A model generated the notes under the pieces. The model was not told the DNA's origin. It ran no database searches and saw nothing but the letters and a program-made list of their open reading frames with translations. The position numbers and the translations under genes were made by a program. A stretch of DNA of 64,000 bases from Squalus acanthias. Lineage: Eukaryota. The stretch spans positions 157,358,001 through 157,422,000 of the forward strand of contig CM059431.1 in NCBI GenBank assembly GCA_030390025.1, written 5' to 3'. Shown here in pieces: positions 1 through 64,000 of this stretch; the first letter of the stretch is position 1; each line of letters opens with the position of its first letter.

Positions 1-312
1 GTAGGTTGCATATCCCATAGACCGGATGAATTTTGCGAGAGCTCGGTGATACGTGAGATAATGCAGGTTGTGTGAGTTTAGAAATTAAGAAAGTGTTTAG
101 TTCGATGTAAAAATTGTGGCAGGGAATGTATTATAAAGGCAGAGAGAGGCAGACATGCTGTGAAGTGCAAAGGAGCAGAGAAATCGAAGCAACGATTTAG
201 AAACGTTCACTACAAGTTTCTCGAGATTCGAGCCACCGGCAATGGATAAAACCAATTAGATGGTTCACTGAATATACAGGGCTCCTTTGATAGAGAATGG
301 ACGGAAACTCAC

Positions 313-510
313 GGCCTTTAATTCCGACAGCTTAGCATTTAAATGTCAGTTAATTTCTTCATCCAATATTAGAAGTATGTCGCTATTACAAGTTTTATCG
401 TTCTCTAGGTTTTCCACTGGATCTATGCTGAGAACGCATGATGGTAGTTCTGCTAGTGATGTCTTATTATATAATTAATTTCGATTCAGCTGGGCTTGAC
501 CCGTACAATC
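313..510 (-). pseudogene. Exon: putative second half of CARD/death-fold domain (two in-frame stops)
   Basis: Acceptor ccccaaattacag|GAT, donor GCC|gtgagt, 198 nt, phase 0-0, matching the phase-0 end of exon 1235-1395. Translation DCTGQAQLNRN*LYNKTSLAELPSCVLSIDPVENLENDKTCNSDILLILDEEIN*HLNAKLSELKA (amphipathic helical pattern). Confidence 0.55.
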
Positions 511-734
511 CTGTAATTTGGGGTAATTGATCAATTGCTAGCACGCCCTCTTATCCGCTTTCAGAAACTGGAGTTAATACAACCCCTGCAGAAATGCGGC
601 CACTGGAATTACTTTAACAGCCGCACGTTTCACAGTGAATTCAAAGAGCTGGTTTTGGACCTGTCCTCCAGGATGTTGCTGGTGGCGGATTCCCCGATGT
701 TAATTCCATTAAATATCAGGGAGAGATGATGTGA

Positions 735-980
735 CTCTCTGTTGTTGGAGATGGTCATTGCCTGGAACTTGAGTTACAAGAATGTTTCTTGTCACATAAC
801 CGGCCAAACCTGGATGTTGTCCAGGTGTAGCTTCATATGGGGATGGACGAATTCATTAACGGAGGAATTGCAAATGAAGCTGAACACTGAATCATCAGTG
901 ACTAGCCCCAATTCTGACCGCATGAGGGATGGCCATTGAAGAAGCAATTAGAGATAGTTGGGTCTCGGACGCTGCCATGA
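735..980 (-). mobile_element. Fragment of CR1/L2-group LINE RT (same family as 41190-43000)
   Basis: ttggagatggtcattgcctgg...ggatgttgtccagg is the reverse complement of the RT region seen at 42100-42300. Confidence 0.65.
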
Positions 981-1234
981 AGCAAACATAGTTAAACCAA
1001 GAGATGCTTTTCACTCATTATTTAACGCATTAATTGAAGATTAAAGAACAAATTAATTTACCAGAGATATATCTCAGAGGAGCACTTAAAATGCTGTTTT
1101 CATTGGAATCGGACTCAATTTCAGAGTCACTATAGATTACTGCTTATATCGTTGGGTTGCACGGAATACAGTTAATCTAACTCTGACTCATGACTCATTT
1201 AACACCATGAGATTCCACCATATATATTGAATAC

Positions 1235-1395
1235 CTCATGATCTGCTTCAGTAAACACTTTTACATCAAAAAGCGACTGACTAACAGTCTCCACGAATTC
1301 TTGAATTGAATGTTCCAGAATCTGACGGTGGCACTCGATAATTCTCCACAGCTGGAAATCCGTGTAGCTCCTCAGCATCAGTAACGTTTTATTAG
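1235..1395 (-). pseudogene. Exon: CARD/death-fold-like domain, first half, resembling the N-terminal domain of chondrichthyan NLRs
   Basis: Acceptor caatacattcag|CT, donor GAG|gtattc, 161 nt, phase 1-0, open: (A)NKTLLMLRSYTDFQLWRIIECHRQILEHSIQEFVETVSQSLFDVKVFTEADHE. The D-F-Q-L-x-x-I-x-x-x-H-R-x-x-L-E-x-x-I-x-E-x-V-E-x-V-S pattern recalls the DxQLxxLTxFYRxRLEQAIEEGVEGVS motif I remember from shark/ray NLRC3/NLRP3-like proteins. Confidence 0.65.
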
Positions 1396-1694
1396 CTGAA
1401 TGTATTGTCAAGGTGTAAATGAGAACATATTAAAATACTGAGCCCGCTATAAAACAAAGAATACTCTGCACCAACTGATATAGCAACAGCGTTTATTAAA
1501 GCCTTTCAAGCAGTGCTACCGCAAGTGGCGCCTCACAGAGGAGGTATTAAGAATTAAAGCTGACTCTTTTTTGGTATAGTTAGGAGGAACGACTCAGTCC
1601 TTGCAACATTCGGAGGCTGGTTAAAGTTAGTAAGCAGTAGAAAGAGGGGGATCCTTAGGAACGGAGTCAGTGGGATTGATATCTTTAACTGGAG

Positions 1695-2435
1695 TGCGGA
1701 GCAGAAAAACCGATACACTAGAAATCACCGCGAAGGAGAGTTGTGTAACAGAGGGGATGCAGAGAAGACTGTAGGGATAAGGTGGGTGGGGCTGTACATT
1801 TATTGTAAATTGAGTAGGATCATTTCACACATGATCAATTTGGGATAAGAAGTGAATGTAAGTCAGTGACCAAGTGGTTTACGGACTTGAGAGTGAATTT
1901 GAATTGAAGCAATAGAGCTGTAGAAAAGTTGAAGTTTAAGACGGGCAAAGCCCAAATGTCGTGTGAGGATTCAAGTCTAAAGCTCACAAAAGCATGGATA
2001 ACGTTCAAGCAAATATTCGTATGGAAGTGCATGTCCAGAAAATAACCTATACCTGTTCCTGGCGGTGATCTGAGACTCCAGGTAAGATTTAATGTCTTGG
2101 AATCAGCAGATGCTTTTGAGCAATTAGACATAGTCGTGACTTTCACATTTGCCTGATGAGCTAATAAATAACATACAGAGACTAATAGTATAAAACACTA
2201 AATGCAACTTCATTCGTGCTTCCATTTTTCCTGCTTTATTTTAAGGAAGACTAAATTGTGAAACATGAACTGAGAAATGGAAATATTGTGAAGCCAACAG
2301 GCAGTCACACTAAACTTTACGGATATCAATACACCGAGTACTGGAAACAACGCTTTTGGAAAATAGATTTCATTATCAATAGAGAAAAAATCACACAAAG
2401 ACAAATGATTTACCTTAGACATGACTGTATCTAGT
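1695..2435. repeat. Direct duplication, copy A (~740 bp), containing a cytoplasmic exon
   Basis: tgcggagcagaaaaaccgatacactaga...gacatgactgtatctagtac recurs co-linearly at 3451-4192. Confidence 0.92.
2053..2152 (-). pseudogene. Cytoplasmic exon, copy A (2-nt deletion relative to reconstructed 102-nt phase 1-1 exon)
   Basis: ttattagctcatcag|GC...GGAACAG|gtatag; encodes ...VKVTTMSNCSKASADSKTLNLTWSLRSPPGT. Confidence 0.5.
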
Positions 2436-3450
2436 ACATTTCCATAATTAAATGTCCACTCAACCTTCTCTGCTCTAAGCAGAACCCAAACAGCTTCTCC
2501 AGTCAATCCACCTAACCAAAGTCCTTCATTCCTGGAACCATTCTTGTAAATCTTTTCTGCACTCTCTCTAAGCCTTCACATTTTTCCTAAAGTGCCATAC
2601 CCTGAATTGGGCACAATACTCCAGTTGAGCTCGAGGCAGTGTTTAATAAAGGTTCATTATAACTTCCTTGATTTTTTACTCAATTCCTCTATTTATAAAG
2701 CACAGTCTCCCGTAAGCGTGTTAACCACTTTCTCAAACAGCCGTGATACATTCAACGATTTGTTCACATATACCCCAAGGTCTCTCTGATCATGCAGCCC
2801 GTTCAGAATTGTACCCTTTAGTTAATATTGCCTCTCCTCGTTCTTCCTCCGTAAATATATCATTTCGCACGTTTCTGCATTAATTTTTTTCTGCCACGTG
2901 TTCGTCCATTCCACCAGCCTGTCTATGTCCTCTTGAAGTCTATCACTTTTCTTCTCACTGTTCACTATACTACCAAGTACTGTGTGAGCTACAAATTTTG
3001 AAATTGTACCCGGTACACCCAAGTCCAAATCATAACTATATATCCAGGAAATCAGTGATCCTAGTACGGACCACAGGGGAACACCTTCCCCCACTTCGAA
3101 AGACAACCGTTCCCCTATACTATCTGTTTATTGTCACTTAGCCAATTTCGTATCGAAGCTGCCACTGTCCATTTTACTCCATGGGTTTCAACTTTGCTGT
3201 CAAGCCTATTAAGTGGCATGTTATCAAACGTCTTGTGGAAGTCCATGTACACCACGTCAACCACATTGGCCTCACCGCACCCTCGCCTCACCCTCTCTGG
3301 TAACGCATCAAAAAAATAAATCAAGTTAGTTAAACAAGATTTGCCTTTGAATAATCCGTGCAGACTTTCTTTAATAAATCCACTCTTTTCCAAGTAACTG
3401 TTAATTTTTTTCCGATTTATCGTTTCGAAATGATTCCCCATTACCGATGT
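2436..3450 (-). mobile_element. Old CR1 LINE ORF2 (RT) fragment, internally deleted
   Basis: ORFs 3115-3486 (KGKSCLTNLI, VDVVYMDFHKTFD) and 2822-3106 (LQEDIDRLVEW) carry CR1 RT motifs. Confidence 0.9.
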
Positions 3451-4192
3451 TGCGGAGCAGAAGAACCGATACACTAGAGACCACAACGGGGAGAAGAGTG
3501 TAACAGAGCGGATGTTAAGAAGACTGTAGGGATAAGCTGGGTGGGGCCGTATATTTGGGTGAGGATGAGTAGGACCATTTCACACATGCTCAATTTGGGA
3601 TACGAATTTAATATAAGTTAGTGAGCAAGTGGTTTACGGATCAAAGGGTGAATTTGAATTTAAGCAATAGAGATATATATAGATTCTAGGTCATGACGGG
3701 CTGGGCCCAAAGGTCGTTTGAGGAATCGAGACTGAAACTCACAAAAGCATAGATAAAGTACCAGCAAATATTAATATAGAAAGGCATGATCAGAAAAATA
3801 ACCAATAATTGTTCCTGACGGTGATCTGAGACTCCAGGTTATATTTAATGTTTGGAATCAGCAGATGCTGTTGAGCAATTAGACATAGTCGTGACTTTCA
3901 CATGTTTGCCTGAAGAGCTAATAAATAACATATATAGATTAATAGTATGAAACACTAAATGCAAATCAATTCGTGCTTCCATTTTTCCTTCTTTATTTTA
4001 AGGAAGACTAAATTGTGAAACAGGAACTGAGAAATGGAAATATTTTGAAGACAACAGGCAGTCACACTAAACTTTACGAATATCAATAAACCGAGTTCAG
4101 GAAACAAAGCTTTGGGATATAGTTTTCATTATCAATAGAAATTAATCACACAAAGACAAATACTTTAGCTTGGACATGACTGTAGCGAGTAC
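3451..4192. repeat. Direct duplication, copy B
   Basis: Co-linear, highly similar to 1695-2435. Confidence 0.92.
3809..3909 (-). pseudogene. Cytoplasmic exon, copy B (1-nt deletion, donor GT lost)
   Basis: agctcttcag|GC AAA CAT GTG AAA GTC ACG ACT (GKHVKVTTMSNCSTASADSK); end reads GGAACAA|ttattg instead of GGAACAG|gtatag. Confidence 0.45.
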
Positions 4193-4280
4193 TGTTCAAC
4201 AATTAAATGTGCCCGAGCATAAAACATCAAAAGGATGCGGCGGGGAGTGTGTTGGAGAAAGTCGTGAGAGGTAGCTCTTT

Positions 4281-5015
4281 GGCTCAAAAATTAGTGCCGC
4301 TACGCGAGAGTACTCACTGCGTACTCTCGCGTATTCTGTCTCCAATTGCCGGTTTTCTGCATGCACTGCGCATGCGCTGAAAACCGGCACTTGGTGAATG
4401 GAAAAGGGGGCGTTTCCTAGCTGAACCGCGTGCGCGCTACAGGCTGCGTGCATGCTGTGCACTTAGTGGTTTCAACGCGCAGTTAAGTACGGATGATTTT
4501 ACACATAAAAAAAGGAGGAGTAAGACCCACTTTTAACAGGGTAAGTAGTGAATTAAGTATTATTTTGAATTTTTTTAACAGGTATATCTTTTTTAGAGAC
4601 TTTAAAGACAGGTAAGTTTATTTTTATAACTTTTTAAAAGATTTTAAATTTTTTCAAAAATTTATTTTTTTATTTAAAATGGTTAATTTATTTAACTATA
4701 CTTATTTTATTAATGTGATGGTTTTTTTAATTTAATTGAGGTTTAGCTGTTCTTTTGGGGGTATAGATTCATAGCTTTCACAGCACTTATGTGAAAGTTA
4801 TGAATGGAAGATGGTGTGCTGCCATTGGCTCTAACTGAGTCACGTGATCTCACAGCTCACTCGAATCACTACGCCTGTGGGATACGCAAGCCCAGCACAG
4901 CAGCTGCCCACAACATCAAGTTCGTGCGAGCTGGAACTGAAAAAGCCAACGCGCATTGAGAGAACGCGGGGAAGCCTTACCCTCGCACGAAGGCTTCCTC
5001 ACGAATTTTTGGGCC
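4281..5015 (+). mobile_element. MITE, putative non-autonomous PIF/Harbinger element
   Basis: TIRs ggctcaaaaattagtg / cacgaatttttgggcc; internal palindromes (gcgagagtac...gtactctcgc; gccggttttc...gaaaaccggc) and AT-rich core shared with 12158, 16146 and 32779 copies. Confidence 0.8.
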
Positions 5016-5262
5016 AATACCTCATCAACAACAACAAAAACAACACAATTAACGTGATATAAAGTACACCAAGGCGCCTCAAGGAAGTTTTGATGAGGCA
5101 TGAATACACACATCCTAGCCGAAGAAAGAGATAGTAAGGGTTCAGGAAGATTTACATTAATTGTAGTCAAAAAAGGGAGTTTTAAGCAGACGCTTAAGGG
5201 ATTAACCGGTCTGCAGAGGCGGAGGTGTTTATGGAGGGAATAACAGGGTGCGAGGCATGTAC

Positions 5263-5310
5263 CTCTTTCCCCATCGGAAATGTAACTCTCTTCTTCACTA
5301 TTTGTATTTC
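5263..5310 (-). pseudogene. Short cytoplasmic exon or 3' part of TM exon: (G)NTNSEEESYISDGER
   Basis: gctgcag|GA...AGAG|gtacat, 48 nt, phase 1-1, in frame with TM exon. The intervening 45 nt is also open and short for an intron, so 5263-5490 may be one exon. Confidence 0.45.
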
Positions 5311-5355
5311 CTGCAGCATTAATGCCCGGAGAAGAACACGCATTGTTTTCCTTAC

Positions 5356-5490
5356 CCAGCGGTTTGTCATCATTTCTGAGATCATGTGTCTGCTTTATCG
5401 AAGAATCAGGCCCAAAGTCTCTTAATAGTCCCAGCAGTATTACAACGAGTAAACTGTATCGTACGAACATTATTACAGTATCGTCAATCA
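5356..5490 (-). pseudogene. Transmembrane exon with intramembrane Arg
   Basis: ttctttaatttacag|TG...CTGG|gtaagg, 135 nt, phase 1-1, open: (V)IDDTVIMFVRYSLLVVILLGLLRDFGPDSSIKQTHDLRNDDKPL; hydrophobic run VIMFVRYSLLVVILLGLL. Confidence 0.65.
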
Positions 5491-6451
5491 CTGTAAATTA
5501 AAGAACAACTGTTGAGCTGATGTTACTCAATGATTCATTGACAATCTAAACAATCTAAAGCAATTATAAAAGCTCCAGACGCATTAACTTCCGTTCATCG
5601 TTTGCGTACCGCATTGTTCAGTTTACTTTCTGATATCCTCTGCTGTTTTCACAGTTTTTCTTTGCCAGGTAATCGGAATCTTGTGCATTTCTACACTTTG
5701 CCTAAATAACGGATTTATAAGGTGTCGCCTAGAGGTTTATCAGAGAAGAATGCGAACTGTGGCTGGGTTGACTCTGCACTTATTTTCATCTATTGTTCAA
5801 AAGATGGATTATTCTCACACAACAATAAATAATCTGTAATATATACGAACGAATACTTAATCGGATATCGCCATTTAGTTCTCCTTTTGGGTTCTGACTC
5901 GTTTGAGATGTTCCTGTTATCATTGCAATCGAAAAAATTCACTGCTGCAGCTGCTAGCTTCTGCTGCAAGATTGGTCTGCTTAGAGGCAGGAGTTGCATT
6001 TTCCCAAGTTATTTCCCTACAAGAGTTGGATGTAGTTTTAGAGATATGCGCTTGCTCCTGATTCCCCACCAAATACCCACTAATTCTATTTAACTTGAAT
6101 TATATAACTGATGTTAGAAATTTATGAATCATTGATTAAAATACTGAATGAACCGGAAGCGGTTATGAAATCCGATATTAAGTTGAAGTCTCTTCAGTGA
6201 CACTTGAAGTCTTTTAAATGTATAATTAGCAATCGTTCGTGCTTTAATTGTACATTGTTATTTTGTGACTAAATATACTATTATTTTTAAATCCGCGGCT
6301 TTACCGGCATTTTTACGAACTGTTCAGACGGCTACACCTTGTTCATTCGATTTCCCTACTACTTATGAATCAATAGCCGTGTTTCAAATATACGAATTGA
6401 AACGTTATCACAACAATCAACGCCGATCCTGTCAACAGGAATCAAGCTTAC

Positions 6452-6509
6452 CATAAAGTAACGGGATTAGTCTAATGGAGGGGTAGGGGAATACTTTTAC
6501 TCCAAATGA
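6452..6509 (-). pseudogene. Candidate small exon (stalk region)
   Basis: Strong acceptor ctcttctttaccttccag| and donor TG|gtaagc; 58 nt; phase not reconcilable without an indel. Confidence 0.35.
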
Positions 6510-6611
6510 CTGGAAGGTAAAGAAGAGCTTTAGAATACGTTGCAGATAAACACTCTACAATGAATAATAAATGTTGCAGATATGAATCAGATTTAAATTA
6601 CTTTGCCGTAC

Positions 6612-6648
6612 CTGGTACTTATTGAAATTTCTCATTGTTACTTATTGC
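6612..6648 (-). pseudogene. Candidate small exon (stalk region)
   Basis: Acceptor ctttctttattctgcttcag| and donor CAG|gtacgg; 37 nt; contains stops. Confidence 0.3.
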
Positions 6649-7336
6649 CTGAAGCAGAATAAAGAAAGTAGCAACCTTTGCGATCAGAGACCACATTAGG
6701 CTTCTACCGCTGGCGACGTTATTCAGTCACTCCGTTCATGCTTCAGCACCTTTTTCACCACTCAGGTGTTCTGCAATAAACAACGCTCCTCATTCTTCCG
6801 TTTTTATTTTAAGCCCAACTAACAGCGTATCTACGCCATCTTCTTTCATACTTCGCATTACTTCCATACGCTACTTCCTGCAGGTTTCTGCCCCGTCATC
6901 TTTTTTCCTTTTTCTCATTCCATGCTTCACTTCCTTCTTATAATTCACATTGCTGTTGCTTTTCCCTCCTTTCACCACATCGGCACCGATGCCTTCTCTT
7001 GAAGTTCCGCACTTAACCGGGATCCTTCTGTGATTTATCTGAATGTAATTTGTCAACTACTAAAAGTAATCCCTCCCCTTTATTGACAGGAATGTTGCAG
7101 GGGCCGTCTACTGCGGAGGCCGAATCAATATCCAACGCCTAACAAATTTCTACGCAATCAGTTCCCCTTAGCGCCAAGATCAAGCAGGAGGCTAAAACTG
7201 AAAGAAAATCAATTTAACATCTAAATCAATGACCAAGAGGGTTACCAAGTTGGATTGTGAACTTATCCAGCCTAACCCTGTCCGCAGCATGAGACGATAT
7301 ACACTGGAAATTTCTTCCCACGTTTCCGCTAATACG

Positions 7337-7762
7337 GGCAACACGGTGGCATAGTGGTTAGCACTGCTGCCTCACAGCGCCAGAGACCCGGGTTCGAATC
7401 TGACCTCGGGTGACTGTCTGTGTGGAGTTTACGCATTCTCCCCGTGTCTGCGTGGCTTTCCTCCGGGTGCTCCGGTTTTCTCCCACAGTCCAAAAATGTG
7501 CGGGTTAAGTTGATTTGGCTATGATAAATTGACCCTTAGTGTTAATGGGGGATTAAATATGTGGGGTTATGGGGATAGGATGGGATATGTTAGGGGGAAT
7601 TAAATACATGGGGTTACGGGGGTCGGGTGGGATATGTGTACTGTGGGGATTAAAGCAGGGACAGGGTACTGGATTTGGATGATCAGCCATGATCGTATTG
7701 AATGGTGGAGCAGGCTCGACGGGCCGAATGGCCTACTCCTGCTCCTAGATTCTATGTTTCTA
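7337..7762 (+). mobile_element. tRNA-derived V-SINE (HE1-like) with CR1-derived 3' tail
   Basis: A box tggcatagtgg, B box ggttcgaatc, V-domain tgtgtggagttt..cattctccccgtgtctgcgtgg..tttcctccgggtgctccggttt, tail gggccgaatggcctactcctgctcct as in local CR1 3' ends. Confidence 0.9.
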
Positions 7763-7848
7763 TAATTTGTTCAAACAGGAATTGGATTTGATCACGTACC
7801 CACTTGACTGTGGCCTTCTAATAGAGAGTGGACTGTGCCAGCACCCAC

Positions 7849-8165
7849 TTGGAGTAATTTCAGCATTTCCCGATAGTGTTAGACGGAAGATAGTGGCTCG
7901 GAGATAAACCTCTCGATATCGCATATCGTCCATTTTACACTGGCGCCAAAAGCTTAACTTGACCCCAAAAGTTATGGATGAATTCTTCCCGTTATCAGAA
8001 TTCACAGGGGATGTTGAAAATGCGTCCTTAGAGATTTTGCCATGTATCAATATGCAGCTTAGTAGAATTTCAAAGCTATGTTTATAATGTAGCATTCACG
8101 GAGAGGCTCTGTTATTCCTCGGCCTCGGTTTACAGATTCTCTAACCTGGTGTTTTTGTTCTGGAA
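7849..8165 (-). pseudogene. Ig-like (C1/C2-type) exon, 1-nt frameshift
   Basis: tgtttgtacctacag|TT...ACTCCAA|gtgggt; 317 nt (one short of a phase 1-1 multiple of three). Joined translation (V)PEQKHQVRESVNRGRGITEPLRECYIINI/SFEILLSCILIHGKISKDAFSTSPVNSDNGKNSSITFGVKLSFWRQCKMDDMRYREVYLRATIFRLTLSGNAEITP shows beta-strand spacing typical of Ig C domains. Confidence 0.5.
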
Positions 8166-8593
8166 CTGTAGGTACAAACATAGTAAACGGCAGAATTTTA
8201 TTAGTACCTTCATTTCATGCATGTGGCGAAATAGCAGGGGAGTGGAACTAATTGGCTAGCTCTTCCTGTCCGCCAGCACAGGAAATATTGTTCGAAAGGA
8301 GGCCTCCGATATTAAGTTTCTATCCATCGATGTTTTACCGTCATTTTTGTAAAAGGAGCAGGCGGTTCAGAACCTTGATCACGTTCCGCCATTTAATGAG
8401 ACAATTGCTTATCTGTATCTTAACTCCATCAAATCACCATTTGTCCGTTTCCATTAATATGATTCACTAGCCAAACTCTATCGAACTCATGTTTAAAATT
8501 AGGATGTGTCCATTTGCAGCACCAAATTTCTGATTGGACTATTGGAGGACAAGATAATATTTCTGATTTGTCAACTTGGAGGACAAGACTCAC

Positions 8594-8695
8594 CCGGCAG
8601 TTTGTCTGCAATGTGTAATTAGATCCTGCCTGCCTGAGTAATCAATATCTTTGTAATATGTATTTGATGCATTCATTTTGACAGCCAGGCTCCAG
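8594..8695 (-). pseudogene. 3' part of B7-type IgC exon (separated from its 5' part by TE insertions)
   Basis: Ends at consensus donor CCGG|gtgagt; reads SLAVKMNASNTYY.. then LHIADKLP in a shifted frame. With 10553-10733 it totals ~280 nt, a normal Ig exon size. Confidence 0.35.
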
Positions 8696-8999
8696 ATTTC
8701 ACAGTGCTAACACTACTGCTTTCAGAGAACAGACAGTGCTCACCCTCCCAGGTTACGAGCTAGCAAGGGGTGAGGACATGGATGGAATTCAACATGAGGA
8801 TGAACTTTTTGAAATCAAGGTGTTGATGGACCATGAGCCCATTAATGTACCCGCCATTTTGGGGGGCGCGGCTCCTTTAAGGGCTACGCGACTCATTCAA
8901 ATTGTTGCATGAGCGGTCTAATCCTGTCCCAACACTGGGAGAACGAGATCCATCTTCTCATCTGGATCACGTTCTGGCTCTCATCCCCGCCCTTTAGAA

Positions 9000-10552
9000 C
9001 TGGATCTCATTAATCCAACTCCTCACTGATCTCACAGTGCTCCCCACAACAACCTATCCAAGTTAGTCCCACTTCCCTGTTCTTTCCCCATAACCCTGTT
9101 TTATTCCTTGAAGTATTTATCCAATTACATTTTGGAAGTTCATGTGAAATCTGATTCTACCACCCTTTCAGGTAATGCGTTCCAGATCAAAACAACAATC
9201 TTTGTGAAATAACTTCTCCTCATTAACCCTCTAATTATTATTATTTTTTAATCTGTTCACTCTGGTTACCTACGCTTCTTCCACTGTAACAGCTTCTCCT
9301 TATCTAATCTATGAAAATCATTCATGATTTTGAACACCCCTATCAAATGTCCACTCAACCTCCTCTGCTCCAAGGAGATCAATCTCAGCTTCTCCATTCT
9401 CTGCAAATTAATGTTTCCCTCATCCCTGGTTCCATTCAAGTAAATCGCTTCTGCACCCCCTCTAAAAACTTTGCAGCTTTCCTAAAGTGTGTTGCCCAGA
9501 ATTGAACAAAATATTGAAGTTGAGGCGTAACCAATGTTTCATAAAGATTTAACATAACTTCCTTGCTTTTGTACTCCGCGTCTCTGTTAATATAGTCAAG
9601 GATACCATGTGCATTTCTAGCAGCCTTCTGAACTTACTCTGCCATAATCAATTATTTACGTACATACGACCCCTAGGTCTATCTTTTTCTGCAGCCTCTT
9701 TGAAATGGTACCATATAGTTTATTTTGTCTCTCCTCAACCGTCCTACCAAAATATCTCACTTCACAATTCTATGCGTGAAATTTAATCTGCCATGTTTCG
9801 GCCAATCCAAAATATGTTGCTCTCCTCTGGGAGTCTATTAATATCCTTCACATTGTTTACTACATTTAGGAGTTACGTGTAATCTGCTATCTATGTAATT
9901 ATATCCTGTAGACCCAATTCCAGTTCATTAACATATATTAAAATTGCAGTGGTCCTAATACAGATCCCTTGGAAACAAGGTTGCATAGATCCATGCAGTA
10001 TGAAAAACTACCGTTCACTGCGATTTTGTTTTCCGTTCGTTATCCAATTTTGAATCGAAGCATCCAGTTTCCCTTTAATAAAATGGGTTTATTTTTTGTA
10101 ACAAATCTATGATGTGGAACTTGATAAAATGCCTTTTCAAAATTAACATTCACAACATCAACCGCACTAGCCTCATCAACCCTCGCCATTATTTGAGCAA
10201 AAAAACAAATCAAGATATTGAAACACAATTTTCTTTTAACAAGTCCTTTCTAACTTTCATTTATCAGCCCGTAACTTTCGGAGAGTCAATTATTTTTCCC
10301 CTGATTATTGTCTCTAAAAGTTTCACACCGGCCACTTCAGGTTGACTTGCCTGTATTGCTAGATATATCCCTCTCCACTGTTTTGAACATTTGTGTTACA
10401 TTTGTGTAACCACCCGTCTGGCACCGCCTCTTTATCTAAGGAGTATGGTAAGATTCTGTCCAGAGCCTCCTCAATTTACACCCTTACTTTCTTCAGTGAT
10501 CTAGGAAACATTGCCTCTGGACGAGGTGACTGCTCTATTTTGAGTACTGCCA
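9000..10552 (-). mobile_element. Old CR1 LINE (RT and 3' end) inserted inside the IgC exon
   Basis: ORF 10040-10228 (VDEASAVDVVNVNFEKAF) and reverse-complement CR1 3' region at 9050-9600. Confidence 0.85.
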
Positions 10553-10733
10553 AAGAAACCTTCTGCTGATCACCAGGTACACCCCATTATTTATAACCTT
10601 ACAACTCGGAACTTCCTTCAGCCCTTCGTCACTTTCAAGCCAATAATTAAACTCTAGTACAATGGGAAATCTATAAGCCTCAGGTAAACGTTAGAATTCG
10701 ACATCACTCAGTGATCATACGGCTTACTGTAAT
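10553..10733 (-). pseudogene. 5' part of B7/butyrophilin-type IgC exon
   Basis: Acceptor aattttccgcttttgatgtttag|AT, phase 1: (D)YSKP/MITE*CRILTFT*GL../FPIVLEFNYWLESDEGLKEVPSCKVINNGVYLVISRRF. YSKP start, FP, W and NGVYLVIS match B7-family IgC patterns; stops and frameshifts present. Confidence 0.5.
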
Positions 10734-11987
10734 CTAAACATCAAAAGCGGAAAATTATAGAGCAAAAGAGTTTAACAAAATGACGGACCACAGCCCACAA
10801 TTGTAATCATTTGCATCCAGTCCAGTATGGTGCTGACCAATCATACAACTAAAGTAATAACATAAGAACGTAAAATATAGGAGCAGGAGTAGGCCATTTG
10901 GCCCCTCGAGACTGCTCCGCCATTCAATAAGGTCGTGGCTGATCTGATCCTGGCCTCAACTCCACATTCCCGCCCGCTCCCCATAAACCTTGACTCCCGT
11001 GTAGCTCAAATATCTGTCTTTTCCGTCTTGAATATATTCAATGACTCTGCCTCCACAGCTCTCTGGTGCAGAGAATTCCAAAGATTCACGACCGTCTGAG
11101 AGAAGAAGTTCCTCCTCATCTCCGTTTTATATAGGCGACCCCTTATTCTGAAACTGTGTCCCCTAGTTCTAGAGTTCCCCAAAAGGGGAAACATCCTCTC
11201 TGCATCAAACCTTACAAGCCCCCTCAGACTCTTATGTGTTTCAATAAGATCACCTCTCTTTCTTCTAAACTCCAATGAGTATAGGCACAACCTCCTCAAC
11301 CTTTCTTCATAAGACAACACCTTTATCTCAGGAATCAACCTCGTGAACCTTCTCTGAACTTCGTCCAATGCAAGTATAGCCCTCCTTAAATAAAGAGACC
11401 AAAAACTGCACGCATTACTCCAGATGTGGTCTCCCCAGCGCCCTGTACAGTTATAGCAAGACTTCCCTACTTTTACACTCCATCCCCCTTCCATTTAGGT
11501 CCAACATTGCATTTGCCTTCCTAATTATTGCTGTAACTGCATGCTAACTTTATGTGTTTCATGTACGAGGACCCCCAGATTCCTCTGTACCGCAGCATTT
11601 TGTAGTCTTTCTCCATTGAAATAATAATTTGCTTTTATATTCTCCCTACCAAAGTGGATAACCTCACATTTTCCCACATTGTACTCCAGCTGCCAAAATG
11701 TTGCCCACTCACATAACCCATCCATAACCCTTTGCAGACACTTTGTGTCCTCCTCACAACTTGCTTTCCCGCCTATCTTTGTATCATCAGCAAATTTGGC
11801 TACTGTATATTCGGTCCCTTCATCCAAGTCCTAAATATAGATTATAAATAGCTGAGGCCCAGGCACTGATCCCTGTGACACCCCACTAGTTATAGTTTGC
11901 CAACCTGAAAATGACCCATTTATCCCGACTCTCCGTTTTCTGTTAATTAGCCAACACTCTATGCATCCTAAAGTATTACCACCATCC

Positions 11988-13812
11988 CTGTGAGCTGTAT
12001 AGAGAACTGGTTGGCAGACAGGAAGCAAAGAGTAGGAATAAACGGTTCTTTTTCCGCATGGCAGGCAGTGACTAGTGGGGTACCGCAGGGATCGGTGCTA
12101 GGATCCCAGCTATTCACAATATATATTAATGATCTAGACGAGGGAACTAGATGTAATGGGCCAGAAATTCGGCTCTTGTCGGGTGAGTACGCGCTATGTA
12201 CTCACCCGTAAGGCCAACTGAAGTGCCGGTTTCCTGCTTGCACTGCGCATGCGAGGCAAACCGGAACTTCCGTTGCCCTGAAGGGAGGGGTTCAGAGGTG
12301 AAACGCGTGCGTGGGAGAGGCTGCACGCAGGCAGCGAACTTCGCTGTTTTTTTCAGGTTTATCCGGGAGGGTAAGTATGGAAAAGCTGCACTTTTAAATA
12401 GAAGGCGCAAATCCTGTTTTTTACAAGGTAAGTGGTTAATTAATTACAATTTAAACATTTTTTCAACAGGTTTACCTTTTTTAGATACTTTAAAGAAAGG
12501 AAGTTTATTTTTGCACCCTTAAAAAGTATAATAATTTTTTTCAAAAATTTATATTTTTGTGTAATTAGTTAATTTAAGAAACTTATAGTTATTTTAAAAA
12601 TGTCAGTAAAAAAAAAACATATATGAAGTTTATGTGTGCTTTTGGTGCAGATCTCTATTCATGGATTTGACAGGTCTTCCTGCCAAATCTATGAATGAAA
12701 ATGCCCTGTTAGGATTGGGTCTCCATGGCCCACGTGATCACAGGGGACGCTTCGAACTAACTGCGCCCCTGGGATGCGCAAGCACTGCACGCCGGCAGCT
12801 GCAGGAGGGCCAGGACCCGAAGTCCTCGTGTGCCCAAAGCACAACAGCAGATGCGGTAGGCATGTATGCGCGTGATTCCTGCACCCGCAGGAAGCCAGAA
12901 AGCCGAATTTCCGACCCAATATCTCTAAGTTTGCAGACGTGAGCGTGTGTGCTGTGAGGAGGATGCAGAGAAACTCCAGTATGATTTGAACAGGTTGTGT
13001 GATTGGGCAGATGCATGGCAGATGCAGTATAATGTGGATAAATGCGAGGTTATCCACTTTGCTGGCAAAAACAGGAAGACAGATTATTATCTGAACCGCA
13101 ATAGATTGGGAAAAGGGGAAGTGTAACGAGATCTGGGAGTCCATGTGCACCAGTCGCTGAAGGTAAGCATGCAGGTGCAGCAGTCGGTTAAGAAGGCAAA
13201 TGGTATGTTGGCCTTCATAGCGAGAGGATACGAGTACAGGAGCAAGGATGTCTTGTTGTAGTTGTACAAGGCTTTGGTGAGACCACACTTTGAGTATTGT
13301 GTGCAGTGTTGGTCGGCTTATCTGAGGAAGGATGTTCCTGGGATGGCAGGAATGACGTATGAACAGAGATTTAGTCGATTAGGCTTATATTCGCTGGAGT
13401 TTAGAAGAATGAGAGGGGATCTCATTGAAACTTATAAAATTCTAACAGGACTAGGCAGACTAGTTGCAGGAAGGGTGTTCCCGATGGCGGGGAAGTCCAG
13501 AACCAGAGGACACAGTCTAAGGATAAGGGGTAAGCCATTTAGGACTGAGATGAGGTGGAATTTCTTCACCCAGAGAGTGATGAACCTGTGGAATTCCCTG
13601 CCACAGAAGGCAGTTGAGGCCAATTCATTAAATATAATCAAGAAGGACATACATATATTTCTTAAAGTTAAAGGGATCAAGCGATATTGGGAGAAAGCAG
13701 GGACAGGGTACTGAATTTGGATGATCAGCCATGATCTCATTAAATGGCGGAGCAGGCTCGAGGGGCCGAATGGCCTACTCCTGCTCCTATCTTCTATGCT
13801 TCTATTCTTCTG
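11988..13812 (+). mobile_element. 5'-truncated CR1 LINE nested in opposite orientation, itself carrying a MITE
   Basis: ORF 11990 ([10 protein letters not shown]) and ORF 13262-13714; near-identical to 53750-54850. Confidence 0.93.
12158..12917 (+). mobile_element. MITE (PIF/Harbinger-type), 3-bp TSD AAT
   Basis: TIRs gggccagaaattcggct / agccgaatttccgaccc flanked by aat...aat; homologous CR1 at ~53900 (actagatgtaatatctctaag) shows the empty site with one AAT. Confidence 0.9.
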
Positions 13813-14439
13813 TTCTTATCTGGTGCAGTAACCTTTTATGTGGCACCTGATCGAATGCCTTCTGGAGATCCAAATACACTACATCTACTGTTTCCCCTTT
13901 TTCCATCCTGCTCGTGACATCCTCAAAGAACTCTAGTCAATTTGTCAAACACGGTTTCCCTTTCATAAAACCATGTTGACTGCCTCATTGTATTATGATT
14001 TTCTAAATGTCCTGCTATGTCTTCCTTAGTGATGGATTCCAGCATTTTTCCAATGACAGATCTTATACTAACTGGCCTGTAATTTCCTGCTCTCTGTCTC
14101 CCTCCTTTCTTGAATAAGGGAGTTACATTTGTGGTTCTCCAATCCGTTGGGACCTTTCTAGAATCCAGGGAATTTTGGTAGATTACAACCAATGCATCCA
14201 CTATCTCTGCAGCCACTTATTTTAAGACCCAAGAATGCAGGCCATCGGGTCCAATGGACTTGTTAGCCGTTAGTCCTATTCGTTTTCCTAGTACTTCTTT
14301 TTATCTACTGATAGTGATTGGTTTAAGTTCCTTCATCCCTATAACTCCTTGATTATCAATTATTATTGGGATGCTTTTATTGTTTTCCAGCGTGAAGACC
14401 GATAAAAAAATATTTGTTCAAATTCTCTGCCATTTCCCT

Positions 14440-15110
14440 GGAGCATGAGACTCTATGAACGTTTATATCCTGAAATAAGTGTAACAACAGCACGCGATTT
14501 CAAGAGAGAAGAGTGAAGTGCGTGACAGTGTCTTCAGCCAAAATGGCCAAGTGGATGATTCTATTGGGAATCATCGAGATTTTGCCTCACTCATACAGTC
14601 ATTACCTGCAATTTCAGTTCCATCCACTTGATGTTAAGAAGCAGAAGAATGCACAGAACACAGTGAATACTTTTGGTTTTGACTACATACCACCATTAGC
14701 TGTAGAAGGGCTCAACTTCATAACTAGCTCTCCCCACCCCAAGCCAAGCTAATCTAGTGCATCTGACATGGCATCTGATGGACAATATACAAGGATGACC
14801 AGCTGTGTCCTAACCAAAAATTCAACAACAGACTGTATCCTGCCAATTACTGACGTATCAACTGCCTTATAATTATCAGCAAAGCGATGGATGGACTAAT
14901 CAATAGAGCCATCAAACAACATTCACTCATCAATAACCTGCTTTCCGATATTCAATTCGGGTGGTGCCTGAAATGATCGGTTCTGGATTTTTTCACTGAT
15001 GCAAGATTTGAATGCCGGAGAACAGGAGACCGTACCTCATCTCGACAACAAAGGCTGCATTTCACCCGGTTTTGTGTCCTGATTTCAATGAGATTGAAAC
15101 GGCAAAACAC
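14440..15110 (+). mobile_element. Very old CR1/L2-group LINE fragment, duplicated with the locus
   Basis: gtcttcagccaaaatggccaagtggatgatt resembles 41347 (atcttcagccagaagtgccgagtggatgtt); paralogous to 44560-44793 plus 47398-47830 and to 50400-50640. Confidence 0.6.
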
Positions 15111-15459
15111 CCGTAGCTTGAAACTTTGGTACTCGGTGAAAGTTAGTAGTTGCGTTTTGTGCTCAAAAGTCTCTAACTCTAAATTTTTCGTCGTAACGTT
15201 GTCATAGAAGAGAAATTATTTAAATACTATTTACAGCCGCAGAACGTCAGCGGCTGTGTATGTATTTGGAAGTTTTACTCCGTTAATGACACTGCTTCCA
15301 GTAAACTGATTTCTGAAAAAAGCAATCCTTTCTTACCCCATCCCCTATGTATAATATAAAGTTTCACTATCATTGAAGATCGACAGAATTCAACGGCGAT
15401 ATGTCCATTCCCGTAAATTAGAACCCAGTAATTGTGCTCAGTATATTTCGGGTCCTTAC

Positions 15460-15830
15460 CTTGTGCTGCGTATCCTGATTCTGGTTCCAGGGAGTCTGGC
15501 TAAATTAGCGTTGTGCGTTCTGCAGGATAATGAACACACCCTGGGTAAAGCTCAGTTGCACACAAAGTCATAAATCCGACCTTCAGTCTGAGCAGTACTA
15601 TCCCTGCCCGCCTTTTCTCTGGAGCAAGTTTCGATCGGAATGAAACCCAGTCTCATTAGGATTAAAGTGTTCTGATAAATTACGAATATTTTCATTATAA
15701 GTCATAAATTATGTCTGTGATAACAATGGTTACTCTGCGATTCTGATTACTTTGCAGGGAAATTGGTTTATCTATCTGGATTCAGTTTCGTGTCCTCGAT
15801 TCGACTTTATTTCTCACCATTTAAACTGTT
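15460..15830 (-). pseudogene. IgV-like exon, copy 1 (acceptor removed by CR1 insertion)
   Basis: Consensus donor CAAG|gtaagg; clear nucleotide paralog of 33717-34115 and 48188-48582; phase-1 end joins the (D)YSKP exon. Confidence 0.5.
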
Positions 15831-15831
15831 A

Positions 15832-18800
15832 TTGAGAGATTACTGAGACGTGGCTACAGCAATAGTCATGACTGGGAATTAACCATTGCCTTGCGCAACA
15901 TATATAGAAAAGATAGAGAGGGAAAAGTGGAGGTGGAGTACCTGTACTTATTGGAGATACATTAATGGCAGTAGAAAAAGTGACGTAGCCATCAGTAAGA
16001 GATAAAATGAATTCACTTGGATAGAGATAAAATATAATAAAGGATCAGTCACATTAACAGTGGTAGCCTACAGACCACCTAATAGTGGAAGGGAGAAGGT
16101 GAAAGAAATATGCAAATACATTAGGGAAATGAGTGAAAAGATAGAGGGGCAGAAATTCGGCTGTTGTCCGGTGAGGACGCACTGTGTACTCACCCGTAGG
16201 TACAACGAAAGTGCCGGTTTCTTGCATGTACTGCGCATGCGCGGGAAATTGGCACTTCCGTCCCCCTGAAGGAAGGACTTCAGAGGTCGAACGCGCACGC
16301 CAGAGGGCCAGCGCGTTCGCCTCGCACTTCGGTTTTTTTTTACAGGTATCTCCGTGAAGGTAAGCACGGAGAAGATACACTTTTAAAAAGGAGGCGCAAG
16401 GCCTTTTTTATCAAGGTAAGTGTTGATTTTATTAAAAATTAAAAAAACATTTCACAGATTTATCTTTTTTAATGACTTTAAAGAAATGTAAGTTTAGTTT
16501 TAGCCCCGTTAAAAAATGTAATTAATTTATTCAAAAATTTAAATTTTTGTTTATAATAGTTAATGAATGTAATTTATAGTTATTTTTAAAATGTTATGGT
16601 TTTTTTAATTTATTTGTAGTTTTAGGGATGTTTTGGGGCCGATCTGTATTCATAGATTTGACAGGTCTTCATGTCAAATCTATGAATGAAAGATGGTCTG
16701 CTGCCATTGTCTATCCATGGCCCACGTGATCCAAGGGGACGCATCGCACTGACTACGCCCCTGGCATAAACAAGTACTGCACGCCGGCAGTTGGAGGAGG
16801 CCCAGGAACCGAAGTCCCCGTGGGCCCAGAGGTCAACGGCAGGCATGGTAGATAGGTGCGTGCGCGATCCTTGCACCCGCGGGAAGCCAGGGAGCCGAAT
16901 TTCTGGCCCAGAATAATAATCATGGGGGATTTCAACTACACGGAAATTAATGGGCCAGATGAGGGAGATAAATAGGATAAGTGAATGGAACCCCGACAAT
17001 GTGTATAGGATTCCATTAAAACCATTATGTAAGAAGTCCAACAAGGGAGGATTCGCTACTGGAATGAACTTGGGCAAATAGGATAAGTAAAAGTAAGGGA
17101 ACATCGGGACAATCGTGGACATAACATAATATATTTTAAGATAATAATTGAGAAGGTCATAAGCAATAGAATGAAGAAAAGCTGATTTTGAGGGGCTGAG
17201 CTTGGAAAATAAAATGGACAACAATATTGGCAAACAAAAATGTAGTACATTAATGGGAAGCATTTAAATGTCGTTCAGCACAATCTAGGAAATATATATT
17301 CCTCTAAAAAGCAAGAACCAAAAAACAGTAATGATACACCATGGATGAATAATGATGAAGGGTACAATTGAGGTTAAGGAAAGAACCATACTCTAATTAC
17401 ATGGACAGCAGTAGAAAGCATGACAAGCGAAATATGAAAAAAAGGGATAAATCTAAAAACTATTAGAATGACAAAGAGGAACTTTCAAACTATTGTATAA
17501 CGGAACATATAAAAGCAAAATATTCTCCAGGCATGTAAATGAAAAAAAAGGAATGTTGGGATGGCAATAGAGCCATCAAAGGCTGGACAGGTGAAACTCA
17601 AATGCAGCGATAGCGAAATGGCAGAAATATTAAATCATTACTTTGCGTCAGTAATTACAGGGAGACATAATCAAGAGAAGAGATAGATGAGGTACGATTA
17701 CCCATATTGAGTAATTCGTTAGGAAAAGGTGTAGTGCCAAAGGACGGGTGGAGAGCTAACGTTATACCTCTATTTAAGAAGGGAGTTAGAACATGTACAG
17801 GGAACTATAGACAAATCAGCTTCACATTGGTGGCAGGAAATATAATGGAATCCATGTTAAAATGAAAATAGAAAAACATCTTTAAAGCAAATATAAATAC
17901 TCAGCATAGATTTCTAAAGGGAAATTCTTGCTTGGCCAATCTCATGAAATATTTCGAAAAGGTAACAGAGAGCGTAGAAAGGGGTAAGTCAGTACATGTA
18001 ATATATCTAGCTTTCCAAAAGGCCTTCGTTAAGGAACCACGTAATAAAATAATGAATAATGTTAGAGCATGTGGAGTCAGGGGAGTTGTAGCTCAATTTA
18101 TAGCTAGCTGGCTGCAAGATAGAAAGCAGGCAATGGGGTAAAAGTTAAATATTCAGCGTGGCAGAAAGTGGGAAGTCGGACCCGACAGACCAGTGCTGAC
18201 ACCACGGTTTTCAAAATTTATATTGGCGATTTGGACTTTGGAATCTAAAACAACATTTCCTAATTTGGAAACAACAAATTGGTGGGTGGGGATAGTCAAA
18301 GCTCAGGAGCAGTGCAATAAATTATAAGAAGACATTAATAAACTTGCAGACTGGGCATTTAATTGGCAAATTAATTACAACAGAAAAAGTGTGAGGTATT
18401 AAATGCTGGAAAGCAAAATAAGGTGGTCACATATTACTTGGGAAATACAATCTGAACGCGGCAGAGCTGCAAAGGGATCTGGGAATGAAAATACACAAAT
18501 CATTTAAAAGTAACGACCCAGGTTAATAATGCCTTAAAAATCAAACTAAGTATTAGGGGTTATTTCCAGAGGGATAGAATTGTAGAGAAGTTATGTTAAA
18601 CTTGTATTGAACCGCAGTTATACCACACTTGTGTACTGTGCACAAATCTGGTCGCCATTTTATAAAAAAAGATATAGAGGCACATGAGGGGGACCAAAGA
18701 GATTTACAAGTATGATACCAGATATACATATCAGGAAAGTATGAACAGGCTGGGTTTCTTTTCTATTGAAACGAGAAGGCGGAGGGATAACCTAATTGAG

Positions 18801-19140
18801 TTCTTTAAAATTAGGAAAGGTTTTGATAGAGTAGATACAGAGAGAGTGCGTCCACTTGTTAGGAAGAGAAAAAGTAGAGGCCATCAATATAAGATGGCCA
18901 ACAAGAAATCAAAAAGGGAAATTCAAAAGAAAGGTATTCACCTAGAGAGTGGTGAGAATGTTGAACTCACTAACTCAGGGAGTGGTTGAGTCGAGTAGTA
19001 TAGATGCTTTAAAGCTGAAGCTAGATAAGCATGGGAGGGAGAAGGGAATTGAGTGTTTGCTGCTGGAGTTAGATAAGGAAATATGGGCGGAGGTTTGAAT
19101 GGAGCATAAACACTAGCATAGACTGGTTGGGCCGAATCCT
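15832..19140 (+). mobile_element. Old CR1 LINE ORF2 (endonuclease to 3' end), heavily mutated
   Basis: attactgagacgtggcta (ITETWL), VAYRPPNSG, IIIMGDFNY; ORFs 17932 and 18684. Confidence 0.9.
16146..16909 (+). mobile_element. MITE (PIF/Harbinger-type), 3-bp TSD AGA
   Basis: TIRs ggggcagaaattcggct / agccgaatttctggccc flanked by aga...aga inside CR1 endonuclease sequence; close relative of 12158-12917. Confidence 0.9.
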
Positions 19141-20078
19141 TTAACTGGATGTAGGCGTCGTTGGTAAGGCCAGCATTTATTGCCCATTGCTGATTTCCCT
19201 TGGGGAGTAAGGAGGTGAGAGACTCATCGCAGACCAACCAGCCTCTGATCTGCTCTTGTTGCCACGGTATTTGTGTGGCTGGTCCACTAAAGATTCGATC
19301 TATGGTGACCGCCCGGATGTTAATGGTGGGGGATTCGGCCATCGTAATGCCGTTGAATGTCAAGGGGAGGTGGTTTGCCACTTTCTTGTTGTAGATTGTC
19401 AGTTCCTGGCACTTTTGTGACGCAAATGTTACTTTTCACTTATCGGCATATACATACTGTTGCAACAAGTGCAGTTTGCAGGCTAGGTATTCTGTGAGGA
19501 GTGTGTCACCTCCTGACTCCCAAAGGCTTTCCACCATCTACACGGCAAAAGTCAGGAGTGTGATGGAATACTCTTCACTTGCACGAATGAGTGCAGCTCC
19601 AACAACACTCAATAAGCTCGACACCATTCAGGACAATGCAGCACTCATGATTGGTACCCCATCCACCACCTTAAACATTCACTTCCTCCACCCTCGGCGT
19701 ACCGTGGCTGCAGTGTATAACATCTACAAGATGCACTGCAGCGACTCGCAAAGGCATCTTCAACAGCACCGCCAAAAATCCGCGACCTCTGTCACCTAAA
19801 GGACAAGGGCAGCAGGCGCATGAGAACACCACCACCTCCAAGTTCCCCTCAAAGTCACACACGATCCTGACTTGGAAGAATATCGCTGATCCTTCATTCT
19901 CGCTTGATCACAATTCTGGAACTCCCGCCCTGACCTCACTGTGGGAGTACCCACACCACGTGGACTGAAGCGGTTCAAGAAGGCGGCTCACCACCAGCTT
20001 CTCAAGGGCAATTGCGGATGGGCAAACAATGTTGACCTTGCCAGCGACGCACACATCCAATGAATGAATTAAAAAAAA
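19140..20078. mobile_element. Two divergently oriented 3' fragments of the CR1/L2-group LINE
   Basis: 19140-19445 minus (LPLTFNGITMAESPTINI) and 19455-20078 plus (VRSVMEYSSLA...LDTIQD); both end in a gggcaataaatgctggcctt-like tail. Confidence 0.8.
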
Positions 20079-20079
20079 C

Positions 20080-20604
20080 AGTGGGCCAGAGTAAATTTTC
20101 CATTAGACCTGTAGAATGTCAGAGTACCTGCTCTACTCAGGCAGTACACTGGGCTATTGAATCCGTAGATGGTCAGAGTACCTGGGCTATTGAGTCTGAA
20201 GAGGGGCAGGGTAGGCTGGCTATATGGAATTTCGGATTACCCTGGGAGATTGAAGCTGTATATTTTCAGAATTGGGCCTTTGGAAGTTCAGAGCCATCTG
20301 GGCTATTCGTCCAGTAACGGGTCAGAGTACACTCGGCTATGCAGAGTGTCAGAGTACTCTGGAATATACAGAAGTTACGATTATGCTGGGATAGTGGAGG
20401 TTTCGAACATTAGAGACCCTGTGATCTTGGGCCTTTAGATTGTCTGAGGTCCCACAACTATTGAACCACTATGTAGTCAGAGTAGTTGAGCTGCTTGGCT
20501 TGTAAAGTTTCAAATAACCCTTAGATATACGGCCTGTAAAATGGCAGAGTAACCTGTGCTAAGCAAATATTTAGAGTACCCTGGGCTATTGAGCCAGCAG
20601 AGGA
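20080..20604 (+). repeat. Degenerate ~33-bp minisatellite, left part
   Basis: Recurrent cagagtacctgggctattgag.ctgtagagggt-like unit. Confidence 0.8.
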
Positions 20605-20617
20605 TCATAGAGTCATA

Positions 20618-22896
20618 GGTTATACATAGATACATAGATACATAGAAGATAGGAGCAGGAGTAGGCCATCCGGCCCTTCGAGCCTGCTCCGCCATTTAAT
20701 GAGATCATGGCTGATCCTCCAATTCAGTATCCCGTCCCCGCCTTCTCTCCGTAACCCTTAACCCCTTTTGCCTGTAGAAATACATCTAATTCCCTCTTAA
20801 ATATATTTAATGAGCTGGCGTACACTGCCCTCTGTGGCAATGAGTTCCACAGGTTCACCACCCTCTGAGTGAAGAAATTCCCCCTCATTTCTGTCCTAAA
20901 TGGTTTAGCCCTTATCCTTAAATTATGTCCTCTAGTTCTGTTCTCACCCGCCAAGGGAAACATTCCTTCTGCATCTAGTCTGTATGGACCTGTCAGAATT
21001 TTATACACTTCTATGAGGTCCCCTCTCAATCTTCTAAACTCCAGTGTGTACATCCCTAAACTACATAGTCTCTCCTCATAGGTCAATCCCGCCATTCCTG
21101 GTATCAGCCTGGTGAATCGCCGCTGCACCCCCTCCATGGCAAGAACATCTTTCCTCAGATGAGGCGACCAAAACTGTACACAGTACTCGAGGTGTGGTCT
21201 CACCAGTGCCCTGTACAGCTGCAGCAAGGTATCCCTGTTCCTGTATTCCAACCCTTTTGCTATGAAGGCCAGCATACCGTTTGCCTTCTTGATCGCCTGT
21301 TGCACCTGCATGCTCGCCTTCAGTGACTGGTGTACAAGAACACCCAGGTCTCTCTGTACTTCCCCCTCTCCCAATTTATTGCCATTTAAATAATAATTTG
21401 CCCTCCCGTTCCTGCACCCAAGGTGGATAACTTCGCACTTGTCCACATTATAGTGCATCTGCCATTTATCCGCCCAATCACCCAGTCTGTCCAAATCGCT
21501 CTGGAGCTTCCTGGTCTCCTCCTTTGAGCCCACCCCCCCTCCTAGTTTAGTGTCGTCTGCAAATTTGGAAATGCTGCATCCGACTCCCTGATCCAGGTCA
21601 TTAATGTAAATTGTGAACAGCTGGGGACCCAGGACAGATCCCTGTGGTACCCCACTTGTTACTGCCTGCCATTCAGAAAATGAGCCGTTTATTCCAACTC
21701 TCTGTTTTCTATCTGACAGCCAGTTCTCTATCCACGTCAATACTTTCCCCTTTATCCCATGAGCTTCAATTTTCCCTGCTAATCTTTTATGTGGGACCTT
21801 ATCGAAGGCCTTTTGGAAGTCCAGGTACACCACATCTACTGGCTCTCCCCCATCTATTTTACCAGTTACTCCCTCAAAAAATTCCAATAGATTAGTCAAG
21901 CACGATTTACCCTTTGTAAATCCATGTTGACTCTGTCCTATCCTGTCCCCATTTGCTAAGTGCTCCGCTATTTCATCCTTAATGATGGACTCCAGCATTT
22001 TGCCCACAACTGATGTAAGGCTTACAGGTCTGTAATTACCTGCTTTTTCCCTACCCCCCTTTTTGAATAGTGGGGTAACGTTAGCTACCCTCCAATCCAT
22101 GGGCACTGTTCCCGAGTCTAATGAATTCTGAAAAATCATACTTAGTGCATCCGCTATCTCTAGGGCCACCTCCTTCAGCACCCTAGGATGCATGTTATCA
22201 GGCCCTGGGGATTTGTCCGCCTTCAATCCCTTTAGCTTCCTTAACACCATATCCTTAGAGATATTGACTTGCGTCAGTTCCTCCTTTGCAAATGTCCCTA
22301 TTTTTCCCAATATCCCAGGGAGGTTTTTTGTGTCTTCCTTCGTAAAGACTGACCCAAAGTATGCATTTAGTTGGTCTGCCATTTCCTTATTTCCCGTTAT
22401 ATATTCCCCCGTATCTGACTGCAATGGGCCAACTTTGGTTTTCACCAGTCTTTTCCTCTTGATATACTTATAAAAGCTTTTGGAGTTAGTTTTTATATTT
22501 TCCGCCAGCTTGCTTTCGTAAGCTATTTTGCCCCTCTTGATTAAGCCCTTTGTCCTCCTTTGCTCTATCTTAAACTGTTCCCAATCTTCCGCTCTGGCGC
22601 TTTTTTTGGCTATTTTATACGCCCTATCTTTGGATTTTATGCTGTCTCTAATTTCCCCTGTTATCCACGGTTGAGTCACCTTTTTAGATTTCCTTTTATG
22701 CCAGATTGGTATAAACAATTTTTGCAATTTTGTCATTCTATCTTTAAATGCTTGCCATTGTTTATCTACCTCCAGTCCTCCCAGGAACGTTGTCCAATCA
22801 GACCTACTCAGTTCCCGTCTAATGGCATCATAATTCCCCTTGTTTAAATTCAGGACCTTAGTATCTGAGTCAATTTCTTCGCTCTCCATTTCGAGT
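20618..22896 (-). mobile_element. Young 5'-truncated CR1 LINE with uninterrupted 721-aa ORF2 portion (complete RT domain)
   Basis: ORF 20724-22889: [45 protein letters not shown]; (atacatag)n tail at 20622-20645; tcatagagtcata on both flanks. Confidence 0.97.
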
Positions 22897-25800
22897 TCAT
22901 AGAGTCATACATTTATACAGCACAGAAAGAGGAACTTCGGCTCATCCTGTCCGCGCCGGCGATCAAGCCCTGTCTATTTTAATCCCATTTCCCAGCACTT
23001 GGTCCGGAGCCTTGTATGCTATGGCGTTTCAAGTGCTCAACGAAATGCTTCTTGAATGTTGTGAGGGTTCCTGTCACTACCACCCTGTTAGGTAGTGAGT
23101 TCCAGATTCCAATCACACTCTGGGTTAAAACGTTTTTGCTCAAATTCCCTCTTAACCTCCTGCCCCTTAACTTGAAAATACGCACCCTGGATATTTACCC
23201 CACTACTAAGGGGCAAAGTTCCTTCCGAACTACCCTATCCATGCCCCTCATAAATTTATACACCTCAATCAGGTCCCCCCTCAGCCTTCTCTGCTCTAAC
23301 GAAAACAACCCCAGCCTGTCCCGTCTCTCTTCATAGCTGCAGAGCTCCAGCCCAGGTAACATGCTGGTGAAGCTCCTCTGCACCCTCTCCAATGCAATCG
23401 CATCGTTCCTATAGTGTGGCGACCAGAACTGCACACAGTATTCCAGCTGTGGCCTAACTAGCGTTTTGTAAAGCTCCATATGCCTTTTTAACCAGCTTAT
23501 CTACCTTTCCAGCTGCCTTCAGGAATTTATGTACATGCACACCAAGGTCCCCCAGCTCCTCTGTCCTTCCCAGGGTCCTACCATTCATTGTGTAATCCCT
23601 TGCCTTATTATTCCTCCCACAATGCATCACCTAACACTTTTCAGGGTTAAATTCCATTTGCCACTGTTCTGCCCATCTAACCAACATTACTATATCGTCC
23701 TGTAGCCTGAGGCTTCCCTCCTCACTATTTACTATTCCACCAATTTTCGTGTCATCTGCGAACTTACTGTTCATACCTGCTGCATACATATCTAATTCAT
23801 TAATGTACACTACAAACAGCAAAGGACCCAGCACCGATCCCTGCGATACACCACTGGACACAGGCTTTCAGTCACAAAAACAAAACTTCGACCTATAAGC
23901 TCTGCCTCCTGCCACTAAGCCAATTTTGGATCCAATGTGCAAATTGCCGTGGAGCCCATGGGATCTTAGATTATTGACCAGTCCATTATTGGACATTTTC
24001 AAAAGCCTTACTGAAGTCCATGTAGACTACATCAAGTGCACTACCCTCATCCACACACCTAGTCACCCCCTCGAAAAATTCAATCAATTTGGTTAGACAT
24101 GATCTCCCCCTGACAAAGCCATGGTGACTATCCTTGATTTATCCTTGCCTCACCAAGTGGAAACTACTTCTTTCCCTCAGAATGTTTTCCAATAATTTCT
24201 CTACCACTGATGTTAGGCTCACTGGCCTGTAATTCCCTGGTTTATCCCTACTAGCCTTCTTGAATAACACTACTACGTTAGCTGTTCTCCAGTTCTCTGG
24301 CACCTCCCCTGTGGACAGATATGTTCTGAAAATTTGTGTAAGAGGCACAGCAATCTCCTCCCATGCCTCACACAGCAGCATGGGATACATCTCGTCAGGG
24401 CCTGGGGATTTATCAACTTTTTAGCCCGCTAAAAGCGCTAGTACCTCCTCCCTCTCAATACTAATTTGTTCAAGAATATCACAATCCCCCTGCCTAATTT
24501 ATATGCCTGCATCGTCCTACTCCATAGTGAACACAGATGCAAAATATTAATTTAAAACCTCACCTACTTCTTCCGGCTCTACTCACAGGTTGCTACTTTG
24601 GTCCCTAATGGGCCCTACTGTTTCAATGGTTATCCTCTTGCCCTTAATATACTTATAAAACCCCTCGGGATTTTCCTTTATTTTGCCTGCCAGTGCTTTT
24701 TCATGCCCCTCTTCGCTCTCCTAATTTCTTTTTTAATAACCCCCTGCACTTTCTATACTCCTCTTGGTCTTCCACTGTTTTTAGTACTTTGTATCTGCCA
24801 GAAGCTTCCCTTTTGATCCTAATACATTCTTGTATATCCCTTGACATCCAGGTTTCCCTCGGTTTGTTGGTCCCACCCTTGATCTTAACGGCAACATATT
24901 GGCGTTGTGCACTCTCTATTTGCTTTCTGAAAGACTCCCACTGTTCTAATGTGGTTTTCCTACAAGTAGCTAATGCCAGTCCACTTTGGCCAGATCCACC
25001 CATGTAATATTAAAAATCGGCCTTCCCCCAATTTAGGACCTGTATTTCGGGTCCATCTTTATCCCACCGAATTATGGTCACTGTCACCAAAATGCTCTCC
25101 GACTGACACTTCTACCACCTGCCCGCTACATTCCCCAGAATTAAGTCCTGTACAGCCCCACTCTTGTAGGACTTCCTACAATCTGGCTCAGATAGCTCTC
25201 CTGGATGCACTTTAAGAATTCCGCACCTCTAAGCCTTTCACACTCTGACTATCCCAGTTAATATTGGGGAAGTTGAAATCCCCTGCTATTATTACCCTAT
25301 TATTTCTACATTTCTCTGAGATTTGCTGACATAGCTATTCCTCTATCTCTCCCTGACTGTTTAGCGGCCTATAGTATACTCCCAGCAAAGTGATTGCCTC
25401 CTTTATGTTTTTAAGTTCCACCCATATGGCTTCATTAGAGGAACCTGCTAAAATATCATCCCTCCTTACAGCAGTAATTGACTCCTGGATTAATATTGCG
25501 ACACCCCCTCCCCTTTTACACCCCCCTCTTTCTCGACTGAAGATTCTATATCACGAAATATTGAGCTGCAAGTCCTGCCCCTCCCTCAACCATGTCTTTG
25601 TGATAGCAAAAATATCATACTCCATTGTGTTCATCAACATCTTCAATTCATCTGCCTTACTCGCAAGACTCCTTGCATTAAAATAAATGCCAACCAGCCT
25701 TGCCATACTGCCTTGTGCCGTTACATATTTGCTCTGCCTTCCAGGCTGACTTGCTTTTTCCTCGATATTTGGCTGTGCATCACTCCCTACTATAGCTCCA

Positions 25801-27150
25801 CTCCGTATCCCATCACCCTGTCAAGTAATTTTACCCCCCCCCCCCGCCCCCCCAAATGTACTAGCAAACCTCCTCGCAAGGATGTTGGTCCCGTTCCGGT
25901 TCAGGTGCAACCCTTCCGACTTGTAAAGGTCCAACCTTCCCCAGAAGCAGACCCAGTGATCCAGGAAACTAAAGCCCTACCTCCTGAATCAACTCTTTAG
26001 CCACGCAATTATCTGCTCTCTCCTCCTATACCTAGTCTCACTAGCACGTGGCACCAGGAGTAATCCAGAGCTTACAACCTTTGAGGTCCTGCTTTTTAAT
26101 CTGCTACCTAGATCCCTAAATTCTTGTTGCAGGACCACAGCCCTCGTTCTACACATGTCGTTAGAACCAATGTGAACCACGACCTCTGACAGCCCGCCCT
26201 CCCCCTTCAGAATGCCCTGCAGCCGTTCAGCAAATTCCTTGACCCTGGTACCAGGGAGGCAACATACCATCCTGGAATCACATCTGCGGCCACAGAAACG
26301 TCTATCTCTTCCCCTTACGATAGAATCCCCTATCACTATTGCTCTCCCACTCTTTTTCCTCCCCTCCTGTGCAGCTGAGCCACTCGTAGTGCCACGGACT
26401 TGGCTCTTGCTGCATTCCCCCGAGAAACCATCTCCCCCAGCAATATCCAAAACGGAAAATAAGTCGGAGAGGGAGATGGACCCAGTGGATTCCTGCACTA
26501 CAAACCTATTTATTTTACTCTGTCTGGCGGTCACCCATTTCCTGTCTGCCTGTGCACTCTTTACCTGCGATGTGACCACCTCGATAAACGTGCTATCCAC
26601 GAAGATCTCAGCTTCGCGGATGTTGCACAGTGACTCCAGCCGCAGCTCCAGCTCGGAAACGCGGATTCGAGTAGCTGCAGCTCGAGACACTTCCTGCACT
26701 TGTGTTCGCCCTGCACACCGAAAATGTCCCTGGCTTCCCACATAGCAGAGGAGGAGCAGTCCACGGTGCCGAGCTGCCCTGCCATGTCCAACCCTTAATT
26801 TACTCCATTTACTTCCTTTAAATTAAAGAATATTAAATGCACTAGGGACCTTACCTCCCTTTAAATACTTCTTACTCTAAACTATCGATCTTACTTTCAC
26901 TTTAACGACTGGACTGTAGAAGAGTCAACATGTCCTATTTACCAATCAGCTCCTTCCCTGGTTTTGAATCACTTTAGCCGTGTCGCAATTGTTGTTGTAT
27001 TACTGCTCCCGCTCTTTCCAAGGTTTAAAGTAAGAAAAAATTCCTACAGGGTGAAAAGTTAGGAAAAGCAAAGGCGAAGCAAGGGAGCTCCTCTTTCCAC
27101 TCCTCACCCATCTCCTTGACTCACCATGGACAGCACAGAAATTCGTATTG
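22897..27150 (-). mobile_element. Near full-length decayed CR1 LINE with ORF1 (Cys-rich finger plus SGNH esterase) and ORF2
   Basis: ORF 25989-26741 (IVIGDSIVRG, CCLPG, VVVHIGSND), ORF 26561-26791 (CSS..MWE..HKCRKC), fragmented endonuclease and RT ORFs 22979-25700. 5' boundary approximate. Confidence 0.92.
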
Positions 27151-27159
27151 CTCCTGTGC

Positions 27160-28678
27160 TATTGAAACTGTGGAGGGTTAGCTTAACCTGGGCTGTACAT
27201 AGTTTAAGTCTACATTTTCTATTGGGCCTGAAGAGTACCAGAGCACCTTTGTCGATGCAGAATGTTAGAATAAACTGAGATATTTTCCCAGTTGAGTTTC
27301 AGAGTAGCTTGAGATTTGCAGAAAGTCAATGTACATCGGGTTACGAAGAACGTCATGTATGCTGGTCTACTGAATCTGTAGAGGATCAGCGTACCTGGGC
27401 TATTGAGTCTGCAGAGATTAAGTGTACCCAGGGCAATTGGCCTTGTAAACATTAAGAGTGCCCGGGTCTTTAGGGCGTCCAAATAAATTTCGTGCCCTGA
27501 TGTTGGTAGAAGACAAGGGTACCCTGGGCCATTGGACATTTAGAAGGTCAGAGTAAGCTGCGATATTAGGACTTTAGAGGGTCAGGGGTCCTTCAACTTT
27601 CCACCGATGTTATGTCAGAATACCTAAGATATTGCGCATGTAAAGGATCAGAGTACACTGCGTATAAAGAGATTCAGACGCTCGTGGCTATTGGGCCTTT
27701 CGATGTTCAGAGTATGCTGGTTTATTGGGTGTGCAGACGGTCAAAGCAACCTGGGTTACTGGATCACTAAAGGGTCAGTGTACCCTCGGCTATGAAGAGG
27801 ACAGAGTACCTGGGGTACACAAACGAAAAGATTATGCTGGGATATTTGGCATTTAGAGGATCAGATTAACTTGAAAATTGGTGCTTTCCAGGATCTGATT
27901 TTCCTCAGCTACCAGCCTAGGGAAAGTTAGAGTACCTGAGCTATTTGGCCTGTAAAGGATCAGAGTACACTGACGTATAAAGAGGGTCAATCTAAAATGG
28001 CTATTGGGCGTGTAAGTGGTTAGAATGTCTGCGCTACTGAGTCTTTAGCAGGTCAGAATACCAGGGCTATTGAATCTGTAGAGGGACAGAGTACCCTCGG
28101 CTGTGTATTTGTCAGAGAAACCTGGGCTATTAAGTCTGCATAGGCTCAGAATGCCTGGGCTATTGAGTCTGCAGAATGACAGAGTATCGTGTGCTATTGG
28201 GCTTGTATAGGTTCAGAATACATTGGCCCATTAGGTCTGCAGAGTGTCCGAGTACCCTGGGCATTACAGAAGGTAAAATTACGTTAGGATATTGGACATT
28301 TAGAGGGTCAGAGGACCTGGGAAATTGGGTCTTTAGATTCTCTAATTTCCCTCAGGTACTGAGTCTTTACAAAGTCTGTACTGCGGCTATTGAGCCCGGA
28401 AAGGTTCAGATTACCTGACCTATAAAGAAGGACAGGATACCCTGATCTATTGGGCTTCAGAATGTCAAATTACTCGAGGCGATGTTCCTATAGAGGGTAA
28501 GAGCACCTTGCTAATGCAGCGGGTAAGAGTAACCAGAGTTATTGGCATTGTAGAGGCTCATATTACCCTGGGATTTGCAGAGGGCTTGAGCGCCGTGGTA
28601 GAGGGTAAGACTACCCTCGGGTATTGGGCCTAAAGCGAGTCAGCTTATTCTGTGACTTTGGGCTTTTAGAGCGTCAAC
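27160..28678 (+). repeat. Degenerate ~33-bp minisatellite, right part
   Basis: Same cagagtacc(c)tgggctattg..ctgtagagggt unit as 20080-20604. Confidence 0.8.
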
Positions 28679-28679
28679 T

Positions 28680-28795
28680 ATGCTGCCGCGTTTCCTAGAT
28701 CAAAACAGTGACTACACCTTAAAAAAGGTAATTAATTGCCTGTGAAGCGCTTTGGGACGTCCTGAAACGCTATATTATTGTAATGCTTTATTTCC
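28680..28795 (+). mobile_element. 3' fragment of Deu-SINE/L2-type tail
   Basis: gctgccgcgtttccta..t.aaaacagtgactacac...tgtgaagcgctttgggacgtc matches 43492-43590. Confidence 0.75.
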
Positions 28796-30674
28796 TCTAT
28801 ATTTCTAAAAGGAGGAAATATCTTGGCTATAGTGATCAGCGTATAATACCGTTTAAGATAATAATTGAGAAGGACTAATGAATAACAAAGACGAGGTTAG
28901 TATTTTGGATCAACGCTGATTTTGAGTGGTTGAGAATAGAACTTGGGACATAACGTGGGCAGTAATATTGGGAAACAATGAGGTAGAACAGCACTGGGAA
29001 ACATTAAAAAAATTCGTCAGAAGTGTCCATGAAAAATATATTCAGCTAAAAAACAAGAACAAACTAAGCACTAATAAGACGCCATGGATGAATACAGGTA
29101 TTGGGGGGAAATTGAGGTAACAAAAGCGGCATAAACGAAGTATATGGACAGCAGCGGAGATTGTGCCAATGGAGAATAAAAGAGATTAGGAGAGAAGTAA
29201 AAAAGAAGAGATGCAAACAGGAACTATTAAATTATATTATCAAGGTTCATAGAACAAAATAGTAAAACAAAAATTCTACAGACACACAAATAAAAAAATG
29301 GAAAATCGGGATGTGAAAAGGCCACTAAAGGACGGTCGGGATAAAATCATCGGCAGCGATAGCGAAATGGCGGATATAAAAAACTAATTACTTTGCTTCA
29401 GTATTTACTAGGGAAACGGTCGGGTGGACATGATATCGGAAGATGAAATTAGAAATGATATAACCGCATTTAAAATAAATAAAGAGGAGCAATATTAAAT
29501 AAAACATTCACACTCAAAGATGATAACAACCCTTAGTCTGAACGGATTGCATCCGTGCATTTTAAAAGAATCTAGATAAGATAACAAAGGCACTTGACAC
29601 ATATTTAATAATTCTTCAACAACGTGTAGTGCTGGAGGACCGGTGATAGCTAAAGATGTGTCTATATTAAAGAAGAGCGATAGTACATGTTCAGGGAATT
29701 ATAGACCAATCAGCTTAATATCGGTGGTAGGAAAAATAAAGGAAACCAAACTAAAGTTGAAAACAGAAAAACATCCAGGAACAAAAACTATAATAATGAA
29801 TAGTAATCATGGATTTCTAACTGAAAAGTCTTGCTCGATCAACCTCAATGAATCCTTCGATAAGGTAACAGATGGAGCAGACAAACATAATACATTCGAC
29901 GGAATATATGTAGTATTATAACAGGCATTTGATAAGGTACCGCATAATAGACTAATGAAACAGGTCCAAGCATGCGGAGTAGGTAAACAAGTAGAAGAAT
30001 TGATAGCTAGCAAGTTGCAAGACAGAAAGCAGGGCGTGGGGGTAAACGATAGCTATTCACAGTGTCAGAAGATGGGAACTGGAGGCCCGCAAGGATCACT
30101 GCTGGGACCACTGCTGTTCACAATTTATATTAAAGATTTAGACTTTGGAATCAAAAGGACGATTTCTAAATTTGCGAACGACACCAAATTGGGGGGGGGG
30201 GGGGGGGGGGGATTCAATACTAAGGAAGACGGCAACAAATTACAAGAAGACATTACTTAACTTGCAGAAAGGTAATATGATGGGCAAATGCAATTCAACA
30301 CAGATAAGTGTTACCTTTGGAAAGAAAAGTAAGGAGGTCACATATTACTTGTAAAGTAAGAATCTAAATGGGGTAGCGGGGCAAGCTGATCTGGGAGTGC
30401 AATTTCACAAATCAGTAAACAATGCGACGCAGGTTAATAATTCCAGAAAAATGTAAACCAAGCAGTAGAGTTTATTTCTAGAAGGAAAGAATTGAAAAAT
30501 TAACAGTAATGCTGAACTTGTAAGGCAACCTGGTTCGACATCACGTGTAGTATGATGTACAGCTCTCGTCGCCATATTTTAACAATAGTATAGAGGCACA
30601 GGAGAGGTTGCAAAGAAGATTTACAAGGATGGTAGCAGAATTGTGAGGTTATACCTATCAGAGGTAATCTAAAT

Positions 30675-32290
30675 ATTAGCATACCTTATGTATAAGTATA
30701 AAATATGTTAGCATCGATAGAGGATTGGTTAACGGACAGTAAACAGGGAGTACGGACAAACCGGTCATTTTCATGCTGGCAGTCTGTACCTAGTCGGGTG
30801 ACGCAACGATCAGTGCTGGCGCATCAGCTATTTACAATCTAAGATGAAGGGACCGAGTGTAATGTGTCCAAGTTTGTTGACAAAGCTAGGTGGGATAAGA
30901 AGATGTGAGGAGGACACAACAAGGCTGCAAAGCGATTTAGACAGTTTAAGTGAGTGGGGTATAAGTTGACAGCTAGAGAGTATAATGGGGGGATCGGTGA
31001 GGTTGTTCACTTTGGAAGGAAGAATACATAAACGGAATATGTTTTAAATAGTGAGAAAGTAGAAAAGGTTGGTGTTCTGAGAGATTTAGCTGTCCTCGTA
31101 CAAGAAACATAGAAAGTTAGCATGCAGGCACAGCAAGCAATTAGGAAGGCAAATGGCATGTTGGCCTTTATTGCAAGGGGTTTGGAGTACAAGATTAAGG
31201 AAGTTGTGCTACAATTATACAGGGCTTTGGTAAGACCACACCTGGAGTATTGTGCACAGTTTTGGTCTCCTTATCCGAGGAGGCGGTGCAATGAAGGCTC
31301 GCTAATTTGATTCCTGCGATCAGAGAGTTGTCCTATGAGGAGAGATTGAGTAGTTTGGGCTTGTGATCTCTGGAGTTTAGAAGAATAAGAGGTGATCTAA
31401 TTGAAACATATAAGATTATGAGGGGTTTGACAGGGTAGATGCTAAGGAGTTGTTTCCCTTGGCTGGATAGTCTTGAACTAGAGGGCTTGGTCTCAGGATC
31501 AGTGGTCCGCTATTTAAGTCTAAGATGAGGAGGAATTTTTTCACTCAGAGGGTTGTGAATATTTGGAATTCTCTGCAACAGATGTATGTGGATGCTGAGT
31601 TGTTGAATATACTCAAGTTTGGGATAAATAGATTTTTTGCTCTAGTGGATTCCAGGGAGATAGGGATAGAACGGGACTGGGGAGTTGAGGTCGAATATCA
31701 GCCATGATGTTCAGCTATTTCAGTGTCAGAGTCAGCTGTGGCTCTGTTGTTGCCACATTCGCCTCTGTGGGAAAAAGATGGTGGATTTAAATCTCACTCC
31801 AGGGATTTGAACACATTAACTCTAGGCTGAAAGTCCAGTGCAGTAGTGAGGGAGCGCTGCTCTATCGCAGGTGCCGTCTTTCGGATGAGACTTTAATGCG
31901 AGGCCACGTCTGCCTTCTTAGGAGGTCCGAAAAGATCCCATGGCTCTATTTCGAAAGGAGCGGTGTCCTGGGGCTCAATATTTAAGCCTCAATCAACATC
32001 ACGAAAACAGATTATCTGATTTAGTCATATTGCTGTTTGTGCGAGCTAGCTTTGCAAAGTTTTGATGCTACGTTTCCTACATTACAACAGTGACAACAGT
32101 TCAAAAAGAACAAAATTGGCTGTAAAGCGCTTTTGGACCTGCGGTGGCTGCCTAAGAGACAGGGTTGTGAGAGGCACTGTAGAAATGTAACTATTTCTTT
32201 CTTTTCTTCATCATCTTATTGAATGGCGGAGCAGACACGACAGGCCATGTGGCCTACTCCTGCTTCTATTTCGTATGTGCTTACGTTCGT
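30675..32290 (+). mobile_element. 5'-truncated CR1 LINE, interrupted in its 3' UTR by a SINE
   Basis: ORF 31122 (KANGMLAFIARGLEYK); tail atcagccatgat at 31698 resumes as atcttattgaatggcggagcag at ~32213. Confidence 0.88.
31723..32205 (+). mobile_element. Deu-domain SINE (SacSINE1/AmnSINE-like)
   Basis: tctaggctga..tccagtgcagta.tgagggag.gctgc...gtgccgtctttcggatgagac...aaagatcccatggc.ctatttcga. Confidence 0.82.
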
Positions 32291-32778
32291 ATTTCTTTAA
32301 AATTATGAAAAATTTTGATAGTGTGGACACAGAGCGTGTTTGCACTTGTGTGGAGGAGCAAAACTAGAGGTCAGCAATATAAGATACTCAAAAAGAAAAC
32401 AAATAGGAAATTCAGAAGAAACTATTTAACTAGAAAGTGGTGAGAATGTGGAACTCGCTACCACAGGGACTAGTGGAGGAGAATAGTGTAGATGCGTTTA
32501 AGAGAAGCACGATAATCATATGCGGGATAGGGATTTGAGGTTTATGCTAATATATTTAGAATAGGAAGTATGGGAGGAGACTCGAGTGGGGCATAAACGC
32601 TGATATAGAATTCTTGGGCAGAATAGACTGTTTGTCTGGTGTTCAATTCTATTAAGTCTATGTAATTACCGAATGATAAATGGGTGCAAGTAGCAAGAGT
32701 CATTGATCGATCGCTCTCAGATTCTTGTTATGAAACAGCAGTAGCAATGACACAACAACCTCTCTGAGTTAAAACGTC

Positions 32779-33435
32779 GGCCCTCAATCTACGATCGGAA
32801 GCTTCCCGTGGGCGGGAAGTATATATGCTTGCGGTCTTGGGCCTCTGCGGGTAGGCACGGGCAGAGGCCCACTTTCCCATGGAGCGCATGCGGTTCACAA
32901 GCGCCTTAGGGATCACGTGGGCCGGCCGTAAAAGTAAAAGAAGGGAATCCCCATTCATATCTATGGGAGTTCCGTCCGTACTGAATACCCATAAGTATGA
33001 ATTAGGGTCACTATAAAAATACACGAACACATGAAATAAATAAAACATAACAATACATATTTAAAATTAATTAAGATCATTTAATTAAGTATTTTACACG
33101 AAAATTTCATTTTTTGAAAAATTATTTTTATATGTTTTAATGGGGCTAAAAATAAACTTAACTTTATTGGACAGGGTTTGTAATGCATACATCAGTGATA
33201 ACATTTATTTTTTCTATTTTTATTACAACCGTTATGCTGGCATTCAGCGGGCGGAATTTGGGGCAATATGCACAACTCTGCATCCGCGGAGACCCTTCTC
33301 CCGCGGATGCGGAGGATTGTTGACAGACCGCGAGTTCGGGCTTTCAGAGCAGGCGCGTCGCATGCCTAAACCCGGAACTTGCACGGCACCTACGGGCACC
33401 TCGTACGCACACGTCGGGATCGCTAAAAACGGCCC
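32779..33435 (-). mobile_element. MITE (PIF/Harbinger-type), reverse orientation, more diverged
   Basis: Ends ggccctcaat / aaaaacggccc, flanks gtc/gtt; paralogous site at ~48685 (gagttgaaacgctgtgtttgga) lacks the insert. Confidence 0.78.
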
Positions 33436-33716
33436 GTTGTGTTTGGAAATATCTTCCAGTGTCAATGGGTTAGGTACCCGTGGCTGGAAACATTGGATAT
33501 CTTTGTTAATTTGGGACTGTGTTATATTTTGAAAATTCTCGACCTCTAACTCTATACAAATACGTCATAAATAACCAATATATTTCAAATGTACTCAACA
33601 TAGAAGTATTTTTTCGTCTGAGGTTAAATTTACACGGTTTATACTGTTAAAAGACGATATTGCTCATGAGTTAATTTCTAAAAAGAAATTGTGCTCGGTA
33701 AATTCCGGGTCATCAC

Positions 33717-34115
33717 CTTGAGCTGCTGTTCCTGATGCTGGTTCCAGAGAGACTGGATAAGTTAGCGTTGTGGGTGCGCCAGTTTAATGAACACACCCTG
33801 GGTAAAGATCAGTTGCACGTCACAGTCATAAAGACGGCCTTAAGTCTGAAAAGTGGAATCCCTCCCCGCCATGACCTCCATGCAGGACTCGATCTGAATC
33901 TTACACAGCCTCTTCCATTTGAAATGGTATGAACAATTATTGATCTTTTACACAAAATCGTTGAACGTTTGCGAGGTAATTATAGTTACATTTCCATCAA
34001 AACCTCAATCTGCGATGCAGAAGACCTCACATCATAACCTGGTTCTGCAGGCGGAATCAGTTCCGGTTCCTCAATTCGAGTATATTGCTCATCATAAAAG
34101 CTCTTTATTATCGGA
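33717..34115 (-). pseudogene. IgV-like exon, copy 2
   Basis: Acceptor ctgtggacttttatag|TC, weak donor CAAG|gtgatg, 399 nt (phase 1-1 compatible); multiple stops. Confidence 0.5.
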
Positions 34116-34147
34116 CTATAAAAGTCCACAGATAACAAGGGACAAAG

Positions 34148-34438
34148 ATCATAGAATCATTGAATATAGGAGCAGGAGTAGGCCATTCGGACCCTCGAGC
34201 CTGCTCCGCCATTCAAGAGATCTTGGCTTAACATCGAAAATCGTTACCCAGTCCCTGCCTTCTCCCCATATCCCTTGATCCCTTTAGCCTTAAGAAATAT
34301 ATCTAATTCCTTCTTGAATATAGTTAATGAATTGGCCTCAACTGCCTTCTGTGCTAGAGAATTCCACAGGTTCACCACTCTTTGGGTGAATAAATTCCTC
34401 CTCATCTCTGTCTTAAATGTCTTACTCCTTATCCTTCG
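34148..34438 (-). mobile_element. CR1 LINE 3' end
   Basis: ORF 34244-34450 (TEMRRNLFTQRVVNLWNSL). Confidence 0.9.
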
Positions 34439-34439
34439 G

Positions 34440-35120
34440 TTATAGACCAACAGCTTTATTTGAAATCACAAGATTTCGGAGCGCTGCTCCTTCGTCAGGT
34501 GAAGTGAAGAGATGCATATAGGCACAGCATATATAGTCAGAGAACACTGCCAGATGATTAAAGTTAATCTTTCTAACTGCCCTTTATCACACCTCGGCAG
34601 AGAGATAATCACGGCAATCAAAGGTGTGGATGGTGTCCAAACAGGTCAGTCAGGAAAACATTACATCAAAGACAATGAGGTGGGGTCACAAGGAGTCAAA
34701 TGTGGCAGATGCTGGGGTCGGTATGGAAAACAGAAAACTTTTTTTGCTGGAAATCACAGCAGGTCCGGCCGCATCTGTGTAGAGAGAACAAGCCAATGAC
34801 GACTCGAATCTGGATGACTCTACGTCAGTTGGCGTTACCTGTAGCGTGACATGAACCTAAGATCCCGGTTGAGGCCGTCCTCATGGGTGTAGAACTTGGC
34901 TATCAGTTGCAGCTCGACGATTTTGCGTTGCCGTGTGTCTACATCGGCGCGACCATGCAGACACTGCGACATCGTATGAATGGAATCCGCACAACTATCG
35001 CCAGGCAGGAGTGTTCTCTCCCAGTCCGGGAACACTTCAGAAGTCAAGGACATTCAGCCTCGATCTTCAGGTAAGCGTTCACCAGGGCGGCCTTCGAGAC
35101 ACACGACAACGCAAAATCAG
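34440..35120. mobile_element. Rearranged Penelope-like element fragments (GIY-YIG end, inverted junction)
   Basis: Plus strand YIGATMQTLRHRMNG...PVREHF (34935-35118); minus strand RKIVELQLIAKFYTHEDGLNRD (34835-34930); terminal hammerhead motif. Confidence 0.8.
34467..34501 (-). ncRNA. Minimal hammerhead ribozyme motif (Penelope-associated), degenerate stem III
   Basis: cacCTGACGAaggagcagcgctccGAAAtcttgtg: CUGANGA core, ggag/ctcc stem II, GAAA. Confidence 0.65.
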
Positions 35121-38100
35121 AGATCGTTGTCCATTTCGGTTTAAATGATTTCGGCAGAAAGAGGGATGAGGTCCTGCAGGCAGAGTTTAGGGAGCTAGGA
35201 GAGAGGTAAAAATCAGGATCTCAGAGGTAGTAATCTTCGGATTACTCCCGGTGCCACGGGCTAGTGAGTACATGGATAGAGGATAGAACAGATGAATGGG
35301 TGCCTGGAGAGATGCTGCAGGAGGGAGGGCTTTAGATTCCTGAGGCTTTTGGACCCTTTCTGGGGAAGGTGGGACCTGTACAAGCCGGACGGTATAACCT
35401 CAACAGAGCCGGAATCAATATTTACACGCCAGTTTTGCTAGTGCTTTTGGTGAAGGTTTGAACTAGCTTGGCAGGAGGATGGGCAACAGCATATTGGAGT
35501 AGAACAGAGGAATAAGGTGCATAAATGAGTGACTGTGTTGGATAGTACGAGAGAAGAAATTAGTACTGGAGGCGGAAGAAGTACCATATTAGATAGGAGC
35601 AGACTAAGAAACATAACGAATAATTCAAAAATGGGTTTAGAATGCATGTACATAAATACACAAAGTGTGGTGAATAAGATTGGTGAGCTACAAGCCCAAT
35701 TAACTCCGTGGCAATATGATGTTGTGGCAATAATGGAAACGTGGCTTAAAAACGGTGAAGACTGGGCACTTAATATTCAAGGCTACAAATTGTTCAGAAA
35801 AGATATGGAAGCAAAAACGTGAGGTTGGGTGGCAGTGCTGATTAAGGAAGACATTGCATTTTTGGAAAGGGAGGATGTTCTTGAGGGGACAAGGACAGAA
35901 TGCATTTGGTTAGAGTTGAGGAGCAATAAGTGTATGATCACGCAATTGCGGGTATTCTATAGGCCTCCAAATGGTGAGAGGGAGTTAGAGGAGCAAATCT
36001 GCAGGGAATTCGCAGAGATACGCAAGAACTTTATTGTGGTTATATTGCCGGATTTTAATTACTCAAATATCGATTGGGATAATACTAGGGTAAACGGAAA
36101 GGACGGGGAGGATTTTATGAAATGTGTTCAGGAGAATTTCCTTGACGAGTATTTTCTTGGGCCAACTAGCAAGGAGGCATTGCTGGATCTGGTGCTGTTG
36201 AATGTGGTGGACCAGGTCGACCAAGTGTCTGTGGGAGAACACTTGGGTACGAGTGATTATCGTATCACAAGATTTAGATTAGCAATGGAGAGGAGCAAGG
36301 AACAATCTAGAGTGGAACTTATAAACTGGAAAGGGGCAAATTCAATGAGATGCAAAAGGGTCTACCCAGGGCAAAATTGAACCAAAGATTGGCAGGAAAA
36401 ACTGTAATGGAACAATGGGTGATCTTTAAGGAGGAGATGTTCCAAGTACAGGCTCAGTATATTCCAACATGAGGGAAGGGTAAGGGAACCAAAGCAAGTG
36501 CTCCTTGGATGACGAGGGAGATAGAGAAGATGATGAAACAAAAAAAGAGTGTGTATGATGCATGTCAGGTGAATTCTTCAATGGAGAACTAGACCAAATA
36601 CATTAAGTTGAGACGGGAAGTGAAGATGAAAGTGAGATTAGCAAAGAGAGAATATGAGAGTAGAATGGCGGTTAACATAAAAGGGAACCGATACATCTTC
36701 TACTGGCATGTAAACAGTAAGCGGGTATTAAGAGGTGGGGTGGGGCCTATTAGAGACAAAGTAGGTGAAATACGCTTAGAGACGCAGGGTAAGGCTAGAA
36801 TACTCAATGAATGCTATGTATCGGTGTTTAAAAAGGACGTGGATGCTGACAAAATATCGGTAGAAGTGGAAAAAGTAGAAGCAATGGAAGGGGTGAAAAT
36901 TGATAGACAGGATGTACTAGAAAATCTGGTTATGTTTTAAGTGGTAAGTCGCCTGGTCCTGTTGGCTTTCATCCCAGGTTGCTAAGGGATCAGCAGAAGG
37001 GCTTGCATCATTTTCCAATCTTCCCTAGATGCGGGGGAGGGGATCGAGGATTGGAAATTGGCAAATATAACACCATTGTTCAAGTAAGAGCGTTAGGACA
37101 ATCCTAGAAACTACAGCCCGGTCAGTTTAACATCAGTGCTCGGTAACGTTTTTGAAACAGTAAACAAGGGAAAAATTAACGGGCATTTGGAAAGGTTTAA
37201 GCTAATTAAGGGGAGCCAACACGTGATTGACTAACCTAATTGAATTTCGGATGAAGTAACAGAGAGAATTGAAGAAGGGTTTGCAATGGATGATGTCTAA
37301 ATGGATTTTCGGAAGGCGTATGACAAAGTATCACATAGAAGGGTGGTTAACACAATTGAGGCTCGTGAAATAGGTCGTTCATTGGCAGCTTGGATAAGGA
37401 ATTGGCTTAAGGACAGAAAACCGTTGTCGTAAATGCCAGCTTTTCAGACTAGGGGAGGGTGGACAGTAGTGTTCCCCAAGGGTAAGTGATGGGGCCACTG
37501 CTTGTTTTGATATATATAAATGACCTGGATATTGGACTGCAAAGTAGAATTTCTAAATTTGCCGATGAGACCAAACTTAGCCGGGGTTGCAATCAGTGAT
37601 AATGATACCAATCGACTGCAACAGGACATAGAAAGTCTAGCAGAATGGGCATGCAAGTGGCAGATGTAATTTAATACTGAGGAGTGTGAGGTGATGCATT
37701 TTGGCAGACGTAAAAGGGAGAGGCAATATTCACTTAATAGCACAGTTTTAAAGAGTGTGCAGGGACAGATTGACCTGGGAGTTAATGTGCATAGGTCCCT
37801 GAAGTTTGCAGGACATATTGAGAGAATGGTTAACAAAGCATATTGGATCTTGGGCGTCATAAATAGAGGTATTGAGTACAAAAGTAGAGAAGATACCTGC
37901 ATATTTATAAAGCGTTTGTTAAGCCACAACTGGAGTATTGCTTCCAGGTCTGGTCACCACAGTTTAGGAAAGATGTGAAGGCCCTTGAGAGGGTGCAGCT
38001 GAGATTTACCAGAATGGTTTCAGGGCCGGGGATCTTAGTTACAAGGGCAGGTTGGAGAAGCTGGATTTGTTTTCATTAGAGCAAAGGAAGTTGCGGGGTG

Positions 38101-38235
38101 ATTTGATAGATGTGTACTACATTATGACGGGTTTGGATCGGCTAGACGGCGAAAGGCTGTCCCCACTAATTGATGGTACAAGGAAAAGGGGACACCGATT
38201 TAAGTTTTTGGGAAAGAGATATAGTGGGAACGTTA
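35120..38235 (+). mobile_element. CR1 LINE (end of ORF1 and most of ORF2), decayed
   Basis: ORFs 35529 (LECMYINTQSVVNK, VAIMETWL), 35829 (FYRPPNG, DFNY), 36608, 37691 and 38052. Confidence 0.92.
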
Positions 38236-38619
38236 GGTACGCCTGGCGCTGATCCTGGCATGCTCTTCTATACTAGTTACTGAACCAGTGTTGGTCCCCT
38301 TTCTTGATGGTAATGGCAGTGTGCGGGATATGTCAGGTCATGAAGTTACAGATTGTGGTGGAATCCAATTCTGCTGCTGACACTGATGGCTCACCAATTG
38401 AATTGAGTTTCACAATCAGACAGATTATCCGGGTCCCTGCGCCACCGGGGGGGCCTCGAAGCAACATAGATTAGGTGGGGCAGAGGGACATTTCACTCAT
38501 TAACGGACCTTTGGTCAAACAAGTAAGAGAATTAAGTCGTTGTGTTGTTTTTCTGACCTGAAGAATGCCGTGCAATTCCATTAAAATATTCCATGTAATT
38601 TCACGTAAAATAAACAAGC

Positions 38620-39115
38620 ACACAATCTACAGCCGGCACGATATAGAAGTGCATAATGCGCAGGCATAACAATTAAGTTACATTGGTAGCAAGCGCACAA
38701 TGTACAGGAGTACAATGTATGGGCAGACAATGTTTAGGTTTAAATGCACAGGTGTACAATCCAATGACACAACCTGTAAAGGCGAAATGTACAAATGTGC
38801 ACAATGTATAAGAGCACAATGATCGGGTGCATAAGGCACAGTCACACAAAATAAACTTGCACAATATACAGGCAAACAATGTACATGTGCATAATGTAAA
38901 AGCACAGAATGTACAGGTGTACAATGTTCAAGCGCACAATGTACAGGCAAAAAATGTACAAGCGCATAATTTACAAGCACAGAATGTACAGGTGTATAAT
39001 ATTCAAGCGCACAATGTAGAGTCAAACAATGTACAAGTGCAGAAGGTACAAGTGAAGAATGTACAGGCGCACAATGTTCAAGCGCAGAATGTAGAGGCGC
39101 CGAAAGTACAGCAAC
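38620..39115 (+). repeat. 15-bp minisatellite (gcacaatgtacaggc-like)
   Basis: Tandem units give the pentapeptide-repeat ORF HNVQA/QNVQV at 38827-39216. Confidence 0.9.
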
Positions 39116-39637
39116 AAATAGTTACATATATAAACAAATGCAGACAAGATGATAGAAATCATAGAGAATCCCACTTTCTCTCAATCGCAATCAAAGTTAT
39201 TGGCCCATTGAGTTGACCAGAGATTCGATAATGATTACTAATTTCGTCACTTCTGGCACATGGAAATGAATACATTGAATTACATGGAAGTTGCTACACA
39301 GAAACAGTCTACTCGATCCCCTAAAAACACCCAAGTACTTGCCAATAATGAGGCACACTTGATCAATAAGGAGGTAAGGATCAAACTTTATCTAAAGAAA
39401 AAGGTCCACACTAAGTACATAGACAAAAATAAGAGGTTGGAAAGGAAAGAAAAAGGGTTAGGATAAAAGTTTATAAAATATTAAGAAGCCAAAAACGAAT
39501 TACAAAATAAAAATTACTAAAGAATATAAAAATGAGGCGAGACATAAATATCAAAATGGAAATTATGATAAGGATTAGCCATAAAAGGATGCACAAAATA
39601 AATTTGCAAGTAATGACAATGAAATGGAAGAAATATT

Positions 39638-39950
39638 GGCCTTGATTTTCCCGGGCCTATGACCGCGTACGTACAGTGTATGTGGTCGTATGTGCTCGAC
39701 AAGTTCCAGGTTTTCGCATGAGATGCGCATGTGCGAAAACTCGGAACCTGCGATCTGTCAAGTTTCAACTTCACAGGTCAACCGCATCTCCTGGAAATGG
39801 ACCTTCGCTGGCGGAGAGTTGGGGTATTTGCCCAACTACTGTCCAGCGAATGACAACAAAACTCGTATGCCTGGTACAAGCAGGCGTAGGGCCTTCTTTT
39901 TACCAGCATACGTGTTTAAAGAAATATTAAAACAAGATTTTTTGAATCAT
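39638..39950 (+). mobile_element. Truncated MITE of the same Harbinger-type group
   Basis: Starts ggccttgattttcc; palindrome ggttttcgcatgagatgcgcatgtgcgaaaac as in the other copies; right end missing. Confidence 0.6.
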
Positions 39951-40704
39951 TTAAATGCCAGAACAAGTAGATAAGGTTAGTGTGTTGTTTGTAATATACG
40001 TGGAATTTCAAAAACTCGTCGATCAAAAGATCAATTGGGTTTTTAACATTATTTTTTCAATTTATGTTTTGCATATTCTCTTCAGCGTTCAACGTGTTTC
40101 TTTTTGAGTGACGTTGTGCCGTGACGTTGCGGTTGGCTGAATTTCATAAGTAAGCTATTCAGAAACGTTGGACTAGTATTTTAACAAAGAAGAGTATTCG
40201 TCTCCAGGAGCTGCTGTTCACAACTTTTAGGCCAACTGCACCACTGACACCGTGTGATGGATATTCACTTTGTCTTAAAGTTTAGTTTGCAACGCTGTGG
40301 AAATTCCTTGGTTGCAATTAGTACGTAGCGTTTATAAGTTCTGAATAAAGCACAGCGTGCTGAAAAAGGACATTAAATGAACTCTACCAGTCTGGAACCG
40401 ACAAGTTCAGACTAAATTCAAAACTCTGAAATCCGTTCAGAATAGAGTTATAAATCACCCTTGAAGTACTTTCCACTTTGCATTATAATCTTTTTTGTAT
40501 GATAAATTAGACCATGTTTTGTAAATCTGTTTTGTACAAATGTCCGAATCCTTGAAAGGATTTGTCTGTATTGTAATTATATGTTTATCAGGAACCATAA
40601 TTAAAGATTATGAACTGAAACAACAATATCAAAAGTGAAGGCAGTCCTTGCAGTAGCGTGCAGTGTTTCCTCATATTGCGATGCAATTGGAGTAACCGAG
40701 AGGT

Positions 40705-41065
40705 TGGTGGACGGTAGCACAATGGTAAAGTCGCTGGGCTGGTAAACTAGCAGCCAGGATTAATGAATCAGAGACCTGAGTTCAAATCACAATGAATTTA
40801 AAGTTAAATCAGGAATACAAAGCTAGTATCAGTAAGGGTAACAATGAACCTATCGGATGTCAGAAAAAACCCATCTGGTTCATTAATGTCCTTTAGGGAA
40901 GGTAATCTGCCGTCCTTTCGTGGTCTGGCCTATATCTAACTCCAGACCCACAGCAATGCGATTGACTCTTAATTCCCACTGAAGCCACTCAATTGTAACG
41001 TACCGATACGAAACACAATAATAAGAATGAAACAGGACGGACCACCCAGCATCGACCTCGGCAAA
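40705..41065 (+). mobile_element. tRNA-derived SINE with conserved central domain (Meta-domain-like, from memory)
   Basis: A box-like tagcacaatgg, B box gagttcaaatc, core aaacccatctggttcattaatgtcctttagggaagg.aatctgccgtcct...ggtctggcct. Confidence 0.65.
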
Positions 41066-41189
41066 GGGACTCCCATCGCATCTGGGGACAATAAGCAGGA
41101 GCAACACCAGGAGCACCTAACAATGTACTGCCAAACGGGGGAAGCTTCAACACAGGGATACTAGCATGTTAAATAGTGGAAGCAGCATG

Positions 41190-43003
41190 CTGTAGACAGG
41201 GTTAAGCGATCCCACAATTAACAAATCACATCAAAGCTCTGCATTCCTGCCATGAAGTCGTTAATGGTGGTAGACCATTGCAAAACTAACGGGAGGAGGA
41301 GGCTCCATGGATATCCCCATCCTCAAAGATGATGGTGCCCAGCTCCATCTTCAGCCAGAAGTGCCGAGTGGATGTTCCATATCGGCTTACTTCTGAAGTC
41401 CCCAGCATCACAGAAGCCAGACTTCAGCCAAATCGATTTCACTCCACGTCATGTCAAGAAACGGCTGGGCGCACTGGATCGAGCAAAGGCTGTGGGCCCC
41501 GGCAAAATACCGGCTATCGTTCTGTGGACTTGAGTTCCAGAAGTAGTTGCGCCTCAGCCAAGCCGGTTCAGTACAGTTACAACACTGGTATCGATCCGAC
41601 AATGTGGACAACTGCCCACAAAAAGCAGGACAAATTCAATCCGGCCAATTACCGCCCCATCAGTCTACTCGCAATCATCAGCAAATTGATTGAAAGTGTC
41701 ATTGACAGTGCTATCAAACGGCAATTACTCACCAATAACGTGCTCACTGATGCACAATTTGGGTTCCGCCAAGACCACTCGGCTCCCGAACTCATTACAG
41801 CCTTGGTCCAAACATGGACAAAGGAGCTGAATTCCAGAGGTGAGGTGAGAGTTACTACCCTAAACATCAAGGCAGCATTTGACCGAATGTGGCATCAAGG
41901 AGACCGAGTACAACTGAAGTCAATGGGCATCGCGGGGAAAACTCTCCAATGGCTGGAGTCATACCTAGCACAAAGGACGATGGTTCTGGTGTTTGAAGGT
42001 CAATCATCACAGCCCCAGGGCATCGCTGCATGAGTTCCTCAGGGCAGTATCCGATCCCAAACATTTTCAGCTGCTTCATCAATGAACTTCCCTTCAACAT
42101 AAGGTAAGAAATGGGGGTGTTCGTTGATGACTGCACAGTGTTCATTCCCGTTCACAACTCCTCAGTTAAAGAAGCAGTCCATGCCCGCATGCAACAAGAC
42201 CTGGCCGACGTTCAGGATTGAGCTGATATGTTGCAGGTAACATTCGCGCCACAGAAGTGACAGGCAATGACTATCTCCAACAAGCGAGAGTGTAACCAAC
42301 GCCCCTTGATATACAACAGCATTACCATCGCCGAATCCCCCACCATCAACATCCGGGGGTCACCCTTTATCAGGAACTTAACTGCACTAGCCACATAACT
42401 ACAGTGGCAACAAGAGCAGGTTAGATGCTGAGTGTTCTGTGTCGAGTGTCTAACCTCCTGCCTCCCCAAAACCGTTCCACCATCTACAGGCACAAGTCAG
42501 GAGTGTGATGGAATACTCTCCACTTTCCTGGATGAGTGCAGCTCCAACAACACTAAAGAAGAGCGACACCATCCAGGACAAAGCAGCCCGCTTCATTGGC
42601 ACCCAATCCACCACCTTAAACATTCACTCCCTCCACCACTGGCGTACCGTGGCTGCAGAGTTTACCACTTACAAGATGCACTGCAGCAACTCGCCAAGGT
42701 TTCTTCGGCAGCACCTCCAAAACCCGAGAGCTCTTCTACCTAGAAGGACAAGGGCAGCAGCTGCATGGGAACACCACCACCTCCAAGACACATACCATAC
42801 TGACTTAGAAGTATATCGCCGATCCTGCATCGTCGCTGGGTCAAAATCCTGGAACTCCCTCGCTAACAGCACTCTGGGCGTACCTTCACTACATACTGCA
42901 GCGGTTCAAGAAGGCGGCTCAACACCACCTTCTGAAGCGCAATTAGGGAATGGAAATAAATGCTGGCCTTGCCAGCTGTGTCCACATCCCATAAGCGAAT
43001 AAA
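41190..43003 (+). mobile_element. CR1/L2-group LINE (distinct from the main CR1 families), RT to 3' end
   Basis: ORF 41329-42033 (NYRPISLLAIISKLIE, QFGFRQDHS, LNIKAAFDRMWH) and ORF 42505-43002. Confidence 0.9.
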
Positions 43004-43181
43004 ATCTACTATGCCATAGATGCACAATCTTCAAGCGCACAATAACATTCACGGAAAAAAAAACATAAGGAATCGCACTCTCCGTAACTTCGAATCCTAG
43101 ATATCGCCCAATTCAATTAAGTCCATTTGCGGAGATATCAGAATGTTGAATATTATTTTCACTTCTGATACATGTAACTCA

Positions 43182-43610
43182 TGTGTCAGCCGTGGTTCAG
43201 TTAGTAGCCCTCCCGCCTCTGAGTCACAAGGTTCTAAAGAACAAAAATCTAGGCTGACACTCCAGTGCTGCTCTGTCAGATGTGTCGTCGCACGAATGAG
43301 ACGTTAAACCGAAGCCTCCTCTGCTCTCTCGGGTGGACGTAAAAGATCCGATGGCACTATTTCGAGAAAGAGCAGGGGAGTTATCCCCGGTGTCCTGACA
43401 AATGTTTATCCCTCAATCAATATCGCTAAGTAAAACAGATTATCTGGTCATTATCACGTTTCTCTTTGTGGGGGGTTGCTGTGCGCAATTGGCTGCCGCG
43501 TTTCCTACATTACAACAGTGACTACACTGCAAAAGTACTTCATTGACTGTAAAGCGCTTTGGGACGTCATGAGTTCGTGAAAGGCGCTATATAAATGAAC
43601 GCATTTCTTT
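43182..43610 (+). mobile_element. Deu-domain SINE (SacSINE1-like)
   Basis: gtcagccgtggttcagtt.gtagc head; aatctaggctgacactccagtgc; taaaagatcc.atggcactatttcgag; L2-type tail. Confidence 0.85.
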
Positions 43611-43684
43611 AATATTTGTTTTCAATGGTAATGTTTAGCTATTCCAATCTCGATAAAGCGCAGATCGCAGGAGCCCAGGTTAAA

Positions 43685-44420
43685 GCCATAGAATCGTAGA
43701 ATCATATAGCGCATTTGGAGGCCATTCGGCCCATTGTGCTTGTGTCGGCTCTTGCAACAGCTGTCCAATTGAATCCAACAACGCAGCGTTTATCCACATG
43801 ACCCTGAAAATTGGTCCTCTTCAAGTACATGTCCAATTGCCTTTTGCAAATTCCTATGGAATCTCATTCCACTACTCTTGCAGGTAATGCTTTCATAACA
43901 ACCCTCTGTGTGAAATAATCTCTCATGACTTTTCCTCAAGTTCTTTTGCCAATTATTTATTCGGAGGTGGATATCCTGGGAAATCTTCAATGTTGACATT
44001 AAGTCATATTATGAAACAGCACGAGGAGGCCATTCCAAAAATCATCCCTTTTGCCAGCACGGTGGCAGAGCTTTCCAAATAGACCCAGCCCTCTGCCCTT
44101 TCCTGTATTCGTTCTTTCCAGTATTTATTCCCTTTTGAAAGTTACTATTTTAGTTGCTTCGACCACCCTTTCAGACACTGCATTCCAGACCACGAAAATC
44201 TCGCTACGTAAAGAAATGTTCCCTCAAGTCGCCTCTGGTTCTTTTGCCAGTTACACTAAATCTGTGTCGTTTGGTAACCAAATATTATGCCACTGGAAAC
44301 GATATATCCTTAATTAGTCTATCAATACCGTTCATCATTTTGAACACCTCTATCAAATCCCCTGTCAACATTCTCTGCTCTAAGCAGATCAACTCCAACT
44401 TCTCCATTTTCTCCACGTTA
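43685..44420 (-). mobile_element. Two old CR1 3' fragments
   Basis: catagaatc tail, ggaggccattcggccc and reverse-complement RT C-terminus. Confidence 0.75.
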
Positions 44421-44857
44421 ACGCAGCAGCCACAGGTAAAATACCGGAATCCGGTAGACAGAGCAAAACCGGTTACCGACCTGACGGATAAGAGCTGACT
44501 TTTTTAATCACATGCGTACAGACCAGTATGGTGCTGGACAATCGCACAATTAACAGGAGGATGGGACTCCATGAACATTCCTATCCTCAAATAAGTGGGA
44601 CATCACCACGTGATTTCAAGAGAGAAGAGTGAAGGGCCTGAAAGTGTCTTCGGTTGAAAGAGCCAAGTGGATGATTCTGTTCGGAATCACCGAGAGTTTG
44701 CCAACTTAATAGAGTCATTGTCCCGAAAATTCAGTTCACTCCACTTGACATTAACAAGCAGCTGAATGCACAGAACACATTGAATTATTTTGGAATAACA
44801 ACAGAAAGCGCTGGAAAAACTCAGCAGGCCAGGCAACATCTGTGGAGAGAAAAACAG

Positions 44858-44894
44858 AGTTAACGTTTCAGGTCGAACACCCTTCGTCAGAACT
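44858..44894 (-). ncRNA. Minimal hammerhead ribozyme motif in Penelope terminal repeat
   Basis: agttCTGACGAagggtgttcgacctGAAAcgttaact: stem I agtt/aact, intact core, palindromic stem III. Confidence 0.75.
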
Positions 44895-47252
44895 GAGAAA
44901 AAAGCAGGAACTGAAACAGATGGAAAGCAAGTTTGGAGGCTGGGGAGGGAAAAAAATAACAAAAGGGAAGGTCTGTGAGATTAGAGACATTAAGAGATAC
45001 ACAAAGCGAGACGAGATGATAATAGGACAGGTTAAGAAACAAAAGCTGGCTCAGAAGTGTGAAATGCGTTGGCTGGTTGAAAGACAGCTGCCATGTGGGA
45101 GAGAGAGAGAAAAAAGGGAAAAGGCAAAAACCAAAATGGGGGGATAAAAATGGTAGGGGCCGAGGTTATGATCTGAAATTGTTGAACTCGATATTGAGTC
45201 CGGAAGGCTATAAAGTGCCGAATCGAAAGATGAGGTGCTGTTCCTCGAGCTTACGCTGAGTTTCCGTGGAACAACGCAAGAGGCCGAGGACGGTGAGGTC
45301 TCTCAGTGGGCGTGGAGCGGTGAGTTAAAATGACAGGCGACCTGAAGCTCGGGGTCAACCTTACGGACTGAACAGAGGCGTTCCGCAAAGCGGTCACCCA
45401 ATCTGCGTTTGGTCTCCCCAATGTAGAGGAGACCATATCGTGAGCAGCGAATACAGTATACTAGATTGCAAGAAGTACAAGTAAATCGCTGTTTCACCTG
45501 GAAGGGATGTTTGGGGCACTGGAGAGCGGGAAGGGGGTGGTATAAGGGCAGGTGTTGCTTCTCCTGCGCTTGCACGGGAAGGTGCCAGGCGAGGGTGAAG
45601 GGGTGCTGGGGTTGAAGAGGAGTGGACTAGGGTGTCTGGGAGGGAGCGGTCCCTACGGAATGCTGAAAGGAGAGGTGAGGGGAGCATAAGTTTGGTTGTG
45701 GGATCACGTTGGAGGTGGCGGAAATTAGGGAGGATGATCCGTTGAATGTGGAGGCTGGTGGGGTGAAATGTGAGGACAAGGGAAACTCTATCGTGGTTCC
45801 GGGAGGGAGGGGCCGGGGTGAGGACAGAAGTGCGGGAGTTGGAACGGACACGGTCGAGGGCCGTGTCAACTACGGTAGAGGGGAATCCTCGGTTGAGGAA
45901 AAAGGAAGACATGTCGGAAGCACTGGTATGGAAGGTGGCATCGTCGGAGCAGATGCGGCGGAGATGGAGAAACTGGGAGAAGGGAATAGAGTCCTTACAG
46001 GATGCGGGGTGGGAGGAAGTGTAGTGTAGGTAGCTGTGGGAGTCAGTGGGCTTGTAGTGAATGTTGGTCAATAACCTATCCCCAGAGATGGAGACGGAGA
46101 AGTCCAGGAAGGGAAGGGAAGAGTCGGAGATGGACCTTGTGAAGGTGAGGGAAGGGTGGAAATTGGAGACAAAGTGAATGAAATTGTCTAGTTCAGGGCG
46201 AGAGCAGGAAACGGCACCGATACAGTCATCAATGTAACGTAAAAAGAGGTGAGGGAGGGGACCCAAGTAGGACTGGAACAAAGAGTGTTCCACATATCCC
46301 ACGAAAAGGCAGGCATAGCTAGGACCCAAGCGGGTACACATAGCAACACCTTTGATTTGGAGAAAATGAGTGGAGTCAAAGGAGAAGTTGTTCAATGTGA
46401 GAAAAAGTTCAGCCAGGTGGAGGAGGGTGCAGGTGGATGGGGACTGGTTGGGCCTCTGATAAAAGAAGAAGCGGAGCGCCCTCAGGCCATCCTGGTCGGG
46501 GATGGAGGTGTAGAGGGATTGTACGTCCATAGTGAAAAGGAGGCGGTTGGGGCCAGGAAACTGGAAACTGTTGAAGTGGCGGAGGGCATCAGAAGAGTCG
46601 CGGATGTAGGTGGGAAGAGACTGGACAAGGGGAGAAAAAATGGAGTCGAGATAGGAAGAGATATGTTCCGTGGGGCAAGGATAGGCTGAAATGATGGATC
46701 TACCAGGGCAGTCCGGTTTGTGGATCTTGAGAAGGAGGTAGAAGCGGGCTGTGCGGGGTTGGGGAACTATGAGGTTGGCGGCCGTGGGGGTCAGATCTCC
46801 AGAGGAGATGAGGTCAGTGACAGTCTTGGAAACGGTGGCTTGATGTTCGGTAGTGGGGTCATGGTCCAGGTGGAGGTAGGAGGAGGTGTCGGAGAGTTGG
46901 CGTTCAACTTCCGCTAGGTAGAGGTCGGTACGCCAAACAACAACAGCACCACCCTTGTCAGCAGGTTTAATGACAATGTCGGGGTTGGATCTGAGGGAAT
47001 GGAGTGCTGCATGTTCATGGGGAGGTAGGTTGGAGTGGGTGAGGGGAGCAGAGAAATGGAGACGGCCGATGTCGCGGCGGCAGTTAGCAATGAAAAGATC
47101 TAGAGAGGGTAAGAGTCCAGAGGGAGGTGTCCAGGTGGAACGAGAATTCTGGAAGCGGGAGAAAGGGTCAGCTGTTGTTCTTTTAGTCTTTTATTCCCTC
47201 CCCCAGCCTCCAAACTTGCTTTTTCATCTGTTTCATTTCCTGCTTTTTTCTC

Positions 47253-47289
47253 AGTTCTGACGAAGGGTCTTCGACCTGCAACTTTAACT
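47253..47289 (+). ncRNA. Hammerhead ribozyme motif, mutated core
   Basis: agttCTGACGAagggtcttcgacctGCAActttaact: GAAA changed to GCAA. Confidence 0.6.
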
Positions 47290-48187
47290 CTGTTTCTCTC
47301 TCCACGGATGTTGCCTGGCCTGCTGAGTTTTAAGGCGCTTTCTGTTGTTATTTCAGTTTTCCAGCATCCGCAGTATTTTGCTATTGAATGATTTTGGTCT
47401 TGACTACATCCCACTATTAACTGCAGAAAAGCTGAACTCCAGATCTAGTTGTTCCATTCCCGTAGGCAAGCTATTCCAGTGCATCTGAATTTGACATCGG
47501 ATAGACAATATATAAAGACCATAGAGCTGTGTCCTAACCACAAAGTCAACACCAAACTGGTTCCAGCCAATCCCCGCCCTATCAGTCACCTCACAATGAT
47601 CAACAAAGTAATGGATGAACTACTCAAACAACATTCAGTCATCAATTACTTGCTCACAGACGTTGTTTTCGGTGGTGCCTGAAATCCTCGGATAAAGACT
47701 TGGTTACAGATGCAAGAGTTTAGTGCCACAGAAGAGGTAACCGGCACTCACCTCGGCAAGAAGGCAGTGTTTTACTCGGTTTGGCACCATGGAATCGTAG
47801 CTTAATGAGGTCAATGCGAGTCAAAGGAACTTACTCAAGTTTCCTTGATTGGAGATTTCGGATTTCGGTGACGTTTAGTCGCGGTGTTTTATGTTGAAAA
47901 GTTTCGACCTCCAACTTTATATTCGTAACAGTGTCATAAACGAGTAATACATTTAAATATTATTTGAAACAGTGGAACTTTAGCGTTGTAGTTTATATTT
48001 GGAAGTTTTACTCTGCTGTATTGTGCTGCCTGCAGGAAGCTAATTTCTGAATAAAAGCAATCCGTCCTTACCTGATCCAATATGGTTCCTACAACTTTTT
48101 AAAATCATTGAAAAACTACACAAATCAACGGCAATGGGTCCATGCCTGTACAGTAAGACACAATAATGGTGCTCTGTACATTTTGGG

Positions 48188-48582
48188 CTGCGGCTCCTGA
48201 TTCTGGTTCCAGAGATTCTGGGTAAGTTAGCGTTGTGTGTTCTGCAGGTTAATGCACACACCCTGGGTAAGGATCAGTTACACATCACAGTCATAAACAC
48301 GACCTTCAGTCTGATCAGCAGAGTCCCTCATCGCCCTGTTCTCTGGTGCAGGGTTCGAACTGAATCAAACACGGTGTCCTTCGCATTGAAATGTTCTGAT
48401 GAATTACTGATAGTTTTAGCAAAGTCATTAATTCTGTGTGTGATAACAAGGATGATATTTCCCACAGCTCTTCCCACTGCAGTTCAGAAAACGCCGCAAA
48501 GAAACCGGTTTCTGCAGCGGGAATCAGTTTTGTGTCCTCAACTCAATTTTATTGCTCACCAATAAAACTGTTTATTATCGGA
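48188..48582 (-). pseudogene. IgV-like exon, copy 3 (donor deleted)
   Basis: Acceptor cttgctatctgtgcccttttatag|TC; mosaic of frames gives PIINSFIGE..KLIP/CR..F.GVF*..GNIILVITH..EHF..GTLLIRLKVV/..VYDCDV../TTLTYP; ~14-nt deletion removes the donor seen in copy 1. Confidence 0.5.
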
Positions 48583-49099
48583 CTATAAAAGGGCACAGAT
48601 AGCAAGGGACAAAGATCGCTGTTATTTTCCTTTCATCAAACACCAGTTCGAAGGACACAGTGAACTCTCTGAGTTGAAACGCTGTGTTTGGAATTATCTT
48701 CCCCTTCGATCATTAAATGTTTCTTTGTCACGATTCAAACTCTGAGTAAATGAACTACATTCGGATCGCAACTCTATTAATCTCAGTGTGAGGCCCTCAA
48801 AAATGTTAAGATATTCCTTATTGCCTTAGTATGTAAAATTGTGGTCACAAGTCCTTTCCTTTCCACCTGCTCCTTGTTTGATTTTCTTAGCTGCTTCCGT
48901 CCACATCCTACTGCATGTCGGATTCCCTATCCACCATAAAGGATAAATCAAAGCTCCAGCGTCAAACTAACATCAGCTAACCCACGTTATCTTCACCGAA
49001 TTTGGTTACAGACTCGGGAAATGCTACCTACAATAAGAGACCAGCAGATGGCTAATGTTTCTGCTCAATATTATTTACGGTTTAGTCTCACCTCACCAT

Positions 49100-50310
49100 G
49101 TTAACAGTTCGACTTGTTGAATTTGCCTATTTTGTAGTTTCACTAGGTTAGGGACTCATTCTAAGCTCTAATTTTATCCCCTGATTTTGATACTCCCATC
49201 AGATGAAATATTTTCACTCTAACTAGTTTATAGAAACCTTTTAACATTTTAAGCACCTCGATCAGATCACCTCTCAGTACTCTATACTCAAGAGAATACA
49301 AGCCAAGTTTATGCATCCTGCCAATCTGAGTACATAGCATTGATCCCCACTCTTTCTCCTAACTCACCAATAACTTCCAAACCAGGTCAAAAGGCTACCT
49401 TCAATTTCATGCACTCTCATTTTTGCAAATTATCTTTTGTGTGTAACCTTATCAAATGGCTTCTATCAGTCCACGTAGATAACATCCATAGACATTCCTT
49501 TGTCTACGTTATAAGAGATCTTCTTAAATTATTCAACTAGATTAGTCAGACACGATTACCTTTAAAAAAAACCATGATCAGCTCATATCAGCTCATATTT
49601 GCTCAAGTGCTCAGTCACTTTATCCCTAATGACCGATTCGAACATCTTCCCCACAATCAACTTTCAAGTGACATGTCTGTAGTTAGCTACTTTCTCTATG
49701 TCACACACCTTAAATAATGGAGTTGAGATAGGAATTTCCAGTCTAGTATCACAATTCCAGAATCAAGGGAGTTTTGAATGATTATTAATAGCGCTTCTGC
49801 AATTACCAACACGACGTAGATAATCTTGGGTGGAATCCGTCACTGCCTTGAAATGTTTCGATTCTAAGTACCAGTATTTATTTCATCAACATTTTTAACA
49901 TTTTAAATACAGTAAGTTCCTCCACTTGAATTGTTTTCAGTTTCCCTTCGATCACTGGTATTTTTTTCGTTTCCTCTTCTGTGATAACAGACATATAGTA
50001 TTTGTTGAAAAAAATCTACAATTACCTTGTTAGCTATTACCGTTATACTAATGCCTTATTTAATGCTATCACATCTCCTTCATCCACTCTCTTAATCTTT
50101 ATATATTTATATATTTTTTTACTATTAGCCTTTACGTTACTTTCCAGTTTTTTTCGTATTTCCTATTTACAGATCTTTTTATTTTGTTTGTGTCCCGTTG
50201 TTGTTTTCTATATTTCCCCCAGTTCTCTGGATTACCGCTTTTCTTGGCATTTGTGTAAGACACTTCCTTTAGGCTTATACTGCGACTTATCTCAACTTGC
50301 TTGACCATAT
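49100..50310 (-). mobile_element. Very old CR1 LINE fragments
   Basis: gatcagatcacctctcag, accttatcaaatggctt, aacatccatagacattcc are reverse-complement RT motifs. Confidence 0.7.
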
Positions 50311-50767
50311 CTTTTTCATGTTCTGCTCTATAGGGATACGATTTGGATGACCAGCTATGGCCTATTCACAAAATTAAGGATAGACTGATTCCAGTCACCA
50401 CACAATGATCAGGAAATGCTGGATGGAGTCAACAGTAGCGACATGAAGCCACATTCAATCATCAATAATCTGCTCACCGACGCTCAGTTCGTGTCCTGCC
50501 TGAAATCCTCGGATTGAGAATTGTTCACAGATACAAGAGTTAAATGCAAGAGAAAAAGGTGACAGCATCTTCCTCGCAAGCAACGCGGCATTTAATTCGG
50601 TTTAGAACAAGAATCCCGAGCATCCTGAGGTCAATGAGCGTCAAAGTATTAGGCTCCTGTGGCTGGAAAAAATGAATTTCGGTGACAATTTCGGACTGCG
50701 TGCTATTTTGAAAATTCTAGACCTCTAACTCTTTGCATGCAAACGTGTCATAATTTATCAAATATAT

Positions 50768-50898
50768 CAGAGTCCCAGAGAGACAGCAGTCCCAGAGAGA
50801 CAGAGTCCTAGAGAGAGGCAGAGTCCCAGAGAGTCTCTAGGATTCTGACTCTCTGGGACGCTGACTATCTCTGGGACTTTGTATCTCTGGGACACTGC
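50768..50898. repeat. Short tandem-plus-inverted repeat (gtcccagaga / tctctgggac) at CR1 5' junction
   Basis: Four gtcc[ct]agagag units followed by reverse-complement tctctgggac units. Confidence 0.8.
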
Positions 50899-53800
50899 AT
50901 ATCACTGGCTATGTGGGAAATCAGGTAAACTTCCTGTGACCCTGCTGACCATGTGTGCGGGAAGTGTATCCAGCTGCAGCTACCGGCAGACTGCATTGCG
51001 GCGCTAGACCTGCGAATGGGTGCATACTGGAGCGTTCGCGATGCTGATGACATCGTGGTTACCACGTTTAGGGAGTTGGTCACACCGCAGGTAAAGGCTG
51101 CGCAGGCAGGAAGGGAATGGGTGACCGCCAGGCAGAGTAGTAGGCGCAGGCAGTTAGTGCAGGGGTACCCTGTGGAATTCCCCCTCTCAAACAGATGTAG
51201 CACTTTAGATATTGTTGAGGGAGATGGCTTATCGGGGGAAGGCAGCAGCAGCCAACTTCCTGTCACCATGCGTGATTCTGCTGCACAGGACGGGAGGAAA
51301 AAGAGCGGGAGAGCCATAGTGATAGGGGATTCTATTGTAAGGGGAATAGATAGGCGTTTCTGCGGTCGCAAACGAGACTTCAGGATGGTATGTTGCCTCC
51401 CTGGTGCAAGGGTCAAGGATGTCTCGGAGCGGCTGCAGGGCATTCTGGAGGGGGAGGGTGAACAGCCAATTGTCGTGGTGCATATAGGCACCAACGATAT
51501 CGGTAAAGAACGTGATGAGCTCCTAAAAGCTGAATATGGAGTTAGGAGGTAAATTTAAAAATAGGACCTCAAAGGAACTAATCTCAGGATTGCTAATTGT
51601 ACCACGTACTAGTCAGAGTAGAAATAGAAGGATATTTCAGATGAATACGTGGCTAGAGGAATACTGCAAGGTGGAGGGATTCAAATTTCTGGGACATTGG
51701 AACCGGTTCTGGGGGAGGTGGGACCAGTACAAACTGGACGGTTTGCACCTGGGCAGGACCGGGACCGATGTCCTAGGGGGAGTGTTTGCTAGTGCTGTTG
51801 GGGAGGGTTTAAACTAAAATGGCAGGGGGTTGGGATCCTGTGCAGGGAAACAGAGGAAAGGGCAGCAAGGATAGAAGCAAACTACAGGAAGGAGAAAAGA
51901 AAAAGTGGAATGCAGAGAAATCAAGGGTGTAAATCAAACAGGGCTACAGTAAATAATATTTCTAAAAGGACTAAGAGTGTCTTAATGCGAGAAGAATTCG
52001 TAATAAGGTGGATGAATTAGCTGCGCAAATTGATGTAAACGGATATTATATTATTGGGATTATGGAGACATGGCTCCAGGGTGACCAAGGCTGGGAATTC
52101 AACATCCAGGGGTATTCAATATTCAGGAAGGACAGACAAAAAGGAAATGAGGTGGGATAGCATTGCTGGTTAAAGAGGAGATTAACACAATAGTAAGGAA
52201 GGAATAGTGATGATGTGGAATCTGTATGGGTAAAGCTGAGGAATACCAAGGGGCCGAAAACGTTAGCGGGAGTTGTATACAGAGCCCCCAACAGTAATGT
52301 TCAGATTGGGGATGGCTTTAAATGGAACATTAGAGACGCGTGCAATAAGGGCACAGCAGTTATCATGGGTGACTTTAAACTACATATAGATTGGGCTAAC
52401 CCAATTAGTAACAATACTGTGGAAGAGGAATTCCTAGAGTGTATATGGGATGGTTACCTGGACCAATTTGTCGAGGAACCAACTAGAGATCAGGCCATCT
52501 TAGACTGGGTATTATGTAATGAGAAAGGATTAATTAGCAATCTTGTTGCGCGAGGCCCCTTGGGGAGGAGCGATCATAATTTGATAGAATTCGTCATTAA
52601 GATGGGGAGTGAAGTGGTTGACTTCGAGACTAGGGTCCTGAATTTAAATAAAATAAACTACGATGGTATGAGGCGCGAGTTGGCTAGGATGGATTGGGGA
52701 ATGTTACTTAAGGGTTGACTATGGATAGGCAATGGCAAACATTTAAAGATCGCATGGATGAACTGCAGAATTTGTTCATCCCTGTTTGGCATAATATTAA
52801 AACAAAAAAGGTGACTCAACCGTGGCTAACAACGGAAATTAGGGTGCAAGGAGAGGACATATAAATTGGGCAGAAAAAGCAGCAAACCTGAGGATTGGGT
52901 GCAATTTAGGATTCAGCAAAGGAGGACAAAGGGATTAATTAAGAAGGGGAAAATAGAATATGAGAGTTACCTTGCAGGTAACATAAAAACTGACTGTAAA
53001 AGCTCCTATAGATATGTGAAGACAAAAAAGATTGTTTTAGTCAAGCATAGGTCCCTTGCAGTAAGATTCAGGGGAATTTATAATGGGGAACAAATAAATG
53101 GCAGACCAATTAAATACATACTTTGCTTCTGTCTTCACAAAGGAGGACACAAATAAACTCCCAGATATGTCGGGAAACATACGGTCTAATGAGAGGGAGG
53201 AAATGAATGAAATCAGTATTTGTAGGGAAACGGTGTTAGTGAAATTGACGGGTTGAAGGCCGATAAATCCCCAGGGCCAGATAATCTCTATCCTAGGGTA
53301 TTTAAGGAAGTGGCCCTAGAAATAGTAGATGCATTGCTGGTCATCTTTCAAAATTCTATAGAGTGTGGAACAGTTCCCATGGATTGGAGGGTAGTTAATG
53401 TAACAGCACTATTTAAAGAAGGTGGTAGAGCAAAAATGGGGAATTATAGACCGGTAAGCCTGACATCGGTAGGGGGCAAAATGCTAGAGTTCATTAGAAA
53501 AGATATAATAGCAGAGCGCTTGGAAAACAGTGTCAGGACCGGACAAACTCAACATGGATTTACAAAAGCTAAATCATGCCTGACGAATCTACTGGAATTT
53601 TATGAGCATGTAAATGGTAGAATAGATAAGGGAGAAACAGTGGATGTGGTGTATTTGGAATTTCAGAAGCCTATCGATCAGGTCCCGCATAAGTGATTTG
53701 CTTGCAAAGTTAAAGCACATGGAATTGGGGGTAAGGTATTGATTTGGATAGAGAACTGGTTGGCAGACAGGAAGCAAAGAGTTGGAATAAACGGGTCTTT

Positions 53801-54850
53801 TTTCCGAGTGGCTGGCAGTGACTAGTGGGGTACCGCAGGGATCGGTGCTAGGACCCCAGCTATCCAAAATATATATTAATGATCTAGATGAGGTAACTAG
53901 ATGTAATATCTCTAAGTTTGCAGACGAAGCAAAGCTGGGTGAGCGTGTGTGCTGTGATGAGGATGCAGAGAAACTCCCGTATGATTTGAACAGGTTGTGT
54001 GATTGGGCAGATGCATGGCAGATGCAGTATAATGTGGATAAATGCGAGGTTATCCACTTTGGTGGCAAAAACAGAAAGACAGATCATTATCGGAATGGCA
54101 ATAGATTGGGATATGGGGAAGTGTAACGAGATCTGGGAGTCCTTGTGCACCGGTCGCTGAAGGTATGCATGCAGTTGCAGCAGGCGGTTAAGAAGGCAAA
54201 TGGTATGTTGGCCTTCATAGCGAGAGGATTCGAGTACAGGAGCAAGGATGTCTTGCTGCAGTTGTACAAGGCCTTGGTTAGACCACACCTTGAGTATTGT
54301 GTGCAGTTTTTGTCGCGTTATCTGAGGAAGGATGTTCTTCCCATGGAGGGTGTGTAGCGAAGATTTACCAGATGGATACCTGGGATTGCTGCAATGACGT
54401 ATGAAGAGAGATTGGGTCGATTAGGCTTATATTCGCTAAAGTTTAGAACAATGAGAGGGGATCTCATTGAAACTTATACAATTCTAATAGGACTGGACAG
54501 TCTGGATGCAGGAAGGATGTTCCCGATGGCGGGTGAGTCCAGAACCAGACGTTACAGTCTAAGGATAAGGGGTAAGCCATTTAGGACTGAGAGGAGGAGG
54601 AATTTCTTCACCCAGAGAGTGGTGAAGCTGTGGAACTCTTTACCACAGAAGGCAGTTGAGGCCAATTCATTAAATATATTCAAGAAGGAGCTAGATATAT
54701 TTCTTAATGCTAAAGGGCTCAACGGATATGGGGAGAAAGCAGGGACAGGGTGCTAAATTTGGATGACAGCCATGATCTCACTGAATGGCGTAGCAGGCTC
54801 GAGGGTCCGAATGGCCTAATCCTGCTCCTATCTTCTATATTTCTATGAAT
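50895..54850 (+). mobile_element. Near full-length decayed CR1 LINE (ORF1 SGNH esterase plus ORF2)
   Basis: ORF 50953-51552 (CGKC, IVIGDSIVRG, VVVHIGTND); ORFs 52215, 53253, 53818, 54145 and 54394; 3' tail at 54790-54850. Confidence 0.95.
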
Positions 54851-54859
54851 ACATTTATG

Positions 54860-56520
54860 CAATATGAAATATGGGAAGCAGGAAATGTAGTAAATAGGAA
54901 ACATTGGAAACGGGAACATAAGAAGTAGTAAACATAGGAAACCAAAAATACAGCAAATTGCAAAAAAAATGAAACATAAGGAACTGCATAAATAAGAAAG
55001 AGTAAATACAGGAAATAGCAAAAAAAGAGGAAGTATAAAGAGCAGTTAAAATAAGAAACAATAAAAATACGACACAGGAAGCATGTGAAACAGGATAATT
55101 AAGTCAATGAAAATGTATGCACAGGAAACATACGCGACAGGAAATATAGGAAACAGGAAATATGATAAAGTGGAAATGTAGTAAACAGGATACGTTGAAA
55201 ATATGAAATATAAGAAACGGTAAACAAAGGAAACATTAAACTAATGAAACAGGAAACATTATATATAGGACACAGGAATCATATGAAACGTAGGAAAGAG
55301 AAAACATGATAAACAATAAATAGAATAAACAGTAAACAGAATATTTAAGAAGCAGGCACATAAGAAACGTGAAACATAAGAAACAGTAAAAAAAAGAAAA
55401 GAGGAAACATAGAAAACAGGAACTATAGGAAACAGTCAACATTGCAAACAGGATACAAGAGAAACAGTAAAATCCTGAGGATACATAGGAAACAGGAATC
55501 TTATGAAACAGGAAATATAGGAAAGAGAACACAGGGCAAACAGGAAACATAAGCAAGAGTAAAGAGAGGAAAGAATAAACATAGGAATCAAGAAACAAGG
55601 AAAGAGGAAACATAAGACCAGAAAATATAATAAATTATAAACATAAGAATGAGGAAACATAAGAAAAAGGAATCAAATTAAACAGTAAATATTAGCAAAA
55701 GCAAATTTAGGAAACATGAAATATTGGAAAAAGAAAACACAGGGAACAGGAAACACAAGAAATAGGAATCATAGGATAAAGTAAATACAGGAAACAACAA
55801 AAAAAAAGAAAACAGGAAACATAAGGAACAGCAAATATAGGAAATATAGGAAACAGGAATATGCGAAACTGGAAATGTAGGAAACAGGAAACATAGAAAA
55901 TATGAAAAATAGGAAACAGTAAAAAAGTAAACAGTAATCATAAACAGTAAACATAGGAAACACTAAACATACAAAACATTAAACATGGGAAACGGTAAAT
56001 ATGGGAAACAGTAAACTTAGGAATAATTAATCTAAGAAACAATAAACATGTGAAACACTTCACATTGGAGACGGACATCATGAGAACCAGTAAACACAGG
56101 ACACATTAAAAAAGATGTCGGAAATAGGAAAGAGAAAACAAAGGGAATAGTAACAACAGGAATCAAAAAAACATAGGAAACAGGAAGCATAAGAAACATC
56201 AAAAAAGTAAAGAGGAATCATAGTGAACAGTAAACATTGCAAAGACGAAAAATAGCAATCAAGAAACACAGAAAATGTAGGAAAGAGGACATTTAAGAAA
56301 CAGTAAATATAGCAAACAAGAAACATAGAAACAGTAATTTTTGAAATATAAAATAAAAATAACAAAAATCATAAGGAAGAGTAAACATAGGAAACAGGAA
56401 ACAAGAAAAAGGCAACATAGGAATTGGGAAACATAAGAATTAGTAAACATTGGAAAAAGTTAACATAAGGATCAATAATTTTGGAAACAGGAAATATGAA
56501 AAAGGAAACACAAGAAAGAG
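54860..56520 (+). repeat. Purine-rich degenerate microsatellite (aaacatagg/aaacagg/aaacagta), resuming at 61448-61610
   Basis: Low-complexity A/G-rich 7-9-nt units. Confidence 0.9.
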
Positions 56521-57727
56521 ACCTGGGTGGAGCGGCTGCGGCGAGGCGGAGGACTTGAGAGGCGGCGGCGACCAGGTAGGCCCACAGAGGCGGTGGACCT
56601 GGGTGTAGCGGCTGCGGCGAGGCGGAGGACTTAAGAGGCGGCGGCGACCAGGTAGGCCCACAGAGGCGGCGGACCTGGGTGGAGCGGCTGCGGCGAGGCG
56701 GAGGAATTAAGAGGCGGCGGCGACCAGGTAGGCCCACAGAGGCGGCGGACCTGGGTGGAGCGGCTGCGGCGAGGCGGAGGACTTAAGAGGCGGCGGCGAC
56801 CAGGTAGGCCCACAGAGGCGGCGGAACTGGGTGGAGCGGCTGCGGCGAGGCAGAGGAATTAAGAGGCGGCGGCGACGGCGACCAGGTAGGCCCACAGAGG
56901 CGGCGGACCTGGGTGGAGCGGCTGCGGCGAGGCGGAGGACTTAAGAGGCGGCGGCGACCAGGTAGGCCCACAGAGGCGGCGGACCTGGGTGGAGCGGCTG
57001 CGGCGAGGCGGAGGACTTAAGAGGCGGCGGCGACCAGGTAGGCCCACAGAGGCGGCGGACCTGGGTGGAGCGGCTGCGGCGAGGCGGAGGACTTAAGAGG
57101 CGGCGGCGACCAGGTAGGCCCACAGAGGCGGCGGACCTGGGTGGAGCGGCTGCGGCGAGGCGGAGGACTTAAGAGGCGGCGGCGACCAGGTAGGCCCACA
57201 GAGGCGGCGGACCTGGGTGGAGCGGCTGCGGCGAGGCGGAGGACTTAAGAGGCGGCGGCGACCAGGTAGGCCCACAGAGGCGGCGGACCTGGGTGGAGCG
57301 GCTGCGGCGAGGCGGAGGACTTAAGAGGCGGCGGCGACCAGGTAGGCCCACAGAGGCGGCGGACCTGGGTGGAGCGGCTGCGGCGAGGCGGAGGAATTAA
57401 GAGGCGGCGGCGACCAGGTAGGCCCACAGAGGCGGCGGACCTGGGTGGAGCGGCTGCGGCGAGGCGGAGGACTTAAGAGGCGGCGGCGACCAGGTAGGCC
57501 CACAGAGGCGGCGGACCTGGGTGGAGCGGCTGCGGCGAGGCGGAGGACTTAAGAGGCGGCGGCGACCAGGTAGGCCCACAGAGGCGGCGGACCTGGGTGG
57601 AGCGGCTGCGGCGAGGCGGAGGACTTAAGAGTCGGCGGCGACCAGGTAGGCCCACAGAGGCGGTGGAGCGGCTGCGGCGAGGCGGAGGACTTAAGAGGCG
57701 GCGGCGACCAGGTAGGCCCACAGAGGC
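56521..57727 (+). repeat. 76-bp GC/CpG-rich tandem array (~16 near-identical units) at the 5' end of a young CR1
   Basis: Unit acctgggtggagcggctgcggcgaggcggaggacttaagaggcggcggcgaccaggtaggcccacagaggcggcgg; ORF track repeats every 76 nt, with one 82-nt and one 66-nt variant. Confidence 0.97.
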
Positions 57728-60700
57728 TTTTAAAGTGCGGGACGCAGTGGTTGCTGGGTAGGTGATTAATTTTTACCTGTATATAAGTTGGGCTAGGAGG
57801 AAGCAGTCAGTGCAGGGATCCTCTGTGGTCGTTCCCCTCAGTATACAGCTTTGAATACTGTTGAGGGGGACGACTTACCAGTGGTAAGCCACGGTGACCG
57901 GATCTCCGGCGCTGGGTCGGTCCCTGTGGCTCAGAAGGGAAGGGAAGGGGGGAGAGCAGGAGAGCAATAGTTATTGGGGACTCAATAGTCAGAGGGACAG
58001 ATAGGAGGTTCTGTGGCAGCAAAAGAGACTCACGGATGGTATGTTGCCTCCCGGGTGCTAGGGTCCGTGACGTCTCGGACCGTGTTTTCAGAATCCTCAA
58101 AGGGGAAGGGGAACAATCACAAGTCGTGGTACACATCGGTACCAACGACATAGGTAGGAGAAGGGACGGGGATTTATAACAGGAATTTAGGGAGCTAGGT
58201 TGGAAGCTGAGAGCCAGTACAAACCATGTTGTAATTGCTGGTTTGTTGCCGGTGCCACGTGCTAGCGAGTTGAGGAACAGGGAGAGAGTGCAGATAAACA
58301 CGTGGCTGCAGGGATGGTGTAGGGGGGAGGGTTTCAGTTATGTGGATAATTGGAGCACATTCTGGGGAAGGTGGGACCTGTACAAACAGGACGGTTTGCA
58401 CCTGAACCAGAGGGGCACCAATATCCTGGGAGGGAAATTTGCTACGGCTCTTCGGGGGGGTTTAAACTAATTTTTCAGGGGGATGGGAAAAAGAGCTGTA
58501 GTCCACGAGCCAGTGGTGAGTGTAGAGAGGTACTGAGGAGGGTATCAAGGTCGCAGGAATGTACCGGCAGACAGGAAGATGGCTTGAAGTGTGTCTACTT
58601 CAATGCAAGGAGCATCCGGAATAAGGTAGGAGAACTTGGAGCGTGGATTGGTACTTGGGACTACGATGTGGGGGCCATTACGGAGACATGGTTAGAACAG
58701 GGACAGGAATGGTTGTTGGAAGTTCCGGGGTATAGATGTTTCAGTAAGAGTAGGGAAGTTGGTAAGAAAGGTGGAGGAGTAGCATTGTTAATCAAGGATA
58801 GTTTAACAGCGGCAGAAAGGCAGTTCGAGGGGGATCTGCCGTCTGAGGTAATATGGGCTGAAGTTAGAAATAGGAAAGGAGCGGTCACGTTGTTAGGAGT
58901 TTTCTACAGGCCCCCAAATAGTAATAAAGATGTGGAGGAAGAAATTGCAAAGCAGATTATGAATAGGTGTGGAGGTCACAGAGTAGTTGTCATGGGTGAC
59001 TTCAACTTTCCAAATATTGATTGGAACCTTTATAGGTCAAACAGTTCGGATGGGATAGTTTTTGCACAGTGTGTGCAGGAGGGTTTCCTGACACAATATG
59101 TGGATAGGCCGACAAGAGGTGGGGCCACGTTGGATTTGGTACTGGGTAATGAACCGGGCCAAGTGTTTGATTTGTATGTGGGAGAGCACTTTGGAGATAG
59201 TGACCACAATTCGGTAACTTTCACTATTGCAATGGAGAGGGATAGGGCCATACTGCAGGGCAGGGTTTATAATTGGGGGAGGGGTAATTATGATGCGATT
59301 AGGCAAGAATTAGGGAGTATAAGATGGGAACAGAAACTATCAGGGAAAGGCACAAACGAAAAGTGGAGCTTTTTCATGGAGCAATTACTGCGTGTCCTTG
59401 ATAGGTATGTCCCTATCAGGCAGGGAGGAAATGGCCGAGTGAGAGAACCATGGTTCACAAAAGAGGTTGAATGTCTAGTCAAGAGGAAAAAGGAAGCGTA
59501 TTTAAGGATGAGAAAACAAGGTTCAGTTGGGTCGATTGAGGGGTACAAGGTAGCAAGGAATGAGCTAAAAAAAGAGCTTAGGAGAGCTAGGAGGGGGCAT
59601 GAGAAGTCCTTGGCGGGTCGGATCAAGAAAAACCCCAAGGCTTTTTACTCTTATGTGAGAAATAAAAGAATGACCAGGGTGAGGGTAGGTCCGGTCAAGG
59701 ACAGTAGTGGGAACTTGTGCATGGAGTCAGAAGAGATAGGAGAGGTGATGAATGAATACCTTTCGTCAGTGTTCACCGAGGAGAGGGGCCATGTTCTTGA
59801 GGATGAGAGTGTGATAAAGGTGGATAGGCTGGAGGTGGTAGATGTTCTGAGGAAAGATGTTTTAGCAATTTTGAAGAACCTGAGGATCGATAAGTCCCCT
59901 GGGCCAGATGGGATATATCCTAGGATTCTTTGGGAGGCAAGGGAGGAGATTGCAGAGCCTCTGGCTTTGATCTTTGGGTCCTCACTGTCCACGGGGATGG
60001 TACCAGAGGACTGGAGAGTGCCGAATGTTGTTCCTCTCTTCAAGAAAGGAAATAGGAATGACCCTGGTAATTATAGGCCGGTTAGTCTTACTTCGGTGGT
60101 TGGTAAGATAATGGAAAAGGTCCTGAGGGATAGGATTTATGACCATTTGGAAAGGGGCAACTTAATCAGGGATAGTCAACACGGATTCGTGAAGGGTAAG
60201 TCTTGCCTAACAAATTTGATTGAATTCTTTGAGGAGGTAACTAAGTGTGTAGATGAAGGTAGAGCAGTTGATGTCGTATACATGGATTTTAGTAAGGCGT
60301 TTGATAAGGTTCCCCATGGTCGTCTCATGAAGAAAGTAAGGAGTTGTGGGAAAGAGGGAAATTTGGCCGATTGGATAAGTAACTGGCTATCTCATAGAAG
60401 GCAGAGGGTGGTGGTGGATGGAACATTTTCGGACTAGAGACCAGTTACCAGCGGTGTGCCACAGGGGTCGGTGCTGGGTCCTCTGCTGTTTGTGATTTTT
60501 ATCAATGACTTGGAGGAGGGGACTGAAGGGTGGATCAGTAAATTTGCTGATGACACCAAGATTGGTGGAGTAGTGGATGAGGTGGAGGGCAGTTGTAGGC
60601 TGCAAAGAGACATTGATAGGATGCAGAGCTGGGCCGAAAAATGGCAGATGGAATTTAACCCTGATAAGTGCGAGGTGATTCATTTTGGTAGGGCAAATTT

Positions 60701-61447
60701 GAATAAGGATTACAGGGTCAACGGCAGGGTTCTGAGGAACGTGGAGGAGCAGAGGGATCTGGGGGTTCATATCCACAGATCTCTGAAGGTTGCCACTCAA
60801 GTGGATAGAGCAGTAAAGAAGGCCTATGGTGTGTTGGCGTTTATTAACAGAGGGTTTGAGTTTAAGAACCGTGAGGTTATGCTGCAACTGTACAGGACCT
60901 TGGTGAGACCACATTTGGAATATTGTGTGCAGTTCTGGTCACCTCACTATAGGAAGGACGTGGAAGCATTGGAAAGAGTGCAAAGGAGATTTACCAGGAT
61001 GCTGCCTGGTTTGCGGGGGAGGTCTTATGAGGAAAGATTGAGGGAGTTGGGGCTTTTCTCTTTAGAGCGGAGGAGGATGAGAGGCGACTTAATAGAGGTT
61101 TATAAGATGATGAGGGGGATAGATAGAGTGGATGTTCAGAGACTATTTCCTCGGGTAGAGGCAGCTGTTACAAGGGGGCATAACTATAAGGTGCATGGGG
61201 GGAGATATAGAAGGGATGTCCGAGGTAGATTCTTTACTCAGAGAGTGGTTGGGGTGTGGAATGGACTGCCTGCTGTGATAGTGGAGTCGGACACTTTAGG
61301 AACTTTCAAGAGGTTATTGGATAAGCACATGGAGCACACCAGAGTGATAGGGAGTGTGATAGCTTGATCTTGGTCTCGGACAATGCTCGGCACAACATCG
61401 AGGGCCGAAGGGCCAGTACTGTGCTGTACTGTTCTATGTTCTAGGTT
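56521..61447 (+). mobile_element. Young CR1 LINE: tandem 5' array, N-terminally deleted ORF1, ORF2 with a single premature stop
   Basis: ORF1 esterase 57790-58470; ORF2 58350-60437 (LKCVYFNARSIRNK, AITETWL, GDSDH, RT) and 60456-61367 in the same frame across one TAG; (gttctat)n tail. Confidence 0.93.
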
Positions 61448-61594
61448 CAAACAGGAAAATAGGAAACAGCAAATATAGGAAAAAAACAACATTGGAAAAA
61501 GGACACATGAGAAACTTTAAAAAAGAAAAGAAGAAACAAAGTAATCAAATGTAACAGGTAATATAGGATAACAAAATAAAGGAAACAGCATAAA

Positions 61595-63735
61595 AACATA
61601 AGAACATCGGAAATTGGAGCAGGAGTAGGGCATTTCGCCCTTCGAGTCTACTCCGCCATCCAATAAGATCATGGCTGATCTTCTACCTCATCCCCACTTT
61701 CCTGCACTATCCCCATATCCTTTGATTCCCCTAATATTCAAAAATATATCTGTTGAATATCCTCAAACATTGAGCCTCCACTGCCCTCTGGGGTCGAGAA
61801 TTCCAAAGATTCATCACCCTCTGAGTGAAGAAATTTCTCCTCATCTCAGTCCTAAATGGCCGACCCATTATTCTGAAACTGTGACCTCTCGTTCTAGACT
61901 CCCCAGCCAGGGAAAACATCCTCCCTGCATGTACATTGTCAAGCCCTGTCAGAATTGTGTATGTTTGAATGAGATCACATTTCATTCTTCTAATCTCTAG
62001 AGAATATAGATAAATCTAGTATACTAAATTTCTCCTCATACGACAAACCCCCCATCCCTGGAAACAGTCTGGTGAGCCTTCGTTGCACTCCTTCTATGGC
62101 AAGTATATCCTTCCTTAGGGAAGGATGCCAAAGCTGTACACAACAACCCTGGTGTGGTCACAACAGGCCCTACATAATTGCAGTAAGACATCTTTACTCT
62201 TATACTCAAAACCGCTTGCAATAAAGGCCAAAATATGACTTGCTTTCCTAATTGCTTTCTCTACCAGCATGTTAACTTTCAGTGATTCGTTTACAAGGAC
62301 ACCCATGTGCCTCTGAACAGCAACATTTCCCAATCTCTAACTAATTAAAAAATACCCTGCTTTTCTATTTTTCCTACCAAAGTGAATAACTTCACATTGC
62401 TCCACATCATATTCCATTTGCCATGTTCTTGCAAAACTCACTTAGCTTGAATTCTCCTTGCATCCTCCTCGCAACTTACATTCCTACCCAGCTTTGTATC
62501 ATCAGCAAACTTGGATATGTTAAATTTGTTCCCCTCATCCAAATCATTGATGTAGATTGTGAAGAGCTGATCCTTGCGGTACCCCATAGTTAAAGGCTGC
62601 AAACCCGAAAAAGCCCCGTTTGTTCCTACTTTCTGTTTTCTGTCCATTAACTAATCCACAATCCATGCTCGTATATTACCCCAAATCCCATGAGACCTAA
62701 TTTAGTGTAATAAGCTCTTGTGTGGCACCTTATAGAATGCCTTCTGGAAATCCAAATACAACCCATCCACTGGTTCCCCCTGATCTATTCTGCTAGTTAC
62801 AACCTCAAAAATCTCTAACAGATTTGTCAAACATGATTTCCCGTTATAAATCCGTGCTGACTTGGCCCACTCCGACTATTATTTTCTAAGTGCCCTATTA
62901 CTGCGTCCTTAATTATAGATACTGTAACTTTCCCGACTACTGATGTCAGACTAACTGGCCTGTAGTTCTCCGTTTTGTCTCACCCTCCTATCTTAAATAG
63001 TATGGTTACATTTGCTGCCAAATAATCCGCAGGAACCTTTCCAGAATCTATGGAATTTTGGAAATGACAACCAATTCAGCCACTATCTCTACAGCCACGT
63101 TTTTCAATACAATAGGATGTAGGCCATCATGTACAGGGGATTCATTGGCTTTCAGTCCCATTAATTTCTCCAGTACTACTTTTTTACTAATACTAATTTC
63201 TTTCAGTTTATCATTCTCGCTTGCCCTTTGGTTCTCCACTATTTCCGGGAAGCTTTTGCTTCTTCTTCCGTGAAGACAGACACAAAGTATTTGTATAATT
63301 TATCTGTGATTTCCTTATTCCCCATTATAAATACTCCTGTCTCAGCCTGTAAGTGACCCACATTTATTTTCACTAATATTTTCCTTTTTACATAGCTATA
63401 GAATGTTTAACAGTCTGTTTTTATGGCAGTCTCTAGTTTATTCTCATGTTCTATTTTATTTTTCTTCATCAATTTTTTGGTCCTACTTTGATGAATTCTA
63501 CAAATGTCCCAACCCTCAGGCTTACAACCCTTTTTGGCAAAATTATATTCCTCTTCCTTTGATCTAATACTATCTTTAACTTCTCTTGTTGGCCACGGTT
63601 GGACCATTTTTTCTGTGGGGTTTTTGTACATTAAAGGAATGTATATTTGATGTAAATTATGTAATAATTCTTTAAATTCTAGCCATGGTATGTCTACCGT
63701 CGTACGTTTTGATGTCATTTCCTAATCTACCGTAG
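61595..63735 (-). mobile_element. Decayed CR1 LINE (ORF2 to 3' end)
   Basis: ORFs 61731, 62115, 62438 (ISKFADDTKLG), 63048 and 63407. Confidence 0.92.
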
Positions 63736-63769
63736 CCAACTCGCTCCTCATACCTTGCTTTGTTTAGAG

Positions 63770-64000
63770 TGGGTCAGGAAGGGTCAGAGAGTGTAACAAA
63801 GTTAATAGGGCATCAGCGACTAAGCTGAAAAAAGTCATGACGAAACCCACGATATCTGAATATGCGAAGCATTTGCAACAAAATACATGAATTAATAGCA
63901 CAGATAGAAATTAACAGGTTTAATCTAATAGCCATAACTGAGACGTTTTGCAAAGTGGCCAAGGTTGGGAACTAAATACTTGAGGATACATAACTTTTAG
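63770..64000 (+). mobile_element. Start of another CR1 endonuclease region (runs out of window)
   Basis: ctgaatatgcgaagcatttgcaacaaa (LNxRSIxNK-like) and atagccataactgagacg (IAITET). Confidence 0.7.

Follow-up and report, generated by a model that had tools for sequence, protein, structure and literature searches.

Tandem two-exon CARD modules and transmembrane-helix exons in the Squalus acanthias genome: a possible family of membrane-tethered CARD proteins and NLRs

Known CARD and NLR systems and the locus under study

Among CARD proteins, MAVS and CARD19 (BinCARD-2) are anchored in organelle membranes by a C-terminal transmembrane (TM) helix, and NOD2, RIG-I and MDA5 are tandem-CARD sensors with two CARDs each. 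The sea cucumber proteins AjNLRC4 and AjNLR-new are reported to be membrane receptors that combine immunoglobulin (Ig), TM and NACHT segments (PMC13133943, PMC8699970), with the receptor of this kind reportedly being without a CARD (PMC8699970). The available part of the published account of the NLRs related to the present locus makes no mention of TM segments or of repeated CARDs.

The locus analyzed here is a window of 64,000 nucleotides (64 kb) from Squalus acanthias (contig CM059431.1, positions 157,358,001 to 157,422,000), a genome of 3.7 Gb and of shark type. An earlier note, made from the sequence alone, read the minus strand of this window as a broken gene for a B7-like Ig receptor anchored by a TM helix and carrying a CARD on its cytoplasmic side. 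It is likely that this reading merged real exons of the CARD/NLR family with decayed non-coding sequence.

The window lies inside a cluster of repeated CARD exons of about 6 Mb, located near the chromosome end and built of tandem units of 4-9 kb each that are 82-96% identical, introns included; about 230 kb of the 6 Mb was read directly. The minus-strand order is a TM/cytoplasmic exon, the CARD exon D1, the pseudo-exon D2 and an exon X that falls outside the window. Further leftwards, beyond this first X, a second D1-X pair is followed by another TM exon and then by a single D1, with which the local chain closes; no X follows this D1 for 20 kb. Additionally, an inverted duplicate of the window unit (158.026-158.089 Mb) displays strict D1/X alternation across nine modules.

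The two-exon CARD module

D1 (1235..1395, minus strand), the first of the two module exons and the one encoding helices 1-3, is a 161-nt open exon with AG/GT borders running from phase 1 to phase 0. At least 129 matches to D1 were found in the genome; 112 had E<0.001, and within this set 105 copies are open and 110 are on the window's own chromosome, at 153.7-159.3 Mb. The earlier note had paired D1 with the sequence at 510-313 as a two-exon CARD; the first exon stood, and the second was rejected. D2 (313..510, minus strand) is a pseudo-exon or intronic sequence with two in-frame stops whose positions are identical across the 12 paralogous copies compared (2-5 stops per copy), and it is missing from all public protein models examined, in which D1 joins X directly.

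Judging by sequence, the true second half of the CARD is exon X, a 199-nt open exon 1,912 bp to the left of window position 1. Its AG acceptor, GT donor and phase 0 to 1 borders are found in 11 aligned copies, and 147 of the 150 copies scored are open (433 candidates in total). D1 and X together form a symmetric module of 120 residues, separated in this genome by an intron of about 3-5.7 kb; with X rather than 510-313, both CARD halves are encoded and open at the locus, D1 being open over 1393-1235. X has no stop codon before its conserved GT donor, where it leaves off in phase 1, so its reading frame requires another exon. Ka/Ks among paralogs was 0.69 for D1, 0.87-1.05 for X and 0.85 for D2, and such high paralog values barely distinguish coding from non-coding sequence.

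The window exons alone and X-exon copies scanned singly gave no Pfam match, and single-exon profiles of X or D1 gave no CARD match against PDB sequences, so it is through homologs that the module is assigned to the CARDs. The death-fold character that the earlier note proposed for 1395-1235 is borne out by the window D1 being 50% identical (E 1e-11) to residues 625-674 of P0001 (XP_072354261.1, Scyliorhinus torazame), a protein that matches Pfam CARD (PF00619) at residues 641-711 (E 3.1e-10, 40.4 bits with a cut-off of 23.9) and also contains NACHT, NOD2_WH and NLRC4_HD2 domains. The X profile scored P0001 at 264 bits and matched 59 proteins at E<=0.001. Of 20 X-profile proteins that were looked up, a name or a traceable source led to sharks and rays in every case but three (a cod protein, a Logan contig and a MetaClust entry). 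A NACHT domain is present in 23 of 60 homologs.

The fold was assessed on P0017, a family member from Mobula birostris, rather than on the window's own module, and BLASTP of the window D1 with P0017 returned no alignment. The AlphaFold model of P0017 (pLDDT 83, and >90 over residues 11-110) is predicted to be a CARD-type six-helix bundle. In VIA-align, the best 32 rows were all CARD structures (Z 11.8-6.2, with the next row at Z 4.0), led by NLRC4 6mks (Z 11.8, rmsd 2.8, 89 aligned) and including the BinCARD CARD 4dwn at row 11; structures 7dni, 4p4h and 2lwe of tandem-CARD sensors were also among the matches. Foldseek E-values for this model were weak on their own, at 0.14 at best.

The resemblance to a two-exon NLR N-terminus, also suggested previously, agrees with a bona fide NLR gene of the cluster (L025), in which D1' and X' precede a NACHT exon with matching phases. 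The suggestion that a NACHT exon might follow the window copy itself did not hold: neither the 64 kb of the window nor the adjoining 40 kb on its left, which is the downstream side, gave a NACHT match.

The sequence upstream of D1 bears on how the modules may be expressed. A segment of about 300 bp directly 5' of D1 (1396..1700, minus strand) is alignable in 13 of 13 units compared and is possibly a promoter, a 5'UTR or the end of an intron. Segment S (1695..2455, minus strand) is present upstream of D1 in every unit; the window carries a second copy (3451..4210, minus strand; about 84-88% identity to S of other units), and the two copies flank a LINE fragment. The window's unit is degraded, as the earlier note had said in calling this copy broken, and neither end of its gene, start-codon exon or terminal exon, was established.

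From these features, each D1-X unit could be its own small gene, transcribed from the conserved 300 bp and started at an ATG within D1 to give a CARD-only product, with the TM exon belonging elsewhere and the module chains in gene models being artefacts. This explanation is unlikely, although it draws on the alignment of the 300-bp segment in all units compared, on an in-frame ATG at D1 codon 6 in the window and several other units, on the GenBank model GCB66031.1, which begins at this very methionine, and on the short single-CARD proteins that occur among the X-profile matches (P0016, P0017, P0045, P0056 and P0060). However, Thr or Ile replaces the codon-6 Met in 7 of 14 aligned D1 copies, the AG acceptor of D1 is retained in 12 of 13 aligned units, and X leaves its frame open at the conserved donor.

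Alternatively, the whole region could be dead DNA, consisting of recently amplified pseudo-exons whose similarity is maintained by duplication and gene conversion and which yield no product. The identity of units across introns, the Ka/Ks of D1 and X near 0.7-1.0, the undetected gene start and end in the window's unit and the closing D1 without an X are all consistent with this reading, which is nevertheless quite improbable: D1 and X have stayed open in nearly all scored copies, whereas D2, which lies within those units, picked up 0-3 additional stops per copy in six copies, and the module is conserved in sharks and rays, where it is placed before NACHT exons. Additionally, the 1,075-nt Logan contig (P0060) encodes D1' and X' contiguously, suggesting a spliced transcript given the kilobase-scale genomic D1-X introns.

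The TM exon and the sequences upstream of it

The TM/cytoplasmic exon (5263..5490, minus strand) is probably a single 228-nt exon of phase 1 to 1. It had been described as two exons, 5490-5356 and 5310-5263; too few nucleotides (45) lie between them to form a vertebrate intron, and the frame continues across. The two pieces, the second one 48 nt long, share one open frame (ORF 4916-5497). The earlier note's exon phases add up correctly from the TM exon on; the duplicated '102-nt exon' was not singled out, since LINE-derived sequence holds many chance AG...GT open intervals.

In total, 18 TM-type exon matches were found in the genome. Eight are clear copies, seven of them open, and four of the 10 weaker matches sit 2-5 kb beyond the final X scored in an array. 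The copy at L034, read directly, encodes a run of 24 apolar residues with basic residues after it, and its frame, if unspliced, reaches a stop 18 codons past the helix; the apolar run at L022 is 21 residues. The TM core of the window has been shortened by a 12-bp deletion, leaving an uninterrupted apolar run of 12 residues and a best 19-residue Kyte-Doolittle mean of 2.40 with an Arg inside.

TM segments adjoin CARD modules in the proteins P0001, P0003 and P0004, and the TM exon of one paralog (L021) matches the TM segment of P0003 (Mustelus asterias XP_078087540.1) with E 0.003. The RefSeq models are laid out as TM + 3 CARD + NACHT in Mustelus, as 4 CARD-TM-CARD-NACHT in Scyliorhinus (XP_072354261.1) and as 2 CARD-TM in Cetorhinus maximus (XP_078390056.1); in P0004, one or more CARDs are followed by a TM helix close to the C-terminus. 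These multi-CARD and TM-CARD-NACHT proteins come from computational gene prediction, which may chain phase-compatible tandem exons wrongly. Within that limit, XP_078087540.1 displays the proposed direct splice of a TM exon to a CARD exon and on to NACHT.

Upstream of the TM exon, what had been read as V and C domains is non-coding in every copy examined. The 'V' element (15460..15830, minus strand) belongs to a dispersed repeat for which at least 268 candidate copies were counted, some of them on other chromosomes, and has stops at conserved positions in all three frames. The 'C1a' element (10553..10733, minus strand) has stops in all three frames and is restricted to the window and the duplicate closest to it, and 'C1b' (8594..8695, minus strand), the 3' piece of the proposed C1 exon, has one open frame with no family match. 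The 'C2' element (7849..8165, minus strand) is conserved sequence, not an intact exon, and has no Ig signal: five aligned copies have in common two stops in the proposed frame, a search with only its last 82 residues revealed stops in seven of eight W/L013-type copies, and its length of 317 nt means that it is not a phase 1-1 Ig exon. AlphaFold gave only helices for the open 82 residues (pLDDT 41), a model too poor to judge.

No Ig-family Pfam match at E<=10 was obtained with the proposed frames, with all three frames of V, C1a, C1b and C2, or with seven paralog copies, in a search whose HMMER filters discard most matches above about 0.1. The stops in the proposed Ig exons are common to duplicates, even those only 72-80% identical; in a four-copy alignment the first cysteine is not conserved and no conserved Cys...Trp...Cys pattern is seen. 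The pair of V-then-C Ig exons is unsupported, and the TM exon stands alone. The earlier reading, in which the window preserves a broken copy of an ancient surface receptor whose B7-like V and C domains were joined through a TM helix to a CARD in the cytoplasm, is very improbable despite the exon-like pieces in the proposed order (some with AG/GT borders), a C2 element that precedes most of the eight W/L013-type TM exons by about 2 kb (6.4 kb in one copy), an N-x-S...Y/H-C-K-D-V-like motif of C1b kept in one paralog and the reported sea cucumber precedent, as it is opposed by the stops, the repeat nature of V, the length of C2, an Ig domain in 0 of 60 homologs and, in the Mustelus model, a distance of only about 40 residues from an N-terminal hydrophobic stretch to the TM helix.

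A proposed membrane-tethered CARD family compared with known systems

A wider interpretation is put forward tentatively, as possible rather than probable: sharks and rays may possess a family of membrane-tethered CARD proteins and NLRs, with more than 100 phase-symmetric two-exon modules and interspersed TM-anchor exons, and the window would be the decayed edge of one array. No description of such a family in sharks and rays was found in the literature searched. The arrays of D1-X modules themselves are punctuated or terminated by the short TM-helix exon, and intact members probably carry one or several cytosolic CARDs tied to the membrane by the helix; some may run on into NACHT-LRR, and others may be tail-anchored multi-CARD proteins. 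Signalling would most likely proceed by homotypic CARD-CARD polymerisation, by analogy with MAVS, CARD19 and the tandem-CARD sensors. The window copy itself is probably not a working membrane protein because of its shortened TM core, the lack of valid upstream exons and the lack of NACHT. If the wider interpretation is true, one locus could give rise to proteins varying in CARD number and choice through module chaining or alternative use, and some products would be true transmembrane NLRs.

The likeness to B7/butyrophilin genes is limited to exon order (ectodomain, then TM) and a few short motifs, whereas V-set or C-set matches, phase 1-1 Ig exons, conserved cysteines and B30.2 are all lacking in the window. 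AjNLRC4 and AjNLR-new are described as membrane-bound NLR-type proteins and are the nearest published match to the earlier Ig-receptor idea; however, they are echinoderm proteins, and no Ig domain was found at the shark locus. MAVS and CARD19 would share with the TM-ended arrays and the P0004 model the order of CARD(s) followed by a TM anchor near the C-terminus, but the relation shown is limited to the CARD fold, and the shark family consists of tandem CARDs related to NLR N-termini. The tandem-CARD sensors similarly place more than one CARD in series at the N-terminus, whereas the shark family has 2-5 CARDs in models and up to nine phase-compatible modules in arrays.

In XP_078087540.1, XP_072354261.1 and XP_078390056.1, a TM helix likewise adjoins D1-X CARD modules; RefSeq models join the TM exon directly to D1, as had been proposed for 5263 to 1395. 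These models differ from the original proposal in being predictions without Ig, two of the three placing CARDs ahead of the TM helix. The NLRs of the same genomic cluster, whose proteins are matched by the X profile, resemble the window family in having a two-exon N-terminal CARD of equal phases directly before a FISNA-like/NACHT exon. In the window unit and the arrays, by contrast, the individual modules are not followed by a NACHT exon, and as many as nine of them line up in a row.

CARD modules and their exons

Translation of the minus-strand exon at 1395-1235 (D1, the first half of the putative CARD) gave an open frame in phase 1 to 0, as the earlier note had predicted, and the exon proved to be a member of a large local family. 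When the 53 residues encoded by 1393-1235 were searched against the six-frame translated genome, 129 matches were returned, 112 of them at E<0.001; of the latter, 110 lie on the window's contig at 153.7-159.3 Mb, with the copies 4-9 kb apart in single-strand runs. The second CARD exon proposed in that note, 510-313 (D2, also minus strand), was not upheld: translation shows two stops in the window, the same two in-frame stops recur in 12 of 12 copies (at most five stops per copy), and D2 is present in no public protein model. There, D1 joins directly to a different exon, X. Within the repeated unit, a D2 copy comes about 0.7-0.9 kb after D1, and a further 2.1-2.8 kb on lies a third conserved block, which in an alignment of 11 copies comprises a polypyrimidine tract, an AG, a 199-nt open frame in phase 0 to 1 (X) and a GT donor. 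The X of the window's unit lies 1,912 bp left of window position 1, giving a D1-X intron of 3,145 nt. Both D1 and X are open in every copy read, and together they form a 360-nt module of symmetric phase 1-1; genome-wide, 433 candidates for X were found. Derivation of D2 from a duplicated and diverged X was considered and rejected because the spacing between shared motifs does not fit. Likewise, the 102-nt exon of the earlier note could not be distinguished from chance AG...GT open intervals, dozens of which, mostly LINE-derived, were returned by a scan, and none was adopted.

Among paralogs, Ka/Ks was 0.69 for D1 and 0.87-1.05 for X, compared with 0.85 for D2; ratios this high would indicate that amino-acid constraint on D1 and X is weak, or that selection on them is diversifying. 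Stops were found in only 7 of 112 scored D1 copies (105 without) and 3 of 150 scored X copies (147 open) but in all 12 D2 copies, six of which each gained 0-3 further stops, and this contrast argues that D1 and X are kept open. A search of sequencing runs with the 10-kb paralog unit listed none from RNA; expression of the family and all splice junctions in this genome are predictions from the sequence.

The identity of the module as an NLR-type CARD stands at the family level, as judged through homologous sequences and a computed model. An intact NLR gene in the cluster, 2 Mb away, contains a D1-like exon (phase 1 to 0), an X-like exon (163 nt, phase 0 to 1) and a third, 577-codon exon that begins in phase 1 and holds a NACHT domain. 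Searched against longer proteins, the X profile matched a single one, XP_072354261.1 (Scyliorhinus torazame; 264 bits), in which five D1-X modules, with a hydrophobic segment between the fourth and fifth, are followed by NACHT, NOD2_WH, NLRC4_HD2 and LRR. The fifth module matches Pfam CARD at E 3.1e-10, above the curated cut-off, and the window's D1 is 50% identical to it (E 1e-11) and 40-42% identical to three other modules. An exhaustive HMMER search with the X profile found 59 proteins at E<=0.001; among these and XP_072354261.1 (60 homologs), 23 have a NACHT domain and five a Pfam CARD (E<=1e-4), which is above cut-off in XP_072354261.1, the homolog P0006 and the cod protein CAL8349490.1. 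Of twenty homologs that were looked up, one is from a cod, one is a Logan contig and one an unnamed entry, and the others belong to eleven species of sharks and rays; with the exception of the cod protein, all named relatives found by homology are sharks or rays. Additionally, an AlphaFold model of a short family member, Mobula birostris XP_072133694.1, built from a 13-row alignment, reached pLDDT 83, and CARDs take up the first 32 places among its structural neighbours (Z 11.8-6.2, next 4.0).

At the level of single exons, no Pfam family of any kind matched the window pieces (even at E<=10), no Pfam CARD was returned for individual X copies, single-exon profiles (X or D1) gave only chance-level rows against PDB sequences, and D1 alone matched none of the longer proteins. 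The best ESM Atlas score for D1 was 0.88, to unnamed clusters, and BLASTP did not align the window's D1 with XP_072133694.1. The cod protein (Arctogadus glacialis), a 1,254-residue teleost model with eight Pfam CARD stretches and two Death domains, matches the X profile weakly (E 7.6e-8, seven stretches) and is a further predicted multi-CARD chain, from outside the elasmobranchs. A 1,075-nt Logan contig carries D1-like and X-like parts contiguously; because introns of about 3-5.7 kb lie between these exons in this genome, it probably derives from a spliced NLR-type CARD transcript.

The transmembrane exon

The segments 5490-5356 and 5310-5263 (minus strand), taken in the earlier note for two exons, are both open and share one frame. 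The 45-nt gap between them reads through in frame and is too short for an intron, so a single 228-nt TM exon (5490-5263, phase 1 to 1) explains them more simply. Eight clear copies in two subtypes, seven of them open, and 10 weaker matches were found. The window's subtype carries a 12-bp deletion in the hydrophobic stretch that leaves 12 uninterrupted apolar residues, compared with 21 in a sister copy and 24, followed by basic residues, in an array-end copy. Four of the 10 weaker TM exons sit 2-5 kb past the last scored X of a same-strand array, and in the array-end exon that was read the frame, if unspliced, stops 18 codons past the helix; BLASTP did not align this exon with the window's TM exon or with XP_078390056.1 (Cetorhinus).

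The joining of the TM exon to 1395 that the earlier note proposed has its counterpart in computed models of other elasmobranchs, and in this genome it is putative. The other TM subtype aligns with residues 78-137 of XP_078087540.1 (Mustelus asterias; E 0.003), a model with an N-terminal hydrophobic stretch, about 40 residues, a TM helix, three CARD modules and NACHT, in that order, and in XP_078390056.1 a TM helix close to the C-terminus follows two CARD modules. A search of proteins with the TM-exon alignment gave nothing at E<=1. Within the computed models, a TM segment adjoining the CARD is a trait of the family.

The proposed immunoglobulin ectodomain

The exons assigned to a B7-like Ig ectodomain, 8165-7849 (C2), 10733-10553 (C1a) and 15830-15460 (V), all on the minus strand, contain stops in every frame. 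The stops of C2 are common to five of five aligned copies, one of which has also lost its splice signals, and a search with its last 82 residues found stops in seven of eight copies beside TM exons, the adjoining TM exon being open in seven of eight. For V, at least 268 candidate copies exist, many of which lie on other contigs; the 40 that were scored mostly show 79-80% identity over the last 270 nt, and two copies from another contig have common stops close to the 3' end in all three frames. Pfam returned no Ig family in any frame for the V, C1a, C1b (8695-8594) and C2 pieces, in the window or in paralogs, and no Ig-type domain in any of the 60 homologs. The C2 open frame had no usable match in the ESM Atlas and reached only E 16-82 against the short ectodomain of the Mustelus model (BLASTP), and an AlphaFold model of its open part contained no beta-sandwich, at an unreliable pLDDT of 41. 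With stops shared by paralogs, no Pfam Ig match and no homolog with Ig, we conclude that the sequence does not support an Ig ectodomain; a very old ectodomain that has decayed fully is conceivable.

Two further V copies lie in the window on the minus strand, at 48182-48572 and 33717-34085 (72-81% identical to 15460-15830), with no CARD, TM or C2 elements near them. The V repeat has a conserved 3' end, AAG|GTAAGG. It is conceivably a 5' non-coding exon of NLR genes, but neither the one NLR locus nor the CARD arrays examined contain it.

Setting of the locus and relation to known receptors

The window occupies 157,358,001-157,422,000 of a 159.8-Mb contig in a 3.7-Gb assembly; of the cluster at 153.7-159.8 Mb, the reading of sequence covered about 230 kb. 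Window positions 1-16,500 are a segmental duplicate, with an inverted copy 0.65 Mb away (92-96% identical) and others on an unplaced contig (93-95%) and at lower identity (third 85-88%, fourth 77-83%). On the minus strand, the window's unit is followed by a second D1 with a diverged X, a C2-like element, a TM exon of the other subtype and a third D1, which has no X in the next 20 kb. The NACHT exon that the earlier note thought might follow was not found, as no NACHT match occurs in the 64-kb window or the 40 kb to its left. Past the inverted duplicate of the unit there is a run of nine D1 and X exons in alternation, every one open, with another C1b-like piece after it. On the strand opposite to this nine-module CARD array, which ends 13 kb before, lies a NACHT pseudogene with stops and frame breaks (minus strand, contig 158,102,817-158,104,532; 6817-8532 of stretch L031), 34-45% identical to the NACHT exon of the cluster NLR gene. 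Genome-wide, at least 481 NACHT candidates were found, many at 137-147 Mb of the window's contig and on contig C29, and all 95 that were scored are above the Pfam cut-off; the NLR repertoire of this genome is very large. LINE reverse-transcriptase fragments occur on both strands (window 11006-11830, 12689-13714 and 9266-10249; 2419-4532 of another stretch, L010), one of which splits the proposed C1 exon, an insertion common to the closest duplicate. Window 56001-58000 is GC-rich (0.59, compared with about 0.42 in other parts) and strongly skewed in both GC and AT. At about 2890-5776 (plus) of stretch L032, short repeats that encode repeated peptides such as ...HTWQDPDT.L.../...YTPGRILIH... in several frames form a long run, probably a satellite.

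Overall, the locus lies at the edge of a large elasmobranch array in which CARD modules occur with TM-anchor exons, and this edge is degraded. Both the observation and the interpretation of the earlier note hold in part. From the proposed architecture, the CARD is retained with another second exon and the TM segment beside it is retained in computed models, while the Ig/B7 part and NACHT at this locus are not; the most striking element of the claim, a receptor combining Ig, TM and CARD, was not borne out. Every array exon is phase-compatible with its neighbours, so a human reader or a gene predictor may chain real exons with pseudo-exons, and the narrower lesson for annotation is that tandem arrays invite such chaining.

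Vertebrate NLRs and CARD adaptors are considered to be soluble proteins of the cytosol, MAVS and CARD19 being the membrane-tethered exceptions. If the elasmobranch models combining TM, one or more CARDs and NACHT-LRR are real, they would provide a vertebrate case of membrane-bound NLRs, and repeating 120-residue CARD modules in arrays would be an uncommon route to variation in an effector domain. A full-text literature search found no paper on TM-anchored or multi-CARD NLRs of cartilaginous fish. An expanded NLRP-related NLR family is reported in the whale shark genome paper (PMC8455134), and a sea cucumber is reported to have membrane NLRs that carry Ig and TM domains (PMC13133943; PMC8699970).

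Follow-up and report, generated by a model that had tools for sequence, protein, structure and literature searches.

The question raised by this locus is whether two short segments close to one end of a 64,000-nt stretch of the Squalus acanthias genome (the window) are the two exons of a single CARD in a shark NLR gene and, if so, what has become of the gene to which they belong. A preliminary description of this DNA had taken them for a two-exon CARD/death-fold module of the elasmobranch NLR type, an identification that is upheld by the homologies of the first segment to shark proteins and by a test on the ends of the second. The CARD exons, the introns, and an upstream exon of hydrophobic character all lie on the minus strand.

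The first of the CARD exons (exon 1; 1235..1395) comprises 161 nt, runs from phase 1 to phase 0 between the acceptor ...tacattcag and the donor GAG/gtattc and, as had been stated earlier with the strand unspecified, is fully open, with 53 whole codons and no stop. This openness is ordinary in itself, 811 of 2,535 AG..GT stretches of 155-167 nt on the minus strand being open in some frame, and all four splice sites of the two CARD exons reach only the 75th-90th percentile of AG/GT sites on a generic matrix; it is therefore homology, and not ORF or splice-site features, that lifts the two exons above chance.

Similarity to elasmobranch NLR proteins, which had been proposed as a check together with the intron position and the predicted fold, was found at 44-54% identity, with E-values as low as 5e-24. 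An exhaustive phmmer search of 1.84 billion proteins with exon 1 (threshold E <= 0.001) returned four proteins, three of which are shark models, namely GCB66031.1 from a catshark (44% identity, E 5e-24), XP_078087540.1 from Mustelus asterias (54%, E 6e-21), and XP_078390056.1 from the basking shark (44%, E 6e-8). The fourth match (E 3e-10) is a low-complexity tandem repeat and was discarded together with the members of its cluster. A profile search, with scoring confined to the best 8,000 candidates, adds XP_072354261.1, and the meaningful homologues come exclusively from sharks. Exon 1 accounts for all ten tblastn matches at E < 0.001, eight of which stop exactly at 1235, where the intron had been placed. 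A profile of the first half of the CARD gives 67 bits on exon 1 and 2.5 bits at the next best place, so that no second CARD exon was detected with it elsewhere in the 64-kb window, and the mean identity of exon 1 to eight homologue units is 0.42 vs 0.40 among those units themselves. Used alone, exon 1 gave no match in a word-index search at longer or near lengths and none against PDB sequences, while a search of the ESM Atlas failed (best 0.88, recognition 1518).

The Pfam CARD model likewise gave no row with the window's own exon 1 and exon 2 peptides at E <= 10 or <= 1; these are half-domains, and the full homologous units of GCB66031.1 and XP_078087540.1 also yielded no Pfam CARD row. The connection to Pfam runs through the profile homologue, since exon 1 matches residues 620-674 of XP_072354261.1 with 47% identity and the stretch that Pfam calls CARD in that protein (641-711) overlaps them. 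Folded as a single sequence, exon 1 gives one long helix, which is uninformative. Judged by its homologies, exon 1 is a genuine CARD exon, coding for the first half of a CARD-like unit of the shark type.

The shark homologues, all of which are automatic gene models, hold two to five such units in tandem, each of about 115-120 residues. Pfam recognizes a NACHT domain in XP_078087540.1 (E 6e-30) and in XP_072354261.1 (E 3e-31), and the latter also passes the CARD model (PF00619; 40.4 bits vs a cut-off of 23.9) and carries NOD2_WH and HD2. The NACHT-proximal unit of the catshark model, predicted with AlphaFold from a five-row alignment (pLDDT 89, pTM 0.80), consists of seven helices, and a Foldseek search with it returned only CARD entries among its top 10, none of them at E <= 0.001. 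VIA-align superimposed the same unit on the CARDs of SP100 (Z 12.3, rmsd 1.9, 96 aligned), ARC (Z 12.1, rmsd 1.4, 80 aligned), and NLRC4 (Z 11.9, rmsd 2.1, 87 aligned). A Z of 12 is not decisive alone for a helical bundle; entries bearing a CARD nevertheless make up nearly all of the 30 best rows, in agreement with Pfam. More widely, the CARDs of ARC/NOL3 (4uz0), NLRC4 (6mks), NOD1 (4e9m, 4jqw), and SP100 (9tnz) share the predicted fold of the shark unit with Z 11.5-12.3, but their sequence identity to it is only 8-21%, with no match at the sequence level, and the shark unit differs in an extra helix at its N-terminus (model residues 4-12) that lies outside most of the structural matches. The family unit is thus predicted to fold as a CARD, as the preliminary description had implied, the prediction having been made on a homologue and not on the window's own copy. 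On the catshark model, exon 1 spans about three and a half of the seven helices, counted from the first, and the fourth helix is the one interrupted by the exon junction; the intron within the CARD is in phase 0 and at the family position, the introns of the homologues being deduced from the breaks of their alignments at 1235.

Among the closest relatives is XP_078087540.1 (Mustelus asterias, RefSeq, 1,186 aa), which is named 'NACHT, LRR and PYD domains-containing protein 3-like' and in which a hydrophobic segment precedes the CARD-like units, as in the window. Its alignment to the window ends at the intron position, and a terminal Val precedes its junction after the second exon, as here; it differs in having three intact tandem units and a NACHT domain, where the window has one broken unit and no NACHT in view. 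On the structural comparisons, the 'PYD' of its name is an automatic label, the unit being predicted to fold nearer to CARDs. XP_072354261.1 (Scyliorhinus torazame, uncharacterized, 1,405 aa; fragment GCB66031.1) combines a membrane-type exon, one CARD unit, and NACHT, and the window's upstream exon resembles its membrane exon, while exon 1 is 47% identical to its last unit. In contrast to the window, where no other CARD exon was found in the 62 kb upstream, this protein has four extra CARD units before the membrane segment, and the second half of its CARD is intact, whereas that of the window is broken. With four CARDs before the hydrophobic segment and one CARD with NACHT-LRR after it, the model would place CARDs on both sides of a membrane, and the annotation pipeline may have merged two genes in it. 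The basking shark protein XP_078390056.1 (LOC144671995, Cetorhinus maximus, 342 aa) has CARD-like units that are 44-52% identical to exon 1, with a Pfam CARD match at E 8.5e-5, but, unlike in the window, its hydrophobic segment follows the CARDs and the model holds no NACHT.

The second segment is less easily placed. In its earlier delimitation (510..313) it measures 198 nt, is preceded by AG, is read in phase 0, and ends in GCC/gtgagt; in the register of the family it extends to 309 (309..510; 202 nt, phase 0 to phase 1). It contains, as had been reported, exactly two in-frame stops, a TAA at 477-475 (the 12th codon) and a TGA at 348-346 (the 55th codon), and at most two stops are expected in 66 random codons with P = 0.27. 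The segment is about 10 codons longer than the 57 of the homologues and is without the three invariant residues of the second half (R31, W34, and Q41), there being no Trp in frame. Its middle scores like background, which 165 of 300 background windows equal, and its mean identity to the eight homologue units is 0.19 vs 0.34 among those units. It is, consequent on the two stops and the absence of the conserved second-half core, not a complete, uninterrupted CARD, and the peptide of ~120 aa proposed in the preliminary description does not survive, the first stop coming after 64 residues and the middle of the exon being unlike the family.

Comparisons over the whole length of the segment found no significant similarity. 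No match was obtained in a profile search or, at better than E 2.2, with BLASTP; a local frameshift-aware alignment scored 14.3 vs 15.7 +/- 2.3 (43 of 60 shuffles as good); end-to-end alignment was equalled by 17 of 150 shuffles and 12 of 150 background windows; and six settings of alignment to single homologues left 8-38 of 60 shuffles as good. The global score against the eight homologue units is at most 5.5, that of all 28 pairs of homologues at least 40. A start at 520 in another frame was also considered and rejected, there being no AG at that position and no preference for it in the frameshift-aware alignments.

It is the two splice-anchored ends that speak for a decayed exon. With 12 codons taken from each, the segment ranks first among 29,668 AG..GT pairs (150-215 nt, both strands) in a test that was designed after the sequence and the alignment had been inspected, and rank 2 or better is not attained by any of 300 column-permuted profiles; leaving out each homologue in turn gives ranks 7, 1, and 11. 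Taken separately, against the first and last 16 columns of the family, respectively, the acceptor at 510 ranks 213 of 8,324 and the donor at 313 ranks 15 of 6,804. Longer ends weaken the result, 13 other pairs being as good at 16 codons and 41 at 20 codons, of which a single one remains at each length if a fair donor is also required.

These data bear on an alternative in which 510-313 is intron that resembles the family by chance; the true second exon would then be situated past the window edge, in a gene that may be unbroken. The wrong length, the missing invariant residues, and the lack of whole-exon similarity would all be explained in this way, and a stretch so nearly open is not rare, since 150 of the 385 AG..GT stretches of 100-229 nt within 1-1234 have two stops or fewer. 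Against it, both ends rank first across the window, which permuted profiles never achieve, and the register of the family is kept both by the closing Val codon and by the GT in phase 1 that follows it. We accordingly regard a chance resemblance as very unlikely, and the identification of the 510-313 segment as the second CARD exon (exon 2), based on the comparison of sequence ends, as highly probable.

The position at which this exon ends depends on the choice between two overlapping donors (303..312), of which GTGAGT starts at 312 in phase 0 and the weak GTTTCC starts at 308 in phase 1. The pair 510..309, with the exon end 4 nt further on, ties with 510..313 for rank 1 in the test described above. 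An end at 309 puts Val last, as in the Mustelus unit, and has a phase-1 GT in the family register. Two models of the catshark locus have an identical exon end that is followed by G in GCB66031.1 and by V in XP_072354261.1, and such a choice between Gly and Val, made by the next exon, points to a phase-1 family junction beginning with G. Of the preliminary claim that the exon is in phase 0 and ends on gtgagt, the phase-0 start and the presence of the GTGAGT therefore stand, while the family junction is in phase 1, with the GT after 309, and the gtgagt after 313 is, from the alignment, probably not the ancestral exon boundary. The junction base is G in the family and A here, a change that would at once complete GTGAGT 4 nt upstream and weaken the in-register donor, and the GTGAGT was likely created by this G-to-A substitution as a by-product. 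With the donor after 309, the cassette comprises 161 + 202 = 363 nt and has phase 1 at both ends, i.e. it is symmetric, a symmetry which the donor after 313 breaks. A phase-symmetric CARD cassette is one that can be duplicated, lost, or skipped singly with no shift of frame.

Upstream of the cassette lies an open exon of 228 nt (5263..5490, phase 1 to phase 1) that encodes a hydrophobic, membrane-type segment (Kyte-Doolittle 19-mer mean 2.4) with an acidic tail and that joins exon 1 in frame to give 129 codons with no stop. In both XP_078087540.1 and XP_072354261.1 a hydrophobic segment likewise stands before the CARD or CARDs adjoining NACHT. When it was compared with the exon before the last CARD of XP_072354261.1, 2 of 500 shuffles were as good (BLASTP E 0.09); against the hydrophobic segment of XP_078390056.1, 92 of 500 were, which is not significant. 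The homology of the membrane exon is thus suggested by one of two comparisons, and its insertion into a membrane is a prediction. Further upstream, 5857-5923 (minus strand) is an ATG-initiated open stretch of 67 nt with a phase-1 gtattc donor that fits the membrane exon; it is a candidate first coding exon with no homology support.

Immunoglobulin V or C exons were also looked for upstream, and 61 open pieces and 16 read-through frames gave no match to an Ig family or structure in Pfam or the PDB. An AG/GT-bounded stretch at 15460-15825 (minus strand; 366 nt, phase 1-1) has a strong donor and nine stops in its splice frame, and what we take by eye for V-like strand motifs in it is accompanied by no Pfam or PDB Ig match; a weak resemblance to the helix end of MHC class I alpha-1 in another frame (E 0.11) was treated as chance. 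Two other AG-preceded, non-repeat stretches on the minus strand, 7020-7200 and 7912-8165, could be further decayed exons and have no library match.

The surroundings are rich in repeats, 62% of the 64,000-nt window matching itself, and its long ORFs are presumably LINE reverse-transcriptase remnants. The intron between the two CARD exons (511..1234, 724 nt) holds an old repeat fragment at 668-980, and the one between the membrane exon and exon 1 (1396..5262, 3,867 nt) holds repeat fragments and a 760-bp direct duplication (1695-2455 and 3451-4210, 85% identity), the two copies of which are separated by a LINE-like fragment at about 2447-3450. Among the ORFs that we assign to retroelements, those at 20724-22904 (minus), 45394-47190 (minus), and 58350-61367 (plus) are long and nearly intact, with 726, 598, and 695 + 309 aa, respectively; by their motifs we would label two of these elements as LINE-type and one as Penelope-like. 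Another repeat, not of LINE type, is A-rich at its centre and palindromic at its ends; its three copies (4300-4910, 12150-12950, and 16150-16900) are 69-89% alike in parts and very deep in all runs, and it is probably a non-autonomous DNA element. A low-complexity repeat at 38678-39216 is open on both strands, with a recurring period of seven residues. An Rfam search of positions 1-17,000 gave no match. The NACHT, LRR, and linker parts of XP_078087540.1 and XP_072354261.1 have no match in the six frames of the window (best E 0.49); going by the homologues, NACHT and the exons downstream of it would lie below window position 1.

Sequencing reads point to several copies of this region. In one DNA run, contigs of 97% identity cover the surroundings of both exons, 14 contigs lie over position 1516, and contigs of 85-88% lie over upstream stretches; such stacking indicates that the region is multi-copy, the summed depth not being equal to a copy number. 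Three runs guessed to be RNA, from two studies with two organism labels, have one contig each on 1234-1403 (records of 1,211, 1,202, and 307 nt) at 82%, with 31 differences in 170 positions and no gap. On either side these contigs continue into different sequence, the pattern expected of a spliced paralogue, and their stopping at 1234 lends independent support to the boundaries of exon 1; they appear to derive from an expressed, spliced paralogue and not from a transcript of the window's copy. In all three runs the count of 31 differences is identical on exon 1 and the contig ends exactly 119 nt past this exon, which suggests one conserved expressed paralogue with a branch point inside its second exon. 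At 80% identity the paralogue contigs have no match on 313-510 or on the membrane exon, and no RNA run was listed for this locus; no weight is given to either blank.

The consequences of the stops for the copy in the window can be followed from the reading frame. If exon 1 is spliced to exon 2, translation ends after 11 codons of the latter; if the intron is retained, a stop follows 11 codons past exon 1; and a direct join of exon 1 to a phase-1 exon would throw the reading out of frame. The stop in exon 2, which falls within the bundle of helices and ahead of another exon junction, would leave an unfolded half-domain, and the mRNA that bears it would likely be a target of nonsense-mediated decay. 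It has to be noted that the damage is uneven, exon 1 and the membrane exon being open and exon 1 conserved, with exon 2 far more diverged, and that this asymmetry is not well explained by uniform neutral decay.

The asymmetry, together with two open upstream exons, is what would be expected if the stop were in use, i.e. if the gene made a short membrane-tethered protein with a half-CARD that serves as a decoy or regulator, exon 1 having been kept and exon 2 released from selection. Such a product is, however, hard to reconcile with the junction lying within a helix of the seven-helix model, since half a CARD should then not fold, and, with two stops in all, finding both in exon 2 is no surprise (about 0.11 by exon length), so that we give this idea very little credence. 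We think equally little of the notion that the stops reflect errors in the assembly or a null allele, exon 2 being open, if divergent, in other individuals. A second sample does have a DNA contig over 104-642, with 17 differences and one gap, but there are two independent stops of the substitution type in addition to the lost invariant residues. Long-read errors are usually indels, which counts against an error of assembly.

To reach NACHT with the frame preserved, splicing would have to pass over the entire cassette. A gene that is alive in this way would join its membrane exon to NACHT or to cassettes further on and would carry fewer CARDs or none. The open, phase 1-1 membrane exon, the phase 1-1 cassette obtained with the donor after 309, the weakness of the cassette's splice sites on the generic matrix, and the three tandem units of XP_078087540.1, of which one could be dispensable, are all in accord with skipping. 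It requires, on the other hand, that both exons be lost, the intact exon 1 included, the start exon and the downstream exon are not established, and the 64 kb hold no other CARD exon; skipping is for these reasons considered unlikely. Its most extreme form, a living membrane-anchored shark NLR whose CARD has been turned off by exon decay and whose membrane exon is spliced straight to NACHT-LRR, is more doubtful still. If true, it would be a CARD-less membrane-tethered sensor or decoy, and frame-safe gain and loss of cassettes would tune the number of CARDs, from zero to many, across the cluster.

The explanation that we prefer, and hold to be probable, is that the two exons form one CARD cassette of a shark NLR, the second of them broken by stops, and that they likely belong to a duplicate, now in decay, of a TM-CARD-NACHT-LRR gene with a membrane anchor; its NACHT exon would lie beyond the window. 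With similar assurance, the cassette can be described as a dead or dying one from a membrane-anchored NLR, in a cluster of several copies that evolves by birth and death. In NLRC4 and NOD1, the NACHT domain oligomerizes and the CARDs cluster. The intact relatives, which would have the membrane segment, the CARD or CARDs, NACHT, and LRR in this order, would by analogy with these two recruit a CARD-bearing adaptor or caspase, probably at the membrane.

In the whale shark, an NLRP-related NLR family is described as expanded and subject to birth-death turnover (Tan et al. 2021, PMC8455134), and the window resembles that case in being a setting of lineage-expanded shark NLRs in which broken copies are expected. 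It differs in that membrane anchors and two-exon CARD cassettes are not mentioned in the available part of that account. No paper describing TM-CARD-NACHT proteins in sharks was found in the literature searched, which lies largely outside the subscription journals. The architecture exists in databases as automatic models, and the gene is likely not of a new kind.

As it stands, the locus matters little, being another broken copy in a shark NLR family for which database models already exist. Within the protein libraries searched, the subfamily of this copy numbers just four relatives, and a paralogue of it is apparently expressed. The interesting part is the prospect of a vertebrate NLR that has a membrane anchor ahead of its CARD and NACHT, for the study of which the intact copies would be better suited.
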